Below, piece after piece: positions 1-64,000 of a stretch of 64,000 nt of DNA (within the stretch, counting starts at the first letter, position 1; each line of letters starts with the position of its first letter). The stretch lies in the NCBI GenBank assembly GCA_045638945.1, contig JAZUCF010000024.1, positions 25,055 to 89,054 on the forward strand, in the 5' to 3' direction. This DNA is from Clostridia bacterium (lineage in GTDB: Bacteria > Bacillota > Clostridia > UMGS1883). The translations under genes and the position numbers were made by a program. Below the pieces are notes generated by a model. That model searched no databases. It saw only the letters and a list, made by a program, of their open reading frames with translations, and had not been told where the DNA came from.

Positions 1-258
1 GACGAAACAGACCCGTTTAAAAATGCACTCACGCACTATAATCCCGATGGTTATCCGCACCCTTATCACGCGGGAGATATGCCGCCACTGTTCGGAGAAA
101 AGGGCGAGGCATTTTCAGCGTTTATGACAAAGCGGTTAAGTGTTGATGATATAATCGGCAAAACCGTAATAATTCACTCTATGCCCGATGATTTTACCAC
201 GCAGCCTGCGGGAAATTCAGGCGAAAAAATAGCGTGCGGAATAATACGAAAGAAGTAG
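1..258 (+). CDS. sodC: Cu/Zn superoxide dismutase, C-terminal fragment (5' end outside window)
   Basis: Frame-1 translation ...HAGDMPPLFGEKGEAF...IIHSMPDDFTTQPAGNSGEKIACGII matches the Cu/Zn-SOD C-terminal copper/zinc ligand region; stop TAG at 256-258 followed by a hairpin terminator. Confidence 0.6.
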   Translation, partial: DETDPFKNALTHYNPDGYPHPYHAGDMPPLFGEKGEAFSAFMTKRLSVDDIIGKTVIIHSMPDDFTTQPAGNSGEKIACGIIRKK

Positions 259-290
259 CCCGTTTGAGGCTACTTCTTTTGTAATGTTTA
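258..290 (+). terminator. Rho-independent terminator (GAAGTAGCC-N7-GGCTACTTC + T-run)
   Basis: Perfect 9-bp stem followed by TTTT, directly after the sodC stop. Confidence 0.6.
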
Positions 291-300
291 CCGTATAGGA

Positions 301-380
301 AATTGAGCAATTCAATCGTGAGCAACGCTTGTTTGTTTAAAATTTAGTTGTGGCACGAAATGGGTGAAGCGGCACGCTTC
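301..380 (-). repeat. ~80-bp intergenic repeat family, copy C; overlaps last 12 codons of metH
   Basis: Shares the 17-mer GTGAAGCGGCACGCTTC (364-380) and a diverged head (AATT..AATT.AATCG.GAG) with copies at 19803-19883 and 53702-53772. Confidence 0.6.
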
Positions 381-2773
381 TTATTTATTTCTTCAGCGTA
401 TCTTACTGCTTCCATTGCATCCTTTGCATATTTGTCAGCACCGATTGCGTCGGAGTATTCCTGTGTAAGCACTGCTCCGCCAACGATGATTTTACAGTCG
501 GGCAGTTCTTTTCTTGTGAGCTTAATAGTTTCCTCCATTGCGGGAACTGTTGTTGTCATCAATGCACTCAGCCCTATAATGGGTGCATTAACCTCGGATG
601 CCTTTTCTACAATAACTTCGGGTGCTACATCCTTTCCCAAATCGTAAACCCTGAAGCCATAATTTTCAAGAAGAAGCTTCACGATGTTTTTACCTATATC
701 GTGAACATCGCCCTTAACCGTTGCAATTACTATAGGGCATTTATCCGAAGCATTTGAAGAAGACATTGCTTTTTTTATTTCCTCAAATGCCGCCTTTGCC
801 GCCTCCGCACTCATAAGAAGCTGGGGAAGATACACCGTTTTATTTTCAAAACCCGTTCCTACAATATTAAGTGCAGGGATAATTTCCTCTTGTACGATTG
901 TAAGCGGCTTTGTGCTTTCAAGCATTTCGCGTGTTATTGCCGCTGCCTGCTCACACAGCCCTTTAATAACCGCCTTTTGAAGTGCACTTCCTTGCTCGGA
1001 GGGGGAAACGGATTCTTTTTTAACTTCGGAAACAGCTACAGTCTCTGTGAGCATTTCACAGAAAGCAATATATTCAGAAAAGTTTTCATCAAAAGAATTA
1101 AGTGCACGAAAAGCATAGTATGCTTTCATCATTTCGACGGAATAGGGATTCATAATTGCCGCCGAAAGTCCGCTTGCCATGGCATTTGCAAAAAATATGC
1201 TATTAACTGCATCACGGTGGGGAAGTCCGAATGAAACATTGGAAACGCCCAACGAAGTATGAACACCCATCTTATGCTTAATCATGCTGACAGCACTTAG
1301 CGTTTCCCTTGCTGCGTCAGGCTCTGCACTTACAGTGAGTGTCAGCGGGTCAAAAATTATATCCTTTTTATCAATTCCGTACTTTTTAGCCTCGATAAGA
1401 ATTTTTTCTGCAACGGCATATCTTTCCTCAGCAGTTTTCGGTATTCCGTTTTCATCAAGCGTAAGTGCCACAATAAGACCGCCGTATTTTGCCGCAAGGG
1501 GAAAGACGGCATCCATACTTTCTTTTTTGCCGTTTACGGAATTAATCATAGCCTTGCCGTTGTATCGGCGGAGTGCTTTTTCCATAGCGGAAGCATCGGC
1601 AGTATCTATCTGTAAGGGTAAATTGATAACCGCCTGAAGACGGCAAACGGCATCTGTAAGCATTTTTGCCTCATCAATTTCGGGCAGACCTACGTTGACA
1701 TCAATAATATGTACACCTTTTTCCTGCTGGGAAATGCCCTCGTTTAAGATATAATCCATATCACCGTTTTTAAGGGCTTCCTTAAATCTCTTTTTGCCTG
1801 TGGGATTTATCCTTTCACCTATAAGAATGGGGGAATCCTTAAATTCAACCGCATGGGTGTAAGAGGAAACGCAGGTAATATTCTTTTTGCTAATTGCCAC
1901 AGGAGAAAGCCCTGACGATTTTTTTACAAGGGCTGAAATATATTCTGGGGTAGTACCGCAGCAACCGCCTGCAATGCGTATTCCTTTTTCCATAAGAGCA
2001 GCAACGTCCTCTGAAAATTCCTCCGAGAGAACATCATACACAGTTTCACCGCCAGATACCTTGGGAAGCCCTGCATTTGGTTTTAGTATTACAGGGAGGG
2101 AGGACTTTTTAAGATATTCCTCCGCAACCTTTATAAGAGCTTTCGGACCAAGCGAACAGTTTATTCCGATAGCGTCGGCACGCATACCCTCAAGCATTGC
2201 AACCATGGCGGAGGGGGAGGCACCTGTCATCAGCTTTCCGTCCTCGCCGTAAGCATTGGACACAAATACGGGCAGGCCACAGTTTTCTTTTGCCGCAAGG
2301 AGGGCAGCCTTTGTTTCATAGCTGTCGTTCATTGTTTCAATAAAAATCAGGTCTACGCCATATTTTACACCGAGCTTTACAGTTTCGGCAAAAAGGGAAA
2401 CCGCGTACTCGAAATCAAAATCGCCGTAGGGGGCAAGCATCCTTCCCGAAGGACCTATGTCAAGGGCTATCCATTTTTCTCCCTTTGCATCGGATTCCTC
2501 TCTTGCACGCTTTGCGTTTGCCACTGCCGCTCTTACAATTTCATCAAGCTCTTCGGGACTGAATTTCAGAAGATTTGCACCAAAGGTGTTTGTATTTACC
2601 ACATTGCTTCCCGCATCGTAATAACTGCGGTGAATTTTTGTAATTATATCGGGATGGGATATGTTCCACCTTTCAGGCAGCTCTCCCGGTAAAAGCCCCT
2701 CTTTTTGCAGAAGTGTTCCCATACCTCCGTCAAGATATATGAAGTTATCCTTTAAGTATTCTTTTATATTCAT
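344..2773 (-). CDS. metH: Methionine synthase core (homocysteine S-methyltransferase + pterin-binding + B12-binding domains; no activation domain)
   Basis: N-term DGGMGTLLQ Hcy-binding fold, pterin-binding middle and C-terminal B12 motif DVHDIGKNIV. Start placed at MNIKEY (2773) because it forms an ATGA overlap with the upstream stop and has an AGGAG RBS. Confidence 0.85.
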   Translation of the reverse strand: MNIKEYLKDNFIYLDGGMGTLLQKEGLLPGELPERWNISHPDIITKIHRSYYDAGSNVVNTNTFGANLLKFSPEELDEIVRAAVANAKRAREESDAKGEKWIALDIGPSGRMLAPYGDFDFEYAVSLFAETVKLGVKYGVDLIFIETMNDSYETKAALLAAKENCGLPVFVSNAYGEDGKLMTGASPSAMVAMLEGMRADAIGINCSLGPKALIKVAEEYLKKSSLPVILKPNAGLPKVSGGETVYDVLSEEFSEDVAALMEKGIRIAGGCCGTTPEYISALVKKSSGLSPVAISKKNITCVSSYTHAVEFKDSPILIGERINPTGKKRFKEALKNGDMDYILNEGISQQEKGVHIIDVNVGLPEIDEAKMLTDAVCRLQAVINLPLQIDTADASAMEKALRRYNGKAMINSVNGKKESMDAVFPLAAKYGGLIVALTLDENGIPKTAEERYAVAEKILIEAKKYGIDKKDIIFDPLTLTVSAEPDAARETLSAVSMIKHKMGVHTSLGVSNVSFGLPHRDAVNSIFFANAMASGLSAAIMNPYSVEMMKAYYAFRALNSFDENFSEYIAFCEMLTETVAVSEVKKESVSPSEQGSALQKAVIKGLCEQAAAITREMLESTKPLTIVQEEIIPALNIVGTGFENKTVYLPQLLMSAEAAKAAFEEIKKAMSSSNASDKCPIVIATVKGDVHDIGKNIVKLLLENYGFRVYDLGKDVAPEVIVEKASEVNAPIIGLSALMTTTVPAMEETIKLTRKELPDCKIIVGGAVLTQEYSDAIGADKYAKDAMEAVRYAEEINKKRAASPISCHN

Positions 2774-3441
2774 AATGTTCTCCTGTAACTGCAATTCGTC
2801 TTAGTGCAAGCATTGCAGTTTTGTTTTTTGTTTTCACACTCCGTATCGGAAATTCCTATAATCGCCGTTACCGACTTGGAGGGAGTCATCAGCATACTTT
2901 CGTTAAGGGTAAGCCCTATTCTTCGGCTCGGCTCCAATACTCTGAAAAAGTCTTTTTGAAGCCCCATGGGTAAATCTCCATACCCCGGACTGAAGCGAGG
3001 CTTGGTATATCCATACCCCTCGGCAATATATTGGTTAAAAGCATTACATAGTCCCTCTATCCTCTCGGCACCTATCGCTTGAAGCATATGCCCTTTGGAA
3101 GGGGAGGTTTTGCCGTAAAGGGCAATCAACCGGTCAATTTCAAGCCCGATTGTTGCCGCAAAGAGAATAAAGCTTCTGCATGCGCTAAGATTAGCTTTAA
3201 GCTTTTCGCTTTTGGTCGTTGTAAAGGAAAGATTAATCTCATCCTCCGAAAATGCGAGAGGGAAATTTCCGTAGCAAACCTTGTACGTAAGCTTATCACT
3301 GATAAGTAAAAGACATTCGTCAATCAGGTTTTCTATTTCGGGAGCTAACTTTTCCACCCCTGCATACCTTAAAATTTCACTTCTGTCTATAGGCGGGGCA
3401 GGAAATGTTTTCGTTAAAATGACACTGTTTATCATAGGCAT
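2770..3441 (-). CDS. Stand-alone MetH activation (AdoMet-binding reactivation) domain protein
   Basis: 223 aa between metF and metH in the same operon. Size and position fit the separately encoded reactivation domain of split clostridial MetH; motif recognition is from memory. Confidence 0.5.
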   Translation of the reverse strand: MPMINSVILTKTFPAPPIDRSEILRYAGVEKLAPEIENLIDECLLLISDKLTYKVCYGNFPLAFSEDEINLSFTTTKSEKLKANLSACRSFILFAATIGLEIDRLIALYGKTSPSKGHMLQAIGAERIEGLCNAFNQYIAEGYGYTKPRFSPGYGDLPMGLQKDFFRVLEPSRRIGLTLNESMLMTPSKSVTAIIGISDTECENKKQNCNACTKTNCSYRRTL

Positions 3442-4307
3442 AATATATCCGACAGGTTACTTTGTATTTTTTCAGCCACGTCGGGCTTGTTCATTGAATA
3501 AACGTGAACATTTGTTATTCCGTTTGCAAAAAGGTCTATTATCTGGTCTGTCGCATAGGCAATCCCCGCTTGCTTCATTGCTTCGGGAGATGAGCCGAAT
3601 TTATCCACCAGACTCTTGAACCTCTGTGGCATAAAGGAGCCTGAAAGCTTTATTGCACGCTCCACCTGATTTGCATTCGTAATAGGCATAATTCCCGGAA
3701 TTATGGGAACAGTTATCCCTGCCTCGCGTATTTTATAGAGGAAATTATAGAGCAAGTTGTTATCGAAAAACATCTGGGTTGTAAGGAAAGAGCAGCCCGC
3801 ATCCACCTTTTCCTTAAGATACTTAATATCTTCTTTCTGATTAGTGCTTTCGGGATGGACTTCGGGATAGCATGCACCGCCTATACAAAAGTCGGCACCG
3901 CTTTCTTTGATATCACGAATAAGGTCTATTGCATGGGTATAGTCCCAGGTACTTCTGTCGCTTTCCATAAGCTCAGGCGTCAAATCTCCCCTGAGAGCCA
4001 TCACATTTTCAATACCTGCCTCTTTCATTTGCTCAATCTTACGGCGGACGGTTTCCTTTGTGGAGGAAACGCATGTAAGATGGGCGAGAGTGGGAACATT
4101 ATACTGCTCTTTTATGTTCTTCGCAATTTCAAGAGTGTATTTGCTTGTGCCGCCGCCTGCTCCGTATGTAACGCTCATAAAAGACGGTCTTAATTTTGCA
4201 ATTTCCTCCGTAGCAGTTTTTACGCTTTCAAAAGCTGTATCCGTTTTCGGTGGAAAAACCTCAAAGGAAAGTGAAAACCTTTCTGAAAAAAGCGTGCTTA
4301 GTTTCAT
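3432..4307 (-). CDS. metF: 5,10-methylenetetrahydrofolate reductase
   Basis: FSLSFEVFPPKT and TYGAGGGT motifs. Start at MKLSTLF (4307) has an AGGAA RBS; the longer ORF start at 4430 lacks one. Confidence 0.85.
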   Translation of the reverse strand: MKLSTLFSERFSLSFEVFPPKTDTAFESVKTATEEIAKLRPSFMSVTYGAGGGTSKYTLEIAKNIKEQYNVPTLAHLTCVSSTKETVRRKIEQMKEAGIENVMALRGDLTPELMESDRSTWDYTHAIDLIRDIKESGADFCIGGACYPEVHPESTNQKEDIKYLKEKVDAGCSFLTTQMFFDNNLLYNFLYKIREAGITVPIIPGIMPITNANQVERAIKLSGSFMPQRFKSLVDKFGSSPEAMKQAGIAYATDQIIDLFANGITNVHVYSMNKPDVAEKIQSNLSDILCL

Positions 4308-4469
4308 AAATATCATTCCTTGTAATAAGAATATCTGTATTTTATCATAAATATATAATGCAATCAATAAAAACAGCCGATTTTTTTGAAAATATTGTTG
4401 TAGGTTTGCCGATGATGTGTTAAAATACATTAGGTTGAAATATTAAAATAACAAAGGATAGAATCTTGA

Positions 4470-5837
4470 ATGAATACTAAACTAACAAAAGATTTCACAC
4501 AGGGAAATATAGCAAAGCAGCTTCTCAGGTTCATGATTCCGTTTATGCTGTCAAATGCACTGCAAGTACTCTACAGCACAATTGACATGATAATAGTGGG
4601 CGAATTTGTAGGTACGGCAGGGCTTTCCGCAGTATCGCAAAGCAGTCATATAATAAACTTTGCCGCAATGGTCTGTCTGGGATTTTCAAATGCAGGGCAG
4701 GTGCTTATCTCTCAGGCATTGGGTGCAGGTAAAAAAGAAAGGCTGAATCATATAATAGGAACTCTCTTTTCAATGCTGATGATTATTGCACTGATATTTA
4801 CGGCGGTGTTTATAAGCTTTAAGGATGCTATTCTAAATGCAATCAGCGTTCCCGAAGAATCGTATAAAATGGCGATTCATTACCTTGTTATCTGTGGCGG
4901 AGGAATGGTGTTTACGGCAGGGTATAATATGGTTTCCGCTGTGCTTCGCGGAATGGGAGATTCTAAAAGACCGCTCCTTTTCATTCTGATTGCATCGGTG
5001 GTTAATTTAGTGCTTGACTATTTATTTACAGGGCTTATGGACTTTGGTGTGGCAGGCGCCGCATGGGCCACCATAATAGGACAGGCAGTGTCATTTATAT
5101 TCTCTGTTTATTACTTGTATAAGCGTAAGCAGGAATTTGGTTTTGATTTTAAGATTAAAAGCTTTCGCATAAAGAAAAATTATGCACGTACTATAATAAG
5201 CCTCGGAACCCCTATGGCAGTACAGGCAGGATTTATAAATATTTCTATGCTCTTTGTAAATTCCCTTATAAACAAGGTGGGTGTAGTTGCATCTGCAACC
5301 TTTGGTGTAGGTGTGCGTATAGACGATATTGTAAATAAAATTTGTATGGGAATTCAGTATGCCGCAATTCCCATGATAAGCCAGAACATAGGTGCAGGCA
5401 AGCAGGAAAGAGCACAAAAGGTTGTTTACACTGCATGGCTGTTTTCAGGGGTTTTAACGCTTTTCTTCATGGCTCTTTATTTGGGGTGCGGTCAGTGGCT
5501 GTTTAAGATGTTCTCCGACGATGTCAAGGTTCACGAAATGTCACATATCTTTATTTCTGCAATACTGTGGATGTTCCCTGCCTTTGCGGTTATGAGGGGA
5601 AGCGGTGCATTTATCCAGGGAATAGGACACGCCAAGCTCAGCATGGTGCTTGCACTGCTCGACGGCGTATTCCTCCGAATAGGACTCAGCTATCTTTTCG
5701 GAGTGCTGCTGGGATGGGGATTCTACGGATTTGTATTAGGATATGCATTGGCCCCCTATGGATTTGCAGTTCCCAGTATGATATATTTCCTTTCAGGAAA
5801 ATGGAAAATGCGTAAAACTTTAGCCGAAGAATTATAA
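4470..5837 (+). CDS. MATE family efflux transporter
   Basis: 455 aa, 12 predicted TM segments; N-terminal motif typical of MATE/NorM proteins. Confidence 0.8.
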   Translation: MNTKLTKDFTQGNIAKQLLRFMIPFMLSNALQVLYSTIDMIIVGEFVGTAGLSAVSQSSHIINFAAMVCLGFSNAGQVLISQALGAGKKERLNHIIGTLFSMLMIIALIFTAVFISFKDAILNAISVPEESYKMAIHYLVICGGGMVFTAGYNMVSAVLRGMGDSKRPLLFILIASVVNLVLDYLFTGLMDFGVAGAAWATIIGQAVSFIFSVYYLYKRKQEFGFDFKIKSFRIKKNYARTIISLGTPMAVQAGFINISMLFVNSLINKVGVVASATFGVGVRIDDIVNKICMGIQYAAIPMISQNIGAGKQERAQKVVYTAWLFSGVLTLFFMALYLGCGQWLFKMFSDDVKVHEMSHIFISAILWMFPAFAVMRGSGAFIQGIGHAKLSMVLALLDGVFLRIGLSYLFGVLLGWGFYGFVLGYALAPYGFAVPSMIYFLSGKWKMRKTLAEEL

Positions 5838-5849
5838 AAGGTGTTACCT

Positions 5850-6563
5850 ATGAAAAGAAATGAATTTATTAATGGAATTAAAGATGGGATTCCCATTTGT
5901 CTGGGCTATTTTTCGGTGTCAATGGCATTTGGAATTGCCGCGGTCAAGGGCGGTATCCCTGCATGGGCGGCAACGCTTACCTCGCTTTCCAATGTGACAA
6001 GTGCAGGCCAGTTTGCAGGGATTAATATAATGCTGGCATTGGGAAGCCTTATCGAGCTTGCAATTACTACGCTTATTATAAACATGCGATATTTCCTTAT
6101 GTCGCTGTCTGTTTCGCAAAAGGTAGATTCTTCAATGAAATTGTGGCAAAGATTTTTAGTGTCATTTGGCATAACGGATGAAATCTTTGCAGTGTCAATG
6201 CGTCATTCCCGACCCCTTACGGCGGTGTATATGGCAGGGCTGATTATAACCCCCGTGATTGGGTGGACGGCAGGAACCCTGACCGGTGCCGTTGCAACTA
6301 AGGTTATGCCTCAGGTGCTTACTTCCGCAATGGGAATTGCCCTTTACGGAATGTTTATCGCAATAATAATTCCCCCTGCAAGGAAAAATATCAAGGTAAT
6401 GACGGCAGTAATTGCATCAATAGGAGCAAGCCTCGTATTTTCATACGCTCCCATTCTTAGGAATATATCAAGCGGATGGGCAATTATTATAATAACGATT
6501 ATTGTCAGTGCTTTTTGTGCTACATTTTTCCCCGTGGAGGAGAAAGGAGGCAGTGATATATGA
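5850..6563 (+). CDS. azlC: AzlC family branched-chain amino acid permease subunit
   Basis: Polytopic membrane protein with AzlC-like N-terminus GIKDGIPICLGYFSVSMAFG; ATG at 5850 preceded by AAAGGTG. Confidence 0.75.
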   Translation: MKRNEFINGIKDGIPICLGYFSVSMAFGIAAVKGGIPAWAATLTSLSNVTSAGQFAGINIMLALGSLIELAITTLIINMRYFLMSLSVSQKVDSSMKLWQRFLVSFGITDEIFAVSMRHSRPLTAVYMAGLIITPVIGWTAGTLTGAVATKVMPQVLTSAMGIALYGMFIAIIIPPARKNIKVMTAVIASIGASLVFSYAPILRNISSGWAIIIITIIVSAFCATFFPVEEKGGSDI

Positions 6564-6871
6564 ACACAACATATATTCTTTTATGTATTGCCGTTATGGC
6601 ATCTGTTACATATCTTATCCGTGCAATCCCCATGGTCGTGTTCCGCAAAAAAATACAAAACCGCTTTGTTGTGTCTTTTCTCTACTATGTGCCATATGTG
6701 GTTTTGGCGGCAATGACGTTCCCCGCCGTGTTTTCAAGTACTTCCTCACCTCTTTCCGCGACGGCAGGCTGCATAGCCGGACTGATTCTTGCGTTTTTTG
6801 ACAGAGGACTTTTAACCGTTGCCGTAGGTGCGGCACTTTCGGCATTTATCACGCAGATAGCAGGCTTTTGA
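6560..6871 (+). CDS. azlD: AzlD branched-chain amino acid transport protein
   Basis: 103-aa hydrophobic protein overlapping the azlC stop by 4 nt, the canonical azlCD arrangement. Confidence 0.7.
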   Translation: MNTTYILLCIAVMASVTYLIRAIPMVVFRKKIQNRFVVSFLYYVPYVVLAAMTFPAVFSSTSSPLSATAGCIAGLILAFFDRGLLTVAVGAALSAFITQIAGF

Positions 6872-6902
6872 TAAAAGAAAAAAGACCTCACTTCGTGAAG
6901 TC

Positions 6903-6990
6903 TTTTATCTTTCTGGTGCAGGTAACAGGACTTGAACCTGCATGAAATTGCTCTCATACGGACCTGAACCGTACGCGTCTGCCAATTCCG
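6903..6990 (-). tRNA. tRNA-Leu (anticodon CAG)
   Basis: Reverse complement reads GCAGGTA acceptor, D-arm, anticodon stem TACGG/CCGTA with loop TTCAGGT (CAG), long variable arm, T-arm CAGGTTCAAGTCCTG and a 3' CCA encoded; 88 nt. Confidence 0.85.
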
Positions 6991-7091
6991 CCATACCTGC
7001 ATATTTGATACTTTGATATTATACATCATAAATAATTGAAAATCAAGTGTTTTTTGGGAAAATATTTACCTGAAAGAGGGAGTAAAAACAT

Positions 7092-7120
7092 TTGACACAT
7101 TTTACAAGCTGTGGTATAAT
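7092..7120 (+). promoter_or_regulatory. SigA-type promoter of the pyr operon (TTGACA-17-TGgTATAAT)
   Basis: Consensus -35 and extended -10 with 17-bp spacing, 30 bp upstream of the pyrC start. Confidence 0.6.
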
Positions 7121-7149
7121 ACATAAGAATAAATTAACAGGAGGACACC

Positions 7150-8412
7150 ATGCGATACAGTATTAAAAATGCCACAGTTCTAACTGAAAACGGTTTTGTA
7201 AAAACTGATATCAATATTGACAACGGGATAGTTGTTTCTATCGGCGGCGGTGCTCTTTCTGACGCTATGGTTTTCGATTTTAATAATTGTTTTATTTTCC
7301 CCGGTTTTGCTGATGTACATGTGCATTTGCGAGAGCCGGGTTTTTCATATAAAGAAACAATTAAATCGGGAACAGCCGCTTGTGCACGTGGAGGATATAC
7401 GGATGTTTGCACCATGCCAAATCTTAACCCCGTTCCCGACAGTGTAGAAAATATGAAAGTGCAGACGGATATTATTTCCCGCGATGCCCTCATAGGCGTT
7501 CATCCTTTCGGGGCTTTGACCGTGGGAGAAAAAGGGGAGACTCTTTCTGATATTGAATCCCTTTCATCTGTAGCAGTCGGCTTTTCCGATGACGGACGTG
7601 GAGTGCAGAGCGATGATATGATGCGTCAGGCAATGGAGCTCGTCAAGAATAATAATAAGATAATATCTGCTCATTGCGAAGTGAATGAGCTTCTTTTAGG
7701 AGGATATATACGTGACGGTGTTTACAGCAAAAATCACGGTCATAAAGGAATCCCCCCCGAAAGTGAATGGAAAATGGTTGAGCGTGACCTTAAGCTTGCA
7801 GAAGAAATCGGCGTGAAGTATCACATCTGCCACGTTTCCACAAAAGAAAGCGTAAGGCTGATTGCCGAAGCTAAAAAACGCGGTGTTGATGTAACAGCAG
7901 AAACTGCACCTCACTACCTGATTCTTACGGAAAATGACCTTCAGGAACACGGACGCTTTAAAATGAATCCCCCCTTGGGAAGCGAGCTTGACAGGGAGGC
8001 ACTTATAGAAGCTGTTCTTGACGGAACAATTGAAATGATTGCCACAGACCACGCACCACACAGTGCAGAGGAAAAGGGTAAAGGTCTTGAAAAGAGTATG
8101 ATGGGTGTTGTCGGCATAGAATCGGCATTTGCACTGATGTATACTCATTTTGTAAAAACGGGAAAGATGACTCTTGAGCATCTTGTAAACCTTCTCGTAA
8201 AGAATCCCAGAGAGCGTTTTAACCTTGGAAAAGGCGTGATTAAAGAGGGAGAGAAAGCTGACTTTACGGTGTTTAACCTTGAGGAAAGCTATGATATAAA
8301 CCCCGACGAATTCCTGTCTATGGGAAGAAGTACTCCCTTTGAGGGAGAAAAGGTCTGGGGCAGATGTAAGATGACTGTGGCAAACGGCGAAATTGTATGG
8401 AAGGAGATATAA
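7150..8412 (+). CDS. pyrC: Dihydroorotase
   Basis: DVHVHLREPG metal-binding motif and amidohydrolase fold; first gene of the pyr operon. Confidence 0.9.
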   Translation: MRYSIKNATVLTENGFVKTDINIDNGIVVSIGGGALSDAMVFDFNNCFIFPGFADVHVHLREPGFSYKETIKSGTAACARGGYTDVCTMPNLNPVPDSVENMKVQTDIISRDALIGVHPFGALTVGEKGETLSDIESLSSVAVGFSDDGRGVQSDDMMRQAMELVKNNNKIISAHCEVNELLLGGYIRDGVYSKNHGHKGIPPESEWKMVERDLKLAEEIGVKYHICHVSTKESVRLIAEAKKRGVDVTAETAPHYLILTENDLQEHGRFKMNPPLGSELDREALIEAVLDGTIEMIATDHAPHSAEEKGKGLEKSMMGVVGIESAFALMYTHFVKTGKMTLEHLVNLLVKNPRERFNLGKGVIKEGEKADFTVFNLEESYDINPDEFLSMGRSTPFEGEKVWGRCKMTVANGEIVWKEI

Positions 8413-8413
8413 C

Positions 8414-9151
8414 ATGAAGCAAAGTATTTTTGAAATAGTTTCAAATAAAATGCTTGCAGACATCACATACGAAATGGTACTTCGCGGCGATTGCTCGGAT
8501 ATTACAAAGCCGGGGCAGTTTGTAAATATTAAGCTTGACGGATTTTTCCTTCGCCGTCCCATTTCGGTATGTAACAGCAAGGACAATCTTCTTACAATCA
8601 TCTACAAGGTTGTGGGAAAGGGAACAGAGGTTATGGCAGAAATGAAGGCAGGCGAAAAGCTTGATATTCTGACAGGCCTTGGTAATGGCTATGATATTGA
8701 TAAAAGCGGAGATAAGCCTCTTCTTGTAGGAGGCGGTGCAGGCGTACCCCCCATGTATATGCTGGCTATAGAGCTTTTATCACAGGGGAAGACTCCTACG
8801 GTAGTGCTTGGCTTTAACAAAAAGAGCGAGGTTTTCTATGAAGAAGAATTCAAGGCTCTCGGCATCAATACGGTGGTAACAACTGCCGACGGAAGCTACG
8901 GCATAAAGGGATTTGTTACCGATGCAATAAAGGATATTGAATATACATACTTTTTCACGTGCGGTCCGGAGCCTATGTTAAAGGCACTGTATGACAACAC
9001 AAACACAAGCGGTCAGCTCAGCTTTGAGGCACGAATGGGCTGTGGTTTTGGTGCTTGTATGGGCTGTACCTGTGAAACCCTTTACGGAAATAAGAGAATT
9101 TGTAAGGATGGACCTGTTCTTGTAAAGGAGGAAGTAAAATGGGCAAACTGA
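8414..9151 (+). CDS. pyrK: Dihydroorotate dehydrogenase electron-transfer subunit
   Basis: FAD/NAD-binding fold with C-terminal 2Fe-2S Cys cluster (CGFGACMGCTC); GGAG RBS before the ATG at 8414. Confidence 0.85.
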   Translation: MKQSIFEIVSNKMLADITYEMVLRGDCSDITKPGQFVNIKLDGFFLRRPISVCNSKDNLLTIIYKVVGKGTEVMAEMKAGEKLDILTGLGNGYDIDKSGDKPLLVGGGAGVPPMYMLAIELLSQGKTPTVVLGFNKKSEVFYEEEFKALGINTVVTTADGSYGIKGFVTDAIKDIEYTYFFTCGPEPMLKALYDNTNTSGQLSFEARMGCGFGACMGCTCETLYGNKRICKDGPVLVKEEVKWAN

Positions 9152-10050
9152 GCGTTAACTTAAGCGGACTTAACCTTGATAATCCGATTATCCCTGCAAG
9201 CGGTACATTCGGATTTGGTTACGAGTTTAGTGAGTATTATGATATAAATATATTGGGAAGTATTTCTCTTAAGGGAACAACACGTGACCCACGTTACGGA
9301 AATCCCCTCCCCAGAATAGCGGAATGCTCAAGCGGTATGCTTAATGCCGTGGGACTTCAGAATCCTGGGGTTGAAAAGGTTATTTCCGAAGAACTTCCCA
9401 AGCTTCGTAAGTGCTTTAATAAAAAAGCTGTTGCAAATGTCAGCGGATTTTCTCTTGAGGACTACGTTTATACCTGTGAAAAAATGGACAAGCAGGACGA
9501 GGTGGGAATCCTTGAGGTAAATATAAGCTGTCCCAATGTCAAGCATGGCGGAATGAGCTTTGGTACAAGCCCCGATAGTGCGGCGGAAATTACCCGTGCG
9601 GTAAAAAGCGTTACCACAAAGCCCGTTTACATAAAGCTTTCCCCCAATGTGACGGACATCGTTTCCATTGCAAAGGCGTGTGAGGAAGCAGGTGCGGACG
9701 GCATTTCGATGATTAATACGCTACTCGGTATGCGTATCAATCTTAAAAACAGAAAGCCCATACTCTTTAATAAATCAGGCGGATTTTCGGGCAGTGCGAT
9801 TTTCCCTGTTGCCCTCTCCATGGTTTACAGAGTGTATGAGGCAGTAAATATCCCCATCATCGGTATGGGCGGTGTAACAACTGCGGAGGATGTTATCGAA
9901 ATGATGCTTGCAGGTGCAACGGCTGTACAGGTCGGTGCGGCAAACCTCATAGAGCCGTACGCATGTAAGAACATTATCGAAGAACTGCCAAAGGCTATGG
10001 AAAAATATAATATAGAATCTTTAGAAAGTATAATCGGAGGTGCTCACTAA
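9139..10050 (+). CDS. pyrD: Dihydroorotate dehydrogenase (class 1B) catalytic subunit
   Basis: [15 protein letters not shown] and TIM-barrel DHOD motifs; overlaps the pyrK stop. Confidence 0.9.
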
Positions 10051-10748
10051 TGGGTAAGGATGTAATCGTAGCATGTGACTTTGCGTCAAAGCACGCACTT
10101 GTAGAATTTCTCGACAAGTTTTCGGGCAGAAAGCCTTTTGTAAAAATTGGTATGGAGCTTTTCTATGCGGAAGGACCCGAAATTGTAAAGGCAGTAAAGG
10201 AAAGAGGACATAAGATTTTCCTCGACCTTAAGCTTTGCGATATTCCCAACACCGTAAAAAAATCCATGAAGGTTCTCTCAAATCTTGATGTTGATATGAC
10301 AAACCTTCATGCATTCGGAACAAAGGAAATGATGAAAGCCGCAATAGAGGGCTTAACACGCGAAGACGGAACACGCCCCATTCTTATTGCTGTAACACAG
10401 CTTACTTCCACAAGCGAAGAAAGAATGAAAAACGACCTTCTTATAGATGCACCTTTGGCAGAGGTTGTTGAGCATTACGCAAAGTGTGCAGCAGAAAGCG
10501 GACTTGACGGCGTTGTATGCTCTCCTCACGAGGCATCAAGGGTTAAAGAGGTTTGCGGCAAGAACTTTGTGACAGTTACCCCCGGAATCCGCTTTGCAGA
10601 CAGTGCGGCAGACGATCAGGTAAGAATTATGACCCCTGAAAAAGCAAAGAGTGTAGGAAGTGACTATATCGTTGTAGGTAGACCCATCACAGCGGCAGAG
10701 GACCCTGTAGCCGCATATGAAAGATGCGTAAGAGAATTTGTCGACTAA
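10050..10748 (+). CDS. pyrF: Orotidine 5'-phosphate decarboxylase
   Basis: [10 protein letters not shown] motif (the catalytic DxKxxD). Confidence 0.9.
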
Positions 10749-10784
10749 TAGTAAGCCACAGGCTTAAAGAAAGGATAGATAAAA

Positions 10785-11417
10785 ATGAAAGAATTAATTG
10801 CAAAAGACTTACTTAAAATCAAAGCAGTATTTTTAAGCCCCGACGAGCCTTTTACATGGGCAAGCGGAATTAAAAGCCCTATTTATTGTGACAACCGTCT
10901 TACCCTTACAGCACCCGAAGTAAGAACAGACGTTGAAAAAAGCCTTGCCGAGGTTGTAAAGACACATTACCCCGAAGCACAGGTTCTTATGGGTACATCT
11001 ACAGCAGGTATTGCCCATGCGGCAATTACTGCGCATCTTCTTGATATGCCCATGGGTTATGTAAGAAGTGGCGCAAAAGACCACGGCAGACAGAATCAGA
11101 TTGAAGGAAAGCTTGAAAAGGGCGACAAGGTTGTAGTTATCGAAGACCTTATCTCCACAGGCGGAAGCGTTATCGAGGTTGTAGATGCGCTTAGAGAAGC
11201 AGGTGCAGAAGTTTTAGGCATTGCTTCAATCTTTACATACGGCATGCAGAAAGGTCTTGACAGACTCTCTGCGGCAAACGTAAAGAATATCAGCCTTACA
11301 GACTTTGACACAATTGTTGAGGTTGCGGCTAAGGAAAATTATATTAAGGCAGAGGACAAAGAGCGTCTTATCAAATTCCGCAATAACCCTTCCGATGAAA
11401 GCTGGATAAAAGCATAA
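10785..11417 (+). CDS. pyrE: Orotate phosphoribosyltransferase
   Basis: PRTase motif VVVIEDLISTGGS. Confidence 0.9.
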   Translation: MKELIAKDLLKIKAVFLSPDEPFTWASGIKSPIYCDNRLTLTAPEVRTDVEKSLAEVVKTHYPEAQVLMGTSTAGIAHAAITAHLLDMPMGYVRSGAKDHGRQNQIEGKLEKGDKVVVIEDLISTGGSVIEVVDALREAGAEVLGIASIFTYGMQKGLDRLSAANVKNISLTDFDTIVEVAAKENYIKAEDKERLIKFRNNPSDESWIKA

Positions 11418-11452
11418 AACTACAGCCTAATTTTACGGAAAGGATGATATAA

Positions 11453-12367
11453 ATGAAAGATTTAATCGACATTTTGGACCTTAGCCTCCCGGAAATAGAC
11501 AAGCTTATAGAGGTTGCAAACGACATTATCGAAAATCCCGAAAACTACAGGGAAAAGTGTAAATACAAAAAGCTTGCCACTCTTTTCTTTGAACCCTCTA
11601 CCCGTACAAGGCTCAGCTTTGAAGCGGCTATGTACGAGCTTGGAGGTAACGTTCTGGGATTTTCCGAAGCACAGTCAAGCTCTGCGGCAAAAGGGGAGAG
11701 TGTGTCCGATACTGTGCGTACTGTAGAGGCATATGCCGATATTATTGCTATGCGTCATCCTAAGGAGGGTGCTCCCACAGTTGCGGCGGAAAAGACGCAG
11801 ATTCCCATTATCAATGCAGGTGACGGCGGACATAATCATCCTACGCAGACACTTACCGACCTTCTTACAATTAAGAGGGAAGTGGGAAGGCTTGACAACC
11901 TCACAATCGGTCTTTGCGGTGACCTTAAGTTCGGTAGAACCGTTCATTCCCTCATTCAGGCAATGGTTCGTTACGATAATATCAAGTTTATTATGATTTC
12001 GCCCAAGGAGCTTAAGCTTCCTGAATATCTCATAAACGAGGTTCTTGTTAAGAAGAATATTGAATTTGTTGAAACTGAAAGCTTAGAAGAATCAATGCCG
12101 GAACTTGACATTTTGTATATGACCCGTGTACAGAGAGAACGATTCTTCAACGAAGCCGACTATGTTCGACTGAAGGACACATATATCCTTACTCCCGATA
12201 AGCTTGAACATGCAAAACCCACCATGCGAGTTCTTCATCCGCTTCCCAGAGTAAACGAAATTTCCGTTGAAGTGGATAAGGATGAGAGGGCATGCTATTT
12301 CAGGCAGGCGAAAAACGGAAAGTATATCAGAATGGCACTCATTCTGAAGCTTCTCGGAATTGAGTAA
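11453..12367 (+). CDS. pyrB: Aspartate carbamoyltransferase catalytic subunit
   Basis: STRTR carbamoyl-phosphate-binding motif and HPTQ. Confidence 0.9.
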
Positions 12368-12380
12368 AGGGGGCGTAGTT

Positions 12381-12800
12381 ATGCATATTGATGAAATTGT
12401 AAACGGTATTGTTATCGACCATATTGCGGCAGGAAAAAGCATGGAGATTTATAATCTTTTAAACCTTGACCAGCTTGAATGTTCTGTTGCAATTATAAAA
12501 AACGTACACAGCAAGAAAATGGGCAAAAAGGATATCATCAAAATCGATGAAGCCCTCGATGTTAATCTCGACGCATTGGGCTATATTGATAACGGTATCA
12601 CCATAAACACCATTGAAAACGGTGTTAAAACAAACAAACGCCACTGCGAGCTTCCCGAAAGGATAGTAAATGTGGTTAAATGTAAAAACCCCAGATGCAT
12701 CACATCTGTTGAGCAGGAAATTGACCACATCTTCAAGCTTACAGACCGCGAAAACAAGGTTTACAGATGTATCTATTGCGAAATGAAGGCAAAAAACTGA
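12381..12800 (+). CDS. pyrI: Aspartate carbamoyltransferase regulatory subunit
   Basis: C-terminal Zn-binding CxxC...CxxC (CKNPRC...CIYCE); ATG at 12381 after an AAAGGGGG RBS. Confidence 0.85.
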   Translation: MHIDEIVNGIVIDHIAAGKSMEIYNLLNLDQLECSVAIIKNVHSKKMGKKDIIKIDEALDVNLDALGYIDNGITINTIENGVKTNKRHCELPERIVNVVKCKNPRCITSVEQEIDHIFKLTDRENKVYRCIYCEMKAKN

Positions 12801-12815
12801 CAGGAGTGAAATGTT

Positions 12816-13778
12816 ATGGGTATGAGATTTATGAGGTTCCCCGGAGGCAGGGCAAAGGCACTGACCTTCAGCTATGATGACGGTGTGCATCCCGACAGAC
12901 GGCTTATTGAAATTTTTGATAAGCATGGAATGAAAGGTACATTCAATATTTGCAGCGGTCGTTTTGCCCCCGAAGGAACGGTGTATCCTCCCGAAGCAAT
13001 AAGCGGAGCCCTTCCGAAAAGCGAAGCATATGCACTTTATGCCAATAGTCCTCACGAGGTGGCGATTCACGGCTACACGCATCAGTATATGACAAATCTT
13101 CCCACCTCACAGATGGTGTCGGAAATTCTTGACGACAGAAAAAACTTAGAAGAAATGTTCGGCAGAAGAATCAACGGTGGTGCGTATCCCTACGGAAACT
13201 ATAATGACGATGTTGTAGAGGCACTTCGCCTTGCAGGCATTAAATATTGCAGAACGACACTTTCTACGGAGCAGTTTAATATTCCCACAGATTGGCTTAG
13301 ACTTCCTGCGACATGTCATCATAAAAATCCACGGCTTATGGAGCTGGCAGAGCAGTTTCTTGAACATAACATTGACAGACATCCGAGGCTTTTCTACGTG
13401 TGGGGACACAGCTATGAATTTAACCAAAAGCAAAACTGGAATGTGATTGAAGATTTCTGCGAAAAAATGTCCGACAATGAAGAAATCTGGTATGCTACAA
13501 ATATAGAAATATACGACTATATTGAAGCATATAACCGCCTTGAATATTATGCCGACGGCACAAAGGTATATAATCCTACTCTTTATGAGCTGTGGGTATA
13601 TCAGGACGGCGTTACATATAAAATCCCGTCGGGTGCCACAGTTGAAATTGTGGATAAGCTGATTGTAAGTGAAGACAGGAAAACTATAGAAAACCCATCC
13701 GATATGACAGTATGGTTTCACTATAATAAGAAACACCACGAAATCCCCGCAGGAAAAACAGTGCATATAGAAGAATAA
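12816..13778 (+). CDS. Polysaccharide deacetylase family protein (NodB-homology domain)
   Basis: FSYDDG...HGYTH motifs typical of carbohydrate esterase family 4. Confidence 0.6.
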   Translation: MGMRFMRFPGGRAKALTFSYDDGVHPDRRLIEIFDKHGMKGTFNICSGRFAPEGTVYPPEAISGALPKSEAYALYANSPHEVAIHGYTHQYMTNLPTSQMVSEILDDRKNLEEMFGRRINGGAYPYGNYNDDVVEALRLAGIKYCRTTLSTEQFNIPTDWLRLPATCHHKNPRLMELAEQFLEHNIDRHPRLFYVWGHSYEFNQKQNWNVIEDFCEKMSDNEEIWYATNIEIYDYIEAYNRLEYYADGTKVYNPTLYELWVYQDGVTYKIPSGATVEIVDKLIVSEDRKTIENPSDMTVWFHYNKKHHEIPAGKTVHIEE

Positions 13779-13783
13779 AATTT

Positions 13784-13816
13784 AAGGCTGAGTGATTTGT
13801 TTCGCTCAGCCTTTTA
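13784..13816 (+). terminator. Rho-independent terminator (GGCTGAG-N12-CTCAGCC + TTTT)
   Basis: Hairpin followed by a T-run after the deacetylase gene. Confidence 0.55.
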
Positions 13817-13910
13817 AAATTTGATGCGTTGAATATTGAAATGTCCGGCAAAGCTTGATATAATAAAAGTGCGGATTACCGCACTAAGATTATAAAGGAG
13901 GCGAAAGCAT

Positions 13911-16784
13911 ATGAAAAAACTTATAAGCTTGATTTTGGTATTGTGTATGGTGATGAGCTTTGAAAGCTTTGCCCTTGCCGATGAAACTGAAAAGACACAG
14001 GCATCGGCATTTACAACCGTTAAGATTCCGTTCCCCGACAGTATTGAAGACCGCAACTCGTGGATTACACATGCAAGGTATGTAGACAGCGGAGAAATCA
14101 TTCCGCTATCACTTGTATATGAGGGGAATGTGTACGCAACAGTCCCCGTGGAGAATAAGGACCGCGGAATTGAGGCTTTCGTTACCGAAGCAGTGGAATT
14201 TACCGATGTTGATGATTCGGATTTTGATTTTCATGACGTTAAAATGTTGTCACGTGTCGGTGTTGTTCGTGGAAATGACAAGGGCGAGGCAAATATTCAT
14301 GATAACGTAACCCGTGCCGAAGCGGTTGCTATGGTAATGCGTTTCATGGGGCTTGAAGGTCTGGCATGGGAATATACAGATGAAATTTCAGGTAGATATA
14401 CTCAAACCGTTACCTTTGAGGATGTTTCCAAAAAAGACTGGTTTTATTATGTGGTGAATTATGCCCGAGCCTGCGGAATTATTGAGGGCGACAGTCCGAC
14501 AGTCTTTTCTCCTTACAGAAATGTAACGAGGGAAGAAATTACGGCTATGGTTGCAAGAGCCTTGCAGTATGCAAATCTAAGGTGCTTTGTTCGTCAAAAC
14601 GAAAACTTTGCCGACAAAGAAAATATATCCGATTGGGCGAAAGAAGCGTACGATTATCTCGGATATAACTGCATAGTGGACTATCCGCAGAATACGGAAA
14701 ATATTGACTGGGATAACCCCGAACAGTTTCTATATCCGCAGAAAGCGGCTACAAGAGCAAACGTTGCATATATCTTAAATAATGTTCAGGACGAGTGCCA
14801 GATGTATGCATCGGAGCTTGCAAAGATGTTCGGCTTTGACAAAGAAATGCCCAAAATTGATGGCTCAACCTCAACATATCCTTTTACGCAGGTGGTTTAC
14901 AATACGCTTTTCCGTAACGGGCAGACACACCCCGATTATCCGCAAAAACATTCAAAGAGCCATGCTTCATATCAGCGGCTGATAAACGGAGAGGTTGATA
15001 TGCTTTTTGCCTCGGTTTATCCTGCGAGTGATATTCTGAAAATGGCAGAAGAAAAAGGCGTGGAGCTGGAGCTTATCCCAATTGCGTATGATGCGATGAT
15101 ATTCTTTACCAATAAGGATAATCCGATAACGGGGCTTACTAAGGAGCAGATAACTGATATCTATGTGAATGATGCCTATGATAACTGGTCGGAGGTAGGG
15201 GGAAGCGATGCACTTCTTTATCCTTATTGCAGAAATAACGACAGCGGCAGTCATGCACAGATGGAAAAGCATTTCCTTAAAGGAAATGAGATACATAAGG
15301 AAGTACAGAGAGAAACCTCCAGAACAATGTCGGATATTTTAACCGATGTTATAGCGGCAAAAACTGACAGTCCGTTAGGCTATGGACTTGGCTACAGCAT
15401 TTATTATTACTATCATAACGTAGATGCGGTGCTCGACACAAAGCGGCATCTAAAGCTTCTCGCAATCGATGGTGTGATGCCTACTGATGATACTATTGCA
15501 GACGACTCATATCCGCTTTCCAATAACACCTATGTAGTACTCCGAAAAGATACTCCTGCAGACGCACCTGCAAGGAAAATGGCAGAATTTATGCTCACAG
15601 AGGCAGGTCAGCAGTGCGTTGAAGGTGCAGGATTCGGACGACTTAAAAAGACTGTGAAAATTTCAGACGATATGCTCTTTGCGGATAAGATAAACGTACA
15701 GATGCCACAGGATAAAAACTACATGTTTTCCCCATTGTCGATTAAAATGGCTTTATCCCTTGCGGCAAACGGGGCATCGGGCGAAACACAGCAGCAGATA
15801 TTAAATGCGTTGGGAGTTACAAATCTTGATGAATTTAATACACTTTCAAAGGATTTGATAGAAAGATATTCCAAGGCGGATATTTTAAGCCTTAATATTG
15901 CAAATTCAATCTGGATAAACAAGGATAAAACCTCTCAGCAATTCAGCAATGATTTTAAGGGCATTGCTAAGGAGTTTTATAAGGCTGATGCAAATACAGT
16001 CGCCGATGCGTTGGCAGTAAGCGAAATCAATTCGTGGGTAAATGACAAAACGAATGGCAAAATCCCGACTATAATAGATAGCACAGACGATTTTTGGGCA
16101 ATGCTTATTAATGCCATTTACTTTAAAGGTGCATGGCTTGATGAGTTTAATGTAAATGCAACCAAGCCCGACGTATTTAATAATGCAGACGGAACAAAGA
16201 TTACAACCGATTTTATGAATACTACGGACTGGATACCCTATGCCGAAACAAAGTCGGTGCAGATGATAGAGCTTCCTTATCAAAACCGTGTGGAAAAATT
16301 CTCGGACAGCGGAGAATATCTTGATACAGAGGTTTATAAAGACCTTGATGTAAGTATGTATCTTATTATGGCAGATGGCGGCATTAATGCCCAGCAGGAA
16401 TTAACTGCTGCAATAAACGATGATGCTTTTAAGAGCACATACATCAAGCTGGCTATGCCTAAATTCAAGATTGAGTATTCTGCACAGATGAATGACATGC
16501 TTATGAATATGGGCATAACCACAGCATTTGATGAGGGAGAGGCAGACTTTACCAAGATGTTTTATAACGGAAATATGTTTTTTACCGATATGCTTCACAA
16601 AACCTTTATAAGTGTGGACGAAAAGGGAACCGAAGCAGCTGCAGTTACTTCAATCGGCATGGGAGGCTCATCACTTCCGCCCGAGCCTGTCGAGCTTAGG
16701 TTCAATAAACCGTTCTATTTTGCAATCCGTGACAACACAAGCGGCGAAACACTCTTTATGGGACGCTATGCCTTTGCAAATTAA
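13911..16784 (+). CDS. Secreted multidomain protein: signal peptide + 3 SLH domains + PstS-like periplasmic-binding domain + C-terminal serpin
   Basis: N-terminal hydrophobic leader. Three SLH-like repeats (FHDVKMLSRVGVVRG.., FEDVSKKDWFYYVVNYARACGII.., FADKENISDWAKEAYDYLG..). PBP-like-2 signature (GSTSTYP..IAYDAMIFFTNKDNPITGLTKEQITDIY..NDSGSHAQME). Serpin domain from MFSPLSIKMALSLAANGASGETQQQILNALG to the hinge/RCL EKGTEAAAVTSIGMGGSSLPPEP and FNKPFYFAIRD. Single uninterrupted reading frame. Confidence 0.7.
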   Translation: MKKLISLILVLCMVMSFESFALADETEKTQASAFTTVKIPFPDSIEDRNSWITHARYVDSGEIIPLSLVYEGNVYATVPVENKDRGIEAFVTEAVEFTDVDDSDFDFHDVKMLSRVGVVRGNDKGEANIHDNVTRAEAVAMVMRFMGLEGLAWEYTDEISGRYTQTVTFEDVSKKDWFYYVVNYARACGIIEGDSPTVFSPYRNVTREEITAMVARALQYANLRCFVRQNENFADKENISDWAKEAYDYLGYNCIVDYPQNTENIDWDNPEQFLYPQKAATRANVAYILNNVQDECQMYASELAKMFGFDKEMPKIDGSTSTYPFTQVVYNTLFRNGQTHPDYPQKHSKSHASYQRLINGEVDMLFASVYPASDILKMAEEKGVELELIPIAYDAMIFFTNKDNPITGLTKEQITDIYVNDAYDNWSEVGGSDALLYPYCRNNDSGSHAQMEKHFLKGNEIHKEVQRETSRTMSDILTDVIAAKTDSPLGYGLGYSIYYYYHNVDAVLDTKRHLKLLAIDGVMPTDDTIADDSYPLSNNTYVVLRKDTPADAPARKMAEFMLTEAGQQCVEGAGFGRLKKTVKISDDMLFADKINVQMPQDKNYMFSPLSIKMALSLAANGASGETQQQILNALGVTNLDEFNTLSKDLIERYSKADILSLNIANSIWINKDKTSQQFSNDFKGIAKEFYKADANTVADALAVSEINSWVNDKTNGKIPTIIDSTDDFWAMLINAIYFKGAWLDEFNVNATKPDVFNNADGTKITTDFMNTTDWIPYAETKSVQMIELPYQNRVEKFSDSGEYLDTEVYKDLDVSMYLIMADGGINAQQELTAAINDDAFKSTYIKLAMPKFKIEYSAQMNDMLMNMGITTAFDEGEADFTKMFYNGNMFFTDMLHKTFISVDEKGTEAAAVTSIGMGGSSLPPEPVELRFNKPFYFAIRDNTSGETLFMGRYAFAN

Positions 16785-16826
16785 TACGACTGAATATAGA
16801 AACATTATCTGAAAAATCAATGTATT

Positions 16827-16865
16827 ATTTCCTGCTCCTTTTCGGGGCAGGAAATATTTTTTTTG
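16827..16865 (+). terminator. Rho-independent terminator
   Basis: ATTTCCTGC-N12-GCAGGAAAT followed by a 9-nt T-run. Confidence 0.6.
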
Positions 16866-16873
16866 CAAAACTG

Positions 16874-16903
16874 TTGACAATCGCTTCTACACGGTGTATA
16901 ATA
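16874..16903 (+). promoter_or_regulatory. SigA-type promoter (TTGACA-18-TATAAT) with an embedded TACA-cgg-TGTA dyad (candidate BlaI/CopY-type operator)
   Basis: Consensus hexamers; the palindrome TACACGGTGTA (16888-16898) lies in the spacer overlapping -10, as in autoregulated blaI/mecI/copY promoters. Confidence 0.5.
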
Positions 16904-16937
16904 AAAACAAGATGTAGAAGCGAAGGAGGAAACTACT

Positions 16938-17306
16938 ATGAAAATATCAGAAACAGAAATGGAAATTATGAGGATAATCTGGGATAAGGGCGATAAGGTA
17001 ACTACAAGTGAGCTTGCCGAGAAAATGCCCGATAAGAAGCTTACGACTATTTCCACCCTTGCAGGAAGGCTTATTGATAAGGGCTGCCTTAAATCTGAAA
17101 AGATTGGTCGCAGTCATGTTCACGAATATGAGGCGATTATTTCCGAACAGGAATATCAGGCAATGCAAACAAAGGAATTTGTAAGGTCAATTCATCGTGG
17201 TAGTGCAAAAAGCCTTATTTCAGCACTTTTCCGTGATGAAGAATTTACCAAGGAGGATATTGATGAGCTTAGAAGGTTCATAGAAAAGCAGGGTGATGAA
17301 TTATGA
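16938..17306 (+). CDS. BlaI/MecI/CopY family transcriptional repressor
   Basis: 122 aa; winged-helix N-terminus MKISETEMEIMRIIWDKGDKVTTSEL typical of the penicillinase-repressor family. Confidence 0.8.
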   Translation: MKISETEMEIMRIIWDKGDKVTTSELAEKMPDKKLTTISTLAGRLIDKGCLKSEKIGRSHVHEYEAIISEQEYQAMQTKEFVRSIHRGSAKSLISALFRDEEFTKEDIDELRRFIEKQGDEL

Positions 17307-19717
17307 TGGAATCGGTAATTATATCAACCGTTGCAGGCTCTGTCGTTTGCAGTGCATTGCTGATATTTAAAAACAAAATATTATCGTTTTTTGGGGGTAA
17401 AGCACTATACTACATAAGCTTACTTGCAATGCTTATCTTTATTCTTCCCATAAATATCGGTGAATTATCACTTCCCAAAGCACCCATACATCAGGAAGTT
17501 AATGTAACAGAAGTAAATACAGAAGCTCCTGTTAAAAATACAGATAATGCTTTGGTGCAAACAACACAGAGGGCTCCGCAGGAGCCGCAGCATAAGGAAC
17601 TGCCAAAGCCGTCAAATATTGTAAGAAGGTCTAACCCCATTACTGTGCAGGAGATTTTAATATCGGTATGGCTTTTAGGTTTTGTTGCTTCAATATGCAG
17701 ATATTTTATATCATATTTCAGATTCAAGAAGAAAATCTGTGCTTTTGATACACACGAAAATATAAACGGTATAAAGGTAATTAAAAGCCCATTGATAACC
17801 TCTCCCATGATTTTCGGATTTTTCAGACCAACGCTTGCAATTCCCGAAATTGAAATGAACGAGGGCGATTACAACCTTGCAATTAAGCATGAAATGGTGC
17901 ATTATAAGCATCATGATTCATGGATTAAGCTTTTTGCAGTAATCGTTAATTCGATTCACTGGTTTAACCCCATTACATATTTTATGGTGAATTTAATAGG
18001 CGAGGCGTGCGAATATGCCTGTGATGAGCAAGTAACAAAGGAAATGGATTTGACAGACAAGAAGCAGTACAGCACTATGATACTCTCTATGGTATGCCAG
18101 TCTTCACCTGCTCTGTCAAGCAATATGGTTAAAAACAAAAAACAGCTTAAACGGAGGTTTGAGATGATTATGAAAAAGAAAAGCTTCAGCGTTTTTAGAA
18201 CAGCATTATGCACAGTGCTGATACTTACATTAACCTGTGGAAGTATCGTATTGGCAAATAAGGTTGCACCTTTAATTTCTTCCGCCTTGAAGGATGATTA
18301 TGTTTATATAACAACATGGGGAGATAACGGTTACGGTAAAGGCTACAATGAATTCGTCCCCGTAGAGAAGAACGGAGAATACTATCTGCCGCTGAGGGAG
18401 TTTCTGAATAAATCAGATGTTGAAAACGATAAAATCAAATATGACAATGGTGTAATCACGATTGACATCTGGACAAATGAAATGACTGTGGTTTCTGTAG
18501 CTGTTAGGCCAAGCGGCAGCGATCCCACTTTACATGAAAAAGAGAAAAGCAAGACACTCCCTGCCGAATATTCATGGTCAACAAGCTGCAAAATCGGCAG
18601 TAAAGAAGTAGAAATTGCAGGAGAAAAATACACATTATCCAATGCTCCTTATCTTGAGAACGGAATTACATATGTTCCCTACGAGTATCTGAAAAAATTA
18701 AAGCTGTACGAAAATAAGTACACAAGTGCAAATATAGCAAAGCACAGAGGAAGAACAACCTCAAAATTTGATTCAATGATGCTGTTCGGCTTTGACAGTA
18801 CAAACGCACAGTACTATACCGACTATATTCAAATGGAAAATTTGCTTGGCAGAGAGCCGTTTAATTCAGTTTCAAGCATGACATATAATGCCAACGCAAA
18901 AATATCAAAAACAGGCTACCGCACCGAATTTGAAGCTTCATATGATTATTTTGAACTGAATGATGTCGAAAAAGAAGGGCATGTGAAAATAAAGCTGAAC
19001 AAGGTAACCCGTATTTATAGCAAAGGCAGTGACATAGAGGGCTTGTTTACTGTAGTAATTGACGGCAAAACTGTTTACGATAACAAAAAAGGCAATATTA
19101 TACAGCTTCCCATTCCGGCAGGTGACGGAGTGCTGGATTTTTCAAATACCAAGGTCAAAATCGGTGACTTGAATATTGATATGTTCTTTACCGGCTTCAA
19201 TACTGTATCTGACGAATATGATGAAAGAGCAAGGGAAGTAGGCAAAATGAGTGAGCTTCCCGATACTGTCAAAAAATTTATCGTTCCGTCTGCCGTTAAG
19301 CTAAACGGCAAACAGGTTAGCCGTGGTAACAAGACACAAAGCAATTTCTGGTATAACAAGGAAAAGAAGCTTATTGATGTAAACATACAGTTTGACAACT
19401 ACAATGGCGGTAACGGTGCAGACATGGAATCTTACAGAATACACACCGAAGTAAATTCAAAAATGACGGTTATTGATGAAAATACCATCTCAGCAGAATT
19501 GTATTTTACACAGGGGAATAACAATCGTATTGACTCTTTTGATGCAATTGTTATGTTTTTACCCGACGGAGGGTTTGATCTGAAATCCACCGACGGCAAG
19601 TATATTATTATAGGAACGGCAAAGGAATTTGTTCCGCATTGGGAATGGTCGGAGGAAGAAAAGAACGCTCCTGTTCCATCGGTGTTCATGATTAAAGAGC
19701 AAAACGAAGCAGAATAA
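17303..19717 (+). CDS. BlaR1-like M56 family membrane metalloprotease/signal transducer with a large non-PBP extracellular domain
   Basis: TM segments plus HEMVHYKHHD (HExxH of peptidase M56). ~500-aa C-terminal region with copper-amine-oxidase-N-like repeats (YYLPLREFL.., ITYVPYEYLKKL) instead of a penicillin-binding sensor. Overlaps the blaI stop (ATGA). Confidence 0.7.
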   Translation: MMESVIISTVAGSVVCSALLIFKNKILSFFGGKALYYISLLAMLIFILPINIGELSLPKAPIHQEVNVTEVNTEAPVKNTDNALVQTTQRAPQEPQHKELPKPSNIVRRSNPITVQEILISVWLLGFVASICRYFISYFRFKKKICAFDTHENINGIKVIKSPLITSPMIFGFFRPTLAIPEIEMNEGDYNLAIKHEMVHYKHHDSWIKLFAVIVNSIHWFNPITYFMVNLIGEACEYACDEQVTKEMDLTDKKQYSTMILSMVCQSSPALSSNMVKNKKQLKRRFEMIMKKKSFSVFRTALCTVLILTLTCGSIVLANKVAPLISSALKDDYVYITTWGDNGYGKGYNEFVPVEKNGEYYLPLREFLNKSDVENDKIKYDNGVITIDIWTNEMTVVSVAVRPSGSDPTLHEKEKSKTLPAEYSWSTSCKIGSKEVEIAGEKYTLSNAPYLENGITYVPYEYLKKLKLYENKYTSANIAKHRGRTTSKFDSMMLFGFDSTNAQYYTDYIQMENLLGREPFNSVSSMTYNANAKISKTGYRTEFEASYDYFELNDVEKEGHVKIKLNKVTRIYSKGSDIEGLFTVVIDGKTVYDNKKGNIIQLPIPAGDGVLDFSNTKVKIGDLNIDMFFTGFNTVSDEYDERAREVGKMSELPDTVKKFIVPSAVKLNGKQVSRGNKTQSNFWYNKEKKLIDVNIQFDNYNGGNGADMESYRIHTEVNSKMTVIDENTISAELYFTQGNNNRIDSFDAIVMFLPDGGFDLKSTDGKYIIIGTAKEFVPHWEWSEEEKNAPVPSVFMIKEQNEAE

Positions 19718-19771
19718 ATTTATTGAAAAACCGTAACTCAAACAAAACACTTTTGTAAAATAATGCAATAA

Positions 19772-19796
19772 AAAAGAAGGCTATGCCTTCTTTTTT
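19772..19796. terminator. Rho-independent terminator (GAAGGC-tat-GCCTTC + T6)
   Basis: Hairpin with A-run upstream and T-run downstream, between convergent genes. Confidence 0.6.
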
Positions 19797-19802
19797 ACAG
19801 TA

Positions 19803-19883
19803 TAGGAATTTGCGTAAATTTAATTCGCATGAAACTGTGTTCGTGCAATGTTCGGGTGCGACGAGAGTGAAGCGGCACGCTTC
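19803..19883 (-). repeat. ~80-bp intergenic repeat family, copy A
   Basis: Ends with GTGAAGCGGCACGCTTC 4 nt from the stop codon of the minus-strand transporter gene; head AATTTGCGTAAATTTAATTCGC resembles copies B and C. Confidence 0.6.
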
Positions 19884-19887
19884 TTTT

Positions 19888-20997
19888 TTACTTAATTATA
19901 ATCATTTCTGAAAGGGTAAGCAGTATTAAAAATCCGAAATTAAACGCCGTAAACATTCCTATATACTGCATTGCCCTTTTGGGATTATACTTTGTGTATT
20001 CACGGAAAGTGATAAGACTTGCCAAGGAAGCAATCAGCGTTCCCACACCGCCGATATTCACCCCTAAAAGAAGCTCTCGGTAGTTGTTTGTGAACTGCGA
20101 CAGCAGTATTGCAGAGGGAACATTGCTTATAATCTGACAGGACAGAATACTAAAGAGCAGCGTGCTTTTACCTAATAGATATTCAAATAAATTCTGAACG
20201 ACTTCAATCCTTGCCATATTTCCTGCAAATATAAAGAAAAATACAAAGGTCAGAAGCAGGGGATAGTCCACCGCTTTAAGTGCTTTTCTGTCCATAAAGA
20301 AGAGTACGGGTGGGATAATAATAAGCCCCGTTATATAAGGAATTGTCCTGAAAACAATCGCGATTGAAAGAATAAAGAGAAGTAAATAGATGAAAGTTCT
20401 CTTTTTGCTAAGCTTGGGCGAAGCATCGTTTATTCTAAGCGGTTCGGGGTGAACAAATATGAAGCAGCAAATGGTTATGATGCTTATTGCAATAACAAAA
20501 GGTGGTGCCATTATTCCCATAAATTCATCGGTGGGAATATTGAATTTGGTGTAAAGAAAAAGATTCTGCGGATTTCCGAAAGGTGTGAGCATACCGCCTA
20601 AATTTGCGGCAATGTTCTGCATAATAAATGTAAAGCACATATACTTTTCTTTATGTGTTGAGCTTAGCACAAAGTAGCCCAGCGGAAGAAAGGTTAAAAG
20701 TGCCATATCATTTGCAATCAGCATTGAGCCGATAAAGGTTATGTATATAATTGCGGTGATTGCCGCACGTGCATTTTTAAAGCATTGTACAATTTTCTGT
20801 GCCAATATATAAAAGAAATTAATATTTTTAAGTGCACACACAACGGCAAGCACACAAAAAAGACAGGTAAGCGACTTAAAATCAAAATATCCGATATATT
20901 CTTTGTCTATTCCCACTATAATGCTTGTAATAAGAGCTGCAAAGAATGCAACAGATAAAACAGCATTGTTTTTCATAAAAGAGGCGATTTTACTCAT
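19888..20997 (-). CDS. Polytopic membrane transporter (ArsB/NhaD-like ion-transporter superfamily, putative)
   Basis: 369 aa, ~10-12 TM segments, PFGNPQNL motif; family assignment is tentative. Confidence 0.45.
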   Translation of the reverse strand: MSKIASFMKNNAVLSVAFFAALITSIIVGIDKEYIGYFDFKSLTCLFCVLAVVCALKNINFFYILAQKIVQCFKNARAAITAIIYITFIGSMLIANDMALLTFLPLGYFVLSSTHKEKYMCFTFIMQNIAANLGGMLTPFGNPQNLFLYTKFNIPTDEFMGIMAPPFVIAISIITICCFIFVHPEPLRINDASPKLSKKRTFIYLLLFILSIAIVFRTIPYITGLIIIPPVLFFMDRKALKAVDYPLLLTFVFFFIFAGNMARIEVVQNLFEYLLGKSTLLFSILSCQIISNVPSAILLSQFTNNYRELLLGVNIGGVGTLIASLASLITFREYTKYNPKRAMQYIGMFTAFNFGFLILLTLSEMIIIK

Positions 20998-21162
20998 AAT
21001 GCATCTCCCTTAAAAATTGCATAGCTCCGCTATTATAACATCCGAAGAAAATATTGTCAAATAAAAACTAAAAAAATAGAAAAAATTTGAAAAATACACT
21101 TTAATATTAAGAAAAATTGTGGTATACTAATTTCTGTATTATTAATTCGAGGTGAGAAGGGA

Positions 21163-22647
21163 ATGGGTAAAATCGGATTTGACAATCAAAAATATCTTTC
21201 CATGCAGTCGGAACAGATAAGAAAGCGTATTGCTCTTTTCGGAGGAAAGCTATATCTGGAATTCGGGGGAAAGCTTTTTGACGATTTCCATGCCTCACGC
21301 GTTCTTCCGGGCTTTGAGCCGGACAGTAAAATGCGTATGCTTCAGCAGCTTAGTGATGATGTTGAAATCGTCATGACTATTAATGCGGCAGATATTGAAA
21401 CGAATAAAATGCGTGCTGACCTCGGAATAACCTATGATGAAGATGTACTTCGGCTTATCGATACCTTCCGTGAGCTTAATTTATATGTAGGAAGTGTGGT
21501 GCTTACCCGTTACGACGGTCAGGCAAGTGCCAATGCATTTTTAAAGCAGCTTACCGCACTGGGAATCAAGTGCTACAAGCATTATCCCATTGCAGGCTAT
21601 CCCTCGGATATTAAGCATATCGTTAGCGATGAGGGTCTTGGTAAGAATGATTATATTGAAACTACCCGTTCGCTTGTGGTAATAACTGCCCCCGGTCCGG
21701 GAAGCGGTAAAATGGCAACCTGCTTAAGTCAGCTTTATCACGACCATAAAAGAGGGATTACGGCAGGGTACGCTAAGTTTGAAACATTTCCGATTTGGAA
21801 TCTTCCTTTGAAGCATCCCGTGAATCTTGCGTATGAAGCGGCGACGGCAGATTTAAATGACGTAAATATGATTGACCCGTTCCATCTGGAGGCATACGGG
21901 GAAACGGCTGTTAACTATAACCGTGACGTGGAAATCTTCCCTGTGCTTAATGCCATGTTTGAAAGAATTCAGGGAACATCTCCCTATAAATCCCCTACCG
22001 ATATGGGCGTAAATATGGCGGGCAACTGTATTATTGATGATAAGGTTTGCTGCGATGCTTCCAAAATGGAAATTATCCGCAGATATTACAGTGCAAGCGT
22101 GAACAAGCTTCGCTCTTTCAGCGACGATAACGATATAATGAAGCTTGAGCTTCTTATGAATCAGGCGGGAATGCGTCCCGAAAAATGCCCCGTAATCAAA
22201 GCGGCACTTAAAAAAGCCGAGGAAACGGGAGCACCTGCGGGGGCGATGGAGCTTCCTGACGGCAGAATTATTACGGGAAAAACCTCAAGCACTCTCGGTG
22301 CGGCATCGGCACTTCTCCTTAATGCACTGAAAGCATTGGGAGATATCGACGATGAACTTCTTCTTATTTCGGCGGACGTGCTTGAGCCTATATGTGCTCT
22401 TAAGACTAATTACCTTAAACACAAAAATCCCAGGCTTCATACCGACGAGGTTTTAATGTCGCTTACTATTTCAGCTCTTTCAAACCCCGTTGCAAATGCG
22501 GCGAAAGAGCAGCTCTCTAATCTTCACGGAAGCAATGCACATTTTTCTGTTATAATCAGCGAGGAAGACGAGAAAATTCTCAGAAGACTCGGCATTAATG
22601 TAAGCTGTGAAGCAAAATACGAAAACAAAAGTTTGTATCATAAATAA
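21163..22647 (+). CDS. DUF1846/UPF0371 family protein
   Basis: 494 aa; N-terminus MGKIGFDNQKYLSMQSEQIRKRI..DFHASRVLPGFEPD matches the conserved UPF0371 family of Firmicutes; extended -10 TGTGGTATACT upstream. Confidence 0.6.
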   Translation: MGKIGFDNQKYLSMQSEQIRKRIALFGGKLYLEFGGKLFDDFHASRVLPGFEPDSKMRMLQQLSDDVEIVMTINAADIETNKMRADLGITYDEDVLRLIDTFRELNLYVGSVVLTRYDGQASANAFLKQLTALGIKCYKHYPIAGYPSDIKHIVSDEGLGKNDYIETTRSLVVITAPGPGSGKMATCLSQLYHDHKRGITAGYAKFETFPIWNLPLKHPVNLAYEAATADLNDVNMIDPFHLEAYGETAVNYNRDVEIFPVLNAMFERIQGTSPYKSPTDMGVNMAGNCIIDDKVCCDASKMEIIRRYYSASVNKLRSFSDDNDIMKLELLMNQAGMRPEKCPVIKAALKKAEETGAPAGAMELPDGRIITGKTSSTLGAASALLLNALKALGDIDDELLLISADVLEPICALKTNYLKHKNPRLHTDEVLMSLTISALSNPVANAAKEQLSNLHGSNAHFSVIISEEDEKILRRLGINVSCEAKYENKSLYHK

Positions 22648-22682
22648 TAAAAATCCCGAAGAAATTTCTTCGGGATTTTTAT
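22648..22682. terminator. Bidirectional terminator (AAAATCCCGAAGAAATTTCTTCGGGATTTT)
   Basis: Perfect palindrome with A/T tracts on both sides between convergent genes. Confidence 0.65.
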
Positions 22683-22714
22683 TTCTCTAACAGGTAAAAA
22701 TATACTTGTTATGA

Positions 22715-22909
22715 TTACTTCATAGACTGCTCGTAAGCGGAAATCATCTTTTTAACCATCTGTCCGCCAACGCTTCCGTTTTCACGGCTTGTCTTGTCGC
22801 CGTTGTAACCCTGGTTAAGTGTTACGCCTACTTCGTTAGCAGCTTCCATTTTGAAACGGTTAAGTGCCTCTCTTGCTTCGGGTACGAGAACTCTTGATCT
22901 TCTACTCAT
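22715..22909 (-). CDS. Alpha/beta-type small acid-soluble spore protein
   Basis: 64 aa; MEAANEVGV..LNQGYNGDKTSRENGSVGG matches the SASP germination-protease site and DNA-binding region; GGAG RBS 9 nt before MSRRS. Confidence 0.8.
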   Translation of the reverse strand: MSRRSRVLVPEAREALNRFKMEAANEVGVTLNQGYNGDKTSRENGSVGGQMVKKMISAYEQSMK

Positions 22910-22967
22910 TTTCATTTTCTCCTTTTTTATTTTATATCTATATTTTCTGCAAGCTCAAAGCTTACGT

Positions 22968-23001
22968 TAGTATTGTTCGACAAACTAAGGTATTATATTC
23001 A
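22968..23001 (-). promoter_or_regulatory. Forespore sigma-G-like promoter candidate (TGAATA-N18-CAATACTA) for the SASP gene
   Basis: Minus-strand read resembles the sigma-G consensus GnATR-N18-CATnnTA with one insertion; SASP genes are classically sigma-G dependent. Confidence 0.3.
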
Positions 23002-23054
23002 GCCAATATTTTACATAGTAATAGAAAAAAATAGAAAATTTTTCAAAAAAAGTA

Positions 23055-23109
23055 TTGACACCGAACAAATGTTCTGTTATATTATAATCAGAAAGCGAAC
23101 AAACGTTTG
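23055..23109 (+). promoter_or_regulatory. Promoter (TTGACA-17-TATATT) with two LexA/Cheo boxes
   Basis: CGAACAAATGTTCT (23062-23075) between -35 and -10, and CGAACAAACGTTTG (23096-23109) just before the RBS. Both fit the Gram-positive LexA consensus CGAACNNNNGTTCG with one mismatch each. Confidence 0.55.
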
Positions 23110-23120
23110 GAGGTCTTATT

Positions 23121-23441
23121 ATGAAGACAAGCAGTAAATTAAGAAGATTACAGAGAATGAGAGAGTTAAAGCGTCAGCGCAGAAGATTCTTTTCCATATT
23201 AATGGTTGTATTTGTATTATTTGCACATTCCGCATTTTCTAAGCAGGAATCCGCAGATGATAAGGTGGAAGTTATTACCGTTACCGTTGAGCCGGGCGAT
23301 ACCCTTTGGGAAATTGCTCTCCGATATAAAGCCCCCGGGGAAGATACCCGCGACTTCATGTATGAGATAGCAGCAAATAACGGCGTAAAGGATTGTAACA
23401 TAGTAAGCGGTCAGATGCTTTATATTCCTGTAAGTAAATGA
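23121..23441 (+). CDS. LysM-domain membrane protein, candidate YneA-like SOS cell-division inhibitor
   Basis: 106 aa: basic N-terminus, one TM (FFSILMVVFVLFA), C-terminal LysM (TVEPGDTLWEIALRY..CNIVSGQMLYIPV). Same size and architecture as B. subtilis YneA, and preceded by LexA boxes. Confidence 0.5.
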   Translation: MKTSSKLRRLQRMRELKRQRRRFFSILMVVFVLFAHSAFSKQESADDKVEVITVTVEPGDTLWEIALRYKAPGEDTRDFMYEIAANNGVKDCNIVSGQMLYIPVSK

Positions 23442-23474
23442 TTTATTCAATTTCTTACTTGAAAAGATTCTGAT

Positions 23475-23503
23475 TATAGTATATAATATAGACATCTTTT
23501 TAA
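23475..23503 (+). promoter_or_regulatory. SigA-type promoter (TTGAAA-17-TATAAT) for the small Cys-rich ORF
   Basis: Consensus hexamers with 17-bp spacer, 15 nt upstream of the TTG start. Confidence 0.45.
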
Positions 23504-23517
23504 AAGGAATGATAAGG

Positions 23518-23682
23518 TTGAATAAGTGTATACTTGATGAAACTAAAATTTGCAGTGATTGCGGAGAATGTGACAAGTGTGATATTACTCCCGGAAAACT
23601 TTGTGACAATTGCGGAAAATGCATCGGTCTTGATGCCGACAGCCGCGCTATAGAAATAGAAGATGTTATTTTAAAACAGTGA
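23518..23682 (+). CDS. Small cysteine-rich protein (54 aa, 8 Cys as CxxCxxCxxC / CxxCxxC), TTG start, not in the ORF track
   Basis: TTG preceded by AAGGAA RBS. Translation LNKCILDETKICSDCGECDKCDITPGKLCDNCGKCIGLDADSRAIEIEDVILKQ; has its own promoter and a clean intergenic position. Confidence 0.4.
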   Translation: MNKCILDETKICSDCGECDKCDITPGKLCDNCGKCIGLDADSRAIEIEDVILKQ

Positions 23683-23792
23683 TTTTGGGCGGTTTTCCTT
23701 TTGGAGAATCGCCATATTTTTTTGTTGCACTGACGGGTATAGTATGGTATAATATATCTTGATATTATATGTGCTAAAAAGGGGCTTTTATA

Positions 23793-24518
23793 ATGGAAAC
23801 AGTAAATATTTTAGGCGTTCATGTAAATAAATATACTATGGATGAGGCGGTTGAAAAAGCACAGGAGCTTTTAACGACCGATTCTCTCAGTATGATATTT
23901 ACGCCTAATTCGGAAATAATACTTTACGCATCGAATAATCAGGAGTTTACCGATGTGCTTAACAGTGCTGATATGATAATCCCCGACGGAATCGGTGTGG
24001 TATACGGTGCTAAGATTTTAAAAAACCCTATAAAAGAACGTGTTGCAGGCTTCGACCTTGTATGCAATCTTTTTCCAAAAATGGCAGAGAAGAAGCAAAG
24101 CGTTTTCCTTTTGGGTGCAAAGCCGGGTGTGGCACTCTCTGCCGCAGAGAAGCTTAAAGAAAAATACCCGGGGCTTGTAATTGCCGGCACTCATGACGGT
24201 TATTTTAAAGAGGACGAGCCTGTAATTAAAGAAATCAACGAAGCATCACCCGATTTTCTAATGGTGTGCCTTGGTTTTCCCAAGCAGGAAAACTGGATTT
24301 ACAATAACCGTGAAAAGCTTAATGCACGCCTTGCCATCGGTGCAGGCGGTTGTCTTGATGTGTTTGCAGGGACTGTTCAGCGTGCTCCCGATTTTTATTG
24401 CAGACACGGAATTGAGTGGCTTTACCGCCTTGTAAAACAGCCATCAAGATTTGTGCGTATGTTGGCACTTCCCAAATTCGGTCTTAAGGTTCTTTTTAAG
24501 GGCAGACGATATAAATAA
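23793..24518 (+). CDS. tagA: WecB/TagA/CpsF family glycosyltransferase (N-acetylmannosaminyltransferase-like)
   Basis: 241 aa; ILGVHVN start, IPDGIGVV and FLLGAKPGV motifs of the TagA family. Confidence 0.75.
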   Translation: METVNILGVHVNKYTMDEAVEKAQELLTTDSLSMIFTPNSEIILYASNNQEFTDVLNSADMIIPDGIGVVYGAKILKNPIKERVAGFDLVCNLFPKMAEKKQSVFLLGAKPGVALSAAEKLKEKYPGLVIAGTHDGYFKEDEPVIKEINEASPDFLMVCLGFPKQENWIYNNREKLNARLAIGAGGCLDVFAGTVQRAPDFYCRHGIEWLYRLVKQPSRFVRMLALPKFGLKVLFKGRRYK

Positions 24519-24533
24519 GGATGTAAAGATTTT

Positions 24534-25418
24534 ATGCTTGAATTTTCACCTATATCGCCAAATGATTATGAGCGATATTATAAATACCGTGACAAAGACC
24601 CTTCCGTCGCATCGGAAGCGTCATTTACCACGATTTATATATGGAATAACTATTATAATCTTGAATGCAGCGAAAACGGAGAATTCTTTTTCCTGAGATT
24701 TAATATAAAGGGGAAAGAGCCGTCTTACTTTTTCCCGATAGGAAGCGGTAACATAGATAAGGCTCTTGCAGAGCTTTCGGATTATGCCGCATTAAAGGGA
24801 GAAAAGCTTTGCTTCCGCCTTGTATCAAAGGAAAATAAGGATAAGCTTATTGAAGCCTTTGGTGATAGATTGAAGGTGAAGGAGTCACGTGATTCCTTTG
24901 ATTATGTGTATCTTACACAAAGGATGATTTCCCTTTCAGGGAAGAAGCTTCACTCAAAAAGAAATCATTTGAACTATTTTATTGAAAATTACAATTACAG
25001 ATATGTAAAAGTAGAGGATAAAGCTACTTTGGAAAAATGTGCAGAGAAAGCCTATGAACTTGTCAGCTTAAAGAAAAAGAATAAGAATTCTTTCGAGCTT
25101 GGTGCAATGAAAAGTTATTTTGAGCATTATTTTGAATTTAACCAGACAGGTGCAATGCTTGAAATTGATGGAGAAACTGCGGCAATGAGCTTTGGCGAAA
25201 AAATTTCTGATGATACTGCACTTATCCAGATAGAGTTAGCAGACGATAACTACCGCGGAGCATATCAGGCAATTAATAAGCTTTTCTGCGAAAACGAATG
25301 GAAAAGCTTCACCTATGTCAACCGTGAAGAGGATATGGGAATAGAGGGGCTAAGAAAGGCAAAAATGAGCTATCAGCCTGAATTTTTAGTAGAAAAATAT
25401 TATCTTTGGGAGGAATAG
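24534..25418 (+). CDS. DUF2156 domain protein (GNAT-like fold related to the lysyl-PG synthase C-domain)
   Basis: 294 aa; N-terminal pattern LEFSPISPNDYERYYKY..SFTTIYIWNNYY typical of DUF2156. Confidence 0.5.
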   Translation: MLEFSPISPNDYERYYKYRDKDPSVASEASFTTIYIWNNYYNLECSENGEFFFLRFNIKGKEPSYFFPIGSGNIDKALAELSDYAALKGEKLCFRLVSKENKDKLIEAFGDRLKVKESRDSFDYVYLTQRMISLSGKKLHSKRNHLNYFIENYNYRYVKVEDKATLEKCAEKAYELVSLKKKNKNSFELGAMKSYFEHYFEFNQTGAMLEIDGETAAMSFGEKISDDTALIQIELADDNYRGAYQAINKLFCENEWKSFTYVNREEDMGIEGLRKAKMSYQPEFLVEKYYLWEE

Positions 25419-25420
25419 AT

Positions 25421-25957
25421 ATGGTTTACATTTTTCTTGCAGACGGATTTGAAGAGATAGAGGCACTTGCACCTCTTGATATTATGCGAAGAGCAAATAT
25501 AGACGTTTTGACGGTCGGCGTTACAGGTGAATATGTAAAAGGTTCGCACAATATTACCGTAAAGGCAGATATATTGCCGGAAAAAGTTGATTACTCTATT
25601 CTTGACTGCGTAATTCTTCCTGGCGGACTTCCCGGAACTACAAATCTTGAAAAGGATGAAAGAGTTCAAAACGCAATAGACTATGCAAGTGAAAATAATA
25701 AGCTTATCTGTGCAATCTGTGCTGCACCTTCAATTTTGGGGAATAAAGGGCTTCTTAATGGGAAAGAGGCTACCTGCTACCCGGGATTTGAAGATAGCTT
25801 TGAGGGCGGTAAATATGTAAAGCAGTCTGTTGTAAAGTGTGATAACTTTATAACCTCCGACGGAATGGGCAGTGCATATAAATTTGGTTTTGCGATTACT
25901 GCGGAGCTTACGTCAAAAGAAACAGCGGAGAAAATCAAAGAACAGATCCAGTACTAA
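25421..25957 (+). CDS. DJ-1/PfpI family protein
   Basis: MVYIFLADGFEE..AICAAP (nucleophile-elbow Cys); GGAGG RBS before the ATG at 25421. Confidence 0.8.
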   Translation: MVYIFLADGFEEIEALAPLDIMRRANIDVLTVGVTGEYVKGSHNITVKADILPEKVDYSILDCVILPGGLPGTTNLEKDERVQNAIDYASENNKLICAICAAPSILGNKGLLNGKEATCYPGFEDSFEGGKYVKQSVVKCDNFITSDGMGSAYKFGFAITAELTSKETAEKIKEQIQY

Positions 25958-25966
25958 GGTGATTAT

Positions 25967-26593
25967 ATGCAGAACTTTTTAGAAGAACTAATCCCCGACA
26001 GAGGGGCGTTTTTAACCGAGCTCAGGCAAAAATCGGCACTTCCCGAAAGCTATGCTCCTATTGTGCAAAAGGAGACGGAGCAGCTTATCATTACGCTTCT
26101 TCAGATGATTAAACCCAAAAGGGTGCTGGAAGTGGGAACGGCAGTTGGCTACAGTGCAATTCTGATGGCTGATAATCTCCCCGAGGATAGCTCAATCATC
26201 ACCATTGAACGCTATAAAAAACATGCCGATATTGCCGTTGATAATATTTTTGCTTCGGGGAATGAGAATAAAATAAGGGTTATAGAGGGTGAAGCGGCGG
26301 AGGTTCTCCACTGGCTTGACGGTGGATTTGATTTTATTTTTCTTGATGCGGCAAAAGGACAGTACATAGAATTTTTGCCCGATATTTTAAGGCTTCTCAA
26401 CCCGGGTGGTGTGCTTCTTTCCGATAATATCCTTTATCACGGAATGATTGAGGATGAGGAAAAGGTGGAAAGAAGGAAAATCACAATCGTAAAACGGCTT
26501 CATATGTATCTTGAAGAAATTATGTCAAATGAAAAGCTCACCACCTCTATAATTCCTATCGGGGACGGTGTGGCTCTCTCCGTAAAAAGATGA
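25967..26593 (+). CDS. Class I SAM-dependent O-methyltransferase (YrrM/TrmR-like)
   Basis: VLEVGTAVGYS SAM motif and DFIFLDAAK; sits upstream of a U32 peptidase as in B. subtilis yrrM-yrrN. Confidence 0.7.
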   Translation: MQNFLEELIPDRGAFLTELRQKSALPESYAPIVQKETEQLIITLLQMIKPKRVLEVGTAVGYSAILMADNLPEDSSIITIERYKKHADIAVDNIFASGNENKIRVIEGEAAEVLHWLDGGFDFIFLDAAKGQYIEFLPDILRLLNPGGVLLSDNILYHGMIEDEEKVERRKITIVKRLHMYLEEIMSNEKLTTSIIPIGDGVALSVKR

Positions 26594-26606
26594 AAGGGTA
26601 TTTATT

Positions 26607-27833
26607 ATGCAGAAAGTTGAACTTCTGGCACCTGCCGGAAATCTTTATAAACTGAAAATCGCACTGAAATATGGCGCCGATGCGGTGTATATAGGGGGAG
26701 AATGTTTTTCTCTGCGTACCGCCGCGGATAATTTTACTCCCGAAGAAATGCGTGAGGGAATAGAATTTGCACACAGCATGGGGAAAAAGGTTTATATCAC
26801 AGCCAATATTATTCCTCATAACCGTGACCTTGCCGAAATGGAAAGGTATTTCAAAGAAGTTGACGATATGGGTGCAGATGCGGTAATTATTTCTGATTTG
26901 GGAGCTTTCAATATTTGCAAAAGAGTTGCTCCGAAACTTGAAATACATATCAGCACTCAAGCTAACAATACAAACTATGCCACGGTACAGTCGTGGCATG
27001 AAATGGGTGCAAAGAGAGTTGTTCTTGCCCGTGAAATGACTCTTTCCGAGGTAAGGGAGATTCGTGATAATATAAGCTCCGATTGTGAACTTGAGGCATT
27101 TGTTCACGGGGCTATGTGCGTTTCCTATTCGGGAAGGTGTCTGCTCAGTAACTATATGACAGCCCGTGACAGTAACTGTGGTGCATGCTCTCATCCGTGC
27201 AGATGGAACTATGCTCTCATGGAAGAAAAACGCCCCGGGGAATATCTCCCCGTGTTTGAAAATGAACGCGGTACATTTATAATGAATTCCAAGGACCTAT
27301 GTATGATTGAGCATATTCCCGAAATAGTGGGAAGCGGTGTTTACTCGCTGAAAATTGAAGGCAGAGTAAAAAGTGAGTACTACGTTGCAACGATTATTGC
27401 CGCATACAGAAAAGCCATTGATTCTTATTATGAAAACCCTGCGGAGTATAAGTTTAATCCGGCATGGCTTGATGAAGTGAAAAAGGTAAGCCACCGTGAT
27501 TATTATACAGGCTTCTTTTTTGGAATCCCCGATACTGGAGCGCAGATTTACGGCTCAAGCTCTTACATACGCGAATATGATATTGCAGGAATAGTGCTTG
27601 ATTACGATCCTGAAACCTCGCTCGCTAAGGTAACGCAGAGAAACCGTTTTTTTAAAGGGGACGAAATTGAAATTATGCAGCCGGGTAAGGACTTTACCAT
27701 TCAAAAAGTAGAGGTTTTAAAAGACGAAAACCTGAATGATATAGACGTTGCAAACCATGCGGCAATGACGCTTTATATAAAGACCGATGTTCACGTGGTA
27801 AAGGATGCAATGATAAGAAAGAAAGCAGAGTGA
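26607..27833 (+). CDS. Peptidase U32 family protein (YrrN/TrhP/RlhA-like)
   Basis: ELLAPAGN..GADAVYIGG start and the U32 Cys cluster CVSYSGRCLLSNY..CGACSHPC. Confidence 0.8.
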   Translation: MQKVELLAPAGNLYKLKIALKYGADAVYIGGECFSLRTAADNFTPEEMREGIEFAHSMGKKVYITANIIPHNRDLAEMERYFKEVDDMGADAVIISDLGAFNICKRVAPKLEIHISTQANNTNYATVQSWHEMGAKRVVLAREMTLSEVREIRDNISSDCELEAFVHGAMCVSYSGRCLLSNYMTARDSNCGACSHPCRWNYALMEEKRPGEYLPVFENERGTFIMNSKDLCMIEHIPEIVGSGVYSLKIEGRVKSEYYVATIIAAYRKAIDSYYENPAEYKFNPAWLDEVKKVSHRDYYTGFFFGIPDTGAQIYGSSSYIREYDIAGIVLDYDPETSLAKVTQRNRFFKGDEIEIMQPGKDFTIQKVEVLKDENLNDIDVANHAAMTLYIKTDVHVVKDAMIRKKAE

Positions 27834-27837
27834 TAGA

Positions 27838-28344
27838 ATGCGTATATTGGGAATAGACCCCGGTATTGCAATTGTGGGATACGGCGTAGTTGATAAAGAG
27901 GGGAACCGCTACAAAACTATTGCCTACGATGCTATTACAACAAAGGCACATACCCCTCTTGAGGACAGGCTCGCCAGGGTGTATATGGGAATAAACCAAG
28001 TTATTCAGGAATACAAACCCGATGCAATGAGCATTGAGGAACTGTTTTTCAACAATAACGCAAAGACGGCACTTACGGTAGGACAGGCAAGAGGTGTTAT
28101 AATCCTTGCGGCGTATCAGAATCATGTGCCGATTTTTGAATATACACCTCTACAGGTAAAACAGGCACTTACAGGCTACGGTCGGGCAAGCAAAATGCAA
28201 ATTCAGCAGATGATGAAGTCAATGCTGGGACTTACCGAAATTCCAAAGCCCGATGATGTGGCAGATGCCCTTGCCATAGCCGTGTGCCACGGGAACAGTA
28301 TGCGTTTTAACTCAATCAAACAGTTTGGAGGATTAATGTTATGA
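27838..28344 (+). CDS. ruvC: Crossover junction endodeoxyribonuclease RuvC
   Basis: MRILGIDPG...GYG RNase-H-like motif; followed by ruvA and ruvB. Confidence 0.9.
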   Translation: MRILGIDPGIAIVGYGVVDKEGNRYKTIAYDAITTKAHTPLEDRLARVYMGINQVIQEYKPDAMSIEELFFNNNAKTALTVGQARGVIILAAYQNHVPIFEYTPLQVKQALTGYGRASKMQIQQMMKSMLGLTEIPKPDDVADALAIAVCHGNSMRFNSIKQFGGLML

Positions 28345-28946
28345 TATCTTTCTTGAAAGGTGCTTTGGCAGGAAAAAGCGAAAGCGGCGTCATAATTGAC
28401 GTGGGCGGTGTGGGCTACAGTGTCAGTATGCCTGCAAGCGATATTGCAAAAATAGGAGATATCGGAGAAAGAGTGACTGTATACACTCATTTTCATATGA
28501 GTGAAAATGCAGTAGGACTGTTTGGTTTCCTTACAAACGAGCAGATAGATTATTTTAATAAGCTTATTTCAATTTCCGGAATAGGTCCTAAAGCCGCAAT
28601 TTCCGTTCTGGGAACGCTCTCGGTACAGGACCTTGCCTTTGCAATTATTGCAGAAGATGTTAAGGCAATCACCCGCGCCCCCGGCGTGGGACCCAAGGCG
28701 GCACAGAGGATAATTTTAGAGCTTAAAGGTAAAATTGATACCCAGGATGCTGTGTCCGTTCCTGATAGGGGAGCTTCAGCTCCGATTTCTTCGGTGCGTG
28801 CCGATACAGGTGCGGTAAATGCTCTTATTGCATTGGGTGCATCCCCGTCTGAGGCACAGAAAACCGTTATGCAGATAGATGCTACAGGACTTACTACGGA
28901 GGAAGTTATTAAAGAAGCTTTAAGGAGAATGTCAAATGGAATTTGA
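28341..28946 (+). CDS. ruvA: Holliday junction DNA helicase RuvA
   Basis: MISFLKG..GVGY start and HhH GIGPK motifs. Confidence 0.9.
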
Positions 28947-29958
28947 TGAACGCATTATTTCAAGTAGACAGCTTGACGGTGACAGCGATGCCGAATATTC
29001 CATCCGCCCGAAAACCATGGAAGAATACATCGGACAGGATAAGGTTAAAGATAGTCTGAAAATTTATATTGATGCAGCCTTGCAGCGGCACGAGGCACTT
29101 GACCATTGCCTGCTTTACGGTCCTCCGGGACTGGGTAAAACCACTTTAGCATCAATTATTGCTAATGAGATGGGCGTTAATATCCGTGTGACAAGCGGCC
29201 CTGCTATTGAAAAACCTATGGATTTGGCGGCAATTCTTACGAATTTAGGACCACAGGACGTTTTGTTTATTGACGAAATCCACCGCCTCTCCCGTGCAGT
29301 TGAGGAAATTCTGTATCCTGCAATGGAGGACTATTCTCTCGATATAATCATCGGTAAAGGTCCCAGTGCACAGTCAGTACGGCTAAGCCTGCCTCCCTTT
29401 ACATTAGTTGGTGCTACCACCCGTGCAGGGCTTCTTTCAGCACCTCTCAGGGACAGATTCGGTGTAATTTCAAGGTTAGAGCTGTATACAAAAGAAGACC
29501 TTACAACGATTGTGTCCCGAAGTGCACAGATAATGAATGTGGACATTGCACCCGAGGGTGCGGCAGAGATTGCCTCACGCTCACGAGGTACTCCCAGAAT
29601 TGCAAACAGACTGCTTCGCAGAGTGCGTGATTTTGCACAGGTTTGTGCTGACGGAAGAATTACAAAAGAGGTTGCGGATAAGGCACTTTTGATGCTTGAA
29701 ATTGATTCTTTAGGGCTTGATGCAACGGATAAGAAAATGATTACCTCCATAATTTACAGCTTTGGAGGAGGTCCGGTCGGTCTTGATACCCTTGCCGCAA
29801 CAATAGGGGAGGATTCCTCAGCGATTGAGGATGTGTATGAGCCGTACCTTCTTCAGCTTGGTTTTATTAACAGAACACCAAGGGGAAGATGTGTTACTCC
29901 GCTTGCATATAAGCATTACGGGATAGAACTTCCAAAAGGACAGATTTCCTGGGAATAA
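28936..29958 (+). CDS. ruvB: Holliday junction DNA helicase RuvB
   Basis: Walker [18 protein letters not shown], sensor motifs. Confidence 0.95.
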
Positions 29959-30086
29959 TTAGGAAGCGAAAAACGTGGTTCGGATAATACTTCAATGACT
30001 AATGTTACAAATTTGTTACGAATGATGAATCGAAACAGGAATTACGGCGTTTTGTGTCGAATATTGTTTCGAAAAGGGGTGAAACC

Positions 30087-31817
30087 GTGAAAAAGACAGC
30101 ATTTATAATATTTTTTGTTATGATTATGATGTTTGCCGCTTTCAGCGTCAATGCGGCAAAGATTTATTATAATGATGAGTACCATAATTACTATGCAGGT
30201 GATATACATTTAGCGGTAAACGGTAAGAGGGTAGAAAATCTCCCCATGCAGCCCGTTGTTATTAATGACTATACGATGGTTCCTGTCCGTGAGGTTTTCG
30301 AGGCGTTAGGCTGCGAAGTTATCTGGCATGACGATACCTGCCGAGTGGAAATTAAAAATAACGGCACTTCCGTATTTGTAAAAATCGGTGACAGAAACAC
30401 TGTGATAAATGATGAAATTGTACCTATTTCAGAGCCTCAACCCCTCCCGATGCTTATAGGAAACAGTCCTGAGCTTCTTAAATCCATGGTGCCTATCCGC
30501 TTTGTTGCGGAAAAATTGGGATATGATGTGTCGTGGGAAGATTCTTCGCGTACAGTCTTTGTTTCATCTCCAAATTCCCCCGATGATGAGCTTATAATTG
30601 GAGGAAGCGACGGGGAAAATAATCAGAAACCCGACGATGAAGCAGTAATGCCCGAAAAACAGGGCGAGTTTGGCACAATCAGCGTAGAGAGCGATGCTAC
30701 CTTTGATTATATCTACATTGCAACACGCTACGGCATTTCACCCACCGTTACACGCTACACTAATCCCGAGCGGATAGTTTTTGACTTTGAAAATGCCGCT
30801 TTCCCCCAAATGGGAGGAACAATAGAGGCAGACGGAAACTGCGTTGACTCCGTACGCTATGCAAACAGGGAGGGTTTTGCAAGGGTAGTTCTTGATGTGT
30901 CCTGCAAAACACAGGCGGTGATACTTTCCCACGAAAAGGGTATTCTTATAAGGGTACAAAAATCCGACAATACTCAGCTTATATACGATGCTTTCAAGCA
31001 GCAGGTTTATTTCGATAAAACATATGTCGGTACCGGGAAAAAGGTTGATAACGGCTACAGTGTGACCTTCACCAGCCTTAAGCTTCAGAATCAGAAAATA
31101 AAAATTGACGACGGAATAATCTATGAGATTATAATTACAAATTCTCCGCTCGGCTGTAACATTACAGTTGACGGAAGCAATAAGCTTTATTACACAGCGG
31201 AAAAAGGTTTTCATAAAACGGACAAGCCTGTGGAGGACAGTAAACCTACTATCGATAAGGACGGAAAGAAGGTTGTTGTAATCGATGCAGGTCACGGAGG
31301 AACAGACCCCGGTGCAGTAGGTTATGACAAAAACGGCAAGGCAGTGGCGTATGAAAGTCATATTAACCTTGCGATTGCACTTATGGTGGGAGAAAAGCTT
31401 GAGGCAAATGGGATAAACGTAATTTACACAAGAAGTAAGGACACCTATATTTCACTGGCAGAAAGGTCAGAGCTTGCAAATACGAGCGAGTGCGCCTTTT
31501 TTGTAAGCATTCATTGTAATTCCATAGAAAACGGCGAGATAAACGGAACGCAGGTGTATTATCACCCTGCTTCCGAAACGGGCACGGCTTTGGCGGAGAG
31601 TATATACGATAATATTGTTGATATGACAAATCTTGCTCCGAAAAAAACGCAGAACGGCTCGCATCTTTACGTTATCCGCACAACCACGAGCCCTGCGGTG
31701 TTGGTGGAAACTGCCTTTATCAGTAATGAAAGCGACCGTAAGTTCCTTACGAGCAAGGACGGACAGGCAAAGCTCGCCGAAGCGATAACAAAGGGTATAC
31801 TTGAAACGATAAATTAA
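30087..31817 (+). CDS. N-acetylmuramoyl-L-alanine amidase (Amidase_3) with N-terminal copper-amine-oxidase-N-like domains
   Basis: VVIDAGHGGTDPGA Zn-site motif and SIHCNS; two cuAO-N repeats (MVPVREVFEALGCEVIWHDD.., MVPIRFVAEKLGYDVSWEDS..); GTG at 30087 follows AAAGGGG. Confidence 0.8.
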   Translation: MKKTAFIIFFVMIMMFAAFSVNAAKIYYNDEYHNYYAGDIHLAVNGKRVENLPMQPVVINDYTMVPVREVFEALGCEVIWHDDTCRVEIKNNGTSVFVKIGDRNTVINDEIVPISEPQPLPMLIGNSPELLKSMVPIRFVAEKLGYDVSWEDSSRTVFVSSPNSPDDELIIGGSDGENNQKPDDEAVMPEKQGEFGTISVESDATFDYIYIATRYGISPTVTRYTNPERIVFDFENAAFPQMGGTIEADGNCVDSVRYANREGFARVVLDVSCKTQAVILSHEKGILIRVQKSDNTQLIYDAFKQQVYFDKTYVGTGKKVDNGYSVTFTSLKLQNQKIKIDDGIIYEIIITNSPLGCNITVDGSNKLYYTAEKGFHKTDKPVEDSKPTIDKDGKKVVVIDAGHGGTDPGAVGYDKNGKAVAYESHINLAIALMVGEKLEANGINVIYTRSKDTYISLAERSELANTSECAFFVSIHCNSIENGEINGTQVYYHPASETGTALAESIYDNIVDMTNLAPKKTQNGSHLYVIRTTTSPAVLVETAFISNESDRKFLTSKDGQAKLAEAITKGILETIN

Positions 31818-31831
31818 GGTTAAAAAACTAC

Positions 31832-31879
31832 AGGATATAAAAAGTGGTTGCAATTTTTCGCAACCACTTTTTATATCCT
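31832..31879. terminator. Bidirectional terminator (19-bp-arm perfect palindrome GGATATAAAAAGTGGTTGC/GCAACCACTTTTTATATCC)
   Basis: Long perfect inverted repeat between convergent genes. Confidence 0.65.
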
Positions 31880-31881
31880 TT

Positions 31882-32730
31882 TCATATTTCCGTATGTATC
31901 TGCAAATGCCTGTATTCCTTGGGGGTCATGCCGATGTTTTCTCTGAATATCTTGATGAAATATGCCGAGGAACAAAAACCGCTTCTCCATGCAATCTGAG
32001 AAATATCATATTTTGTGGTGAGCAGATAATCCTTTGCAATCTGAAGCCTGTAATAAATCAAATATTTATGAAGTGTTTTCCCTGTTTCCTCTTTGAAAAT
32101 TCTGCTTAAATGGTAAGGATGATAGTTGAAATTTTCTGCAATATCTTCATTTGTAAGATTACTGTTGGAGAAATTGTCGTGTATGTAGGAAAGAACCTCC
32201 TCGCACAGCTCCGACTGCGAATGTGAGGCGTTTTGCTTTATAAACTCCAAAAGGCACAGCTTTAGAAGTGCAGAGGAATTTTCTCTGTAGAATTGATTTT
32301 TAAAAATGAAGTTTTCCGTGCATTGTGTAAGCATCCTTTCAATTTGCGGAATTATTCGGACAATGGGCTTTGAGAGTTCTTCTAATGTATCGTAGGGAGG
32401 GAGAATACTTTTATCAAAATTTGATACAGTGGCAGTACCCATGGAGGCCTTAAGATTTTCATTTCTGTTGTCAAGGTCAAAATCCATTACAACTGCACTG
32501 CCGTTTTCCTTGAACGTGACATTGAATTTATACTCAGTTTCGGGAGGGAAGAACACGGCGGTTTTATTGAGAATGTTATGTTTTTTCCCGTTTACCGTGA
32601 CACTGCCTGTAACATTGTTAAAGAAAAATATTCGAGAGTCATAGCATTTGCTGATATCCTTCTTCGTACGAAAATACGCCTTATGTACTCTTGCATATCG
32701 TATGTGGGGATTAATATCCGAAATTTTCAT
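31882..32730 (-). CDS. AraC family transcriptional regulator
   Basis: 282 aa; cupin-like N-terminus and C-terminal AraC HTH (..ISQIAWRSGFCSSAYFIKIFRENIGMTPKEYR). Confidence 0.85.
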   Translation of the reverse strand: MKISDINPHIRYARVHKAYFRTKKDISKCYDSRIFFFNNVTGSVTVNGKKHNILNKTAVFFPPETEYKFNVTFKENGSAVVMDFDLDNRNENLKASMGTATVSNFDKSILPPYDTLEELSKPIVRIIPQIERMLTQCTENFIFKNQFYRENSSALLKLCLLEFIKQNASHSQSELCEEVLSYIHDNFSNSNLTNEDIAENFNYHPYHLSRIFKEETGKTLHKYLIYYRLQIAKDYLLTTKYDISQIAWRSGFCSSAYFIKIFRENIGMTPKEYRHLQIHTEI

Positions 32731-32841
32731 AAAAAAAGCCGCCTTTGTTTGTTTTGTTATATTTTTTGTTGTTTCTGTTATACATTATAGCAGGAAAATA
32801 TGGTATAGTCAATATGAAATATGATATCGGAGGTGGGAAGA

Positions 32842-33846
32842 ATGAAATTTGCGGTCGGGTATCAACTGTGTCAGGACAAGAGTTTTCTTGACAATATCAT
32901 ACAAAGAAAGGAATCTGTTTCCGAGGTTTATTTTTCATGGGGGGATTTTCCCAACGGAAGAAATAATCAGCTCAGAAATTCCTCTATGACACCATGGGAG
33001 GCTCAGGCTAAGCAGATTTCAGACCTTGAGGGGCTTACCAAGGAAGGAATATCACTCAATCTTCTTCTCAATGCCACCTGCTACGGAAAGGACAGCCAGT
33101 CCCGTGCTTTTTTTGAAAAGGTAGGGGAGTGCGTCGATTTCATACAGAATAAATACATATTAAATTCAGTAACCACCACATCACCTTTGATTGCTAAATT
33201 TATCAAGGAGAATTTCAAAGGCGTTGACGTGCGTGCCTCCGTCAACATGTGTATAGGAACAATTGAAGGGATGGAGTATATAGCTCACCTCTTTGACAGT
33301 TTTTATTTAAAAAGGGAGCTGAATCGCAATTTTGAAGCAATCCGCAAGCTTAAGAAATGGTGCGATAATCACGGCAAAGTACTTTATGCACTGGCTAACA
33401 GCGGATGCCTTAATAACTGCTCGGCACATACCTTTCACGATAACCTTGTATCACATGAAAGTGAAATTTCACAAATGGATAACGGATATTCTTTTAAGGG
33501 AATTTGCCACTCTTTTCTTTCCAAGGAAGAAAATATTAAGAAAATAGTAGATTACACAGGGTTTATACGTCCCGAAGATATTTATTTGTATGAGGAGTTA
33601 TTTCCTGCAATGAAGCTTGCCACAAGGGTTAATCAAGACCCAGTAAAAATCCTTCGGGCATACATAGACGATAAAAAATTTATCGGAAGCACCCTGTCCC
33701 TCTTAGAACCAAATCACACGGGAACAATAGCCCCGTATTTGCTTGAAAACAGCTTAATTAAGGCTGAAGTAACAGAAAATAATTTAAAGTATAACATAGA
33801 AAACGCATTGATAAAACTAAAGGAGGATGTATATGTTAACGAGTGA
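32842..33846 (+). CDS. Hypothetical protein, possibly a divergent peptidase-U32-family (TIM-barrel Fe-S) protein
   Basis: Weak motif parallels with the U32 protein at 26607 (EVYFSWGDFPNGRNN vs AVYIGGECFSLRTAADN; ALANSGCLNNCSAH vs GAMCVSYSGRC); GGAGGTGGG RBS; divergent from the AraC gene. Confidence 0.3.
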   Translation: MKFAVGYQLCQDKSFLDNIIQRKESVSEVYFSWGDFPNGRNNQLRNSSMTPWEAQAKQISDLEGLTKEGISLNLLLNATCYGKDSQSRAFFEKVGECVDFIQNKYILNSVTTTSPLIAKFIKENFKGVDVRASVNMCIGTIEGMEYIAHLFDSFYLKRELNRNFEAIRKLKKWCDNHGKVLYALANSGCLNNCSAHTFHDNLVSHESEISQMDNGYSFKGICHSFLSKEENIKKIVDYTGFIRPEDIYLYEELFPAMKLATRVNQDPVKILRAYIDDKKFIGSTLSLLEPNHTGTIAPYLLENSLIKAEVTENNLKYNIENALIKLKEDVYVNE

Positions 33847-34912
33847 GATGATAAAAAGAGCCGCGCTTGAAGCAGGTGCAGATGCGTGCGGTATCGGTCC
33901 TATGTCACGCTTTGAAGGTGCGCCCAAGGAAATGGACCCCAGGTATCTTTTCCCCAATGCAAAGAGTGTAATAGGCTTTGTATTCAGAATTCCAAGAGGC
34001 GTGCAGAGAGGTATTGAGGAGGGAACGCAGTTCTACCAGTACCCCTCTATGGCATATGGCGGAATCAACGAAATTTTCGCTCCCGCAGTACTCCATCATG
34101 TAGGAAGAGTCATTGAGGATGAAGGCTATGAAGCTGTTATTTACAGAAATACGGGTGCGCGAGGTGTTGTTTCAGATATGGACGGAAGCCCCGGAAACAG
34201 CCTTTCTCCCGAGGAACAGATTGAAGTTAGCAAGCACGCAAAGGGAAAGACAGCTCACCACAGAAGCGTGCAGTTTACTCGCGAAGTATCGGAGGGTAAG
34301 GTTCCCCCGGATTTGCAGTTCCAGTTCAGAATTGCGGCGGTTGCCTGCGGCCTTGGTGAAATAGGATGGAGTAAGATGCTTCTCACACCCGATTTTGGTC
34401 CTCTCCAGCGTGTGGCATTCATTTTTACCGATGCAGAGCTTGAATATGACGAAATGTACAGCGGAGAACCGCTTTGCAGAAAGTGCGGTGCCTGCGTAAG
34501 GGAATGTCCGGGAGGATGTATTCCGCCTCTTAATTCAGACAAAAAGGTAACTGTTAATCTCGCAGGAAAAATTCTTGAATGGGGCGACATTGATATGTGG
34601 CGTTGCTATGCATTTTATACACATGGCGGCAGATATTATAATCCTTTTGTTCCCAAAGAGGTTTTCGATAAAAATGAGAATGGTGCTCTTGACCTTCTTG
34701 AAGGTATCACAAATGAGGCAAACGAGAAAGAAATTATGAAGGTATACACCGCTCTTGAAAAATATTTTCCAAGTTGGGTTGGTTACAATATGGCAAAATG
34801 CGGTGGCTGTATACGAGCTTGCGTAAGCGTGCTTGAGAAGAAGGGCGGATGTATGGAAGGCAGATTCAAACAGCCCCTCAGAACCAAAAAAGCATGGAAA
34901 ATGGACAGATAA
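33833..34912 (+). CDS. QueG/reductive-dehalogenase superfamily Fe-S protein, paralog 1
   Basis: Architecture parallels epoxyqueuosine reductase: N-term A.EAGADACGIG, NAKSVIGF.., GLGEIGWSKMLLTPDFGPLQRVAFIFTDAELEYDE, 4Fe-4S motif CRKCGACVRECPGGCI, WRCYAFY, and a distal Cys cluster CGGCIRAC. Confidence 0.55.
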   Translation: MLTSEMIKRAALEAGADACGIGPMSRFEGAPKEMDPRYLFPNAKSVIGFVFRIPRGVQRGIEEGTQFYQYPSMAYGGINEIFAPAVLHHVGRVIEDEGYEAVIYRNTGARGVVSDMDGSPGNSLSPEEQIEVSKHAKGKTAHHRSVQFTREVSEGKVPPDLQFQFRIAAVACGLGEIGWSKMLLTPDFGPLQRVAFIFTDAELEYDEMYSGEPLCRKCGACVRECPGGCIPPLNSDKKVTVNLAGKILEWGDIDMWRCYAFYTHGGRYYNPFVPKEVFDKNENGALDLLEGITNEANEKEIMKVYTALEKYFPSWVGYNMAKCGGCIRACVSVLEKKGGCMEGRFKQPLRTKKAWKMDR

Positions 34913-34925
34913 GGGGGTATAGAAA

Positions 34926-35828
34926 ATGAATGCAGAATTTATAAAACAAAAGGCAAAGGAATACGGTGCTACAGTTTGTGGTATAGGTAATATTGAGCTT
35001 CTGAGAAATGAAGATAAGCATCGTAACCCTTTTTATATTCTTCCAAATGCAAAAAGTATAATCGGCTTTGGAATCAAGGTGCCGAAAGGACTTTATAATG
35101 CAATGGAAAACGAGCGTCAGTATTACAATTATACTAATTTGGGAGTTAAATATATTGATGAAACCTTTGCTGAGATTTTCCTTTTGAAAATGGGTGCTCT
35201 CATTGAAAATGAAGGATATGATGCGTGCCTTCAAAGATATATTCCCGGCTTTAAAATCAAGGGTGATAAAAGTACAAACCCTGAAGTTAACAGGATTTAT
35301 GAACTGGCACTTGCCGAAGCTGTCAAGGAGGGGAAACCCGAACCTGATGTTATTATAGACTATAACAAGGCGGCAGTTATCTGCGGTCTCGGAAGCATCG
35401 GGCTTCATAATAAGGTGATTGTTCCCAAGTATGGTACATATATGCGATTCGTTTTCATAATTACGGATATGGAGCTTGAATTTGATGAGCCTTTTAAGGA
35501 AGAGCTTTGTGACGGATGCGGAGAATGTATAAAGGCATGTCCCGGAAAGGCTGTTTCAAAAGATGGCGTTGATTCATGGCAGTGCAGCGTATACTACAGA
35601 GGTGCTCATAAATCCAATCCTTTTATTACAGACGAATTTCTGAAAGACCATCCCGAGAGAGAGGCAATTTTAAACGGAGAAAAGAGATTTGACAAGGAAA
35701 GCGCCCTTGAAATTTACGACGACCTTAAAATACTCCCCAATACACATTTCGGATACGTTCCCTGTCTTTGCGGAAAGAAATGCGAAACTGTGTGCTACAA
35801 GCATCTTAAGGAGGTGGGCAGAATATGA
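34926..35828 (+). CDS. QueG/reductive-dehalogenase superfamily Fe-S protein, paralog 2
   Basis: AKEYGATVCGIG, NAKSIIGFGIKVP, GLGSIGLHNKVIVPKYGTYMRFVFIITDMELEFDEP, CDGCGECIKACPGKAV, WQCSVYY, CLCGKKCETVCY. Confidence 0.55.
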   Translation: MNAEFIKQKAKEYGATVCGIGNIELLRNEDKHRNPFYILPNAKSIIGFGIKVPKGLYNAMENERQYYNYTNLGVKYIDETFAEIFLLKMGALIENEGYDACLQRYIPGFKIKGDKSTNPEVNRIYELALAEAVKEGKPEPDVIIDYNKAAVICGLGSIGLHNKVIVPKYGTYMRFVFIITDMELEFDEPFKEELCDGCGECIKACPGKAVSKDGVDSWQCSVYYRGAHKSNPFITDEFLKDHPEREAILNGEKRFDKESALEIYDDLKILPNTHFGYVPCLCGKKCETVCYKHLKEVGRI

Positions 35829-36805
35829 AAAACAAGATTATAGAAATTGCAAAAAAATATGATGCCGACATCGTCGGATTTGCTCCTGCGGACAGATTTT
35901 CAAAGGATGACGCAATTTTTAAAGTGTTCCCCGAAACAAAAACTGTAATCGGGCTTGGATTCAGAGTTCTTCGCGGTATTTATCGCGGAGTTGAAGAAGG
36001 AACTACATATTATCAGTATACAACAATGGGTGTTGAAAATCTTGAAGAAACAGTAATGCCTCTTGCTCTTATCAATGTAAGCAATTTTATCGAGGAGGAA
36101 GGATTTGAAGCAATTCCTCAGAGAAGAAATCAGCTTATTATGAATGAGGAAAACAGCACCAATCCCGAGGTAGATTATACAGATATCGTCCGCGGTGTCA
36201 CTGCCGAGAATCAGATTGATTTTACAGATTGTGCAGTAAAGTGCGGCCTTGGTGAAAGAAGTATGATTAATACTGTCCTCACCCCCGAATATGGACCATT
36301 CATAAGATACTGCTTTATTCTTACCGATGCCGAGATTGAGGCAACCGACATGCTTGAGCCTTCATTGTGCGATAAATGCGGAGAATGTATAAAGGCATGT
36401 CCCGGCAAGGCAATTAATGAGGAAGGATATCTTGATCCGTGGAGATGTGCCGTGTATTATAACGGCGCGAATGGAAGTAAAAATCCTTTCATGCCTCCCG
36501 AAGCGTATATAGATTTTGAAAACAGATTGGAAATAATAGCAGGTGAGGCTGATTTTGATGTAGAGCTTGCAAAAAAGATTCTTGACGCAACCTTCTTTTA
36601 TCCGCCCGCAAAGCATTTCTACCGTACATCTATTTGTGGCAGAGCCTGCGACAGAGCGTGCTATATTCATCTTGAAGAAAAGGGCGTCCTTAAAAAGAGC
36701 TTCAAGAAAAAATTCCGTGAGGGCGAGGACTGGAAATTAGATACCAAGCAGTTTGAAACTTTGAAAAGAGAAAAGCCTTGGGTTTTCACACAGGACGAAA
36801 AATAA
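35825..36805 (+). CDS. QueG/reductive-dehalogenase superfamily Fe-S protein, paralog 3
   Basis: AKKYDADIVGFAP, TKTVIGLGFRV, GLGERSMINTVLTPEYGPFIRYCFILTDAEIE, CDKCGECIKACPGKAI, WRCAVYY, CGRACDRACY; overlaps paralog 2 by 4 nt. Confidence 0.55.
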   Translation: MKNKIIEIAKKYDADIVGFAPADRFSKDDAIFKVFPETKTVIGLGFRVLRGIYRGVEEGTTYYQYTTMGVENLEETVMPLALINVSNFIEEEGFEAIPQRRNQLIMNEENSTNPEVDYTDIVRGVTAENQIDFTDCAVKCGLGERSMINTVLTPEYGPFIRYCFILTDAEIEATDMLEPSLCDKCGECIKACPGKAINEEGYLDPWRCAVYYNGANGSKNPFMPPEAYIDFENRLEIIAGEADFDVELAKKILDATFFYPPAKHFYRTSICGRACDRACYIHLEEKGVLKKSFKKKFREGEDWKLDTKQFETLKREKPWVFTQDEK

Positions 36806-36822
36806 AATAAGGAGGCATAGTT

Positions 36823-38292
36823 ATGTTTGAAAAAGTAACCCCCGAATCAGTGGGAGTGTCTTCCGAAAAAGTTCTTGAATTTATAAAAATCCTTGATGAC
36901 TGTCGGCTCAGAAATCACAGCATAATTATGGCAAAGGGAGATAAAATTTTTGCAGAATGTTATTACAAGCCCTTTAATAAAAAGTTTCTCCACAGAATGT
37001 ACAGCGTTTCAAAGAGCTTTGTTGCCATGGCGGTAGGCGTTGCTGTAACGGAAGGACTTATAAAACTTGACGATGTGATCGTAGATTATTTCCCTGAATT
37101 CAGAAACGAAAATGTTGATTCCTATCATGATGAGTGTACTATCCGTGATATGCTTTGTATGAGCAGTAACATTGGCGACCACGTAATCTGGTGGGGGAAA
37201 TATAAAAGCCGTGTAGAAGCATATTACACAAAGAAAACCAACAAAATTCCGGGTACGTTATTCTTTTATGACAGCGTAGGTTCATTCCTTTTGGGCTGTA
37301 TTATTGAGAAGCTTACGGGAAAGCCTTTCCTTGAGTATCTGAAAGAAAAAGTGCTTCTTGAAATCGGCTTTTCAAAGGAAAGCTATACCCTTACAGAACC
37401 GGGTGGATTTACAGTAGGCGACAGCGGCGTAATGTGCACCGCCCGCGACCTGCTTATATTTGCCAGATTTATTATGAAAAAGGGCGAGTGGAACGGAAAA
37501 CAGTATATCGACCGCAACTTTATGGAGGAAGCGATTAAAATTCAAACGACTAACAACCTTGCAGGCATGGCAAAGTACTATGGAAATCAGGGGTATGGAT
37601 ATCTTATATGGAAAACGCATCCCGATGGATTTTCACTTGTTGGAATGGGCGACCAGCTTGCAATATGCGACATGAAGAAGGATATTTGCTTTATAATAAC
37701 CTCCGACAATCAGGCAGATAAACCTGCAAGGCGTGTCACATATCACGAGTATTATTATCATTTTCTTCCATCGGTAAAAGATATACCCCTTGAGGAAAAT
37801 CCCACGGCACAAAGAGAACTTAAAGAATATCTTGAAAACACTACCCTGATTTGTCAATATGGGAAAAAAACTTCTCCCATTGCAGACAAGGTAAATGGCG
37901 TAAAGTATTTAATGGATGAAAATCCCCTTAACATTTCATATTTCAGGCTTGACCTTAATAAAAATGTGCTTGAGTTTGAAAAGGAAGGCAGGATTCTTAA
38001 TCTCGAATTTTCCATTAGTGAGAATAAGCTTACAAAATTTTCGTTAGGAGACCGTGCAACGGCAGATAAAATGGGATTTCGTGAAGAGGGCGAATATGAC
38101 TGTGCCAACAGCGGTGCATGGGTAGAGGAAAATCAGTTTTCCATAATGACACAGGTAATAGACACCTATTTCGGAGGACTTTACATTTCAATTGGTTTCA
38201 AGGATGACCGCGCATCCTTTGTTATGAGAAACAGCGGACAGTATGTATTTAATAATGCCGATGGATTTGCAATCGGCAAATCGGAAAAATAA
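36823..38292 (+). CDS. Beta-lactamase-fold serine hydrolase (class C/esterase-like)
   Basis: 489 aa; SxxK nucleophile motif in MYSVSKSF, no signal peptide (cytoplasmic), long C-terminal extension. Confidence 0.6.
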   Translation: MFEKVTPESVGVSSEKVLEFIKILDDCRLRNHSIIMAKGDKIFAECYYKPFNKKFLHRMYSVSKSFVAMAVGVAVTEGLIKLDDVIVDYFPEFRNENVDSYHDECTIRDMLCMSSNIGDHVIWWGKYKSRVEAYYTKKTNKIPGTLFFYDSVGSFLLGCIIEKLTGKPFLEYLKEKVLLEIGFSKESYTLTEPGGFTVGDSGVMCTARDLLIFARFIMKKGEWNGKQYIDRNFMEEAIKIQTTNNLAGMAKYYGNQGYGYLIWKTHPDGFSLVGMGDQLAICDMKKDICFIITSDNQADKPARRVTYHEYYYHFLPSVKDIPLEENPTAQRELKEYLENTTLICQYGKKTSPIADKVNGVKYLMDENPLNISYFRLDLNKNVLEFEKEGRILNLEFSISENKLTKFSLGDRATADKMGFREEGEYDCANSGAWVEENQFSIMTQVIDTYFGGLYISIGFKDDRASFVMRNSGQYVFNNADGFAIGKSEK

Positions 38293-38301
38293 GAAAGGTA
38301 G

Positions 38302-39582
38302 ATGAGTATTATGTCAGTAAAGAAAGAGAAAATCACCATCGCAGTTATTGGCTGCGGCAGATTCGCAAAAAATTTCGTACCTCTTTTTAAGGCACACCCC
38401 GAAGTAAAAAAGGTTTACGTGTGTGACCTTATCCCCGAAAGAGCGAAGGACTATTCTGAGAGATTTGGCGTAGAGATTATCGGAAGCTTTGAGGAGGCTC
38501 TTGAATCAAAGGAGGTTAACTCCATTGCAATCTTCACCCAGCGTTTCAAGCACGCTCCTATGGCTATTGCATCTCTTAAAGCAGGTAAGCATGTTTACAG
38601 TGCGGTTCCCTGCTCACTCAAAATAGAAGAAATTAAGGAAATTATTGAACTTGTAACAAAAACACGCCTTACATATACTATGGGCGAAACAGGCTTCTAC
38701 AGAGCACCTGCAATATTCTGTCGTGAAGAATATGCAAAGGGAACCTTTGGTAAATTCACATATGGTGAAGCTCATTACAATCACGATATCAGAAATATGG
38801 AGGACAGCTTCAGAAGCTCTGGCGGAGATAGATGGAAAGAATTTGCAGGAATTCCTCCCATGTATTATCCTACACATTCAACCGCAATGGTTCTTAGCTC
38901 AATGCCCGGAGTATATGCTAAAAAGGTTGTGGCACTCGGTTATGCAGGAAGCCCCAGAACCGATATTTACGGAACCGAGGGACAGAATCTTTACAATAAT
39001 CCCTTCTCAAATACCACAATGCTTCTTGAGCTTTCAAACGGTGGTATAGCCAGAATCAGTGAAAACCGCTGCGTAGGCTGGAAAGCTCCCGAAACATATA
39101 TCTCACAGTTCTATGGAACAGACGGCGGATATGAATTTTCAGTTGCAAAACACCATGTTGCACACTGGAAAGAGGAGGATCCCAAGAGCGTAAACATGAA
39201 GGACGTAACAGCTAAGCTTCAGCCCGTGCATGTTAACGAGCTTATAAATACAGATTATGATGAAGCAATTCAGAAAATTGCCGACGGCGAAGGCTTTTAC
39301 GATGTATCTCCCATCCAGCCTGTGGAAAGACTTCCCAAGGAATATGAGGGAATTCATAACGGACACAACGGAACACATCACTTCCTGATTGACGACTTCT
39401 GCCGTGCATATGCAACAGGAAAGCTTTCTCCCACAAATATCTGGGAGGTGGCACGCTGGAACATTCCCGGACTTATGGCACATGAATCTGCCCTTGCAGG
39501 AGGAAAGGTTATGGATGTAATCGATTTTGGTGAACCTCCGGCAGACTGGGAAGTACTTGACTGGAAAACAAAAGGATATTAA
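38302..39582 (+). CDS. Gfo/Idh/MocA family oxidoreductase
   Basis: N-terminal Rossmann ITIAVIGCGRFAKNFVPLF and EKP-like region; 426 aa. Confidence 0.7.
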   Translation: MSIMSVKKEKITIAVIGCGRFAKNFVPLFKAHPEVKKVYVCDLIPERAKDYSERFGVEIIGSFEEALESKEVNSIAIFTQRFKHAPMAIASLKAGKHVYSAVPCSLKIEEIKEIIELVTKTRLTYTMGETGFYRAPAIFCREEYAKGTFGKFTYGEAHYNHDIRNMEDSFRSSGGDRWKEFAGIPPMYYPTHSTAMVLSSMPGVYAKKVVALGYAGSPRTDIYGTEGQNLYNNPFSNTTMLLELSNGGIARISENRCVGWKAPETYISQFYGTDGGYEFSVAKHHVAHWKEEDPKSVNMKDVTAKLQPVHVNELINTDYDEAIQKIADGEGFYDVSPIQPVERLPKEYEGIHNGHNGTHHFLIDDFCRAYATGKLSPTNIWEVARWNIPGLMAHESALAGGKVMDVIDFGEPPADWEVLDWKTKGY

Positions 39583-39591
39583 TATCTTTAA

Positions 39592-39632
39592 ACAAAAAAA
39601 GAAACGAAACTTATGTTTCGTTTCTTTTTTTG
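39592..39632. terminator. Bidirectional terminator (AAAAAAAGAAACGAAAC-ttat-GTTTCGTTTCTTTTTTT)
   Basis: Perfect palindrome incorporating A/T tracts. Confidence 0.65.
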
Positions 39633-39646
39633 TTTTGTTAATAAAT

Positions 39647-40549
39647 TTATTTAAAATATTCTTCTTTCAAATTTACTATGATGGAATCATTTGAATCATA
39701 GAGAGAAATTCCTTTTGGAAGCGACAGCTTTGTTTCAATGTCGCTACCAGCCTCATAGGGAGTAATGTCAAGTGGTTTTGTTTCAATTTGTTCAACCTTG
39801 TCAAGGTCGGATTTTTCACCAAAAATTCTGATGTTTGAGCTTTCGGGAAGCTTATGCTCCGTGCCGCCTTTCAGCTTTAATACCACGGGAACTGTTTTGG
39901 AATTGTAAAAAGAAAAGGAAACTTCAGTTGATGCAGGGATGCATTCTACTCTTTCCAGTACAACTCCGTTTTTATCATAGGCAATAAGCTTTACACTCTG
40001 CTTTCCTTTAGAAGGGGAAATTACCTCTGTTTTTACGGAGTCAACGAGGTTAAGTATGCTTTCTGGTGCTTTCAAAGTAGCTTTTTTATCTGATGCAGTG
40101 TGTGATTTTACTTTAAAATCCGAACCTTCCTTTTGCTCAAATGAGACATCAATATTAAATGATTTTGTTTCTATAGGTTCAATTACCACTGAAATATTTT
40201 TTCCCTTCGCCGTGAAAACGGGATCTGAGGTAACATTTGATGACACTGCAACGTGAACAGAATATTTACCCGGCTTTCTGAAAGAGGAAACGTTTATTAC
40301 GCCGGTGGTGTTCTTGTTGGTAAGTCTTGCCAGTGTCAATCTTTTTGCATTTGCTATTACCGAGATACTGTTGTCGGAAACGGAATAAACTGAAAGTCCG
40401 TTTTCATTAAGTGCCTGTTCTCCCGAGAGCGTAATCGGGACATCATCGATTGTTTTTGTCATGGTGGGGTTTTCCTGATAGGAAACATAAATCCAAAGCA
40501 CCACGGCAAGTAATGTACAAATAATTTTAAGAGCAAGCTTATTTTGCAT
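39647..40549 (-). CDS. cdaR: YbbR-domain protein CdaR (regulator of diadenylate cyclase CdaA)
   Basis: N-terminal TM then YbbR repeats; start ATG at 40549 overlaps the cdaA stop (TAATG). Confidence 0.75.
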   Translation of the reverse strand: MQNKLALKIICTLLAVVLWIYVSYQENPTMTKTIDDVPITLSGEQALNENGLSVYSVSDNSISVIANAKRLTLARLTNKNTTGVINVSSFRKPGKYSVHVAVSSNVTSDPVFTAKGKNISVVIEPIETKSFNIDVSFEQKEGSDFKVKSHTASDKKATLKAPESILNLVDSVKTEVISPSKGKQSVKLIAYDKNGVVLERVECIPASTEVSFSFYNSKTVPVVLKLKGGTEHKLPESSNIRIFGEKSDLDKVEQIETKPLDITPYEAGSDIETKLSLPKGISLYDSNDSIIVNLKEEYFK

Positions 40550-41397
40550 TATTTTTTCCATTTTAAGCGCTCCTTCCACTTTGACAAAGAATTGTCTTTG
40601 TTATCTGAAGAATCGGATGCTAAAACTTTCATAATTACCTTTTTCAAAGAATCTTCAGTATAGTTGCGGCTCATATTTCCGCCCAGTGTAAAACTGATTT
40701 TACCCGTTTCCTCACTGACAACAATAACTGCCGCATCCGAGCTTTCTGAAAGCCCCAGGGCGGCTCTGTGCCTTGTTCCCAGTTCGCGGCTCAATGTTTC
40801 ATTCGGTGTAAGGGGAAGAATACAGCGTGCCGCTATAATTTTATTATCTCTGATTATAACTGCACCGTCGTGCAGAGGTGTGTTTGGAATAAAAATGTTT
40901 ATGAGTAGTTCACTGGAGACATCTGCGTTAAGCTCGCAGCCCGTTCTTACGATATCGCCGATTTTGGTTTCTCTCTCAATTACCATGAGCGCACCTATTC
41001 TTCGGCTGGACATAGCCACGGCGGCAGATGCAATTTCCGAGGCAAGAAGCTCGGTATCATTCTTTTCATCCTGTGTAAACAGGGAGGAGAAGTTTACTCT
41101 GCCCACCTGCTCAAGAGCACGCCTCAGCTCCGGCTGGAAAATTACGATAAAGGCGATAAGTGCAAATTGCATCAGGTTGCGAAGAAGGTAATTTATCGTA
41201 GTGAGTTCAAAAACGTCACTTATCCATGTGAAAATTAAAAGAAGTATAATTCCCTTGATAAGTGTTCCCGCTCTCGTTTCGCGGACCAGAGAAGACAATT
41301 TGTAAAAAACAAATGCGACAATTGCAATATCAATTATATCTGTCAGCCGCAGAAATGATAATGTAAGTGCAATGTCGCTCATCAATGCTTCAAACAA
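40549..41397 (-). CDS. cdaA: Diadenylate cyclase CdaA
   Basis: Three N-terminal TM helices and a DAC domain (DGAVIIRDNKIIAARCILPL, RHRAALGLSE); TTG at 41397 has the best RBS spacing (AAGGTGG + 9 nt), ATG at 41382 is the alternative. Confidence 0.8.
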   Translation of the reverse strand: MFEALMSDIALTLSFLRLTDIIDIAIVAFVFYKLSSLVRETRAGTLIKGIILLLIFTWISDVFELTTINYLLRNLMQFALIAFIVIFQPELRRALEQVGRVNFSSLFTQDEKNDTELLASEIASAAVAMSSRRIGALMVIERETKIGDIVRTGCELNADVSSELLINIFIPNTPLHDGAVIIRDNKIIAARCILPLTPNETLSRELGTRHRAALGLSESSDAAVIVVSEETGKISFTLGGNMSRNYTEDSLKKVIMKVLASDSSDNKDNSLSKWKERLKWKK

Positions 41398-41490
41398 TAA
41401 CTCCAACCACCTTTACGTATAATATAATATTATACAATAAAAATTGGGTTAATGAAAGTATTTTTTTCATAATTTAATTTAATTGTAAAA

Positions 41491-42606
41491 TTACTTTTCC
41501 GATATTATATTTTCAAGCGCCTGTACAGCAGTTGTTATTTCGTCCTTTGTATTAAAATAACCTGCTGAAAACCTGAGAAGTCCGCTTGAAATTGTTCCCA
41601 GAGTCCTGTGTGCCATCGGACAACAATGAAGCCCCGCGCGTGTTGCTATATTATGTTCAAGGTCCAGTCTTCCTGCCACCTCAACGCAATCATGATTTTT
41701 AAGAAGAACCCCCATAACGGCGGTGTCGCTTTTTCCCAATAGCTTTATTCCTTTTACAGTGGAAAGCTGTTCTTTGAAAAATGCACCAAGCTCTGCTTCT
41801 TTCTCAGCGACTCCTTCACGCATTACAAATTTGATACCCTCGCACAGACCTGCAATTGCACATGTATTAATTGTGCCTGCCTCAAAGCGTTCGGGAAGGC
41901 TTTCGGGCATAAAGGCACTTTCGGACAAGCTTCCCGTACCGCCTTCGATTAAAGTGTCAAGCTTTAAACCTTTACGGATGTATAAAACACCTGTGCCAAA
42001 AGGACCGTACAGCCCTTTATGCCCTGCAAATGCAATTAAGTCTCCGCAGGAGGTATCAATGGGCAGTATTCCGCCGCTTTGTGCCGCATCTATCAGAGTA
42101 AGCACATTTTTCTCGCGTGCACGTTTGCAAATCTCTCTTACGGGGTTAACGCTGCCCACAACATTTGAAGCATGAACAATACAAATCAGCTTTGTTTGGG
42201 GAGTAATTGCAGATATAACATCGTCTGCATTAACAATACCCTCATGGTTTGCACGCACAATTTTTACCTTAGCCCCACGCTTTTCCATACTTATGCAGCT
42301 TCTTAAAACACTGTTATGCTCCATGGAAGAAATAATAATTTCATCGCCGCTTTTAATAATCCCCTTAACAGCAAGATTAATTGCTTCGGTGGTGTTTTTT
42401 GTGAAAATTATCTGCTCGGGACTGTCAGCTTTGATGAAATCAGCCATTGTCTCACGGCATTCATAAACCTTTTCAAAGCTTTTCCTTGCAAGATAATGTC
42501 CTCCCCGTCCCGCATTTCCTCCGTAGCTTTTCATGCAATCGGCGACGCAGTCAATCACACTTTGGGGTTTGGGAAAAGTTGTGGCGGCATTGTCAAGATA
42601 AATCAT
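41491..42606 (-). CDS. Cysteine desulfurase family (aminotransferase class V) protein
   Basis: PLP-lysine region AFAGHKGLYGPFGTGVLYI and catalytic-loop Cys near the C-terminus (..GLHCCPMAH). Confidence 0.8.
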   Translation of the reverse strand: MIYLDNAATTFPKPQSVIDCVADCMKSYGGNAGRGGHYLARKSFEKVYECRETMADFIKADSPEQIIFTKNTTEAINLAVKGIIKSGDEIIISSMEHNSVLRSCISMEKRGAKVKIVRANHEGIVNADDVISAITPQTKLICIVHASNVVGSVNPVREICKRAREKNVLTLIDAAQSGGILPIDTSCGDLIAFAGHKGLYGPFGTGVLYIRKGLKLDTLIEGGTGSLSESAFMPESLPERFEAGTINTCAIAGLCEGIKFVMREGVAEKEAELGAFFKEQLSTVKGIKLLGKSDTAVMGVLLKNHDCVEVAGRLDLEHNIATRAGLHCCPMAHRTLGTISSGLLRFSAGYFNTKDEITTAVQALENIISEK

Positions 42607-42617
42607 CGCGTTCCTCC

Positions 42618-42872
42618 TTATTCTACCACTTTTGAATAGGTTTTTTTGCCTTCGGATTCACTTTCATAGTAGAAAGAGCGTATTCTTACACCAAGCTCCT
42701 TGGCGGCATTTAATATTATGTTTTTTGCACTGTCGTCAAAACGCAGACTATATCCACATCCCTCTCTTGCTATTGCCTGCGGCGTCTGAATAACAGAGGA
42801 ATACACCCCGAATTCGTAGGCGTGCCGTTTCAGCCGTGTTGCTGATGTAATTGAAGCCATTGTTGCAAGCAT
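42618..42872 (-). CDS. DUF3343-like small protein (putative S/Se carrier partner of the cysteine desulfurase)
   Basis: 84 aa, immediately upstream of the desulfurase, with a conserved internal Cys (..AIAREGCGYS..). Confidence 0.4.
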   Translation of the reverse strand: MLATMASITSATRLKRHAYEFGVYSSVIQTPQAIAREGCGYSLRFDDSAKNIILNAAKELGVRIRSFYYESESEGKKTYSKVVE

Positions 42873-43068
42873 TGAAATCTCTCCATTCCTTTATTGCACA
42901 TACTTTATTTTATGCTGAACGCACTTCTTTGGTTATAGCGGAAGTATGAATTATTAAAAATGTAACAAATTCGTAAAGAATAACAAAAATATGTTGAAAT
43001 AAAGAAAGAAAAGTGTTATTATAACTATATATGGCTATTTTGTGATTAAAAATTGGGAGGGAATTAAA

Positions 43069-44157
43069 TTGGTTAATAAATACCTAAACAATATCCTTAT
43101 ACAGACAAGCAAAATACTCGGATGCGAGGTTGGCATAATCGAGGGTAACGGAGCTGTGGTTACAGCATCGGGAATTAATGAAATTTCCATGAATGCGTCA
43201 GATGTGATTGATGCCTGCCAGACCTCAGGTTCAAGGTTGTTACAAGCAGGGGGATATACGTTCTTTGCCGTGAGTTCACGTGGACGTGTGGAGTATATCA
43301 CCTTTATTAAAAACGACGATCCCCTTATGGTTAAGCAGGCTGAGCTTCTTTCTTCCTACATCGGAACGCTCAGGCAGATGCATAACGATAAATATGATAA
43401 AACCAACTTTATTAAAAACATGCTTGCAGACAGCGTTCTTCCCGGAGATATTTTCCTAAAGAGCAAGGAGCTGCATCTTGCATTTGATGTTGACAGAGCA
43501 GTGTTTGCCCTTCGTTATGATGAAATCCGCGGAGTGGATGTTTTTGATATCATCAGCAAAATTTTTCCCGATAACGGAAAAGATTTTGTTATAGACCTTG
43601 ATAACAATATGATTGCCATTGTAGCGGAAGTGAAAATGGGAACAACCACTGCAGAGCTTGAAAAGCTCGCTTCCAAAATTGTCGATACGGTTACAAGCGA
43701 GGCGATGGTTGATGTTAATTTAGGCATAGGAACAGTAGCTTCCAGCATAAAGGATATAGCCAAAAGCTATAAAGAGGCGAGAATTGCATTGGAAGTAGGT
43801 AAGGTGTTTGATGGGGACAAGTTTATCATGAACTATGATAATCTCGGAATCGCCCGTCTTATCTATCAGCTTCCCACTACTCTTTGCGAGCTTTTCCTTT
43901 CTGAAGTATTCAAGAAGGATTCCATTGATTCTCTGGATTCGGAAACATTACATACAATACAGAAATTCTTTGAAAACAATCTGAATGTATCCGAAACCTC
44001 CCGTCAGCTTTATGTTCACAGAAACACCCTCGTTTACAGACTTGACAAGGTGAGGAAGATTACAGGTCTTGATTTAAGAATTTTTGACCATGCTATCGTA
44101 TTCAAAGTAGCTCTTATGGTTAAAAAGTATCTGGTATCAAAACCGATGCGTATTTGA
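43069..44157 (+). CDS. PucR/CdaR family transcriptional regulator
   Basis: C-terminal PucR-type HTH (SETSRQLYVHRNTLVYRLDKVRKITGLDLR); TTG start after a GGGAGGG RBS. Confidence 0.75.
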   Translation: MVNKYLNNILIQTSKILGCEVGIIEGNGAVVTASGINEISMNASDVIDACQTSGSRLLQAGGYTFFAVSSRGRVEYITFIKNDDPLMVKQAELLSSYIGTLRQMHNDKYDKTNFIKNMLADSVLPGDIFLKSKELHLAFDVDRAVFALRYDEIRGVDVFDIISKIFPDNGKDFVIDLDNNMIAIVAEVKMGTTTAELEKLASKIVDTVTSEAMVDVNLGIGTVASSIKDIAKSYKEARIALEVGKVFDGDKFIMNYDNLGIARLIYQLPTTLCELFLSEVFKKDSIDSLDSETLHTIQKFFENNLNVSETSRQLYVHRNTLVYRLDKVRKITGLDLRIFDHAIVFKVALMVKKYLVSKPMRI

Positions 44158-44169
44158 TGGAAGGGTGAT

Positions 44170-44859
44170 TTGATGATAGAATTCAAAGAGGTTAGTGTTG
44201 TTTACGACAAAGATATTGTCGGGCTTGACAATGTATCTTTTAAAATAGAAGAGGGGGAATTTGTTTTCCTCGTTGGTAAAACAGGTGCGGGAAAAAGCTC
44301 TGCAATTAAACTGCTCACAGGTGAGATAAAACCCACAAGCGGTGATGTTATAGTAGACGGAATCGTGGTTAACAGGCTTAAAAGAAGAAAAATACCTTAT
44401 TTAAGAAGAGCACAGGGAGTGGTTTTCCAGGATTTCAGACTTCTTCCCAATAAGACCGTGTATGAAAACGTTGCCTTTGCGATGGAAATAACGGGGAAGA
44501 AAAAGAAAGATATTCAGAGAAAAGTTCCCAAGATACTCAGTCTTGTAGGACTTTCCGAGCGTGCAAATAACTATCCCAACGAAATTTCGGGCGGAGAGCA
44601 GCAGCGTGTAAGTATAGCAAGAGCACTTGTGAACAGTCCCTCTCTCATAATTGCGGACGAGCCTACGGGAAATCTTGACGTGGAAACATCTGCCGAGGTT
44701 ATGAATCTTTTTGAAGAAATTAATAAGATGGGCACAACTATTGTTATGGTTACTCATTCCGAAAAAATAGTTAACGATATGCAAAGGCGTGTAATACAGC
44801 TTGAAAACGGTGTGCTAGTACGCGATGAAGAAAACGGGGTGTATAACATTGGTGCTTAG
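44170..44859 (+). CDS. ftsE: Cell-division ATP-binding protein FtsE
   Basis: Walker A GKTGAGKSS, ABC signature LSGGEQQR, Walker B IIADEPTGNLD. Confidence 0.9.
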   Translation: MMIEFKEVSVVYDKDIVGLDNVSFKIEEGEFVFLVGKTGAGKSSAIKLLTGEIKPTSGDVIVDGIVVNRLKRRKIPYLRRAQGVVFQDFRLLPNKTVYENVAFAMEITGKKKKDIQRKVPKILSLVGLSERANNYPNEISGGEQQRVSIARALVNSPSLIIADEPTGNLDVETSAEVMNLFEEINKMGTTIVMVTHSEKIVNDMQRRVIQLENGVLVRDEENGVYNIGA

Positions 44860-45736
44860 AAATTTGAAATACTATATTAAAAGTGCCGCAAGCTCTTTTA
44901 AGAGAAACGGCATTATGACAATCGCATCTTTTATCACTGTTACATGCTGTTTATTCCTTTTTGGTGTGTTTGTGATATTTTCCATGAATATGAACTACAT
45001 AGGAAAGCAGCTTGAACAGCAGTGTGAGCTTCAGGCATATATGTATCTGGAAACCGACGAGCCGCAGCAGCGTGCGGTTTATGAAAAGGTACTGCAGCTT
45101 GATAATGTTTATGATGCAACTCTGGAAACTGAAAGACAGGCTTTTGAAAACTTTAAAAAACAGCTTGGCGAGGACGGTGACCTTTTAGACGGTCTTGAGG
45201 ATAAGGATTTCCTCAGAAGCTCCATAAAGATTACACTTAATGACATCAGAAAATCAAATGATACGAAAAAAGCTGTAGAGAAAATTTCAGGTATTGAAAA
45301 AGTGGAAAATTATCAGGACACTGTGGGAAAGGTTCTCAGTCTTACCGGTGCGGTAAACAAGGGAAGCACAGTGGGTATGATTGTGCTTATGATAATAGCG
45401 GTGTTTATTATCCAGAACACCATCAAGCTCAGCGTTTTCGCACGTGAGAAGGAAATACATATTATGAAATTTGTAGGTGCTACCGACAGATTCATAAGGA
45501 CTCCCTTTGTAATAGAGGGAATTATGATAGGTGCTTTGGGCTTTATTGTGTCGTATACGGTAATACTCTTTAGCTATACTCCTGCAATTAGCACGGTTAA
45601 AGACCTTATAAAAATGTTTGATTTTCTTCCGCTTCAGTCGTGTGCTTTGCAGCTTGGTGTCATGATGGCACTTTTCGGCACAATGATGGGAGCAATAGGC
45701 AGTGCAGTGTCGATAAAGAGACACCTTAAGGTGTGA
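44849..45736 (+). CDS. ftsX: Cell-division permease FtsX
   Basis: N-terminus LVLRNLKYYIKSAASSFKRNGIMT parallels FtsX (..LSRNGWMT..), 4 TM segments; TTG start overlaps the ftsE stop. Confidence 0.85.
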   Translation: MVLRNLKYYIKSAASSFKRNGIMTIASFITVTCCLFLFGVFVIFSMNMNYIGKQLEQQCELQAYMYLETDEPQQRAVYEKVLQLDNVYDATLETERQAFENFKKQLGEDGDLLDGLEDKDFLRSSIKITLNDIRKSNDTKKAVEKISGIEKVENYQDTVGKVLSLTGAVNKGSTVGMIVLMIIAVFIIQNTIKLSVFAREKEIHIMKFVGATDRFIRTPFVIEGIMIGALGFIVSYTVILFSYTPAISTVKDLIKMFDFLPLQSCALQLGVMMALFGTMMGAIGSAVSIKRHLKV

Positions 45737-45768
45737 CGTTTTTACGTAGCAGAAAGGAATTTTACGCT

Positions 45769-46929
45769 ATGAACAAAAGAACAAGGGAAATTTTGAAAAA
45801 AACATTTGCCGCCCTTTGCGCAAGTGTTGTTGTAATAGCTCTTGTAGCTTCGGTGTTTTTGCCCGTGGTAAGAGCCGCAACTCAAAAACAGCTTGATGAT
45901 GCGAAAAATAAAACACAGCAGGCAAAGACTGCCGCACAGAAAGCAGAAGCTGAGAAAAAGGCGGCTATCAACTCATATAATGCACTTGATGCACAGATAC
46001 AAAGTACAGAAAATGAGATTGATACTCTTGAAAAACAAATAGAGCAGACTAAAAAGGACATAGAGCTTAAAGAAGAAGAGCTAAAACTTGCCGAGGAGCA
46101 ACTTGAAAGCCACGAAAAGGCTTTTATGGCACGGGCAGGAGCTATGTATGAGCATAACGACATAAAATATGTCGAATTACTCTTTAAGGCTGACAGTTTA
46201 AGTGATTTTCTCACCAAAATAGACATGATTACGCAAATTATGGAATATGATGATAAGGTTCTGACGGATTTAAAAGAAACCCGTGAGAAAATTAACCTTG
46301 CCAAAAAACAGCTTGAGGACATTCTTGTAAGACAAGAGGAGGATTCAAAGAAGCTTGAAACTAAAAGGGCGTCGCTTTCTCTTGCCTTGGCAGAAAAAGA
46401 AAAACTGATGAAGGAAGCCATCAGGAATGCAGACAGATATAAGGCTATATATGAAGCCGCAGAACAGGCAGAACAGGCATTAATCAGAGAAAACAGAAAC
46501 GCATTTTCTCAAAGCGGATATAATGTTAAATATACCGGCGGAAGATTTGCATGGCCGGTTCCGGGAAGCCATAGAATTACCAGCCAGTACGGCGAGAGAA
46601 TACACCCCGTATATAAGACCCGTAAGTTCCATTCGGGAATTGATATTGGTGCAGGCTACGGACTTGACATAATCGCCGCTGCGGATGGTAAGGTAACTCT
46701 TGCCACAACCAACGGAGGCTACGGCAAATGCGTAGTTATCAACCACGGAAGCGGAATAACTACGCTTTATGGGCATTGCAGCACTATGCTTGTTTCCGCA
46801 GGCGATACTGTAACCAAGGGTCAGGTAATTGCTAAAGTAGGCTCTACAGGAGTTTCTACGGGTCCTCATCTTCATTTTGAAGTTCGTATAAACGGTGCAA
46901 CCACAAACCCCTTAAACTATCTTTCATAA
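45769..46929 (+). CDS. Coiled-coil M23 family metallopeptidase (EnvC/PcsB-like FtsEX-coupled hydrolase or activator)
   Basis: Signal/TM, long coiled-coil region, C-terminal LytM/M23 domain with HSGIDIGA and HLHFEV. Confidence 0.85.
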   Translation: MNKRTREILKKTFAALCASVVVIALVASVFLPVVRAATQKQLDDAKNKTQQAKTAAQKAEAEKKAAINSYNALDAQIQSTENEIDTLEKQIEQTKKDIELKEEELKLAEEQLESHEKAFMARAGAMYEHNDIKYVELLFKADSLSDFLTKIDMITQIMEYDDKVLTDLKETREKINLAKKQLEDILVRQEEDSKKLETKRASLSLALAEKEKLMKEAIRNADRYKAIYEAAEQAEQALIRENRNAFSQSGYNVKYTGGRFAWPVPGSHRITSQYGERIHPVYKTRKFHSGIDIGAGYGLDIIAAADGKVTLATTNGGYGKCVVINHGSGITTLYGHCSTMLVSAGDTVTKGQVIAKVGSTGVSTGPHLHFEVRINGATTNPLNYLS

Positions 46930-46943
46930 AGGGAGTCTTTCAG

Positions 46944-48098
46944 GTGAATAAAATCTCAAAGAAGACACTATTTACCATTTTAATTACTTTTGCAGTGACG
47001 TATCTTCTTACAAGTGCGTTTCGTCCGCAATTTGCTGATTTTAAACGTCTTGAACGCATTATGCAGATTATAGACGAGCAGTATGTGGGTGATTACAGCC
47101 GCGAGAAATGCGAAGAAGCGGCAATAAATGCAGTGCTTGGAAGCATAGACGATAAGTATGCGGTTTATTATGATGAGGAAAATGCAAAAGAAACCATGCA
47201 GAATATCGAGGGATACTACTACGGCATAGGAGTAGAGGTGTTTGCAAATACACAAAAGAACGCTATTGAGATTCTCTCGGTGCATGCATCTTCTCCTGCG
47301 GAAAAGGCGGGAATAATGCAAGGCGATTTGCTGCTTTCAATAGATGGTAAGGATTATGGTGCCGATGGGCTTGCTGATGCGGTAAGCTATATAAAAGGTG
47401 ACGGAACGAAAGCTTCTCTGGGTAAGACTATTGATATTGTACTTAGTCGTGGCAGTGAGAAAATTCCTGTTACGCTTAAGCGTGCAAAGCTCGGTTTATA
47501 TGCAGTCAAAAGCGAAATGCTTGATGATATTTGCTATATACGCTATGACGGGTTTACCCAGAAGTCCCTCAGTGATTTTAAGAAAATTGTAAATTCCCTT
47601 GATGAGAAAAAGGTTAAGGGTCTTGTAATTGATATAAGATACAATCCAGGAGGGGAGTTTTCAAGCGTTATTGAAATGTGCGACCTTTTCCTGGACGAAG
47701 AGCCGATAATGTACACTATTGACAAAAAAGGTGATAAAACCGTGTACACAGGTACAAAAGGAAAAAAATCTTTTCCCATGGCAGTTATAGTAAGCGGTTC
47801 ATCGGCAAGTGCCTCGGAGGTTTTTGCAGGTGCTATGCAGGCTAATAAGCGTGCTGTAATAATAGGGGAGGAGACCTTTGGGAAAGGTGTTACCCAGTCA
47901 GTTATGTATCTTGACAGGGTTGATAAATCCATGGGTGCAGTTAAATTAACAACCTACAAAAACTATACACCCGACGGCAGATGGATTAACGAAAAGATTA
48001 TTCCCGATATAAAGGTGGAAATTGATAAAATTGGCTCAAATATCAGGGAAGATGCCGCTTTTAAAGCTGCTGTAGATTATTTTAACAAGGAAAATTAG
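46944..48098 (+). CDS. ctpA: S41 family C-terminal processing peptidase
   Basis: PDZ domain plus catalytic region GSSASASEVFAGAMQ .. TFGKG (Ser/Lys dyad). Confidence 0.85.
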   Translation: MNKISKKTLFTILITFAVTYLLTSAFRPQFADFKRLERIMQIIDEQYVGDYSREKCEEAAINAVLGSIDDKYAVYYDEENAKETMQNIEGYYYGIGVEVFANTQKNAIEILSVHASSPAEKAGIMQGDLLLSIDGKDYGADGLADAVSYIKGDGTKASLGKTIDIVLSRGSEKIPVTLKRAKLGLYAVKSEMLDDICYIRYDGFTQKSLSDFKKIVNSLDEKKVKGLVIDIRYNPGGEFSSVIEMCDLFLDEEPIMYTIDKKGDKTVYTGTKGKKSFPMAVIVSGSSASASEVFAGAMQANKRAVIIGEETFGKGVTQSVMYLDRVDKSMGAVKLTTYKNYTPDGRWINEKIIPDIKVEIDKIGSNIREDAAFKAAVDYFNKEN

Positions 48099-48102
48099 TA
48101 AA

Positions 48103-49485
48103 ATGAAAAAGCATCAAAGAATTACAAGTCTAATAATTATTTTGATACTCTTGTGTTCGTTTTCCTGCACTTCATATGCTGAAAATGAAAATAAAAAAGT
48201 GAATAATTCTTCTGAAACCTCGCAGGAGACCCCTGAAAAAAATACAATTGAGGCAAAGTCGCCCCATGCCGTTTTGATGGACTTAAAAACAGGTTCGATT
48301 ATATATGAGAAAAATTCCAGTGATGCGGTTTATCCCGCGGGGTTAACTAATATAATGACCGCAGTCCTTGTCCTTGAAAACTCTAATATGGAGGAGCTTG
48401 CCACTGCAAGCGAAACGGCTCTTTCCAATGTCTTGCCCGGGGACAACAAAATGGGTATTTTAAAGGAAGAGAAGCTGTCGGTGCGTCAGCTTGTTTACGG
48501 GATGCTTTTAGAGTCTGCCTCCGATGCAGCAAACGTTCTTGCAGAAAAAACAGCAGGCAGTATAGAAGCCTTTGTAAATATGATGAATGCCAGAGCCAAG
48601 GAGCTTGGCATGGAGAAAACAAGCTTCACCAATCCTGCGGGAAACCATGATGACAGACATTATACAACTCCAATGGATATGGCGATTTTAGCAAAGCACG
48701 CTATGTCAATCCCTGAGTTTTGCGATATTGTAAAATGTGATTCCTACACTATTCCTCCAACGGAAAAGAATCCCAATTCAAGAAAGCTTACAAACAGAAA
48801 TCATCTTGTAAGCAGACTTATACGAAATGATTATTATTACGCAAATGCCACAGGGCTTAAAACAGGCTACAGTGCAGAAGCAAAGAGCTGTGTGGCGGCA
48901 TCGGCACAAAAAGGCTCAATGTCACTTTTAGCGTTGGTTTTTGAAGCCGACACAAGCAATAATGTACTGCAAAGCTATGATGACTGCAGAAAGATGTTTG
49001 ATTTTGTGTTTTCAAATTATGTGTCGCAAACTATTGTCAGCGAGGGAGATATAGTAGCACAAACCAATATTATAAATACAAGGCGTGACAATAAAATTAT
49101 TTTAACGGCAGAGAGACCATTATCCGTTATTCGTGAAAAAGATTCCGAGCCTGTGGAGGTCACATATAAGGATTTCGTGAAAAAATCCGTAAGTGCTCCC
49201 GTGAAAAAAGGTGAAAAAATCGGAACGAGAGAGTATTTTGTAAACGGGCAGTCTATAGGAACGCTAAATCTTTTAGCAGAGAAAAATTATAAGCTCGACC
49301 CCGTGACATTCTTTATAAATAAGCTTAAGGCATTTTTTACTTCGCCATGGCTTTATGCGGTCATAGTTTTATTGATAATATTCTTTATTTTAGCGGAAAG
49401 AAGACGAAGAAGAATCCTCCGCAAAAAACGGCGTGACGCCCGCAAAAAAAGAAATCTGGAACTGATTCACAGTATAGACAGCTAA
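48103..49485 (+). CDS. PBP5/D-Ala-D-Ala carboxypeptidase (S11) homolog with degenerate active-site motifs (predicted inactive)
   Basis: Signal peptide; S11 fold. SxxK reads PAGLTNIMT (Ser->Gly, Lys->Asn), SxN reads ESASD (Asn->Ser), KTG retained (LKTGYS). C-terminal TM plus polybasic tail. Confidence 0.7.
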   Translation: MKKHQRITSLIIILILLCSFSCTSYAENENKKVNNSSETSQETPEKNTIEAKSPHAVLMDLKTGSIIYEKNSSDAVYPAGLTNIMTAVLVLENSNMEELATASETALSNVLPGDNKMGILKEEKLSVRQLVYGMLLESASDAANVLAEKTAGSIEAFVNMMNARAKELGMEKTSFTNPAGNHDDRHYTTPMDMAILAKHAMSIPEFCDIVKCDSYTIPPTEKNPNSRKLTNRNHLVSRLIRNDYYYANATGLKTGYSAEAKSCVAASAQKGSMSLLALVFEADTSNNVLQSYDDCRKMFDFVFSNYVSQTIVSEGDIVAQTNIINTRRDNKIILTAERPLSVIREKDSEPVEVTYKDFVKKSVSAPVKKGEKIGTREYFVNGQSIGTLNLLAEKNYKLDPVTFFINKLKAFFTSPWLYAVIVLLIIFFILAERRRRRILRKKRRDARKKRNLELIHSIDS

Positions 49486-49520
49486 CAAAAAACGGCTCAA
49501 TCGAGCCGTTTTTTGTTAGC
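49481..49520. repeat. 40-bp perfect palindrome/terminator; left boundary repeat of the low-GC cassette
   Basis: GCTAACAAAAAACGGCTC-aatc-GAGCCGTTTTTTGTTAGC; its 30-nt core is repeated at 53667-53701. Confidence 0.7.
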
Positions 49521-49546
49521 TTTATGGAGAACTTTCATCTCCCAAA

Positions 49547-50461
49547 TCATATTTTTTCGGCAGAAATCATAGCTCCGTTAAGCATATCAATTTTTATAAT
49601 AAAATGCTCTTTAGCTGTCCGGCAAATTATAGCAAAGTACCTACCGTCAAATAACGGAGTGTGCTCAATATAATCATAAGAATTATATAAATCCGGAGCT
49701 TTTTGAGAGCCTAAAGTTGTAATCCCTAAAGAATATAATTCATTTTTCAAATTAAATCTTACTTCTGATTCTTCGCTTTTATAAACAAAATCCACGACCT
49801 CTCCGAATGTCGTTCCGGGGTATTGAATATAAAAGTTTTTGCCATATAAGAATTTGCCTTTTATACCACCATGAGGAGAAGTACTCCAAAGAGCCATATA
49901 ATCGAGCTTGGGGCGAACAGCTTTTTCGGTGTTTATCACATATACTTTTCCATCAAAAAAATACTCCCAATCTAATAATTTTACCGCAATATCCCATACC
50001 AAAGGAATATATGTTACACCACGGAAATTGACAACGGGATATCTCTTTTCACTATTATACTTTTGGTTTTGAATGTATACATCATATTGAACAGTATATG
50101 TTTTATGAAAATCTCCGGAAACATTTTGTTGATTTGAAACAACCTCTGAAAAGTTTTCCTCTCTCTGGTCACTTTTTCCGACATAAAAAAGATAGGGAGA
50201 GTTTTCATTATATCCTTTTTTTCCATAATGCGTTTCCAGTCCTGCGAAGTTGCACATATTATGTGTCAATGGAAAATATAATATATTATTATACTCTAAA
50301 AATGGATATTCTCTATAGGTATTTTCTATAATTTGTCCGTTTACTTTAATTTCATATTTAGGAACAGATACATTTAAAGTTTTCGCACTGACTTTCATTC
50401 CTAGGAACAAGGTAATGAATGTGGAAATTATTATAAAAATTGATTTTTTCACTTTTTTCAC
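49547..50461 (-). CDS. Secreted protein of unknown function
   Basis: Signal peptide MKKVKKSIFIIISTFITLFLGMKVSA; no recognisable domain; low GC. Confidence 0.5.
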   Translation of the reverse strand: MKKVKKSIFIIISTFITLFLGMKVSAKTLNVSVPKYEIKVNGQIIENTYREYPFLEYNNILYFPLTHNMCNFAGLETHYGKKGYNENSPYLFYVGKSDQREENFSEVVSNQQNVSGDFHKTYTVQYDVYIQNQKYNSEKRYPVVNFRGVTYIPLVWDIAVKLLDWEYFFDGKVYVINTEKAVRPKLDYMALWSTSPHGGIKGKFLYGKNFYIQYPGTTFGEVVDFVYKSEESEVRFNLKNELYSLGITTLGSQKAPDLYNSYDYIEHTPLFDGRYFAIICRTAKEHFIIKIDMLNGAMISAEKI

Positions 50462-50467
50462 TCCTGT

Positions 50468-51622
50468 TTAAGGCATTTGCTGAAAATATATAGATATGTT
50501 TTCTTCATGCCAGTTGGTACCACTATTTTTTATTACCTGCCTTGCATTATCTGAATTTGTTCCAAAAGCTCCGCAACGATCCGGTTCATAGTTGTTTCCG
50601 CTTATATGTTCGCCGTCAGCACAATTTTCGGGTAACATTTTAGTGGTTATTCCGTTTGGTGTTGAATATATGTAAGAATTATCAAAGGCAGCATTCAATA
50701 AACGTGTTCCCGTCAAATAATTATGGTTGGAATTGCACAATGTAATTTGCTTGTTGAATGATGTGTTTGTATCGTAAATTCCATAGCTTCCCACATGAAA
50801 ATGATAGTCTACAAATACTCTATCAAAATTTGTTCCATCAACTATTTTAAAGCTCATAAATCCGGGGTTTTCTGACAAATGTTCAACCCTAAAATATAAC
50901 CTATTTGTGTCAATATATATATCATCGAAAGGCTCATACATGTCCTCTTCAAGAACAAATTCAGGGTCTGTTCTTAATTGAAAAACTCTCCACCTAACAA
51001 GCCCATCTCCACCAAGTTCATACGCAACTCCAAAATCCATATAAAAATCTTGTACCCCAGGATAAGAAGCCGATGTATCAATAGTATAAAACATGTAACC
51101 AGCGGTATCATTAGTTTTGTTTTGAATTGTGGGCAAGGTAACAAAAGTAGTTGCTCCGGAATATTCAGACAAAGACATAACCTCCCAGCCTATCCCTTCA
51201 TCACCTGGTCGGTTAATCGCCCTGCTTGAACTGTTTTCACTGCTGATTGCAAGCTTTTTATTACGATTATCTTCAATAATGGGGACTGTTGACATGGATG
51301 CTTTAATATAGTTTTTTACTTGTTCTTTGCTGAATCCATATGTTTCTGCATCCCTTTTAATAGATTTTATAATATCCTTGTAAGCTCCTTTTGCAGACAT
51401 TCCATTATTTTCATATTCCTTTTGAACGAAAGATGACATTTCTATCTCTTCTAAGTCTATTTCATTGTTTTTCAAAAACGTTACAGTTTCAGTTCCCAAC
51501 AGAGTTGTTTTTTCTTTTGCAGAAAAAACAGATAAATCCTTTTCTATACCTTCATCTGCATTTGCGATGCTTATGCTTGATAACATAAAAATCGTTACGA
51601 AAAAAAATAATTTCTTTTTCAT
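50468..51622 (-). CDS. Secreted protein of unknown function
   Basis: Signal peptide MKKKLFFFVTIFMLSSISIANA; 384 aa; no recognisable domain; low GC. Confidence 0.5.
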   Translation of the reverse strand: MKKKLFFFVTIFMLSSISIANADEGIEKDLSVFSAKEKTTLLGTETVTFLKNNEIDLEEIEMSSFVQKEYENNGMSAKGAYKDIIKSIKRDAETYGFSKEQVKNYIKASMSTVPIIEDNRNKKLAISSENSSSRAINRPGDEGIGWEVMSLSEYSGATTFVTLPTIQNKTNDTAGYMFYTIDTSASYPGVQDFYMDFGVAYELGGDGLVRWRVFQLRTDPEFVLEEDMYEPFDDIYIDTNRLYFRVEHLSENPGFMSFKIVDGTNFDRVFVDYHFHVGSYGIYDTNTSFNKQITLCNSNHNYLTGTRLLNAAFDNSYIYSTPNGITTKMLPENCADGEHISGNNYEPDRCGAFGTNSDNARQVIKNSGTNWHEENISIYFQQMP

Positions 51623-51752
51623 GACATTTTTTCTCCTTTACTTTATCATAAAATTTTGTTTTTTTCAACTGCTTTACAGTTGTTTTTGACGTTTGTCCGT
51701 TTTTTCATATGTAGTCCAACGGAATCACCTCGCATATAGGTAAAGAACAAAA

Positions 51753-52202
51753 TTAATAATTAATTACATCACTGTATTTGGTTATTGTCTCAATCAAGTT
51801 GCCGCTGCTGTCATACGCTTTGTGAGTAAGCTTTAGACGATAGGAATAGCCTTTTGCAACGGCGTATTTTTCATCTACAAATGCATTGGAGCCTCCTTTA
51901 TCGCTCCAGGTTTTAATTGAACTCCAACTACTTCCTTTTTGCTGTAATGCAACTGATACATATGCGGTATATCCTACAGGTACATTTGTTTCTCCGTAGC
52001 ACTCAAATATTCCTCCGGATTTAAGTACGAAATCGTTTTCGGTGGAGGTAATAATAATATTTGCAGGTGCTACAATACTTGCATTACTTACCGGAGTAGC
52101 AGCAAAGGTGTTTAAAGCAGTTATTGACATTGATGCACAGCCTACTGTTGCAACAATAAGGGAAGTAATGCGTTTAACATAGTTTTTGTTTGATTTTTTC
52201 AT
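51753..52202 (-). CDS. Small secreted protein of unknown function
   Basis: Signal peptide ..ATVGCASMSITALNTFAA; 149 aa. Confidence 0.45.
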   Translation of the reverse strand: MKKSNKNYVKRITSLIVATVGCASMSITALNTFAATPVSNASIVAPANIIITSTENDFVLKSGGIFECYGETNVPVGYTAYVSVALQQKGSSWSSIKTWSDKGGSNAFVDEKYAVAKGYSYRLKLTHKAYDSSGNLIETITKYSDVINY

Positions 52203-52334
52203 GGAAAAAATCCCCTTTCATTTTAGATTTCATATATAATAATCCTCGAAAAGCTAAAAAGGGGACAAAATTTCTAAAATTTTTGTAAAAAAATAAAACG
52301 CATACCGTTTACCGGTTTGCGCTTTACTATGTTA

Positions 52335-53045
52335 CTATTTAACTATAATATTTTCAGCAATTTTAATTATTTCGTCTTTTTCAATGTTTGCTGTAATTCG
52401 ATAAGTATATGAACTATTATGCCATATCAGCATATTTCTATCCGTCTTTGATATATAGATGCCATCATAGCCATTTATCGTAATGTTTTCCACAACGGCA
52501 TTTTCAGTATCTACTGCGGAATTTACATCAAGTTTACCAAGTCTAAATTGAAAATATTTATCCTTGTTTAAGAAAGATAAGCTCACCATCCTGCTGGAAA
52601 CACTGCTTTCCTCTGAAACAAATCCCTCCGGAATATACTTAAGGTCTACCATACCATCGTATATTTCTCCTTGCTTTTTATCTGTGAAGCGTATTTCTGT
52701 ATCAGGGGCATCGGCATCAAAAATAAAATTCATGAATTTTATTCTCCAAGCTTCTACGGAAAAAACAGCCACTGTCATTATCGCGGCGAATATCAGGAGG
52801 AAACAGGCCGCTCTTTTAGTATAAACCATAGCCTTGAGCAATTTTTGCTTACGCCGTTCGCGACTGAAAAGTGCCTTCATTTTTTTTGTGTGCTCCTGTG
52901 AAAATTCTACCTGTGATTTCTTTAAATCATATTCAACACAGATTCTTTCATCAGCTAAAATTGTCGCTTCATCAATTACGGCTTCAAAAGCTTTGTCAAT
53001 AGAATTTTCTACCGCATTGTTATACGAATTATCAGTACTTTTCAT
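52335..53045 (-). CDS. Anti-sigma factor (single TM, C-terminal DUF4367-like domain)
   Basis: Overlaps the ECF sigma gene stop; cytoplasmic N-term, TM ACFLLIFAAIMTVAVF, extracellular C-domain. Confidence 0.55.
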   Translation of the reverse strand: MKSTDNSYNNAVENSIDKAFEAVIDEATILADERICVEYDLKKSQVEFSQEHTKKMKALFSRERRKQKLLKAMVYTKRAACFLLIFAAIMTVAVFSVEAWRIKFMNFIFDADAPDTEIRFTDKKQGEIYDGMVDLKYIPEGFVSEESSVSSRMVSLSFLNKDKYFQFRLGKLDVNSAVDTENAVVENITINGYDGIYISKTDRNMLIWHNSSYTYRITANIEKDEIIKIAENIIVK

Positions 53046-53580
53046 TTGCAATTTTCCTCCTTTCCAATTCTTTTTTTAGTATGTGCTTAGCTCGTTGTAA
53101 ACGCTTTTTGACAGTTTCGGATTGTAACCCTGTAATTTCGGAAATTTCAGTTATGCTCAATTTATGTACTCTTGAAAGCAAAAGAACCTCTCTGTATTTA
53201 ATATCCATATGATATATAGCATCCGAAACATTTTTTACAGCCTCCTTATTCAGCACCAGCTCTTCCGGAGTAAACACGTTTTTGGGGGAAAGCTCAATTT
53301 CGTCTGTATTATTCAAATCATGCCTTTTTTGTTTATTATAAAGTTTAAGGGCAACGTTACGGCATATTGTGCACAGGTAGTTTCGTGTTGCAATAGACTC
53401 TGGTTGGGCAATTTTTTCTAAATTGCCCCTAAGTAATATTTCAAAGGTTTCATGTATGGCATCTTCTGCCGCATGTTGATTTTCAAGTATTTCAAATGCC
53501 ACGACAAACAACAGTTTTCCGTATGAATGATATAGAGATTCAATTTTATCAACTTTATTAACCGGTTTTTTGAAGAACAT
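53032..53580 (-). CDS. ECF-type sigma-70 family RNA polymerase sigma factor
   Basis: Region 2 (..LLFVVAFEILENQHAAEDAIHETF) and region 4 HTH (LSITEISEITGLQSETVKKRLQRAK). Confidence 0.8.
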   Translation of the reverse strand: MFFKKPVNKVDKIESLYHSYGKLLFVVAFEILENQHAAEDAIHETFEILLRGNLEKIAQPESIATRNYLCTICRNVALKLYNKQKRHDLNNTDEIELSPKNVFTPEELVLNKEAVKNVSDAIYHMDIKYREVLLLSRVHKLSITEISEITGLQSETVKKRLQRAKHILKKELERRKIANEKY

Positions 53581-53662
53581 ATTTTGTCATCTCCCTTCGG
53601 TGACTTCTGCCTAATTCTATCACAAACAACACCTGTTTTCAATAGCTTGAGGTAAAAAAGCC

Positions 53663-53704
53663 CAAGTAAAAAACGGCTCAAATTGAGCCGTTTTTTGTTT
53701 GGAA
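53663..53704. repeat. Palindromic terminator; right boundary repeat of the cassette
   Basis: CCAAGTAAAAAACGGCTCAAATTGAGCCGTTTTTTGTTTGG shares AAAAAACGGCTCAA..GAGCCGTTTTTTGTT with 49481-49520. Confidence 0.7.
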
Positions 53705-53772
53705 ATTTGTGTAATTAAATCGCGAGTAGCTTTTGTCTTAGCCGGTAAGCGACGAGGCTGAAGCGGCACGCC
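53702..53772 (-). repeat. ~80-bp intergenic repeat family, copy B
   Basis: CTGAAGCGGCACGCC abuts the rubrerythrin stop codon; head AAATTTGTGTAATTAAATCGCGAGTAGC resembles copies A and C; shares GCGACGAG with copy A. Confidence 0.6.
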
Positions 53773-54306
53773 TTAATAATTCTCTTTTCTGATTTCAAAG
53801 TATGCCTGAGGATGAGCGCATACGGGGCAAACCTGAGGAGCCTTTTTACCCATTACAAGGTGACCGCAGTTTCTGCATTCCCAGATTGCTTCTTCTGCCT
53901 TTTCAAATACCTTCTGCATTTCCACATTATTAAGAAGTGCACGGTATCTTTCCTCATGTGTCTTTTCGATTGCGGCAACAGCACGAAACTGTGCTGCAAG
54001 AGCGGTAAAGCCTTCTTCCTCAGCTTCTTCAGCAAAGGTCTTATACATATCTGTCCATTCGTAGTTTTCGCCCTCTGCTGCTGCAAGTAGGTTTTCCTTT
54101 GTGCCGCCGAGAAGCTCAAGAGCCTTGAACCAAAGCTTTGCATGCTCCTTTTCATTGTTTGCTGTGTCTTCAAAAATTGCGGCTATCTGCTGGTAGCCTT
54201 CTTTTTTTGCAACGGATGCAAAATAAGTGTACTTGTTTCTTGCCTGTGATTCGCCTGCAAATGCGGCAAGAAGATTTTTTTCGGTTTTTGTTCCTTCAAA
54301 TTTCAT
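53773..54306 (-). CDS. Rubrerythrin
   Basis: Ferritin-like diiron domain (E..H pairs) plus C-terminal rubredoxin-like CRNCGH...CPVCAHP. Confidence 0.9.
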
Positions 54307-54342
54307 TTAAAACACCTCGTTTAATATTATTTTTTAAAAATG

Positions 54343-54363
54343 TAAAATTATTCATTTTACATA
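54343..54363. promoter_or_regulatory. Perfect 8-5-8 palindrome TGTAAAAT-tattc-ATTTTACA upstream of rubrerythrin (candidate operator)
   Basis: Exact inverted repeat 37-57 nt upstream of the rubrerythrin start codon. Confidence 0.45.
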
Positions 54364-54377
54364 ATAAAATCAATTGT

Positions 54378-54656
54378 GTAGTGCAGTAAGACTTGAACAC
54401 CTGTTGTCTCAAACGAATTATTTTTGAAGCCTTTCAACTTGTCGGTTTTGAAGGGCGACAGCCCATCTGCAACCTCCGCATTAAAATCCTTCTAAAAATA
54501 GTTCGTTTGAGATGCGAGCAGTTTTAACAGTGACAATTTTTCTTAAAACAAGGAAAAGGTCGCAGGTAATACTTCCGTATTATCAAGAGCTTTGACACAG
54601 TTTTATGGGAAATTGTCCTGTTAAAACCAATAGGGGTTCAGGTCTTACTGCACTAA
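54378..54656. other. ~275-bp element with terminal inverted repeats and nested long-range complementarity (MITE-like insertion or structured ncRNA), unclassified
   Basis: AGTGCAGTAAGACTTGAAC (54380-54398) vs reverse complement of GTTCAGGTCTTACTGCACT (54636-54654). Inner pairing TCTCAAACGAA (54406-54416) / TTCGTTTGAGA (54502-54512). Right TIR overlaps the engB stop codon. Confidence 0.45.
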
Positions 54657-55238
54657 TTCACAAACTTCATAAATGGCTTCCCAGATATCCTCGCTTCCCA
54701 TACCCGTTTCCGCACTGAATGGCATCATAATGTCATCATCCTCAAGCTCGAGGGTATAGTAAATTTCATCAAGATGATCATTTAGCTTTGTTTTCGGTAT
54801 CTTGTCGCACTTGGTTGCAACCACAAAGGCGAAGCCGTGCCTTTCGCGAATATAATTAAGCATAATCAAATCGTCATTGGTAGGCTTGTGCCTTGCATCA
54901 ACAAGAAGCACTGTGCAGGCAAGGGTTTCACGGCAGTCAAGATATGTTTCAATCATATTGCCCCATTTTTTCTTTTCATCCTTGCTTACCTTTGCATAAC
55001 CGTAGCCGGGTAAATCGACGAAATTTAATGTGTCGTCAATATTGTAGAAATTAATCGTCGCAGTCTTTCCGGGCTTTGAACTGGTTCTTGCAAGGCTTTT
55101 GCGGTTAAGCATCTTGTTAATAAATGAACTTTTTCCCACATTGCTTCGCCCTGCAAATGCAATATCGGGAAAGGGTGTATCGGGATATTGCTTAGGCGAA
55201 ACGGCGGATATTGTAAGGCTTACATTATGAATATTCAT
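54645..55238 (-). CDS. engB: Ribosome biogenesis GTP-binding protein YihA/EngB
   Basis: G1 [10 protein letters not shown]3 DLPGYG, G4 TKCDK. Confidence 0.9.
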
Positions 55239-57606
55239 GCAGCGTGCTCCTTTCTTTTCTCAGCGGGGGAGGAGTTTGCCCTGCCTTTTTGGTATCGGTT
55301 TTGTTAAGCAGTGCAAGCTTTAAAACCTCATCACAGCTTTTAACGGGCACAAAGTTAATTTCACTGCGGATGTGCGGGGGAATTTCTTCAAGGTCTTTGA
55401 TATTCTCATACGGAATAACTATATTTGTAATTTTATTTCTGTATGCCGCAAGGGCTTTTTCCTTAAGTCCGCCGATGGGGAGAACTCTTCCTGTAAGGGA
55501 TATTTCACCTGTCATGGCAATATCACTGCGTACAGGAACTGAGGAAAGGGTACTTGCCACGGCAGTTGCTATTGTGATGCCTGCACTGGGACCGTCCTTA
55601 GGAACTGCTCCCTCTGGGAAATGGATATGTATATCCCTTTTCTCATAAAAGTCAGACTGTATACCGAGAGTGTCAGAAATGGAGCGGATGAAAGAAACCG
55701 CCGCCTGAACTGACTCTTTCATAACATCTCCAAGCTTGCCTGTAATCTGAATTTTTCCGCTTCCGGGAAGAGAAATTGCCTCACACTGAAGTATTTCACC
55801 GCCCACCTGCGTCCATGCAAGTCCGTTAACCACACCTATAGCGGGTTTTGTATCTACTGCATTTTCTACATATTTTTTCTCACCGATAAAATCGGAGAGA
55901 TTCTTTTCGGTGACAGATACGCAGATATCTTTCTTTGTTTGTGCCATGATAGCTTTTCTGCAAATTTTTTCTATTTCACGCTCAAGCTTTCTTACACCCG
56001 ATTCCTTTGTGTAGCACGCAATTATAGTTTTTATTGCCTTATCGGAAACCTTAAGGTCTTTTTTATCAAGGCAGTGCCTCTGCATCTGTTTTGGGAATAG
56101 GTGCAGCTTTGCTATGTTGTACTTTTCATCATCAGTATAGCTTGAAAGCTCCAGTACCTCCATCCTGTCAAGAAGCGGACGGGGGATTGTAGAGGTATCG
56201 TTGGCAGTTGCTATGAAAAGCACCTTTGATAAATCAAGCCCAAGCTCAAGATAGTTATCTCTGAATGAAGAATTTTGCTCCCTGTCGAGGATTTCCAGCA
56301 GGGCAGAGGAGGGGTCTCCCTTGTAATCTGAACCGACCTTGTCAATTTCATCAAGAAGAATCAGGGGGTTTGCGGATTTTGCTTTTTTAAGAGCATTTAC
56401 AATTCTTCCGGGCATTGCTCCCACATAGGTCTTTCTGTGTCCGCGAAGCTCGGATTCATCCTTCATTCCGCCAAGACTGATTCGTACATAATTTCTTCCC
56501 GTAGCTTCTGCAATAGACTTTGCAATTGAAGTTTTTCCCACACCGGGCGCTCCGTGAAGGCAAAGTATACTTCCCGTGGGGTTCTGTGTGCGGTTTATAA
56601 CTGCGAGCTGTTCAAGGACTCTTTCCTTTACCTTTTCCATTCCGTAATGGTCACGCTCAAGGATTTTCCTTGCACAGTCAAGGTCTTTATTTTCTTCAGT
56701 ATAGGTTTCCCACGGAAGGTCGCAGATAAGATCTAAATAATTTCTTGAAATACTGCTTTCGGGAGATGTCGGGGGGAGCTTTTCATAGTTATTAAGCTCA
56801 CGCATTGCTTTTTGATACACTTCTTCAGGGAGCGGTGTGCTTTCAATCCTGTTTCTGAGTTCCAGAAACTCATCTTCTTTATCATCACCAAGCTCTTCCT
56901 TTATTGCACGAAGCTGTTCACGAAGATAATACTCATGATTATGGTCATCCATCTGCTGTTTAACCTTTGCGGCAATAATGCTTTCAACATCAAGGATTTT
57001 AACCTCTTTTGTCATAACGTCAATGAGCTTTAAAAGCCTCTTTTTGACATTTGTGGTTTGAAGAAGCTCCTGTTTATCCTCATTGCCACGCAAAAGATTA
57101 AAAGCAATGGTATCGCAAAAATCCGACGGGTTTGTTTCGGGTAAATCCTTTATAAAGCTTTCGGTAGAAAGCTTGGGATTAAGCTCGATATAATCATTAA
57201 TAAGGTAGTGTATCTGATTAAGGAAAGCGGAATATTCTTCCACGGATAAATCCCTGTCGGAAGAATTTTTATACACAATTTCACCCTCGTAAAGATTCTC
57301 GCAGACAAAGGCACCGCTCAGCTTTCCGCGTGATTCTCCCTCGACAAGTATTCGAAGACAACCGTCGGGAAGCTTTAGAATTTGTTTTATTTTAGCAATC
57401 ATACCAAAGGAGTTTACATCACTTTCGGTGGGCTCTTCGATTGCATCATTTTTCTGTGATGCAAGGAATATAAGTCCGTTTGATGCAACTGCTTTGAGCA
57501 CTGCATTTTTGCTTTTTTCCCTTGCCACGTCAAAGTGAAACACCGTTTTAGGAAAAATCACAAATCCGCGTACGGGAATAATGGGTAATATTTCTTTTTT
57601 TGCCAT
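55225..57606 (-). CDS. lon: ATP-dependent Lon protease (LonA)
   Basis: LON N-domain, AAA+ Walker [10 protein letters not shown], protease domain with catalytic Ser in [10 protein letters not shown]. Confidence 0.95.
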
Positions 57607-57618
57607 GATATTTTGTCC

Positions 57619-59025
57619 TTACTTAATTGTTTTAATATAGTTTTCGTAATCGGTTGTATGCTCAACCTTTGCGTTTTTAATTATTGTGTTGATTTCCTCC
57701 TGTGCGGCATTCTGTGCCAGAATACTCATCCAATAATTTTTTGCAGCGGTAAGCTCTTTCTCGCTTAAGGGAAGTCGCATAATTATATGATAACCGTAAT
57801 CAGTTTTAATTGGTGCTTTTGTAAGTTCGTTTTCTTTTAATGCAAACGCCGCCTTTTCAAAAGGCTCCACCATTTCCCCTTTGGTAAAGGTATACCCCTC
57901 CTCGGTAGAACCGGGGTCAATGTTATGCTCTTTCATAAGCGTGTCAAAGCTTTCGCCCTTTTTAATGCGGGAAATAAGCTCCTTCGCAAGTGCTTCATCC
58001 TCTACAAGAATATGCTTTGCAGTGATATAACTTGTACGGAACATATTTTCGTATTCGGAAACGTCATAATCCCTCTTTGCCGCATCCTCCTGAATAGTCT
58101 GAGCTGTTATCATATAAATCAGGAATTTGTTTGCAAAATCCTGAAAATCTTCCTTGCTTATAATCCCTACCTCAATAGCTTTATCGGCATTGTACTGCAT
58201 GGTTAGTTCCTGCTCTATATAACCAAGCAGTTCACCGGAGATTTTTGTAAATTCCTCATCAAATGTCAAGTTAATTTTCTCCGCATGGGCACACAGAGCG
58301 TAAATCTGCATAATGGTATTTTCAATTTCGGAAGTAAGAAGCTGTGCGGCAGGCACAGAATCAATGGTAAGGGTTTGCAGTGTGCCGCCCGCAGTGTAAT
58401 TATCGCAAGTCTCTTTCATGAATTCATCCGTTGTGAAATTATAAAGGAGCATATTGAAAAGACCGGCGTTTACCGCTTGTGAGTCAACTTTAATCAATGC
58501 TTTGTCGGAAAAACCTTTTAACGTGTCAAGGTCAACCTTATAAAAATCCCCTGTTATATAAATTGTTTTTGTTTCGCTGTCCCAATCAATTTTTCTGCCC
58601 AGAGCCTCGGTAATTGCACGAACGGGAACATAGGTAGTGCCGTCAATAAGGAACGGATTCACAACTTTTCCGTTCACGTCCTTAGGCTCTATTAAAGTGC
58701 CGTTTATTACAATCCTTATAACCTCGGAGCTTTCAAATGCAGTTGATGTCTTTTCTCCGATATAGACAATGCGGCTATGTCCGTCCCATTCTACTTTCTG
58801 TCCCAGTGCCTCAGACACGGCACGTGCGGGAAGATAAGTGGTGCCCTCCAAAAGAAACGGAGGTACGATTTTACCGTTGACGTCTTTAGGGGTAAGCTTT
58901 TCACCGTCAATAACAATCTGAATATCCGCATTGTTATTTTCGGGGATTGCAGTATCTTCAGCAAAAACGGCAGATGTAAAAAACATGGTTAAGCATGTAA
59001 CTAACGCTATCAATTTCTTTATCAT
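57619..59025 (-). CDS. Secreted parvulin-type peptidyl-prolyl isomerase (PrsA-like) with two N-terminal copper-amine-oxidase-N-like domains
   Basis: Signal peptide; repeats TTYLPARAVSEALGQKVEWD and TTYVPVRAITEALGRKIDWD; C-terminal PpiC domain (ITAKHILV..GYHIIMRL). Confidence 0.75.
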   Translation of the reverse strand: MIKKLIALVTCLTMFFTSAVFAEDTAIPENNNADIQIVIDGEKLTPKDVNGKIVPPFLLEGTTYLPARAVSEALGQKVEWDGHSRIVYIGEKTSTAFESSEVIRIVINGTLIEPKDVNGKVVNPFLIDGTTYVPVRAITEALGRKIDWDSETKTIYITGDFYKVDLDTLKGFSDKALIKVDSQAVNAGLFNMLLYNFTTDEFMKETCDNYTAGGTLQTLTIDSVPAAQLLTSEIENTIMQIYALCAHAEKINLTFDEEFTKISGELLGYIEQELTMQYNADKAIEVGIISKEDFQDFANKFLIYMITAQTIQEDAAKRDYDVSEYENMFRTSYITAKHILVEDEALAKELISRIKKGESFDTLMKEHNIDPGSTEEGYTFTKGEMVEPFEKAAFALKENELTKAPIKTDYGYHIIMRLPLSEKELTAAKNYWMSILAQNAAQEEINTIIKNAKVEHTTDYENYIKTIK

Positions 59026-59208
59026 AATTCACACCTCGCAACTGTATTTTTTAACTATTATATAATAACATACAAACGAATAAATTGCAACAGGGCGAAA
59101 ATGAAAAAGAATGAAAAAATGTCGAAATTCATAAATAATTAACATATTATCTGTTGACCGCACATACAAAATTTGGTATATTATAATTAGAGAATACATA
59201 AGGAGGAA

Positions 59209-59463
59209 ATGGCTATGAAAGAGACTGGTATTGTCAGAAAAGTTGATGAGCTTGGAAGAATAGTGCTTCCCATTGAACTGAGGCGTACTTTGGACATTGC
59301 AATACGCGACCCTCTTGAAATCTACGTTGAGGGAGAGAATATTATTTTAAGAAAATATAATCCATCCTGCATTTTCTGTGCGTCTAAGGAAAACATTTTC
59401 ATATATCAGGGAAAGAATGTTTGCGGGAATTGTATTGATGACATCAAAAAAAAGACAATTTGA
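59209..59463 (+). CDS. abrB: AbrB/SpoVT-domain transcriptional regulator with Cys-rich C-terminus
   Basis: TGIVRKVDELGRIVLPIELRRTLDI swapped-hairpin motif; C-terminal CIFC...CGNC; promoter TTGACC-17-TGgTATATT upstream. Confidence 0.8.
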   Translation: MAMKETGIVRKVDELGRIVLPIELRRTLDIAIRDPLEIYVEGENIILRKYNPSCIFCASKENIFIYQGKNVCGNCIDDIKKKTI

Positions 59464-59528
59464 CTTGAATTTAAAACTATGCAGTGTTATAATAACTGCA
59501 TGGTTTTAATTTTTAAGGAGGAATCATT

Positions 59529-59798
59529 TTGAAATCGGTTATCACAGTTATGGGTAAGGACAGCGTGGGCATTATTGCAAAAGTAAGTGCGCTCCTTGCC
59601 AAAAATGAAATTAATATAATTGACATTTCACAGACTACATATGAAAATCAGTTTTTAATGGTAATGATTGTAGATATGAAAAATGCCAATGTATCATTTG
59701 CCGAAACTGTAAATGAATTAAAAGCTTTGGGCGAAGCACTTGGTCAGAAAATCCAGGTTCGTAATAAAAAAGTTTTTGATTCAATGCATAGAATTTAA
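59529..59798 (+). CDS. ACT domain protein (UPF0237 family)
   Basis: 89 aa; [37 protein letters not shown] fold; TTG start after GGAGG. Confidence 0.7.
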
Positions 59799-59811
59799 GG
59801 GGGGGACAAGA

Positions 59812-61164
59812 ATGATAGATCCTTTTGAAATAATGGAAACCATTAATATGGTGGACAATGAACATCTTGATATAAGAACAATCACTATGGGAATTTCTCT
59901 CCTTGACTGCATTGGACAGGATTCTGATATTGCGGCGGAGAAGGTTTATGACAAGGTAACACGTCTTGCAGAAAATCTTGTTCCGGTAGGTGAGCAGCTT
60001 GAAAGGGAACTGGGTATACCGATTATAAATAAAAGAATTTCGGTGACGCCTATTTCAATTGTAGGCTCTGCATGCGGAGATTATATTAAGTTCGCAAAGG
60101 CGCTTGACCGTGCGGCGGATGCTACGGGAGTCAATTTTATCGGCGGTTATTCCGCACTGGTACAGAAGGGATATACCAAAGGGGAATATGACTTTATTGA
60201 AACTATTCCCGAAGCCCTTTGCACAACAAACAAAATTTGTTCCAGTGTAAATGTAGGCTCAACAAAGGCAGGTATTTCCATGGATGCCGTGGCACACATG
60301 GGAAGAATTATCAAGAGGACAGCGGAGCTTTCAAAAGACCGTGACGGTTTCGGCTGTGCAAAGCTTGTAGTTTTTGCAAATGCTGTTGAGGATAATCCCT
60401 TTATGGCAGGTGCCTTTCACGGAACGGGCGAGGGCGAATGTGTAATAAACGTTGGTGTAAGCGGACCCGGAGTTGTTAAGAAGGCGCTTGAAAAAGTAAA
60501 GGGTGCAGATTTTGGAGTTGTGGCGGATACTATTAAGAAAACCGCATTTAAAATCACCCGTATGGGTCAGCTTGTTGCAGGCGAAGCGGCAAAGAGACTT
60601 GGTGCACAATCGGGAATTGTCGATCTTTCCTTGGCACCTACTCCGGCAATCGGTGACAGTGTTGCACATATTCTTGAAGAAATGGGCGTTGAAAAATGCG
60701 GTGCGCCGGGAACTACGGCGGCTCTTGCCCTGCTTAACGATGCCGTGAAAAAAGGCGGCGTAATGGCTTCCTCCTATGTAGGCGGTCTTAGCGGTGCGTT
60801 TATTCCTGTCAGCGAGGATGCAGGTATGATTGATGCGGTAAGATGCGGAGCTCTTTCTCTTGAAAAGCTTGAAGCAATGACATGTGTTTGCTCGGTTGGT
60901 ATAGATATGGTTGTTGTTCCCGGAGATACTTCGGCGGAAACAATATCGGGAATTTTGGCAGATGAGGTTGCAATCGGTGTTATAAATACAAAAACAACAG
61001 CCCTCAGAATTATTCCCGCACCCGGAAAAAAGGTAGGAGATACCGTGGAATTCGGCGGGCTTTTAGGTACAGGTCCCGTAATGCCTGTAAATCCATATGG
61101 CTGTGTGGATTTCATCAGCCGCGGAGGAAGAATCCCTGCCCCCATGCACAGCTTGAAAAATTAA
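59812..61164 (+). CDS. UPF0210/DUF711 family protein
   Basis: [33 protein letters not shown] is the conserved N-terminus of the UPF0210 family, which typically follows the UPF0237 ACT protein; GGGGGG RBS. Confidence 0.7.
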
Positions 61165-61200
61165 ACATAAATTTCATAAAAAAAGTGTCGGAATTTGAAT

Positions 61201-61252
61201 CGACCTCCCAAAAGTTAGACCAACAATCTAACTATTGGGAGGTCGGTTTTTT
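61201..61252 (+). terminator. Rho-independent terminator (19-bp interrupted stem CGACCTCCCAA..AGTTAGA / TCTAACT..TTGGGAGGTCG + T6)
   Basis: Long hairpin followed by TTTTTT after the UPF0210 gene. Confidence 0.65.
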
Positions 61253-61263
61253 CGTGGGAAAAT

Positions 61264-62490
61264 TTATCTTCCCGCACTTTTAAGCACATTTGCCTGATGT
61301 GTGGAGTTTTCCACTCCGCTGCTGTGACCTATTGATTTATAAAAATGCAGGTCAAAATGTCCGTGTGCATTATTTCCTTTTACATAGTCATAATTTATTC
61401 CTTCACCGTAATTATCGCTTCTCCAACTTGTCCATTCACCGCCGGGAGCACCTTCATTTCCTGCGTGCATCATTCCTGCTGCACTTGCGGCAATAGTTCT
61501 TCCGTTTACGATGATGAGAACGCTTCTCTTATTCCAGCTAAAATTCCCACCCCAGATTTCTTTCATAATGGCAGTATCATTAGCCGTCAGTGTTTCGCAG
61601 TCTGCGTGTCCACTTCCTACTGTTCTTCTGGCGTTAAAGCTCTTTCCCGTGGCAAGGTCAACAACCTTGAAATCTGTATTTATCGGCACTACATACTGTG
61701 CTTCGCTAAACCATTCAAGGAGTTCCCCGTATCCGGGAGGTGCGTATTTTACAGGAACGTGATGCACGGGAATAGTGAGCTTCATTCCTGCATATATTTT
61801 AGAGGACTCCGAAAGGGAGTTCACCTGAAGAAGCTCCGCATATGGGATTCCATGCTTTATGGCAATGTTCCAGAAAGTGTCACCGCTTTTTACAGTATAT
61901 GTGTCATAGGTTACATAGGGGCCGCTTGATGTGCTTCCCGAAGAACCCGAATTTGAATTACCTGAACTATTTCCTCCCGATGATGACGGAATTTTAACCT
62001 TATCACCAATGTTTAAGAGCGTGTTATCAGTTGCGTTATTGGCACTCAGCAGTGCATTAAGGCTCACGCCGTATTTTTGTGATATTATCCAGTATGTGTC
62101 ACCTTTTTGTACTGTGTAGGTTGTGTAACCATTTCCGCTATCGGGGATTGTGACTGTCTGACCGGGGTACAGGACAGAGCTTGCCGAAGCCTCGTTTTCA
62201 CTCAGAAGTGAGCTAAGAGAAACGCCACACTTTTTTGCTATCAGATAATATGTATCGCCTTTTTGCACTGTGTAGGTGTTTGAGGGAATCTTAATTATCT
62301 GTCCCGTGATAAGATAAGAAGAAGCACTTTCAGGGTTGGCATCCATAACAGCTTGCATGCTTGTGTTAAACCTTTTTGCTATATTCCAATAGGAATCCCC
62401 TTTCTGAACAGTATAGCTTACATCTGCCATTGCACTTGTAGATAAAAGTGCAAATGCCGTAAGTGCGGAAGTAATCTTTTTACCTCTCAT
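61264..62490 (-). CDS. Secreted protein with four LysM repeats and an unassigned C-terminal domain
   Basis: Signal peptide; four repeats of YTVQKGDTYW.IA.KYGVSL..L...N; Gly/Ser linker; ~200-aa C-domain of unknown family. Confidence 0.7.
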   Translation of the reverse strand: MRGKKITSALTAFALLSTSAMADVSYTVQKGDSYWNIAKRFNTSMQAVMDANPESASSYLITGQIIKIPSNTYTVQKGDTYYLIAKKCGVSLSSLLSENEASASSVLYPGQTVTIPDSGNGYTTYTVQKGDTYWIISQKYGVSLNALLSANNATDNTLLNIGDKVKIPSSSGGNSSGNSNSGSSGSTSSGPYVTYDTYTVKSGDTFWNIAIKHGIPYAELLQVNSLSESSKIYAGMKLTIPVHHVPVKYAPPGYGELLEWFSEAQYVVPINTDFKVVDLATGKSFNARRTVGSGHADCETLTANDTAIMKEIWGGNFSWNKRSVLIIVNGRTIAASAAGMMHAGNEGAPGGEWTSWRSDNYGEGINYDYVKGNNAHGHFDLHFYKSIGHSSGVENSTHQANVLKSAGR

Positions 62491-62638
62491 GAATTTTCAT
62501 AACCTTTCCGTCCGCAGATTTTAGTTATTGCTTCTTGTGCGGACAAACAAGAAGCCCGACACAACAATATTCGACAAAAAGGCGATAAATCATTTATGTA
62601 AATATTGGGAAAATATCAAAAAAACAGTTGACAAACAG

Positions 62639-62660
62639 CGGTTAGTTATGCTAAACTAAC
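62639..62660. promoter_or_regulatory. Dyad GTTAGTT-atgcta-AACTAAC overlapping the feoA promoter (-35 TTGACA at 62629)
   Basis: Perfect 7-bp inverted repeat immediately downstream of a consensus -35; a related GTTAG-N6-CTAAC sits at 62938-62958. Confidence 0.4.
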
Positions 62661-62696
62661 TTAAGAAAATGAAACAAATCATCAGGGGTGAGAGAA

Positions 62697-62909
62697 ATGA
62701 CTTTGAAAGATGCTATTGAAGGAAAAGAATATATTGTAAAAAGCATAAAAACCGATGACGAGGAACTGAATTCATTCCTTTTCTCCCTTGGCTGTTACAG
62801 TGGTGAGCCGATTACAGTTATTTCTCATTTGAAAGGCGGTTGTGTCGTTTCAATTAAGGATGGGAGATATAATATTGACAACGAGCTTGCCGATGCCATT
62901 GAGATATAA
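62697..62909 (+). CDS. feoA: Ferrous iron transport protein A
   Basis: 70-aa SH3-like FeoA (..IVKSIKTDDEELNSFLFSLGCYSGEPITVIS); ATG at 62697 after GGGGTGAG. Confidence 0.8.
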   Translation: MTLKDAIEGKEYIVKSIKTDDEELNSFLFSLGCYSGEPITVISHLKGGCVVSIKDGRYNIDNELADAIEI

Positions 62910-62937
62910 GCCTGTATGGCTTTATATTTTTGATAAC

Positions 62938-62958
62938 AGGTTAGCTTCAACTAACTAA
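62938..62958. promoter_or_regulatory. Dyad GTTAG-cttcaa-CTAAC(TAAC) between feoA and feoB
   Basis: Same half-sites as the 62639 dyad. Confidence 0.35.
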
Positions 62959-62992
62959 CAATTAATTTTACTTTACATAAGGGGGAATTACC

Positions 62993-64000
62993 ATGAGAAT
63001 TGCTTTTGCAGGCAATCCGAACAGCGGTAAAACGACTATGTACAACGCACTCACAGGCAGAAATGAGCGTGTTGGTAACTGGGCAGGCGTAACCGTTGAA
63101 AAGAAAGAAGCTTCAATCAAGAAGAGCTTTTGTGAAGGAAAGGAGCTTATTGCTGTCGACCTTCCCGGTGCATATTCAATGTCACCATTTACATCGGAGG
63201 AAAGTATCACCAGTGAATACATAAAAAAGGAAAATCCGGACGTTATTATAAACATTGTTGATGCTACGAATCTGGGAAGAAGCCTTTTTTTCACTACACA
63301 GCTTCTTGAATTGGGTGTTCCCGTTGTGGTTGCACTTAATAAGAGTGACGTTAACGAAAAAAAGAAAACTGTAATTGACGCATCCAGACTTTCGGTGCTT
63401 CTTAAATGTCCTGTTGTTGAAACTGTTTCCACAACCTCCAAAAATGAAGGCTTGAAAAAAGTGGTAAAAAAGGCAGTTGCACTTGTTGGAAAAACCCAAA
63501 TTTCTCCCTATACCCACGATAATATAGACCTGACGAATAAGCTTTCGGCTCAGGCCGCAGACAGAAATCGCTTTGATTTTGTAAACGGTATTGTAAAACA
63601 GGTGGAAAAGAGGAAAATACATACAAATGAGAGAAATTTCCAGGATAAAATTGATTCATTAATTACGAATAAGTGGCTTGGAATTCCGATTTTTGCGATT
63701 GTAATGTTTCTTGTTTTCCATATATCGCAGGCAGAGTCAAAAATCGGTCTGGGTGTAGCACTTGCAGGCGTACTTGAAGGCTGGATAGGAGCATTTACAG
63801 AGCTCGTATCAGTCTGGATGGAGGGAAGCTCAGACATACTTCAGGCTATTGTTCTGGACGGAATCATCGGCGGTGTTGGTGCCGTGCTTGGATTTTTGCC
63901 CCTTGTAATGGTAATGTATTTCCTTATCGCTCTTTTGGAGGATTGCGGATATATGGCGCGTGTCAGCGTCGTGCTTGACCCGATTTTCAAAAAGGTGGGA
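62993..64000 (+). CDS. feoB: Ferrous iron transporter B (N-terminal G-domain and start of permease; continues beyond window)
   Basis: MRIAFAGNPNSGKTTMYNALTG G1 motif, DLPG, NKSD; open frame to the window end; AAGGGGG RBS. Confidence 0.9.
   Translation, partial: MRIAFAGNPNSGKTTMYNALTGRNERVGNWAGVTVEKKEASIKKSFCEGKELIAVDLPGAYSMSPFTSEESITSEYIKKENPDVIINIVDATNLGRSLFFTTQLLELGVPVVVALNKSDVNEKKKTVIDASRLSVLLKCPVVETVSTTSKNEGLKKVVKKAVALVGKTQISPYTHDNIDLTNKLSAQAADRNRFDFVNGIVKQVEKRKIHTNERNFQDKIDSLITNKWLGIPIFAIVMFLVFHISQAESKIGLGVALAGVLEGWIGAFTELVSVWMEGSSDILQAIVLDGIIGGVGAVLGFLPLVMVMYFLIALLEDCGYMARVSVVLDPIFKKVG

Follow-up and report, generated by a model that had tools for sequence, protein, structure and literature searches.

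What could a clostridial genome gain from three iron-sulfur proteins of the QueG/reductive dehalogenase (RdhA) type encoded in tandem beside an AraC-family regulator? The locus that raises this question lies downstream of ruvAB in the window, the 64,000-nucleotide stretch of DNA analysed here. Our analyses suggest that the three paralogs, termed QA, QB and QC, and a U32-like partner, ORF2, may form the core of an accessory reductase system acting on a small molecule.

Layout of the operon

All seven open reading frames claimed in the initial annotation were found at the coordinates it gave. The regulator is encoded on the minus strand (31882-32730), and its assignment to the AraC/XylS family agrees with Pfam matches of the C-terminal double helix-turn-helix to HTH_18 (PF12833, 79 bits) and HTH_AraC (PF00165, 69 bits). 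Divergent from it, six genes on the plus strand form an operon bounded by two strong terminators, and no terminator was found between the operon genes in the window sequence. At one end, a bidirectional terminator hairpin (31832-31879; 20-bp stem, T-runs on both strands) serves to end both the AraC gene and the amidase gene upstream. At the other, an intrinsic terminator (39591-39634, plus strand; 20-bp stem and T-run) lies 9 nt past the stop codon of the last gene. The divergent promoter region (32731-32841) contains a ribosome-binding site and a minus-strand promoter match at 32812-32784 (TTGACT-17-TATAAT with an extended -10 TG).

The core module begins with ORF2 (32842-33846, 334 aa). Its reading frame has two possible starts, 32821 and 32842, and the start is most likely the ATG at 32842, which is preceded by a GGAGGTG ribosome-binding site. 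QA (33827-34912, 359-361 aa) overlaps the end of ORF2, and its start may instead be at 33833. QB (34926-35828, 300 aa) and QC (35825-36805, 326 aa) follow, joined by a 4-nt ATGA overlap. The last two genes encode a beta-lactamase-fold serine hydrolase or acyltransferase (36823-38292; PF00144, 97 bits) and a Gfo/Idh/MocA NAD(P) dehydrogenase (38302-39582), whose N-terminal Rossmann domain matches PF01408 at 66.8 bits (cut-off, 24); both had been named as such. A search of the window for RNA elements returned one tRNA only, and no electron donor, B12 transporter or B12 riboswitch was found within the window.

Conservation of the module and its neighbours

ORF2-QA-QB-QC occurs in this fixed order in 62 of 65 informative loci. 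Since the same gene order recurs in loci from other species, the arrangement is not a matter of chance, and the co-conservation in relatives that the initial annotation had proposed as a check was confirmed. About 60 species share this fixed order together with junctions that overlap or are very short: the 4-nt QB/QC overlap is kept in 46 of 61 loci, and in 61 of 70 ORF2 and QA overlap or have no more than 30 nt between them. The tight partner of QA, QB and QC is the U32-like ORF2. Furthermore, 47 of 62 modules have a divergent AraC gene no more than 700 bp from ORF2. QA is the most conserved core member, with a mean pairwise identity across loci of 85%, versus 60-68% for ORF2, QB and QC. Database homologs number in the thousands and come from about 159 species, mostly uncultured gut and rumen Clostridia, and the distribution of the module is patchy, with many different genomic contexts. 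The module hosts are nearly all uncultured. A single-paralog variant (L001) was not accepted as proof that the triad is dispensable, given that it comes from a same-species contig and carries two in-frame deletions of uncertain authenticity.

The initial annotation had viewed the hydrolase and the dehydrogenase as parts of one operon-wide system, which did not hold across loci. The hydrolase, found in 5 of 62 modules, is a lineage-specific accessory, and the Gfo gene is a frequent one: of 54 loci with sufficient flanking sequence, 26 have it after the module. The hydrolase has an SVSK motif and no signal peptide. Its alignment with NF045925 (3-succinylated cholic acid synthase) is full length (residues 2-465 against 27-481 of 498) and scores 166 bits against a cut-off of 800; judged from this alignment, it has the same architecture and is not an equivalog. 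The best PDB match of the Gfo protein was the C-glycoside 3-oxidase DgpA (E 2.6e-17), followed by GH109. Other neighbours are variable and include a small cupin, DUF5696, GH3, GH20 and GDSL esterases; ThuA, an HpcH/HpaI aldolase and an aldo-keto reductase are encoded in one environmental cluster. These accessory genes hint at a diet-derived substrate of the sugar, glycoside or cyclitol type, a weak hint because the genes next to the module are a mixed set that includes no conserved transporter.

Family placement of the paralogs and ORF2

QA, QB and QC share 34-39% pairwise identity, in keeping with the earlier estimate of about 30-40% and with its reading of them as old paralogs. All three contain CxxCGxCxxxCPG, W-x-C and a distal CG(x)xCxxxC, and the eight cysteines of these motifs are invariant across 64 members of all three paralog families. 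The W-x-C and distal cysteine motifs had been correctly noted; the longer form CxxCGxCxxxCPGxAI had been claimed for every paralog, yet its "AI" occurs in QB and QC only. Also invariant in the three families are a tyrosine (Y72 of QA), a Pro-Glu pair (P128-E129) and an acidic residue that precedes GLG by 13 positions. The hhalign register against the Tyr/Asp active-site loops of QueG (D-Y-H, Asp130/134) is poor, which makes residue mapping unreliable, and in the QB model pLDDT is below 50 at residues 65-77 and 107-130, the region of these loops.

Scores against the QueG model (TIGR00276) were 27.1, 48.8 and 40.2 bits for QA, QB and QC, respectively, and those against the RdhA model (TIGR02486) were 37.4, 48.0 and 40.6 bits. 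These lie under the curated cut-offs of 200 and 160.35 bits, so that none of the three is a QueG or an RdhA by these models; the QueG matches are local, of about 75 residues. The initial annotation had reckoned that failure against such models might expose plain ferredoxin-domain proteins. The paralogs did fall short of the cut-offs, but the matches cover the non-ferredoxin core, and QA, QB and QC are therefore not plain ferredoxins. This core, which lies N-terminal to the ferredoxin motif and is common to RdhA and QueG (AGLGE..G...LT.E.GP..R...TD), is also where conservation among the paralogs is strongest. The DUF1730-like N-domain that had been suggested gave no Pfam match (PF08331) in any of the three at E up to 0.1, although homology to QueG in this region was supported by fold and by hhalign, in which the family aligned with E. 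coli QueG at a probability of 96.7%, the 192 aligned columns running from the N-terminus up to the ferredoxin domain. Together with the strong co-conservation, this alignment upholds the core of the initial annotation, namely old QueG/RdhA-superfamily Fe-S paralogs that are accompanied by a U32-like protein and an AraC regulator and make up an uncharacterised reductive or catabolic system, possibly one that depends on B12.

Fold and profile-profile comparison place QA, QB and QC in the corrinoid/double-[4Fe-4S] "class III B12" fold, with a nitroreductase-like corrinoid-type domain followed by an eight-cysteine ferredoxin domain for two [4Fe-4S] clusters, about equally far from QueG and RdhA; CblC has this fold as well. 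Enzymes of this class have no diagnostic corrinoid-binding motif (PMC4646009). We infer corrinoid (B12) binding by the three paralogs from fold and homology only.

Certain sources annotate proteins of this type as QueG, which raises the question of whether they could be extra QueG isozymes or other RNA-modification enzymes working with a U32-type RNA hydroxylase. QueG acts on tRNA, TrhP and RlhA, both U32 proteins, are hydroxylases of tRNA and rRNA, and the site downstream of ruvAB is the one occupied by queA-tgt in Bacillus. Nevertheless, we regard this reading as very improbable: the QueG model gives 27-49 bits against 200, alignments with QueG stop within the ferredoxin domain and no QueG-type C-terminal HEAT-like RNA-binding domain is present, the module is AraC-regulated, patchy and set in varied genomic contexts, and its linked genes encode dehydrogenases and glycosidase-like proteins, not translation functions.

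The 64-sequence family profile matched PceA (E 1.7e-15) slightly better than QueG (E 4e-14), as would be expected if the paralogs were cytoplasmic, catabolic-type reductive dehalogenases acting on dietary or environmental organohalides. Cytosolic RdhA-like proteins without TAT signals do exist (PMC12219181). Moreover, distant environmental relatives, proteins of about 770 aa with three tandem domains of the QA/QB/QC type, reach 112-126 bits on TIGR02486. The paralogs themselves reach only 37-48 bits, and no twin-arginine (TAT) motif is present in their N-termini (MYMLTSEMIK, MNAEFIKQ and MKNKIIEI), nor was a small membrane-protein gene for an RdhB-like anchor or an NAD(P)H-reductase domain found in the module across 62 loci. 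The accessory genes (Gfo, cupin, DUF5696 and glycoside hydrolases) point to sugars rather than to aromatic or halo-organic catabolism, and the hosts are fermentative gut Clostridia, all of which makes dehalogenation an improbable function. That the fused relatives have three such domains in one chain suggests that the triad functions as a single unit. The single-domain genes of environmental clusters all score best against QA, so that a one-to-one correspondence with QA, QB and QC was rejected.

ORF2 gave no Pfam or NCBIfam match, PF01136 included, and no match in a sequence search of PDB, and hhalign comparisons of its family with E. coli UbiU, UbiV and the window's own canonical U32 protein were not significant. 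For its structural model, the TIM-barrel fold of U32 proteins was the best match by a wide margin. Because no sequence-level match was obtained, the assignment is a fold-level one only; by this measure ORF2 is a U32-like TIM-barrel protein, and the weak U32 resemblance proposed earlier is substantiated to that extent. Its homologs have five invariant cysteines (Cys80, 174, 189, 193 and 222) and three invariant histidines (His196, 199 and 205), and these residues, with the fold, would also suit a system in which ORF2, as a hydroxylase independent of oxygen or a related enzyme of the U32 type comparable to UbiU/UbiV, TrhP or RlhA, is the catalyst and QA, QB and QC are a corrinoid-less Fe-S electron-transfer scaffold. 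The spacing C174...C189-x3-C193 recalls the UbiV ligands C180, C193 and C197. ORF2 is also found alone, with none of the paralogs, in 3 of 65 loci, in sugar-gene contexts where lone copies lie among Gfo genes and a xylose-isomerase-like barrel, and the low-confidence loops of the QB model are those that would line a corrinoid pocket. We consider this alternative unlikely in view of the missing sequence-level likeness to UbiU, UbiV or the genome's own U32 protein, of conservation in the paralogs that is greatest in the RdhA/QueG core, with QA at 85% against 60% for ORF2, which is unexpected for an electron wire, and of the fused triple-domain relatives, which mostly have no ORF2-like gene. Such a gene adjoins the fused relative in 10 of 80 loci and is absent in 70. 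Together with the lone ORF2 copies, this indicates that an obligate ORF2-Q complex is not required.

Proposed function and comparison with known systems

The explanation we favour, with a modest lean towards it, is an AraC-controlled accessory operon whose core would be a four-protein, cytoplasmic, oxygen-sensitive metalloenzyme system, with a reductase acting on a small molecule. Best read from the sequences, it may represent a new multi-subunit branch of QueG/RdhA-type reductases with a diet-derived, probably sugar- or polyol-like substrate. The three anciently diverged subunits would assemble into one hetero-oligomeric reductase, each of them pairing a nitroreductase-like domain of the corrinoid type at the N-terminus with a ferredoxin domain for two [4Fe-4S] clusters. 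They would bind corrinoid and draw low-potential electrons from a ferredoxin or flavodoxin whose gene lies at another place in the genome. With these electrons they would reductively cleave or deoxygenate, in a two-electron reaction, a C-O (or C-X) bond of a small molecule to which the AraC regulator responds. ORF2 would carry out an adjoining step on the same substrate, and different lineages may feed the one core through an accessory DgpA-like Gfo/Idh/MocA dehydrogenase, cupin, glycosidase-like DUF5696 or esterases.

More specifically, and only tentatively, QA, QB and QC may be a heterotrimeric corrinoid/Fe-S reductase that, with its U32-like partner, reductively deoxygenates a diet-derived carbocyclic or sugar-like molecule. 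The reaction could be one new to class III B12 enzymes, such as dehydroxylation, ether cleavage or conversion of an epoxide to an alkene. Dehydroxylation of a cyclitol or of quinate/shikimate and de-epoxidation of dietary epoxides such as trichothecenes are examples, each with a very slight chance of being the right one. For trichothecene de-epoxidation, a 2025 review gives organisms and no enzyme; the known de-epoxidisers (Coriobacteriia and Desulfitobacterium) are not among the module hosts, and we set this candidate aside except as a low-probability example.

A description of the module was not found in the literature searched on U32/QueG, class III B12 enzymes, QueG paralogs or RdhA-like proteins in the gut. 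To our knowledge, the corrinoid/double-[4Fe-4S] class has only two established activities, reductive dehalogenation and epoxyqueuosine reduction. The paper on the QueG structure predicted further families, hard to spot as the class has no B12-binding motif (PMC4646009). The module, widespread in gut and rumen Clostridia, regulated, and consisting of a triad and a U32-like partner, is a concrete candidate for one of them. If it is B12-dependent, it would represent a new cobamide-requiring function in gut microbial ecology, a new multi-subunit architecture for the class and, for a U32-like protein, a first functional partner beyond hydroxylation. If its substrate is dietary, the module would supply the genes for an anaerobic reductive transformation that still lacks an explanation, and deoxygenation by a heterotrimer, if true, could explain an "orphan" reductive activity among the anaerobes of gut and rumen.

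Compared with QueG (PDB 5d6s and 5d08), the paralogs have the same succession of an N-terminal nitroreductase-like domain of the cobalamin-binding type and a double-[4Fe-4S] ferredoxin domain, a conserved core motif before the first cluster, and a cytoplasmic location with no TAT signal. Their eight-cysteine pattern is that of S. thermophilus QueG (C184/187/190/194, C210 and C236/239/243; PMC4646009). They differ in having about 60 residues inserted between the fifth and sixth cysteines, a ninth invariant cysteine ahead of GLGE, and no counterpart of the HEAT-like tRNA-binding domain, which in B. subtilis QueG spans Leu257-Leu385 (PMC5175355). Whereas QueG is a single housekeeping gene, here three tandem paralogs form part of a regulated accessory operon. 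The family profile is as near to the RdhA protein PceA (4uqu and 8q4h; catabolic NpRdhA, 6zxu) as to QueG, and the second cluster, with a distant cysteine and a CxxCxxxC-type motif, is RdhA-like; the paralogs are, however, about 100-150 residues shorter, and their gene context is sugar-like rather than that of organohalide respiration.

Among U32 proteins (Mk0906, structure 5d88; the oxygen-independent hydroxylases UbiU/UbiV, TrhP and RlhA), ORF2 stands apart in its lack of a PF01136 match and in its Cys/His motif, NSGC-x3-C-x5-FHDN-x3-HE, which differs from the U32 signature. We know of no U32 protein that is a partner of RdhA/QueG-type proteins. Finally, the 3-keto-glycoside pathways of the gut (C-glycoside cleavage by DgpA/DgpBC; ThuAB) have neither a corrinoid/Fe-S reductase nor a U32-like protein, and the Gfo gene is dispensable here, being missing from about half of the modules. 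The likeness to these pathways lies in the accessory genes: the Gfo protein of the module is closest to DgpA, and related clusters contain ThuA, several more Gfo genes and a xylose-isomerase-like barrel.

Organization and conservation of the module

All seven ORFs that the initial annotation had placed between 31882 and 39582 were recovered there. Facing a divergent AraC gene on the minus strand (31882-32730; Pfam HTH_18, 79 bits) lie six same-strand genes, encoding a TIM-barrel protein with U32 resemblance (ORF2), three tandem Fe-S paralogs resembling epoxyqueuosine reductase (QueG) and reductive dehalogenase (RdhA), here named QA, QB, and QC, a beta-lactamase-fold hydrolase (Pfam Beta-lactamase, 97 bits), and a Gfo/Idh/MocA dehydrogenase (Pfam GFO_IDH_MocA, 67 bits). 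Terminators with 20-bp stems mark the two edges of the unit (31832-31879 and 39591-39634), and no comparable terminator was found in the interior between them. The ORF2 and QA genes overlap, QA and QB are separated by 13 nt, QB and QC overlap by 4 nt (ATGA), and gaps of 17 and 9 nt precede the hydrolase and dehydrogenase genes, respectively. The most likely start of ORF2 is the ATG at 32842, which has a GGAGGTG site ahead of it and agrees with 334-aa homologs. Upstream of the studied region, the plus strand also encodes a homolog of BlaR1-type M56 sensor-proteases that carries fused copper-amine-oxidase-like repeats (17303-19717) and a DUF1846 protein (21163-22647; 607 bits). A 957-aa plus-strand protein (13911-16784) joins a complete serpin domain (289 bits) to an S-layer homology domain and a periplasmic-binding-protein-like domain, and resembles a bacterial serpin anchored at the cell surface.

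A scan with the ORF2 alignment, using one genome per species, detected relatives in 159 genomes, nearly all from uncultured gut or rumen Clostridia. Carriers belong to Oscillospiraceae, Faecousia, Acutalibacteraceae, and Acetatifactor/Lachnospiraceae, with a few Victivallales, and their animal hosts include ruminants, rabbit, and human. Neighborhood counts were taken from 80 fetched loci, 65 of which had enough flank. Co-conservation of the cluster applied to its core (i.e., QA, QB, and QC were present in 62/65 loci), while the hydrolase and the dehydrogenase proved to be accessory. The triad followed ORF2 in order in 60 of those 62 loci; in L058 and L060 it is encoded on the other strand and diverges from AraC-ORF2. 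The ORF2/QA junction was overlapping or ≤30 nt in 61/70 loci, the 4-nt QB/QC overlap recurred in 46/61, and a divergent AraC gene accompanied 47/62 modules. Mean pairwise identity across loci was 85% for QA, 68% for QB and QC, and 60% for ORF2, and QA is thus under much the strongest constraint.

In two loci the module appears disrupted. A same-species contig with 99% nucleotide identity to the window (L001:1080-3157) is missing QB entirely, together with most of QA and the beginning of QC (window 33993-35926), leaving an in-frame QA/QC hybrid joined at the 7-nt microhomology ATTCAGA; a second in-frame deletion of 411 bp lies inside its beta-lactamase-fold gene (window about 37826-38235). Either a deletion that arose in nature or faulty assembly could account for this contig. 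In a complete MAG chromosome (CP091729.1, L054:9986-15738), the module is fragmented, QA being split in two and QC into three parts, and the fragments are either pseudogenes or frameshift errors of long-read assembly.

Accessory genes and three-domain fusions

A Gfo/Idh/MocA gene follows the module in 26/54 loci with enough downstream sequence, whereas the beta-lactamase-fold protein is found in only 5/62 modules. A cupin of ~120 aa, often between QA and QB, occurs in 23/62 modules, and a DUF5696 gene follows the module in seven loci. Two loci have a radical-SAM/SPASM gene between ORF2 and QA (L071:3242-4237 and a 308-aa ORF in L064), which may encode an alternative accessory dehydrogenase or maturase; another such gene (L059:211-1212) is divergent from a lone ORF2. 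Immediate neighbors vary from locus to locus, with a slight tendency toward glycan-related functions (GH3, GH20, DUF4832/4874, and GDSL esterases) and some recombinases, and no conserved transporter or electron donor was found beside the module among the fetched loci.

Outside the gut lineage, an exhaustive profile search returned 198 representatives at E ≤1e-30 and 1,288 at E ≤1e-10. Some are chains of ~725-813 aa (~770 aa; e.g., P0283, P0290, and P0296) with three tandem RdhA/QueG-like domains; the first and third are complete and have both Cys motifs, and the second retains the N-terminal half only. These fusions scored 112-126 bits against the RdhA model, still under its cut-off, and this three-domain family appears uncharacterized. 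As the domains are fused in one chain, the triad is supported as a functional unit by evidence of the Rosetta-stone type. The fusions are often preceded by an IclR regulator. In 10/80 environmental-metagenome loci (L087-L166), they share a cluster with an ORF2-like gene (E 1e-66 to 1e-116) and up to four more single-domain paralogs, all most like QA, typically in the order IclR, fusion, single-domain gene, ORF2-like gene, and two or three more single-domain genes (e.g., L105:1557-9348). This recurrence shows the partnership to predate the gut lineage. Nevertheless, it is not obligate, since most fusions have no ORF2-like neighbor and ORF2 is solitary in 3/65 gut loci, where it lies among several Gfo genes, a xylose-isomerase-like barrel, and DUF5696.

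One environmental cluster is flanked by genes for ThuA, an HpcH/HpaI aldolase, a 2-hydroxyacid dehydrogenase, an aldo-keto reductase with a fused ferredoxin domain, and a small protein similar to the B12-reactivation domain of MetH. A ~237-aa protein matching PF02965 (B12-dependent methionine synthase activation domain, 29 bits) is encoded on the minus strand a few genes downstream of the fusion/ORF2-like cluster in two environmental loci (L113:18103-18816 and L110:14806-15525), a weak hint of a corrinoid-reactivation partner.

Family placement of the paralogs and ORF2

QA, QB, and QC share 34-39% identity, in keeping with their initial description as old paralogs. Against this divergence, QB and QC share a 36-nt stretch with 35/36 identical positions (35516-35551 and 36376-36411, encoding CGECIKACPGKA), although overall identity at the protein level is just 39%; the match may reflect local gene conversion. 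The paralogs scored 27-49 bits against the curated QueG model (cut-off 200) and 37-48 bits against the curated RdhA model (cut-off 160), and are therefore neither QueG nor RdhA by those families' thresholds. A Pfam scan of the paralogs gave no match to DUF1730. Although the assignment suggested initially missed both cut-offs, the alternative of plain ferredoxins was not borne out. The matched stretch covers ~60 residues ahead of the first cluster motif (AAVxCGLGExG...LTPEFGP..R..FI.TD), the most conserved core common to RdhA and QueG; the three are therefore not plain ferredoxins. A 64-member family profile scored about as well against PceA, an RdhA (E 1.7e-15), as against QueG (E 4e-14), and hhalign against E. 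coli QueG gave a probability of 96.7% (E 3e-10), with 192 aligned columns that begin at the N-terminus and extend into the ferredoxin domain. By fold, the paralogs belong to the class III B12/Fe-S enzymes and would work like them, although they fail the tests for both QueG and RdhA. Source annotations for the proteins of the module read '4Fe-4S binding protein', 'QueG', or 'hypothetical'. Further residues invariant in the paralogs are a ninth Cys directly ahead of GLGE, a Tyr (Y72 in QA), a Pro-Glu pair (P128-E129), and W258; the Tyr and an acidic residue may correspond to Tyr101 and Asp130, which are catalytic in QueG.

ORF2 had no match among Pfam and curated models, and no sequence-level link to UbiU, UbiV, or the canonical U32 protein of the window could be demonstrated. 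Its predicted structure (pLDDT 87) combines a TIM barrel and, at the C-terminus, a small beta domain; the top Foldseek match by a wide margin was the U32 'peptidase' Mk0906 (E 1.9e-10; next match, E 1.6e-4). The weak U32 resemblance proposed initially thus stands at the fold level and fails at the sequence level. The canonical protein lies just upstream of ruvA/ruvB (26607-27833, plus strand; PF01136, 327 bits, plus the U32 C-terminal domain), and the genome therefore holds both a standard U32 protein and a divergent U32-like one. Five Cys and three His are invariant among ORF2 homologs (motif NSGC-x3-C-x5-FHDN-x3-HE), which suggests a metal or Fe-S site. The paralogs might instead bind no corrinoid and act as an Fe-S scaffold for a catalytic subunit of the U32 type, a plausible arrangement to which we assign a fairly low probability.

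Proposed function and relation to known systems

Homology, fold, cluster ligands, operon structure, and conservation are established. On the best-supported reading, ORF2-QA-QB-QC would encode a cytoplasmic reductase of the QueG/RdhA class, regulated and oxygen-sensitive, that works with a U32-like partner on one small-molecule substrate. The three diverged subunits would form one hetero-oligomer, bind corrinoid, and carry out two-electron reductive cleavage of a C-O or C-X bond, the source of their electrons being likewise presumed. The initial view of a regulated reductive pathway was largely sustained, except that the hydrolase and dehydrogenase are accessory only and the U32-like gene is the real partner. 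Since DgpA, a C-glycoside 3-oxidase, and GH109 are the closest matches of the Gfo protein of the window, and cupin, DUF5696, glycosidases, esterases, ThuA, and aldolases recur around modules and related clusters, these accessory genes hint weakly at a sugar, glycoside, or cyclitol-like substrate. Our literature search turned up no account of a module that pairs a U32-like protein with several RdhA/QueG-like paralogs, and a recent survey of RdhA-like diversity includes no such architecture. As a candidate B12-dependent system, the module is of high interest for B12 enzymology and gut microbial metabolism.

Compared with RdhA, the paralogs lack a TAT motif and an accompanying RdhB-like gene. Organohalide dehalogenation by the paralogs is possible, with a low probability, and the gene context supports it poorly. 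RNA modification by the module is very unlikely; QueG has a HEAT-like RNA-binding domain (PMC5175355), which QA, QB, and QC lack. Eight Cys are invariant in all three paralog families and reproduce the ligand pattern of S. thermophilus QueG (C184/187/190/194, C210, and C236/239/243; PMC4646009), from which the paralogs differ in that ~60 additional residues separate their fifth Cys from the sixth.

What the first reader, a model, noticed from the sequence alone, without database searches (positions are those of the whole stretch)
49481..53704. Low-GC 4.1-kb cassette (ECF sigma/anti-sigma + three secreted unknown proteins) bracketed by near-identical palindromic terminators
The block 49547-53580 is visibly more AT-rich than its flanks. 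It encodes an ECF sigma factor and an overlapping single-TM anti-sigma, followed by three signal-peptide proteins (149, 384 and 304 aa) with no recognisable domains. It is bounded by two ~40-bp palindromes sharing a 30-nt identical core (AAAAAACGGCTCAA..GAGCCGTTTTTTGTT). This is consistent with insertion of a horizontally acquired, self-regulated secreted-effector module into a terminator hairpin, duplicating it. The right boundary lies directly beside repeat copy B.
Basis: partly seen in the sequence, partly recalled or inferred. Interest (0 to 1): 0.7.

Follow-up and report, generated by a model that had tools for sequence, protein, structure and literature searches.

The report
Swappable secreted-protein islet in a duplicated terminator
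A 4.1-kb low-GC gene islet, carrying its own sigma/anti-sigma switch and three exported proteins of unknown function, sits inside a duplicated terminator hairpin between two housekeeping genes of an uncultured gut Clostridia bacterium; relatives have the empty site, and strains of the same species carry very different versions of two of the exported proteins.

Summary

**Composition.** Window 49522-53661 is the lowest-GC 4.1-kb block of the window (34.0% against 41.3%). The GC3 of all five of its genes is lower than that of each of 51 other ORFs.

**Insertion site.**
- The block is bracketed by two roughly 41-bp palindromes that share a 30-bp hairpin.
- Two congeneric species (L002, L004) and three more distant relatives have dacB, one hairpin and rubrerythrin, which is an empty site.
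- L003 has the islet with two hairpins.
- L001 has a different, Agr/holin-type islet at the same junctions.

**Recent exchange.** The sigma/anti-sigma/p149 part is about 99-100% identical between species whose flanks are 87-90% identical. That tract ends in the loop of the right hairpin.

**Variable block.** In conspecific contigs (flanks about 97.5-98.5% identical), 49606-51614 (p384 and p304) is replaced by three genes only 27-35% identical in protein.

**Regulatory core.**
- Sigma, DUF4367 anti-sigma and p149 form a recurrent trio with a conserved promoter motif, TGTCC-N17-18-CGTTAT.
- The trio is also present in C. difficile phage phiSemix9P1.
- p149 is Ig-like. p384 is a helical domain plus a concanavalin-like sandwich.

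**Open points.** The function of the exported proteins is not established. No recombinase is present.

The parts
48103..49485 (+). Left flank, not part of the islet: PBP5/DacB-type D-Ala-D-Ala carboxypeptidase. Its stop codon lies in the stem of the left palindrome.
   Evidence: Pfam Peptidase_S11 at 4e-50 plus PBP5_C. It is syntenic in L001-L008.
49480..49521 (.). Left copy of the duplicated bidirectional terminator hairpin (AAAAAACGGCTC-AATC-GAGCCGTTTTTT, extended to 19-bp arms). It would terminate dacB on the + strand and the islet operon on the - strand.
   Evidence: -30.4 kcal/mol. Junction alignment.
49547..50461 (-). p304: an exported 304-aa protein with two YP(F/L)L..Y..ITY.PLT repeats (divergent Cu_amine_oxidN1-like) and a C-terminal domain of about 130 aa. 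The last 59 nt (49547-49605) are the conserved left recombination arm.
   Evidence: No Pfam family. hhalign gives 95% to bona fide Cu_amine_oxidN1 proteins over the first repeat. Only 8 word-indexed homologues. Alignment. The conserved 3' end is seen in L001, L003 and L060.
50468..51622 (-). p384: an exported 384-aa protein with an N-terminal helical domain (about residues 30-120) and a concanavalin-like beta-sandwich. Asp196 is invariant, and Gln/Glu292 and Glu/Asp374 are conserved.
49606..51614 (-). Hypervariable replaceable block (p384 plus most of p304). Conspecific contigs carry a non-homologous 3-gene block here.
   Evidence: blastn breakpoints against L060-L063, L066 and L067, with flanks 97.5-98.5% identical. 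Protein identities are 27%, 35% and 29%. L003 carries a third version. L077 carries the window-type allele at 94%.
51753..52202 (-). p149: an exported 149-aa Ig/FN3-like 7-strand beta-sandwich. It is the conserved third gene of the sigma/anti-sigma trio.
52239..52267 (-). ECF-type promoter motif TGTCCCC-N16-GATTAT upstream of p149. This is the inferred target of the islet's own sigma factor.
   Evidence: The motif and its spacing are conserved upstream of p149 homologues in 8 independent loci, including a phage. The strict motif is expected 0.06 times in the window.
52285..52328 (-). Intrinsic terminator after the anti-sigma gene. It separates the sigma/anti-sigma bicistron from p149.
   Evidence: Fold of -22 kcal/mol followed by a T-run. 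An equivalent hairpin plus T-run is present in L070, L071 and L073.
52335..53051 (-). Putative anti-sigma factor: cytoplasmic N-terminus, one TM segment (residues 81-99) and an extracytoplasmic DUF4367 (LolA-like) domain. It overlaps the sigma gene by 20 nt.
   Evidence: Pfam DUF4367 at 5e-21. Hydropathy. PHROG 12603 at 2e-16. The anti-sigma role is inferred from gene arrangement only.
53032..53580 (-). ECF-type sigma-70 family factor (regions 2 and 4 only, 182 aa).
   Evidence: Pfam Sigma70_r2 and r4_2. TIGR02937 at 76 bits against a cut-off of 42.9.
53614..53642 (-). Housekeeping-type promoter (TTGAAA-17-TAGAAT with an extended -10 TG) upstream of the sigma gene. No ECF motif is present here.
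   Evidence: Upstream regions are compared.
53662..53702 (.). Right copy of the duplicated terminator hairpin (loop AAATT). The interspecies high-identity tract ends in its loop.
   Evidence: Junction alignment. The first window/L003 mismatch is at 53681.
53773..54306 (-). Right flank, not part of the islet: rubrerythrin.
   Evidence: Pfam Rubrerythrin at 1e-24 plus RUBY_RBDX. Syntenic in L001-L007.

Best explanation
The block is an accessory genomic islet that occupies the single bidirectional terminator between dacB and rubrerythrin.

**How it got there and how it changes.**
- The ancestral state is dacB, one hairpin, rbr.
- In occupied genomes about 30 bp of that hairpin (AAAAAACGGCTCA..TGAGCCGTTTTTTG) is present on both sides of the insert. 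Each convergent flank gene therefore keeps a terminator, and the islet ends in one.
- The islet encodes no recombinase. It is gained, lost and swapped by recombination of incoming DNA, with the hairpin itself as one crossover point. This last step is inferred.
- Conserved internal arms (the p149-p384 spacer, and the last 59 nt of p304) allow replacement of the distal block alone.

**How it probably works (inferred from anatomy).**
1. A housekeeping promoter makes the ECF sigma factor and a membrane anti-sigma with an external DUF4367 domain.
2. An extracytoplasmic cue releases the sigma factor.
3. The sigma factor fires the TGTCCCC-N16-GATTAT promoter in front of p149. Transcription probably reads through into p384 and p304 and stops at the left hairpin.
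4. All three products are exported by Sec. p149 is an Ig-like module. p384 is a probable polymer-acting enzyme or lectin with a concanavalin-like fold. p304 is a stalk-repeat partner that co-diverges with p384.

The extreme allelic divergence of p384 and p304 within one species points to diversifying selection on an extracellular interaction. Candidates are strain competition, phage or host recognition.
For: **Shown: site and junctions.**
- Empty sites with one hairpin are found in L002 and L004, and in the outgroups L005-7.
- Two hairpins occur in the window and in L003. L001 has two, the right one degenerate, with the same junction sequences (CCAAGTAAAAA on the right, the p304 3' remnant on the left) but Agr/holin content.

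**Shown: composition and exchange.**
- GC is 34.0% against 41.3%, and GC3 lies below every other ORF.
- Window against L003: p149 is 99.3% identical, both intergenic spacers are 100%, and sigma is 98.9%. By comparison dacB is 88.9%, S41 87.0% and lon 85.8%.
- In 60-nt bins identity is about 100% from 51741 to 53680, and the first mismatch falls in the hairpin loop at 53681.
- The species are roughly equidistant at 87-90%.

**Shown: variable block.**
- Conspecific replacement of 49606-51614, with protein identity of 27-35%.
- L003 and L060 share both ends of the islet at 97-100% but not the middle.

**Shown: recurrence of the module.**
- The full module recurs in L054 and L059. The trio alone recurs in L070, L071, L073 and L075.
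- The trio is also in C. difficile phage phiSemix9P1.
- The promoter motif is conserved in spacing and sequence in front of every p149 homologue. In L054 it also precedes a neighbouring WG_beta_rep gene. It is absent in front of the sigma genes.
- In L054 p384 follows p141 after 22 nt, which indicates an operon.

**Shown: absence of mobility genes.** No recombinase lies within about 8 kb on either side (Pfam lists).
Against: - All sequences are metagenome-assembled. No transcript, protein or excision product has been seen.
- The direction of individual events cannot be told. L002 and L004 may be secondary losses by hairpin-hairpin recombination, because the five species form a star.
- The same hairpin shape is a common terminator in unrelated metagenomes, so similarity alone is weaker evidence than the junction comparisons.
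- On the left side, identity decays gradually rather than stopping at the hairpin.
- p384 has its own sigma-A-like promoter candidate (TTGAAA-17-TAAAGT) and no ECF motif, so control by the islet's sigma factor rests on read-through and on the L054 and L075 arrangements.
- The p384 model has only moderate confidence (pLDDT 62). Its fold matches do not discriminate between enzyme classes or lectins.
Confidence: 0.72

Rival explanations
1. The islet is old at this site, and the 'empty' genomes are deletions. Recombination between the two directly repeated hairpins removed it precisely and left one hairpin. On this view the window shows the retained state, not an insertion.
For: - Three of five congeneric species have something inserted with the same junctions.
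- The species tree is star-like, so occupied and empty lineages do not separate.
- The right hairpin of L001 has diverged, so the duplication is not very recent.
Against: - Outgroups L005-7 have dacB, one terminator and rbr.
- GC3 is atypical.
- The sigma to p149 part is about 99-100% identical across species, which shows recent import into at least one lineage.
- Loss in some lineages and gain in others are not exclusive. This rival concerns polarity in L002 and L004 only.
Confidence: 0.3
2. The palindrome is a recombination site and not just a terminator. A recombinase encoded elsewhere (Xer-like, or another tyrosine or serine enzyme) would integrate and excise hairpin-bounded cassettes. These would resemble IMEX elements or pdif modules, which carry no recombinase of their own.
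For: - The duplication is exactly the palindrome.
- Its geometry can be read as 11-6/7-11.
- The interspecies identity tract ends in the centre of the palindrome.
- Three different contents occur at one site.
- There is no recombinase in or near the islet.
Against: - The central region varies in length and sequence (AATC, AAATT, ATATT, AATTT, AATCT). This is unlike a strand-exchange spacer.
- Other copies of the module (L054, L055, L059, L070, L073, L075) are not flanked by repeated hairpins.
- The hairpin occurs singly as an ordinary terminator in many unrelated contigs.
- It occurs only at this site in the window and in L001-L004.
Confidence: 0.1
3. The islet is a decayed fragment (moron region) of a prophage or other integrated element. 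The hairpins are what remains of its attachment sites.
For: - The same trio lies in the accessory region of C. difficile phage phiSemix9P1, beside ParA and the lysis genes.
- Sigma and anti-sigma match PHROGs 1740 and 12603.
- The L001 islet carries an r1t-type holin.
Against: - There are no structural, replication or integrase genes, or remnants of them, in 4.1 kb.
- The junctions are identical in several species.
- p149, p384 and p304 have no tblastn or PHROG match in phages, apart from one weak p149 hit.
- Most trios lie in plain chromosomal contexts.
Confidence: 0.1
4. The two hairpins are unrelated terminators that resemble each other because this stem is a favoured terminator sequence. 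Nothing was duplicated.
For: More than 120 unrelated metagenome contigs carry the same 12-bp arms.
Against: - Two copies in 64 kb against 0 expected.
- None elsewhere in L001-L004.
- The empty site has exactly one copy, and homology to the left and right junctions switches at its edges.
- Loop variants are shared between left, right and empty copies across genomes.
Confidence: 0.04

Closest known systems
Clostridioides difficile pathogenicity locus (PaLoc)
   Same: - Both are islands at one fixed chromosomal site, variably present among close relatives, without mobility genes.
- In both, a short sequence stands in their place in strains that lack them, and imperfect direct repeats flank them.
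- Both are moved, lost and exchanged by host homologous recombination (PMC3914685).
- Both carry their own alternative sigma factor plus a membrane anti-sigma that controls exported proteins. The alternative islet in L001 even has a holin and Agr-type control.
   Different: - The islet is 4 kb against 19 kb.
- Its sigma factor scores as a generic ECF type and was not shown to belong to the TcdR group.
- It has no large toxins and, in the window, no holin. Its cargo has Sec signal peptides.
- Its flanking repeat is a complete terminator palindrome.
- It has an internal hypervariable block with alleles below 35% identity within one species.
ECF sigma / single-pass anti-sigma signalling modules of Firmicutes (for example Bacillus subtilis SigV-RsiV and SigW-RsiW, and clostridial SigI-RsgI)
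   Same: - A two-domain sigma factor is co-transcribed with an overlapping single-TM anti-sigma that has an extracytoplasmic sensor domain.
- There is a dedicated promoter with a -10 element of the CGT type and 16-17 nt spacing.
   Different: - The sensor domain is DUF4367 (LolA-like), which is uncharacterised.
- No ECF motif lies upstream of the sigma gene, so autoregulation is not evident.
- The -35 element is TGTCC(C/A)C rather than the (G)AAC type.
- The invariant target is a small Ig-like exported protein.
- Membership in a named ECF group was not tested.
Recombinase-less cassettes bounded by short palindromic sites (IMEX elements at dif, Acinetobacter pdif modules, integron attC cassettes)
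   Same: Gene modules without their own recombinase, bracketed by repeated imperfect palindromes of about 28-40 bp, with different cargos at one site.
   Different: - Here the palindrome is a functional-looking intrinsic terminator with a variable centre.
- No Xer or IntI involvement is known.
- No array and no second site were found.
Concanavalin-like secreted proteins: B. subtilis YncM (4hfs), neprosin (glutamic peptidase G3, 7zvc), PL7 alginate lyases
   Different: - Sequence identity is 5-14%.
- There is no sequence-level match to any Pfam or PDB entry.
- Catalytic residues are not mapped, and the model is of moderate confidence.
- The N-terminal helical domain has no counterpart assigned.

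Membership tests
ECF (group 4) sigma-70 factors | Only regions sigma-2 and sigma-4, with a length of about 170-200 aa | tested here: met
   Pfam Sigma70_r2 (residues 16-86) and Sigma70_r4_2 (residues 119-165) in 182 aa. TIGR02937 sigma70-ECF at 76 bits against a cut-off of 42.9.
ECF (group 4) sigma-70 factors | Adjacent, co-transcribed anti-sigma factor | tested here: inconclusive
   The downstream gene overlaps by 20 nt, has one TM segment and carries DUF4367. This pairing is conserved in all 10 loci examined. No known anti-sigma domain (such as zf-HC2 or RskA) was detected, and binding was not tested.
ECF (group 4) sigma-70 factors | Cognate promoter with conserved -35 and -10 elements, usually also upstream of the sigma operon (autoregulation) | tested here: inconclusive
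   A conserved TGTCC(C/A)C-N16-17-(C/G)GTTAT motif lies upstream of the p149 homologues. It is not found upstream of the sigma genes, which have sigma-A-like promoters.
Classical genomic island | Sporadic distribution among close relatives at a conserved site | tested here: met
   Occupied in the window, L003, L060-67 and L077. Empty in L002, L004 and L005-7. Different content in L001.
Classical genomic island | Atypical base composition | tested here: met
Classical genomic island | Flanking direct repeats | tested here: met
   A hairpin of about 30 bp is duplicated.
Classical genomic island | Integrase or other mobility gene, insertion at a tRNA or tmRNA gene | tested here: not met
   No recombinase domain in the five genes or in neighbours within about 8 kb. 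The only tRNA of the window is at 6914-7000.
PaLoc-type toxin locus (TcdR/TcdC/TcdE/toxins) | TcdR-family (group 5) sigma factor, holin-dependent export, large glucosylating toxins | tested here: not met
   - The sigma factor's best matches are generic ECF models.
- There is no holin and no toxin domain in the window islet.
- The cargo has Sec-type N-termini.
- A holin is present only in the alternative islet of L001.
IMEX / pdif-module type cassettes | Bounded by XerC/XerD-type sites (11-6-11) with a conserved central region, and recurrent at several sites | tested here: not met
   The central region varies in length and sequence between copies. The hairpin is found only at this site in the window and relatives. 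Other copies of the module lack such repeats. Xer binding cannot be tested here.
Cu_amine_oxidN1 (stalk) domain proteins, for p304 | Match to PF07833 above the gathering score | tested here: not met
   Window p304 has no hit. 1 of 18 family members hits at E = 0.008. Profile-profile comparison with three bona fide members gives 95% probability over 75 columns that include the signal peptide. A divergent relationship is plausible, but membership is not shown.
Glutamic peptidases, PL7 lyases or GH16-like concanavalin-fold enzymes, for p384 | Family sequence signature and catalytic residues in place | tested here: inconclusive

The most novel reading that the evidence does not exclude
Terminator palindromes in these gut Clostridia would serve as attachment sites for recombinase-less gene cassettes. 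The cassette here would be a sigma/anti-sigma-gated polymorphic 'effector plus cognate partner' pair (p384/p304) that mediates strain-level recognition or antagonism. It would be exchanged as a unit between species and also carried by phages. That would be a new kind of cassette exchange system, together with a new family of extracellular polymorphic proteins.
Probability: 0.1. Interest if true: 0.8.

Novelty: new variant of a known kind. Interest (0 to 1): 0.55.

Why it matters
**Population genetics.** This is a clean natural example of how a small self-regulated module enters a bacterial chromosome without mobility genes. It duplicates a bidirectional terminator, so neither neighbour loses termination, and it then becomes a hot spot where cargos are swapped. 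Within one species of an uncultured gut Clostridia lineage the two distal exported proteins differ as much as distant homologues do (27-35% identity), while everything around them is about 97.5-98.5% identical. That pattern is typical of loci under strong diversifying selection, such as competition, phage or host recognition.

**Uncharacterised families.** The work also defines a widespread regulatory trio: an ECF sigma factor, a DUF4367 anti-sigma and an Ig-like exported protein, with a TGTCC..CGTTAT promoter. The trio is shared with C. difficile phages. Three protein families in the islet have no Pfam model. All of these are directly testable.

Tried and rejected
- **Exact-sequence look-ups.** Window DacB and P0001 are not on record.
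- **RNA searches.** Rfam at gathering level on the whole window, and at E-value level on the right junction and on the 54.4-kb insertion, gave nothing meaningful.
- **L001 259-aa protein.** I suspected it was a homologue of the p384 sandwich. hhalign gave 0.8% probability, so this is rejected.
- **Hairpin duplications elsewhere.** None were found around other copies of the module (L054, L055, L059, L070, L073, L075).
- **Metagenome scan for the hairpin.** It was not informative about this locus and weakens the 'dedicated recombination site' idea.
- **p149 against phages.** tblastn gave no hit. The phage link came only through the anti-sigma and a profile comparison.
- **p384 searches.** The profile against PDB sequences gave nothing. 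Ten remote p384 relatives have no informative Pfam domain.
- **Second strict promoter match.** The match at 59857-59830(-) lies about 800 nt from the next gene on the - strand and is conserved as coding sequence in L004 and L060. I treat it as chance.
- **Literature.** Searches for terminator-targeted island insertion found no direct precedent. DUF4367 is mentioned in one paper only, on GerS/SsdC.

Full report
**1. The observation**

Palindromes:
- The left palindrome is at 49480-49521, with 19-bp perfect arms and loop AATC. The dacB stop codon lies in its stem.
- The right palindrome is at 53662-53702, with 20-nt arms that are 90% complementary.
- They fold at -30.4 and -24.6 kcal/mol.
- AAAAACGGCTC..GAGCCGTTTTT occurs exactly twice in the window, against 0 expected.
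- The shared core is 14 nt plus 15-16 nt on either side of different loops. It is not 30 contiguous identical bases.

Composition:
- The enclosed block has 34.0% GC against 41.3% for the rest, and it is the minimum of all 4.1-kb windows.
- All five genes have GC3 of 0.26-0.32, below the lowest of 51 other ORFs at 0.332 (p = 5e-7).

- an ECF-type sigma factor (Sigma70_r2 and r4_2, and TIGR02937 above its cut-off);
- an overlapping single-TM protein with a C-terminal DUF4367 domain;
- three proteins with Sec-type N-termini and no Pfam or NCBIfam family.

**2. Comparative test of the insertion**

A scan of one genome per species with the DacB protein, followed by tblastn with all local proteins, gave four congeners and more distant relatives. 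In the congeners DacB is about 92% identical and flank DNA is 87-90% identical.

| Locus | State of the site |
|---|---|
| L002, L004 | dacB and rubrerythrin about 125 bp apart, with exactly one copy of the same hairpin |
| L005-L007 (DacB about 60%) | dacB, one different bidirectional terminator, rbr |
| L003 | The islet and two hairpins |
| L001 | A different 6-kb insert at the same junctions |

The L001 insert holds a LytTR regulator, a GHKL kinase, AgrB, an AgrD-like ORF, a 259-aa protein, a Cu_amine_oxidN1 protein and an r1t-type holin. Its left junction is the hairpin followed by a remnant of about 100 bp of the p304 3' end. Its right junction is CCAAGTAAAAA followed by a degenerate hairpin.

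Alignments of the junctions show that homology to the empty site switches at the hairpin edges. About 30 bp (AAAAAACGGCTCA..TGAGCCGTTTTTTG) is therefore duplicated.

The roughly 75-nt repeat with core TGAAGCGGCACGC beside the right hairpin is present in the empty sites too. It belongs to the rubrerythrin 3' region and not to the insert.

Independent assemblies show the same structure, so it is not an assembly artefact.

**3. Evidence of horizontal movement and of a second level of variability**

Between the window and L003:
- p149 is 99.3% identical, the two intergenic spacers are 100%, anti-sigma is 97.5% and sigma is 98.9%.
- By comparison S41 is 87.0%, dacB 88.9%, engB 90.1% and lon 85.8%.
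- In 60-nt bins identity is about 100% from 51741 to 53680. The first mismatch, at 53681, is in the loop of the right hairpin, after which identity falls to the level usual for rubrerythrin.

In conspecific metagenome contigs L060-L063, flanks and the 51615-54370 segment are about 97.5-98.5% identical to the window. In these contigs window 49606-51614 is replaced by three genes of 355, 333 and 314 aa. Their products are 27%, 35% and 29% identical to p384 and p304.

The breakpoints are the p384 start codon and the last 59 nt of p304.

Further versions exist:
- L003 has a third version (362, 298 and 325 aa). Its last gene is 94.6% identical to L060's last gene, while its middle genes are unrelated at the DNA level.
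- L077 carries the window-type allele at 94% throughout.

The window's p384 is closer to proteins in other contexts than to the allele in its own species: 56% to L055 and 50% to L054.

**4. What the module is**

Distribution:
- The p384 family is rare, with 9 word-indexed hits in 5.8e9 proteins and 119 representatives in 1.84e9 by exhaustive profile search.
- The p304 family is similarly rare.
- p149 has 65 homologues.

Arrangements (look-ups of encoding contigs):
- The order sigma, DUF4367, p149-like, p384-like and one to five p304-like genes is found in L054 and L059.
- The p384/p304 pair is found alone in L055-58.
- The trio sigma, DUF4367 and p149 is found alone in L070, L071, L073 and L075. 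L070 is from the same genome as the empty-site locus L007.
- The anti-sigma also matches C. difficile phages. In phiSemix9P1 the genes phi39 (sigma), phi38 and phi37 (147 aa, signal peptide) repeat the trio. phi37 aligns to the p149 profile at 96.7% probability.

Promoter:
- In front of every p149 homologue there is a motif TGTCC(C/A)C-N16-17-(C/G)GTTAT(A)TATA with constant spacing. In the window it is at 52267-52239(-).
- The phage has two copies. L054 has a second copy in front of a WG_beta_rep gene. L075 has a second copy in front of the gene after p146.
- The strict motif is expected 0.06 times in the window.
- Sigma genes instead have sigma-A-like promoters. In the window this is TTGAAA-17-TAGAAT at 53642-53614.
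- A terminator separates the anti-sigma gene from p149.

Structures:
- p149 residues 50-149 form a confident 7-strand Ig/FN3-like sandwich (pLDDT about 97) with only generic neighbours.
- p384 (pLDDT 62, pTM 0.71) has a confident helical domain at residues 30-120 and a concanavalin-like sandwich.
  - In 48 family members D196, G143, G198 and W371 are invariant.
  - Q/E292 is conserved in 46 of 48 members and E/D374 in 47 of 48.
- p304 has two YP..Y..ITY.PLT repeats that resemble stalk (Cu_amine_oxidN1) repeats. hhalign gives 95% and Pfam is sub-threshold.

**5. Mechanism, with status of each step**

Shown:
- the insertion site, the duplication, the atypical composition, interspecies near-identity, the conspecific block replacement, recurrence of the module and the conserved promoter motif.

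Inferred:
- The DUF4367 protein is the anti-sigma factor.
- The sigma factor uses the TGTCC..GTTAT promoter.
- p384 and p304 are expressed by read-through from p149. No strong terminator lies on the sense strand between them. In L054 they form an operon with the p149 homologue. The window also has a sigma-A-like candidate promoter at 51668-51640.
- The three products are exported by Sec.
- p384 acts on an extracellular polymer, with p304 as a co-diverging partner.
- Diversifying selection explains the alleles.

How DNA enters is open. The tract that ends in the hairpin loop suggests the palindrome is a preferred crossover point. That could be one-crossover integration of a circle carrying one hairpin copy, or illegitimate recombination at the hairpin. 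Replacement of the distal block needs only the conserved internal arms.

**6. Comparison with what is known**

The closest analogue in logic and population behaviour is the C. difficile PaLoc: a fixed site, no mobility genes, imperfect direct repeats, movement by homologous recombination, and its own sigma and anti-sigma (PMC3914685). This islet is not a member of that family. It has no TcdR-type assignment, no toxins and no holin.

The regulatory core works like an ECF sigma/anti-sigma pair, but it has an uncharacterised sensor domain and no evident autoregulation. A reading as Xer/pdif-like cassettes is not supported, because the centres of the palindromes vary, the hairpin is found at a single site, and it has a generic terminator shape.

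**7. Verdict**

The finding is real and correctly interpreted in outline. The function of the exported proteins remains unknown. I rate it as a new variant of a known kind, of moderate interest.

Noticed in passing
window 54380-54654: A MITE-like 275-bp insertion with perfect 13-bp terminal inverted repeats (AGTGCAGTAAGAC / GTCTTACTGCACT) lies in the rubrerythrin-engB spacer. It is absent from conspecific contigs L060-L063 and from L001-L004. It is the only copy in the window and has no Rfam match.
   Followed up: partly
window ~300-390(+), ~19800-19893(+), ~42770-42900(-), 53700-53771(+): A dispersed intergenic repeat of about 75-95 nt has the invariant core TGAAGCGGCACGC and a conserved 5' part AATCGCGAG. 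In three copies it lies directly after the stop codon of a gene on the opposite strand, that is, in that gene's 3' UTR before the terminator. It is also present in L002-L004 but missing in L001 and L005-7. It has no Rfam family, and covariation support for a structure is weak.
   Followed up: partly
L001 11384-17380: The same dacB-rbr site holds a different self-regulated module: an Agr-type quorum-sensing set (LytTR regulator, GHKL kinase, AgrB, and an AgrD-like ORF with CTCPFY), a 259-aa protein without a signal peptide, a Cu_amine_oxidN1 protein and an r1t-type holin. This layout resembles a holin-exported bacteriocin or toxin locus.
   Followed up: partly
L078 (Clostridioides phage phiSemix9P1, KX905163) 4349-6484: The phage carries the same trio (sigM-like sigma, a DUF4367-like 234-aa protein, and a 147-aa signal-peptide protein) with two copies of the GTGTCCA-N17-CGTTATATA promoter. 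The first copy precedes about 370 nt without an annotated gene.
   Followed up: partly
window 52881-53060: Inside the tract that is otherwise about 100% identical between the window and L003, the sigma 3' end and anti-sigma 5' end form a patch of only 83-92% identity. This suggests a further small mosaic exchange at the sigma/anti-sigma junction.
   Followed up: no
L054 9110-13900: One relative carries five tandem p304-like paralogues. Blocks of 213-216 nt are 96-97% identical between non-adjacent copies, which is a sign of ongoing gene conversion or duplication in this family.
   Followed up: no
window 59830-59857(-): This is a second strict match to the promoter motif (TGTCCACC..CCATTAT). 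It lies inside the 5' part of ORF 59740-61164 and about 800 nt from the next gene on the - strand. The same sequence is conserved in L004 and L060, so it is probably coding sequence and a chance match.
   Followed up: no

Follow-up and report, generated by a model that had tools for sequence, protein, structure and literature searches.

An S11-family carboxypeptidase homologue without its catalytic residues in an ftsEX-M23-ctpA operon of uncultured gut Clostridia: a candidate accessory subunit of a septal hydrolase module

That a cell wall hydrolase can be regulated by a catalytically dead homologue is well established for the LytM/M23 family, with EnvC, NlpD and DipM as examples. Autolysins come under the control of dead LytM factors, the DD-carboxypeptidase CrbA is bound by one of them, DipM (PMC10336132), and both EnvC and LdpF act with FtsEX (PMC10336132, PMC7668044). 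The FtsEX-CwlO system of B. subtilis requires the additional cofactors SweC and SweD (PMC6705773), whilst in the LbcA-CtpA and NlpI-Prc systems an S41 C-terminal processing protease (CTP) and a dedicated partner control wall hydrolases, MepM included (PMC6050968, PMC8764530, PMC11021448). In the beta-lactamase superfamily, the P. aeruginosa MipB protein has the fold but no SXXK motif and is part of an envelope-sensing complex (PMC10936184), and the S44G form of E. coli PBP5 shows no activity either in vitro or in vivo (PMC2909392). Regulation by dead homologues of PBP5-type carboxypeptidases is not described in the literature that we searched, non-exhaustively; the searches covered FtsEX in combination with carboxypeptidases or inactive PBPs, SXXK pseudoenzymes, clostridial ftsEX/M23/CtpA operons and non-catalytic PBPs, and found neither the type of protein nor the type of operon described below. 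A review of FtsEX makes no mention of carboxypeptidases, CTPs or Clostridia.

The locus lies in a window (the whole stretch of DNA analysed) of 64,000 nucleotides from contig JAZUCF010000024.1 of a Clostridia bacterium; its features are collected in Table 1. A PucR/CdaR-type regulator gene opens the conserved cluster and precedes ftsE in all related loci; here, ftsE begins 12 bp downstream of it and is overlapped by ftsX, whose product comprises an extracellular domain and a permease domain. The M23 peptidase gene follows and then ctpA, encoding a protein with an N-terminal anchor, a PDZ domain and an S41 domain (Pfam Peptidase_S41, PDZ and CtpB_N-like). Four base pairs further on is the gene for the S11 homologue, henceforth the pseudo-PBP. 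As the next gene is convergent, the pseudo-PBP gene closes the operon, and the two convergent genes have in common a terminator hairpin that an automated scan missed; it came to light when the sequence was read, and folding bore it out (dG -23 kcal/mol, z -9.3). The 4-bp gap, hairpin and convergent neighbour bear out the first-pass annotation, which had made this the last gene of an ftsEX-M23-ctpA operon. Its description of the M23 protein as EnvC/PcsB-like can be refined: the coiled coils are PcsB-like (CC_PcsB) but, unlike in EnvC, the HxxxD/H/HxH residues are invariant.

Table 1. Features of the operon and of the pseudo-PBP (window coordinates)
Feature	Position	Strand	Basis or detail
PucR/CdaR-type regulator gene (GGDEF_2 + HTH_30)	43042..44157	+	Pfam
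ftsE, ABC ATPase	44170..44859	+	NCBIfam TIGR02673 FtsE, 286.8 bits (cutoff 264.85)
ftsX	44825..45736	+	NCBIfam FtsX_Gpos, 263.7 bits (cutoff 225); Pfam FtsX_ECD, FtsX
PcsB-type coiled coil + M23 peptidase gene	45733..46929	+	Pfam CC_PcsB, Peptidase_M23
S41 C-terminal processing protease gene, CtpA/CtpB-like	46944..48098	+	TIGR00225 prc, 250 bits (cutoff 218.6)
Pseudo-PBP gene, S11/PBP5-type, catalytic Ser, Lys and Asn replaced	48103..49485	+	460 aa, ATG start
Predicted signal peptide, residues 1-26 (...SYA/EN)	48103..48180	+	Sequence reading, AF2
Degenerate SxxK, G80-L-T-N83	48340..48351	+	Codons GGG TTA ACT AAT
Degenerate SxN, S138-A-S140	48514..48522	+	Ser kept, Asn replaced; S140 codon TCC
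Intact KTG, K253-T-G255	48859..48867	+	Codons AAA-ACA-GGC
PBP5_C beta-sandwich domain, residues 308-396	49024..49290	+	Pfam, conservation contrast
Predicted C-terminal hydrophobic membrane anchor FFTSPWLYAVIVLLIIFFILA, residues ~411-431	49333..49395	+	Sequence, AF2
Conserved Arg-rich predicted cytoplasmic tail ERRRRRILRKKRRDARKKRN...	49396..49482	+	14 K/R in 29 residues
Bidirectional intrinsic terminator	49483..49518	.	Perfect 16-bp hairpin, A-tract and T-tract flanks

That the pseudo-PBP belongs to the S11 family is clear from its two domains: Peptidase_S11 (PF00768) matches residues 43-284 with 170.8 bits (cutoff 27.6, E 4.4e-50) and PBP5_C (PF07943) gives 42.6 bits (cutoff 21.2, E 7e-11), Beta-lactamase2 being the one other Pfam match. 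None of the NCBIfam DD-carboxypeptidase equivalogs (DacA, DacC, DacD, streptococcal PBP3, staphylococcal PBP4 and VanY-D) is reached at its cutoff; all seven matches fall far below, the best being strep_PBP3 at 139 bits against a cutoff of 490. Among PDB chains, phmmer finds the closest sequence match in B. subtilis DacB (3mfd, 1.3e-39), aligning A79-G-L-T-N83 with SITK, S138-A-S-D with SGND and K253-T-G-Y with KTGY, and the PBP5 proteins of Vibrio and Haemophilus give an identical motif register; across the solved PBPs the counterpart of GLTN is SITK or SLTK. Both the open reading frame and the motif assignment of the first-pass annotation (GLTN for SxxK, SAS for SxN, KTG intact) are thus correct, and the alignment shift that might have restored an SxxK elsewhere is not seen, as the pattern S..K occurs once in the whole protein, at S267-AQK, and not in a suitable place. 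We considered S267-AQK as a relocated nucleophile and rejected it, since it lies on the beta-strand after KTG and canonical relatives have SAKK there too.

Of the three motifs of an active S11 enzyme, therefore, SxxK and SxN are missing and KTG alone is present, whilst in canonical relatives the positions substituted here are invariant (25/25 proteins and 115/115 loci). With nucleophile, general base and SxN Asn all gone, acyl-enzyme formation should be impossible, and the labels 'D-alanyl-D-alanine carboxypeptidase' or 'serine hydrolase' that public records attach to these proteins are, judging from the sequences, almost certainly misapplied in the window's lineage. The substitutions are not sequencing errors, as GLTN/GITN and SAS/SDS recur in four independent metagenome-assembled genomes (MAGs) whose proteins are 92% identical, and in P0001.

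The fold, by contrast, has been kept. The AF2 model has a pLDDT of 92.8, with an all-beta region at 306-392, and its top Foldseek matches are PBP5, PBP6 and DacB (probability 1.00). The signal peptide and membrane anchor, noted previously, were assigned by reading the sequence and from AF2 secondary structure, and both are retained. The predicted signal peptide, MKKHQRITSLIIILILLCSFSCTSYA, forms a helix at residues 2-20, followed by a low-pLDDT linker (26-43); it ends in SYA and contains no lipobox. Helices at 400-413 and 415-459 span the anchor region, and in the tail E432, R433-436, R440, R443 and R450 vary little or not at all within the pseudo-PBP clade.

Evidence that the protein remains under strong purifying selection comes from its relatives, in every one of which the reading frame is full-length and intact. 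Against the 92%-identical relatives dN/dS is 0.076-0.107 (dS 0.4-0.56), equal to that of ctpA (0.086-0.102). Around 85 orthologue clusters were found, with a mean column identity of 63%. Canonical relatives have 54 positions with a conservation of 90% or more; 44 of these remain at least 80% conserved in the orthologues, the non-catalytic pocket or fold residues R227 and N233 being retained, and the ten that are lost include the catalytic Ser, Lys and Asn. In 87 orthologues, the nucleophile position is occupied by G (26), A (20), D (19), S (15), T (4), N (2) or E (1) and the general-base position by N (35), K (35), T (9), E (3), H (2) or others; the SxN Asn is never present, although its Ser is kept in 86, and KTG is better preserved (K in 78, T in 82 and G in 86). 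The M23 and S41 proteins serve as an internal control: in the same operons where the S11 residues drift, M23 HxxxD/H/HxH (here HSGID, YGH and HLH, invariant across 13 related loci) and the S41 Ser (SASASE) and Lys/Gln (FGKGVTQ; invariant across 12 loci) do not vary. With its zinc and catalytic residues invariant, the M23 partner is probably an active hydrolase. New clade-specific invariant residues have appeared away from the former active site: in PBP5_C (Q320, R327, R328, K331, D357, R376, Y396 and D399), the juxtamembrane region and the tail.

Loss of catalytic residues in a fold whose other conserved positions remain under purifying selection is what defines a pseudoenzyme, and the description of the protein as catalytically dead is well supported: a Gly nucleophile position like that of the inactive PBP5 S44G, loss of Lys and Asn from a retained fold, and drift at the catalytic positions amid strong constraint all point the same way. 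The substitutions are shared by the four MAGs and P0001 but not by the basal members of the clade, which keep SLTK and KTG (9/87 orthologues) and might retain penicillin binding or some activity. 'Dead' is accordingly a property of particular lineages and not of the whole clade.

Turning to gene context, the operon order is conserved at every orthologue locus examined, and linkage to ftsEX and a hydrolase gene is both conserved and specific. All 15 evaluable loci with ftsX and an M23 gene directly upstream carry an S11 protein without the SxN Asn, though these loci are related by descent and include near-duplicates (L054/L055), whilst this upstream context is absent from all 75 canonical S11 loci. 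A metagenome scan added two more orthologue loci (L062 and L063), its other loci being canonical controls. Every locus with a Ser- or Lys-less S11 gene also has ctpA, and the two genes overlap in L054 and L143; such overlaps, and gaps of 4 bp or less, suggest translational coupling. S11 lineages that have lost only the SxN Asn exist outside ftsEX operons too, so loss of this residue is not in itself diagnostic. Separately, a second dead clade (P0090-P0099; GxxN/SNN/KSG) has the GLTN string in common with the pseudo-PBP but no ftsEX operon, and we regard it as a distinct case.

Two sister S11 clades are informative about the origin of the protein. Like the pseudo-PBP, they sit in the order pucR-ftsE-ftsX-M23(-S41)-S11 (L059, L142, L143 and L144), have lost the SxN Asn and possess a C-terminal transmembrane segment with a conserved cytoplasmic tail; unlike it, they keep SxxK, and they are only 42-46% identical to the window protein. 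The motifs are STTK-SAG-KTG in the first (P0088/P0121-P0166) and STVK-SAA-K[A/S]G in the second (P0167-P0171), with SxxK and the KTG Lys and Gly present without exception (46/46 in the P0088 family), so these proteins are probably still acylating enzymes. The persistence of SxxK in these relatives, within one and the same operon type, indicates that an operon-embedded enzyme lost catalysis in the window's lineage.

Given the loss of its catalytic residues, the pseudo-PBP is most likely a non-enzymatic helper of cell wall splitting rather than an enzyme. From the gene context and the pattern of conservation we infer, with a little better than even confidence, that it is a non-catalytic accessory subunit, acting as scaffold or regulator, of an FtsEX-M23(-CtpA) septal hydrolase module, in line with the regulatory or scaffolding role suggested by the first-pass annotation. 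Its ancestor would have been an S11 protein already sitting in a pucR-ftsE-ftsX-M23(-S41) operon and, since the sister lineages strictly keep SxxK and KTG, had probably not yet lost its activity. Selection on the catalytic residues would then have been lifted in the window's lineage, with the remaining protein strongly constrained. Co-translated with the products of ftsE, ftsX, the PcsB-like M23 gene and ctpA, the protein would be folded, secreted and anchored C-terminally, working at the outer face of the membrane through surfaces whose conservation is specific to its clade, on PBP5_C, the helix next to the membrane and the Arg-rich cytoplasmic tail. Operon membership means co-expression and not complex formation; the partnership with FtsEX, M23 and CtpA, like the direction of any regulation, is a proposal.

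A different proposal, which we regard as possible but clearly less probable, would have the former active site carry the function: the disabled pocket might still bind D-Ala-D-Ala or pentapeptide stems non-covalently and so target or license FtsEX-M23 at nascent, pentapeptide-rich septal wall, or shield the stems. This would be compatible with an accessory-subunit role. It would explain why pocket and fold residues (the SxN Ser, KTG, R227, N233 and 44 of the 54 canonical-conserved positions) are retained, and substrate is known to direct wild-type PBP5 to sites of ongoing synthesis (PMC2909392). PBP5 S44G, however, which matches G80 here, lost septal localisation, its affinity for septal substrate being apparently lower (PMC2909392). 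In addition, the centre of the pocket varies freely among orthologues, where the Ser can give way to Asp or Glu and the Lys to Glu, which is hard to reconcile with a single conserved ligand-binding geometry, and even the KTG Lys is replaced in 9/87.

Two further ideas bring in CtpA, and we consider each of them unlikely. In the first, the dead PBP would be a transmembrane subunit dedicated to coupling within a four-part division machine that comprises FtsEX, an active PcsB-like M23 hydrolase, CtpA and itself: the ectodomain would gate either the hydrolase or the degradation of the hydrolase by CtpA, and the strictly conserved Arg-rich cytoplasmic tail would signal to FtsE or the divisome, or come under their control. 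If true, a low-molecular-weight PBP would for the first time have become a regulatory subunit, and the adaptor-controlled CTP systems of proteobacteria would have an equivalent among Gram-positives. In the second, the pseudo-PBP would serve the neighbouring S41 protease as adaptor or regulator, analogous to LbcA or NlpI, recruiting CtpA to the membrane, presenting M23 or other wall hydrolases for degradation, or inhibiting CtpA. The close spacing or overlap of the two genes and the presence of ctpA at every Ser- or Lys-less S11 locus fit this, as does the frequent need of CTPs, whose substrates include the M23 endopeptidase MepM, for partners (PMC6050968, PMC8764530). Against it, neither the Pfam matches nor the signal sequence, which has no lipobox, shows anything of the TPR lipoprotein architecture of LbcA and NlpI, and at L059 and L142 sister S11 genes reside in ftsEX-M23 operons without ctpA, showing that S11 membership of the operon is independent of ctpA. 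Nor, with a predicted cytoplasmic C-terminus, should the pseudo-PBP be a CtpA substrate.

It is improbable that the protein is still an enzyme using a non-canonical nucleophile or mechanism, such as another Ser or Thr or an activated water. Pseudoenzymes predicted from sequence sometimes prove to have migrated catalytic residues, as a general point (PMC10211241), and the SxN Ser and KTG are kept here, but the sole SxxK is S267-AQK, which has its counterpart (SAKK) in canonical relatives, PBP5 S44G is inactive (PMC2909392) and a nucleophile position that ranges over G/A/D/S/T/N/E allows no consistent replacement chemistry. Missing catalytic residues in an organism known from metagenome assemblies only could also signal recent inactivation on the way to gene loss, or an assembly or sequencing artefact, but with intact reading frames in every relative, dN/dS of ~0.1, ~85 orthologue clusters, the same substitutions in independent assemblies and a confident fold prediction, we reject this as highly implausible.

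All carriers of the pseudo-PBP are uncultured MAGs of gut Clostridia. The clade nonetheless offers a natural series within one operon, from proteins that keep SxxK through those that have lost only the Lys to those that have lost everything, and this makes a non-catalytic job of an operon-embedded DD-carboxypeptidase directly testable. It also suggests that clostridial FtsEX-hydrolase modules have more components than the FtsEX-PcsB and FtsEX-CwlO paradigms.

How, then, does the protein compare with known systems? With E. coli DacA/PBP5 and PBP6, B. subtilis DacB (PBP5*) and S. pneumoniae PBP3 it has in common the two-domain S11 and PBP5_C architecture and, with PBP5-type low-molecular-weight PBPs (MEROPS S11) in general, a signal peptide, a C-terminal membrane anchor, KTG and the SxN Ser. 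It differs in the Ser-to-Gly, Lys-to-Asn and SxN Asn-to-Ser replacements, in an anchor formed by a true hydrophobic helix with an Arg-rich cytoplasmic tail and not by an amphipathic helix only, and in the location of its gene inside an ftsEX operon, unlike the genes at all 75 canonical loci examined. MipB likewise has a beta-lactamase/PBP-superfamily fold without SXXK, its motifs 2 and 3 being degenerate, and is a non-catalytic member of an envelope protein complex (PMC10936184), but it is an AmpC-like (class C) lipoprotein with extra beta-barrel domains, concerned with polymyxin sensing and not with cell division.

Amongst partners of division hydrolases, SweC and SweD of B. subtilis and SteA and SteB of the RipC-FtsEX system of Corynebacterineae are extra membrane proteins that FtsEX and its hydrolase require in Gram-positive bacteria (PMC6705773, PMC6705760), a precedent for one more accessory subunit encoded in the operon; they are not enzyme-derived, however, and no sequence or fold relationship with the pseudo-PBP is expected. 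The LbcA-CtpA and NlpI-Prc systems find a parallel in the position of the S41 gene between the M23 and pseudo-PBP genes, although LbcA and NlpI are TPR outer-membrane lipoproteins of Gram-negatives and the pseudo-PBP an S11 fold with a C-terminal transmembrane anchor. The evolutionary logic is that of EnvC, NlpD, DipM and LdpF, in which a degenerate cell wall enzyme fold is kept as regulator or partner of a division hydrolase. In those proteins, the dead fold is M23; in the clostridial operon the M23 protein looks intact and the carboxypeptidase homologue is the dead member.

The 460-residue product of the S11/PBP5-type gene, here called the pseudo-PBP, belongs to the PBP5 family by homology. 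Pfam places Peptidase_S11 at residues 43-284 (E 4.4e-50) and PBP5_C at 308-396 (E 7e-11), and a phmmer search of all PDB chains returned B. subtilis DacB (3mfd, 1.3e-39) ahead of the PBP5/6 proteins of Vibrio, Haemophilus, E. coli and Pseudomonas. In these alignments, PAGLTNIMTA of the query lies against ASITKIMTA or PASLTKMMT, LLESASDAA against MLRSGNDAA and GLKTGYS against GGKTGYT, a register that sets SxxK at G80-L-T-N83 (codons GGG and AAT at G80 and N83) and SxN at S138-A-S140 (TCC at S140) and leaves KTG intact at 253-255, just as the first-pass annotation had assigned them. No SxxK is restored elsewhere: the sole S-x-x-K, S267-AQK, lies in the beta-strand after KTG and corresponds to SAKK in canonical relatives (S11 proteins with intact SxxK, SxN and KTG). 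The signal peptide and C-terminal membrane anchor read from the sequence are also seen in the AF2 secondary structure, and after the hydrophobic helix come 29 tail residues, 14 of them Lys/Arg. With 70 homologues as input, the AF2 model reaches a mean pLDDT of 92.8, the post-signal linker (26-43) being its sole disordered part, and its best Foldseek PDB matches are PBP5, PBP6 and DacB (probability 1.00). Domain and fold thus agree on the family, but both enzymatic hallmarks, SxxK and SxN, are missing and the protein scores under every named carboxypeptidase cutoff in NCBIfam; filing it under D,D-carboxypeptidases, as public records do with such proteins, is therefore unwarranted.

A database search identified orthologues at 50% identity or more in about 87 clusters, below which identity drops steeply to 42% or less. 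Ser, Lys and Asn of the catalytic motifs and the Lys of KTG are each present in 25/25 canonical relatives. Among the orthologues, the SxxK Ser position is occupied by Gly (26), Ala (20), Asp (19), Ser (15), Thr (4), Asn (2) or Glu (1), and the Lys position by Asn (35), Lys (35), Thr (9), Glu (3), His (2) or Gly, Ser and Arg (one each). At the SxN Asn position Ser (60), Ala (23), Val (2), Thr (1) and Pro (1) are found, and Asn in none, whilst the KTG Lys is replaced in 9/87. The orthologues share the loss of Asn, with Ser and Lys drifting. Mean column identity across 35 diverse orthologues is 63%, and 44 of the 54 positions conserved in at least 90% of canonical relatives remain at least 80% conserved; all three catalytic residues are among the ten that are lost. 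The catalytic motifs of M23 and S41, which serve as an internal control, do not vary over the same loci. Serine-to-glycine is also the classical inactivating mutation of PBP5, S44G, which is inactive in vitro and in vivo (PMC2909392), and this precedent, with drift of the triad amid a conserved remainder, supports the initial suggestion of a catalytically dead protein. New clade-specific invariant residues, by contrast, lie outside the old active site, in PBP5_C (Q320, R327, R328, K331, D357, R376, Y396, D399), by the membrane (N406, F411, P415) and in the cytoplasmic tail (E432, R433-436, R440, R443, R450).

The nearest genomes, with 92% amino-acid identity, are MAGs of uncultured Clostridia sampled from the guts of ruminants and other animals. 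Compared with four of these, the S11 gene gives a dN/dS of 0.076-0.107 (dS 0.40-0.56), indistinguishable from ctpA (0.086-0.102) and only modestly higher than the M23 gene (about 0.05). An artefact or a decaying gene is effectively ruled out by this ctpA-like dN/dS, the confident AF2 model and its PBP-like Foldseek matches.

The five genes 5' of the S11 gene lie on the same strand with tiny gaps or overlaps, only 4 bp separating the ctpA stop from the S11 start. A perfect 16-bp hairpin and a convergent gene follow, so the S11 gene does close the ftsEX-M23-ctpA operon, as first proposed. The description of the M23 protein as EnvC/PcsB-like stands for its PcsB-like coiled coil; unlike EnvC, it keeps HSGID, YGH and HLH. 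CtpA likewise retains Ser (SASASE) and Lys/Gln (FGKGVTQ). The PucR/CdaR-family regulator occupies the same position in every related locus (51-97% identity), which suggests that it belongs to, or controls, the operon; it has a weak NCBIfam match, far under cutoff, to the sporulation activator AdeR.

Features of the window, with pseudo-PBP segments in residues and one gene from other loci
Feature	Position	Strand	Remarks
tRNA	6917-7000	-	sole Rfam match in window
YbbR/CdaR	39647-40579	-	block 39647-42872, divergent from ftsEX cluster
c-di-AMP cyclase CdaA	40549-41406	-	same block
Class-V aminotransferase or cysteine-desulfurase-like	41491-42606	-	same block
Se/S-carrier-like protein	42618-42872	-	same block
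PucR/CdaR-type regulator	43042-44157	+	GGDEF_2 + HTH_30; 12 bp 5' of ftsE
ftsE	44170-44859	+	TIGR02673 above cutoff
ftsX	44825-45736	+	FtsX_Gpos above cutoff
CC_PcsB + Peptidase_M23 protein	45733-46929	+	coiled coil
ctpA (S41 C-terminal processing protease)	46944-48098	+	PDZ; TIGR00225 above cutoff
S11/PBP5-type ORF	48103-49485	+	ATG start, 460 aa
Signal peptide	residues 1-26
C-terminal hydrophobic helix	residues about 411-431
Bidirectional terminator	49483-49518		dG -23 kcal/mol, z -9.3
AT-rich block	49547-52202	-	GC 0.335 vs about 0.41 elsewhere
Lon protease	55225-57606	-
PrsA-like PPIase	57619-59025	-	copper-amine-oxidase N-terminal-like repeats
P0091 (S11 homologue)	8001-9524 in L056/L057

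The four-gene block recurs beside the ftsEX operon in loci L054, L058 and L142; in this lineage, then, the c-di-AMP synthase stably adjoins the wall-hydrolase operon. A PPIase of homologous architecture is also close to the operon in L054. The AT-rich block encodes three predicted secreted proteins (304, 384 and 149 aa) for which Pfam gives no match, and distant homologues (28-40% identity) occupy this position only in one close relative, L003; it may be a variable surface-protein island.

All S11 genes of 144 fetched loci were sorted by motif state and by the presence of ftsX and M23 within 3.5 kb upstream. Where both lie directly upstream (15 evaluable loci), the SxN Asn is absent in 15/15; Ser, Lys and Asn are all lost in five, only Lys is kept in one, only Ser in two, and Ser and Lys in seven. 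Canonical S11 genes had ftsX and M23 upstream in 0/75 evaluable loci. In a neighbour-joining tree, members that keep SLTK (their SxN being SAA) are basal within the orthologue clade, and the Ser/Lys-less forms are derived branches with differing replacements. A sister family (P0088, P0121-P0166; 42-46% identical) has STTK, SAG and KTG in 46/46 and shares the pucR-ftsE-ftsX-M23(-S41)-S11 order (L059, L142, L143), as does a STVK/SAA/K[A/S]G group (L144). In these sister proteins, which have SAG or SAA for SxN, the cytoplasmic tail is long, conserved and charged, e.g. RQYNYNKRRK...EAEKRR...DFLNK. The association with the operon is specific and predates the loss of catalysis. On the simplest history, an S11 protein would have joined the ftsEX-M23 operon, the SxN Asn would have been lost early, several lineages still being probable acyl-enzyme formers, and in the window's lineage selection on Ser and Lys would then have been lost with the rest of the protein still selected. 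The pattern is clean and offers a natural allelic series for experiments.

Loss of the SxN Asn alone is not diagnostic of inactivity, because S11 lineages without ftsEX linkage (L044, L046, L049-L051, L124-L127) combine SMTK and KTG with SGA or SAA, so that several S11 groups of Clostridia either can do without the Asn or have replaced it. In the active Streptomyces K15 enzyme this motif reads SGC; its entries in the Foldseek PDB list are C98 mutants only. A second nucleophile-less clade, P0090-P0099 (GLTN/GTSN, SNN with Asn kept, KSG), lies outside ftsEX operons, adjoining a GerMN ('Germane') domain protein and a two-component system, and appears to be a pseudo-PBP5 lineage of independent origin within Clostridia.

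The analysis shows the pseudo-PBP to be folded, selected, unable to use the serine acyl-enzyme mechanism and co-transcribed with FtsEX, CtpA and a PcsB-like M23 hydrolase that is apparently active. That a conserved, catalytically dead S11 homologue is tied to the ftsEX operon we regard as very likely. As to its function in these uncultured organisms, we infer, tentatively and at slightly less than an even chance, a non-catalytic accessory subunit of an FtsEX-M23-CtpA module: catalysis may have been dispensable in a protein with a prior structural role in the complex, that function being retained, and candidate surfaces for interaction are the newly conserved patches in PBP5_C, juxtamembrane helix and tail. 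This reading has two possible narrower forms. A non-covalent reader of stem peptides would fit the retained pocket residues, but PBP5 S44G loses septal targeting (PMC2909392) and some orthologues carry Asp or Glu at the pocket centre. A role as partner of CtpA, in the manner of LbcA/NlpI, would fit the tight coupling of the S11 gene to ctpA and the fact that CTPs are known to control M23 hydrolases, but among the sister operons (L059, L142, L143 and L144, with S11 proteins P0088, P0146, P0165 and P0167) ctpA is present in some and entirely absent from others, namely L059 and L142.

In the literature searched, whose coverage was incomplete, no account was found of an ftsEX operon that encodes a dead PBP5-type protein. 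The logic of an accessory subunit is supported by precedent: among the dead LytM factors, which control autolysins, DipM binds the DD-carboxypeptidase CrbA (PMC10336132); SweC and SweD are additional cofactors of FtsEX-CwlO (PMC6705773); and MipB, a beta-lactamase fold without SXXK, acts in an envelope complex (PMC10936184). The pseudo-PBP is a pseudoenzyme derived from a well-known family, and its operon too is of a well-known type.

Follow-up and report, generated by a model that had tools for sequence, protein, structure and literature searches.

The 273-bp segment at positions 54381–54653 of the window (the whole 64,000-nt stretch of Clostridia DNA analyzed here) is very probably a MITE, a non-coding, non-autonomous transposon inserted at a TA dinucleotide within the end of engB. 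We assign it to this class because it is small, non-coding and bounded by terminal inverted repeats, carries a target duplication, occurs in multiple copies and is polymorphic in its presence. Bacterial MITEs have been described as small elements bounded by terminal inverted repeats, with 5′-TA-3′ termini, target duplication and long stem-loops (PMC2229807). The family to which the window copy belongs seems undescribed, and as a kind of object it is ordinary. At 273 bp the element exceeds classic bacterial MITEs (<200 bp), and the structure of its body is more conserved than purely passive filler would require. An earlier note on this DNA had left the choice between a MITE and a structured non-coding RNA; the dispersed copies, the empty site, the TA flanks and a series of deletion derivatives favor the first, and Rfam searches, absence from conspecific contigs and the orientation of the copies speak against the second.

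Architecture of the element

The 19-bp imperfect terminal inverted repeats reported in the earlier note are present: the 19-nt repeat AGTGCAGTAAGAC[T/C]TGAAC occurs at 54380–54398 on the plus strand and at 54636–54654 on the minus strand, two matches in the window compared with 0.02 expected by chance. The true length of the terminal inverted repeat is 28 nt, with 54379–54406 being 89% complementary to 54628–54655. The self-complementary segment as a whole spans 54379–54655, has TA at both flanks, is nearly all paired and takes a Y shape in which the 28-nt terminal stem is joined by two internal hairpins of ~106 nt. An 11-bp inner pairing that had also been recorded turns out to be the base of a 19-nt stem (54407–54425 with 54494–54512, 95% complementary) that closes the first of these, a hairpin of 106 nt (hairpin A, 54407–54512), and the second (hairpin B, 107 nt, 54521–54627) was absent from that account.

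Within this segment, the outermost dinucleotides are the two copies of the duplicated target and the element proper lies between them. The left TA (54379–54380) is placed by the T that precedes AGTGCAG in 22 of 24 copies and by the in-silico excision described below, and the right TA (54654–54655) by the same excision test and by right ends that all read CTGCACTA. The MITE itself reads GTGCAGTAAGAC...GTCTTACTGCAC, and its left terminal inverted repeat (54381–54406), found by repeat and pairing searches, forms stem P1 with the right one (54628–54653). The window copy has at least four stop codons in each of the six frames. The 64-kb window holds one copy of the 273-bp element, and no second copy was found within it.

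Other repeats are also present in the window. A different repeat (347–390, 19850–19893 and 53749–53771) lies directly 3′ of rubrerythrin and of two other minus-strand genes and is composed of a GCGTGCCGCTTCA..TCGT.GC block and, ~40 nt on, an AAATT(T)CC[TA]A[TA]AC block; it has no Rfam match and is presumably the family to which the ‘repeat copy C’ of the earlier note belongs. Two nearly identical hairpins that resemble terminators, with AACAAAAAACGGCTCAAT and its complement as the core, lie 4.2 kb apart at 49480–49521 and 53662–53702.

The engB–rubrerythrin locus and its empty sites

The insertion lies between engB (ysxC/yihA; 54645–55238, minus strand), which encodes a ribosome-biogenesis GTPase of 197 aa (TIGR03598, 219 bits; cut-off 124), and the rubrerythrin gene (53773–54306, minus strand; NF045767, 256 bits), which is downstream of the insertion and outside the element. 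The gene coordinates confirm the previously noted gap of 338 bp between the two. Using the rubrerythrin protein as an anchor to locate empty sites, we found a protein identical to that of the window on 19 public contigs, and all nine of those contigs that reach engB carry a 197-aa engB with a spacer of 63 nt to rubrerythrin, compared with 338 nt in the window. The flanks of these nine contigs are 97–99% identical to the window and the contigs are therefore from the same species. The difference in length, 338 − 63 = 275, equals the 273-bp element plus a 2-bp TA, and in-silico excision that keeps one TA gives a gap-free alignment with the empty alleles, whereas keeping zero or two TAs leaves a gap. 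The junction is less clean than that of an ideal insertion, with 4–5 substitutions relative to the empty alleles clustered in 9 nt beside the insertion, a stretch that is also variable among the empty alleles themselves and is now non-coding in the window. Among the other loci that we fetched, no overlaps were found that would give further pairs of filled and empty sites.

In the mechanism that we propose, a transposase encoded elsewhere would bind both conserved terminal inverted repeats (TA followed by GTGCAGTAAGACYYGAAC...), excise the element and insert it at a TA dinucleotide, and gap repair would duplicate the TA. At this locus the insertion entered the TA of a TTA codon (195), three codons ahead of the engB stop. 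The first bases of the element, GTG CAG TAA, add two residues there and then end the reading frame, such that EngB stays at 197 aa, and the spacer to rubrerythrin grew from 63 to 338 nt. The gene now ends ...GAA TTA GTG CAG TAA, with its stop (54645–54647) inside the right terminal inverted repeat together with the new codons 196–197. That the right repeat supplies the end of engB had been noticed before, and it does so because the insertion went into the TA within codon 195, a leucine codon whose final two bases are the right TA read on the minus strand. As reconstructed, engB before the insertion had the ending ...GAA TTA CAC AAT TGA and likewise encoded 197 aa; its former end, CAC AAT TGA (His-Asn-stop), was identified by in-silico excision at 54370–54378 on the minus strand, where it is displaced and no longer coding. 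The new C-terminus is probably harmless, because the TIGR03598 domain match in EngB stops at residue 189. The exact EngB protein of the window is not on record, as would be expected of an insertion that is recent and confined to this genome, and a scan of JGI metagenomes for the predicted pre-insertion allele (TGTGAATTACACAATTGATTTTATTATG) gave 0 matches.

The 63 nt proximal to rubrerythrin were untouched by the insertion. They include, on the rubrerythrin side of the element and ahead of the start of that gene, an AT-rich palindrome at 54333–54369 (ATGTAAAAT / ATTTTACAT, then a minus-strand T run). The empty-site contigs carry this palindrome with 100% conservation, and it could act as an operator or as a weak terminator. 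One conspecific contig (L004, 942–2357) has lon called as 471 aa, compared with 793 aa, with a differing upstream sequence, and this may reflect a rearrangement or an assembly break.

Dispersed copies, a conserved fold and sister families

Scanning a single genome for each GTDB species for exact matches to the 19-nt terminus gave 40 loci, of which 39 lie in MAGs of uncultured Clostridia/Oscillospiraceae sampled from goat rectum and other animal guts; the additional genomic copies that the earlier note expected of a MITE are thus many. The sole match outside the Clostridia (L011, Iodobacter) was rejected as a chance 19-mer, being a single end with no partner and no model match. At least 14 ends or copies are spread over 11 contigs of the MAG RGIG2973 and at least eight occur in SIG450. 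With nhmmer we recovered 23 full-length copies (274–278 bp, one of 330 bp) that are 62–91% identical to the window copy, and the profile search also placed many copies, some of them truncated, at contig ends, a typical mark of repeats at which assemblies break. Copies are 93–100% identical within a genome and 74% identical on average between genomes, which points to genome-specific bursts. The first 20 positions of the element are invariant or nearly so among copies that are only ~64% identical overall.

The boundaries of the copies read T/AGTGCAG...CTGCACT/A, and where two elements abut, a single TA is common to both (L030 161/162, L043 7505/7506 and L033 5761/5762), as would be expected if the TA were duplicated target outside the element proper. 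Internal-deletion derivatives of 163, 161, 130, 73, ~63 and 50 bp retain the termini. Copies are intergenic or overlap gene ends by 3–24 nt, their orientation relative to neighboring genes goes either way at random, and none of the reading frames stays open throughout the subfamilies.

Two further patterns were seen at these loci. Derivatives of 63–73 bp adjoin homologous Na+-dependent (SNF-type) transporter genes on three contigs (L017 5768–5840, L020 6139–6201 and L035 3103–3165), with the short derivative upstream of the gene in some cases and downstream in others. SIG450 carries another repeat (L034 7573–7708, L045 about 2460–2600 and L039 7684–7747) consisting of several short hairpins, each with TCGATATG/CATATCGA.

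Folding energies for the whole segment are −127.7 kcal/mol on the plus strand (z = −14.9) and −112.3 kcal/mol on the minus strand (z = −10.7), and none of 200 shuffles folded as well. The Y fold is maintained between subfamilies only ~64% identical, with many compensatory changes: across the 23 copies, standard pairs make up 87% of pair cells, compared with 34–50% in controls with the partners slid by 1–3 columns, 33 pairs have changed on both sides, compared with 6–15, and the covariation score is 0.226, compared with 0.04–0.08. By helix, 15 of 39 pairs in hairpin A have changed on both sides across the family, and in hairpin B, helix 7 is 90% paired, with 10 of its 27 pairs changed on both sides.

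The segment could instead be the gene of a structured non-coding RNA (resembling 6S or SRP RNA, or of a new class) whose closing stem overlaps the end of engB by chance, a reading that we consider very unlikely. In its favor are the extreme stability of the fold, the conservation of the Y structure and the better folding of the window copy on the plus strand, by 15 kcal/mol. Over 24 copies, however, the difference between strands ranges from −15 to +11 kcal/mol with no consistent preference; a plus-strand bias hinted at by the alignment, with ~87 G-U cells compared with 18 A-C cells, was set aside on these per-copy results. Rfam 15 run over the whole window at gathering thresholds found only a tRNA (6917–7000), and a search of 54200–54800 on both strands with E up to 10 gave a best E of 1.6, with scores far under gathering, such that neither strand matches a known family. 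The same reading is also opposed by the empty orthologous site on the nine conspecific contigs, by the scatter of many copies through each genome, facing either way with respect to genes, and by the persistence of derivatives that have lost the body and kept the termini; a conserved promoter was looked for and none was seen. The element does share with 6S RNA and other long bacterial ncRNAs a size of about 200–300 nt and a long closing stem, but differs from 6S RNA in having no covariance-model match, in being multi-copy, TA-flanked and polymorphic in presence, and in lying in either orientation. The conserved fold does not make the element an RNA gene: strand preference is inconsistent, and the copies are oriented at random with respect to genes.

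The extensive hairpin potential of both strands also brings to mind REP/BIME-like elements or PATEs derived from IS200/IS605, which would be moved as single strands by a Y1 HUH transposase (RAYT or TnpA), and the searches for a DDE transposase partner, which found none, also count in favor of this reading. Elements of these kinds insert beside a specific tetra- or pentanucleotide and have asymmetric ends with subterminal hairpins, and to our knowledge they have neither matching terminal inverted repeats nor a target duplication. The ends of the element, by contrast, are mirror images over more than 20 bp, a 2-bp TA is duplicated, and no Y1 transposase gene was seen beside any copy, and we regard this origin as highly improbable.

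There are at least two sister families with outer termini of unrelated sequence (GCCAAAACAAAATAGTCC... and CCATCGATTGACAAG...). They are likewise TA-flanked and Y-shaped and share with the window family the motifs TTGTCGG..TTG, TCCGC.T..AAAA and ATACT..CGTATT..CAAG.G.TTT. We distinguished one sister element with the terminus GCCAAAACAAAATAGTCCGAACACG (L043 7506–7780) and another with TA followed by CCATCGATTGACAAG.... (L051, MT837146.1, 379–706) by their TA flanks, Y fold and internal motifs; further sister loci are L033 5761–5880 and L034 7792–7995, the terminus TA followed by CCATCGATTGACAAGAGCAAACACG also occurs, and two sister elements abut copies of the window family. In most MITE superfamilies, the ends are shared and the bodies differ.

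That sister families share the body and not the ends is mildly unusual, and it is the reason for considering a MITE with a functional Y body, in which selection would act on the fold as well as on the termini. The body could serve as a cruciform or single-stranded form in transposition, as a platform for a host factor, or as a transcript that regulates the transposase or neighboring genes. Compensatory changes in all three helices between subfamilies of such low identity are consistent with this idea, as is the retention of the Y shape and internal motifs in the sister families despite their unrelated termini. Pairing in hairpins can, however, persist without selection through templated correction of quasi-palindromes during replication, the short derivatives without a body still exist as TA-flanked copies, there is neither strand bias nor orientation bias, and the sister families may simply share ancestry. 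On balance we think such selection unlikely, and the stronger form of the idea, read from sequence comparison, that the three-helix body would be a functional RNA or folded-DNA module riding on interchangeable transposon ends, we think a little less likely again. If true, the element would be a mobile structured element and not a passive IS deletion derivative, and it would belong to a set of at least three TA-flanked families with a covarying Y core.

Mobilization, related systems and significance

The non-autonomous MITE would depend on an enzyme acting in trans, and from the strict TA duplication we infer that this is probably a DDE transposase of the IS630/Tc1-mariner type. Some other IS groups also produce 2–3-bp duplications, and this assignment is for that reason weaker than that of the element to the MITEs. 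An autonomous partner did not emerge from the genomes that carry the family: none of the 40 loci has two termini at IS-like spacing, no transposase was found beside solo ends, where the neighboring ORFs have housekeeping roles (jag/mnmE, thiamine genes and a Na+ symporter), and an all-against-all comparison of ORFs across the loci yielded no repeated transposase-like or multi-copy protein, MAGs being often without IS copies. Searches of mobile and environmental sequence were likewise negative, with no plasmid match to the element by blastn, 0 matches to the 36-nt terminal inverted repeat in plasmids and phages by blastn with E up to 10, 0 matches to the 20-nt terminus in JGI metagenomes and viral contigs, and 0 matches to the sister-family terminus in a viral scan. 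A 55-nt blastn match among phages proved to belong to a distantly related sister element; the 7.6-kb record that carries it, from human faeces, is unverified. The 42 loci returned by a viral scan for the internal motif GGTAATACTTN{0,1}CCGTATT all proved to be unrelated phage coding sequence with no model match.

Among the known systems closest to the element in description is RUP of Streptococcus pneumoniae, a non-coding, TIR-bounded element of a Firmicute that is TA-flanked, targets TA, folds into a stem-loop and is present in many dispersed intergenic copies (PMC2229807). RUP has been attributed to IS630-Spn1 by the similarity of their TIRs and by TA targets (PMC2229807). It differs in being 107 bp long with short TIRs and a known cognate IS, whereas the element described here has 273 bp, TIRs of 20–28 bp, a three-helix Y fold, hosts among uncultured Oscillospiraceae/Clostridia and no partner found. 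The Correia/NEMIS elements of Neisseria resemble it in their TA duplication, long TIRs (about 24–26 bp), size variants of the internal segment and insertion near or into gene ends, and on the Correia/NEMIS side transcripts with long hairpins are documented (PMC2229807); they differ in their length (107–155 bp), their proteobacterial host and the IHF site and promoter elements described for them. Stowaway-like MITEs of the Tc1/mariner group share the TA duplication, families defined by TIRs and genome-specific bursts, but are eukaryotic and have shared TIRs with varying bodies, whereas here the body is shared and the outer TIR varies.

At the locus itself, the insertion accounts for the unusual 338-nt spacer and for the changed C-terminal end of engB, an essential GTPase gene. 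In a transcript reading through from lon-engB, the stretch before rubrerythrin would form a hairpin of about −110 kcal/mol, which could cause transcription to pause or terminate or could be a target for RNase III; effects of this kind have been reported for other bacterial MITEs. More broadly, the repeat family breaks the assemblies of rumen and gut Clostridia MAGs and provides a marker of presence or absence at the level of strains. The finding leaves the understanding of how MITEs work unchanged, and gives a little-studied lineage of uncultured bacteria a MITE family that is large, highly structured and TA-targeting. It also raises the questions of why the structure of the body is kept across families that differ in their ends, and of whether rubrerythrin is separated by the hairpin from transcription that reads through from lon-engB.
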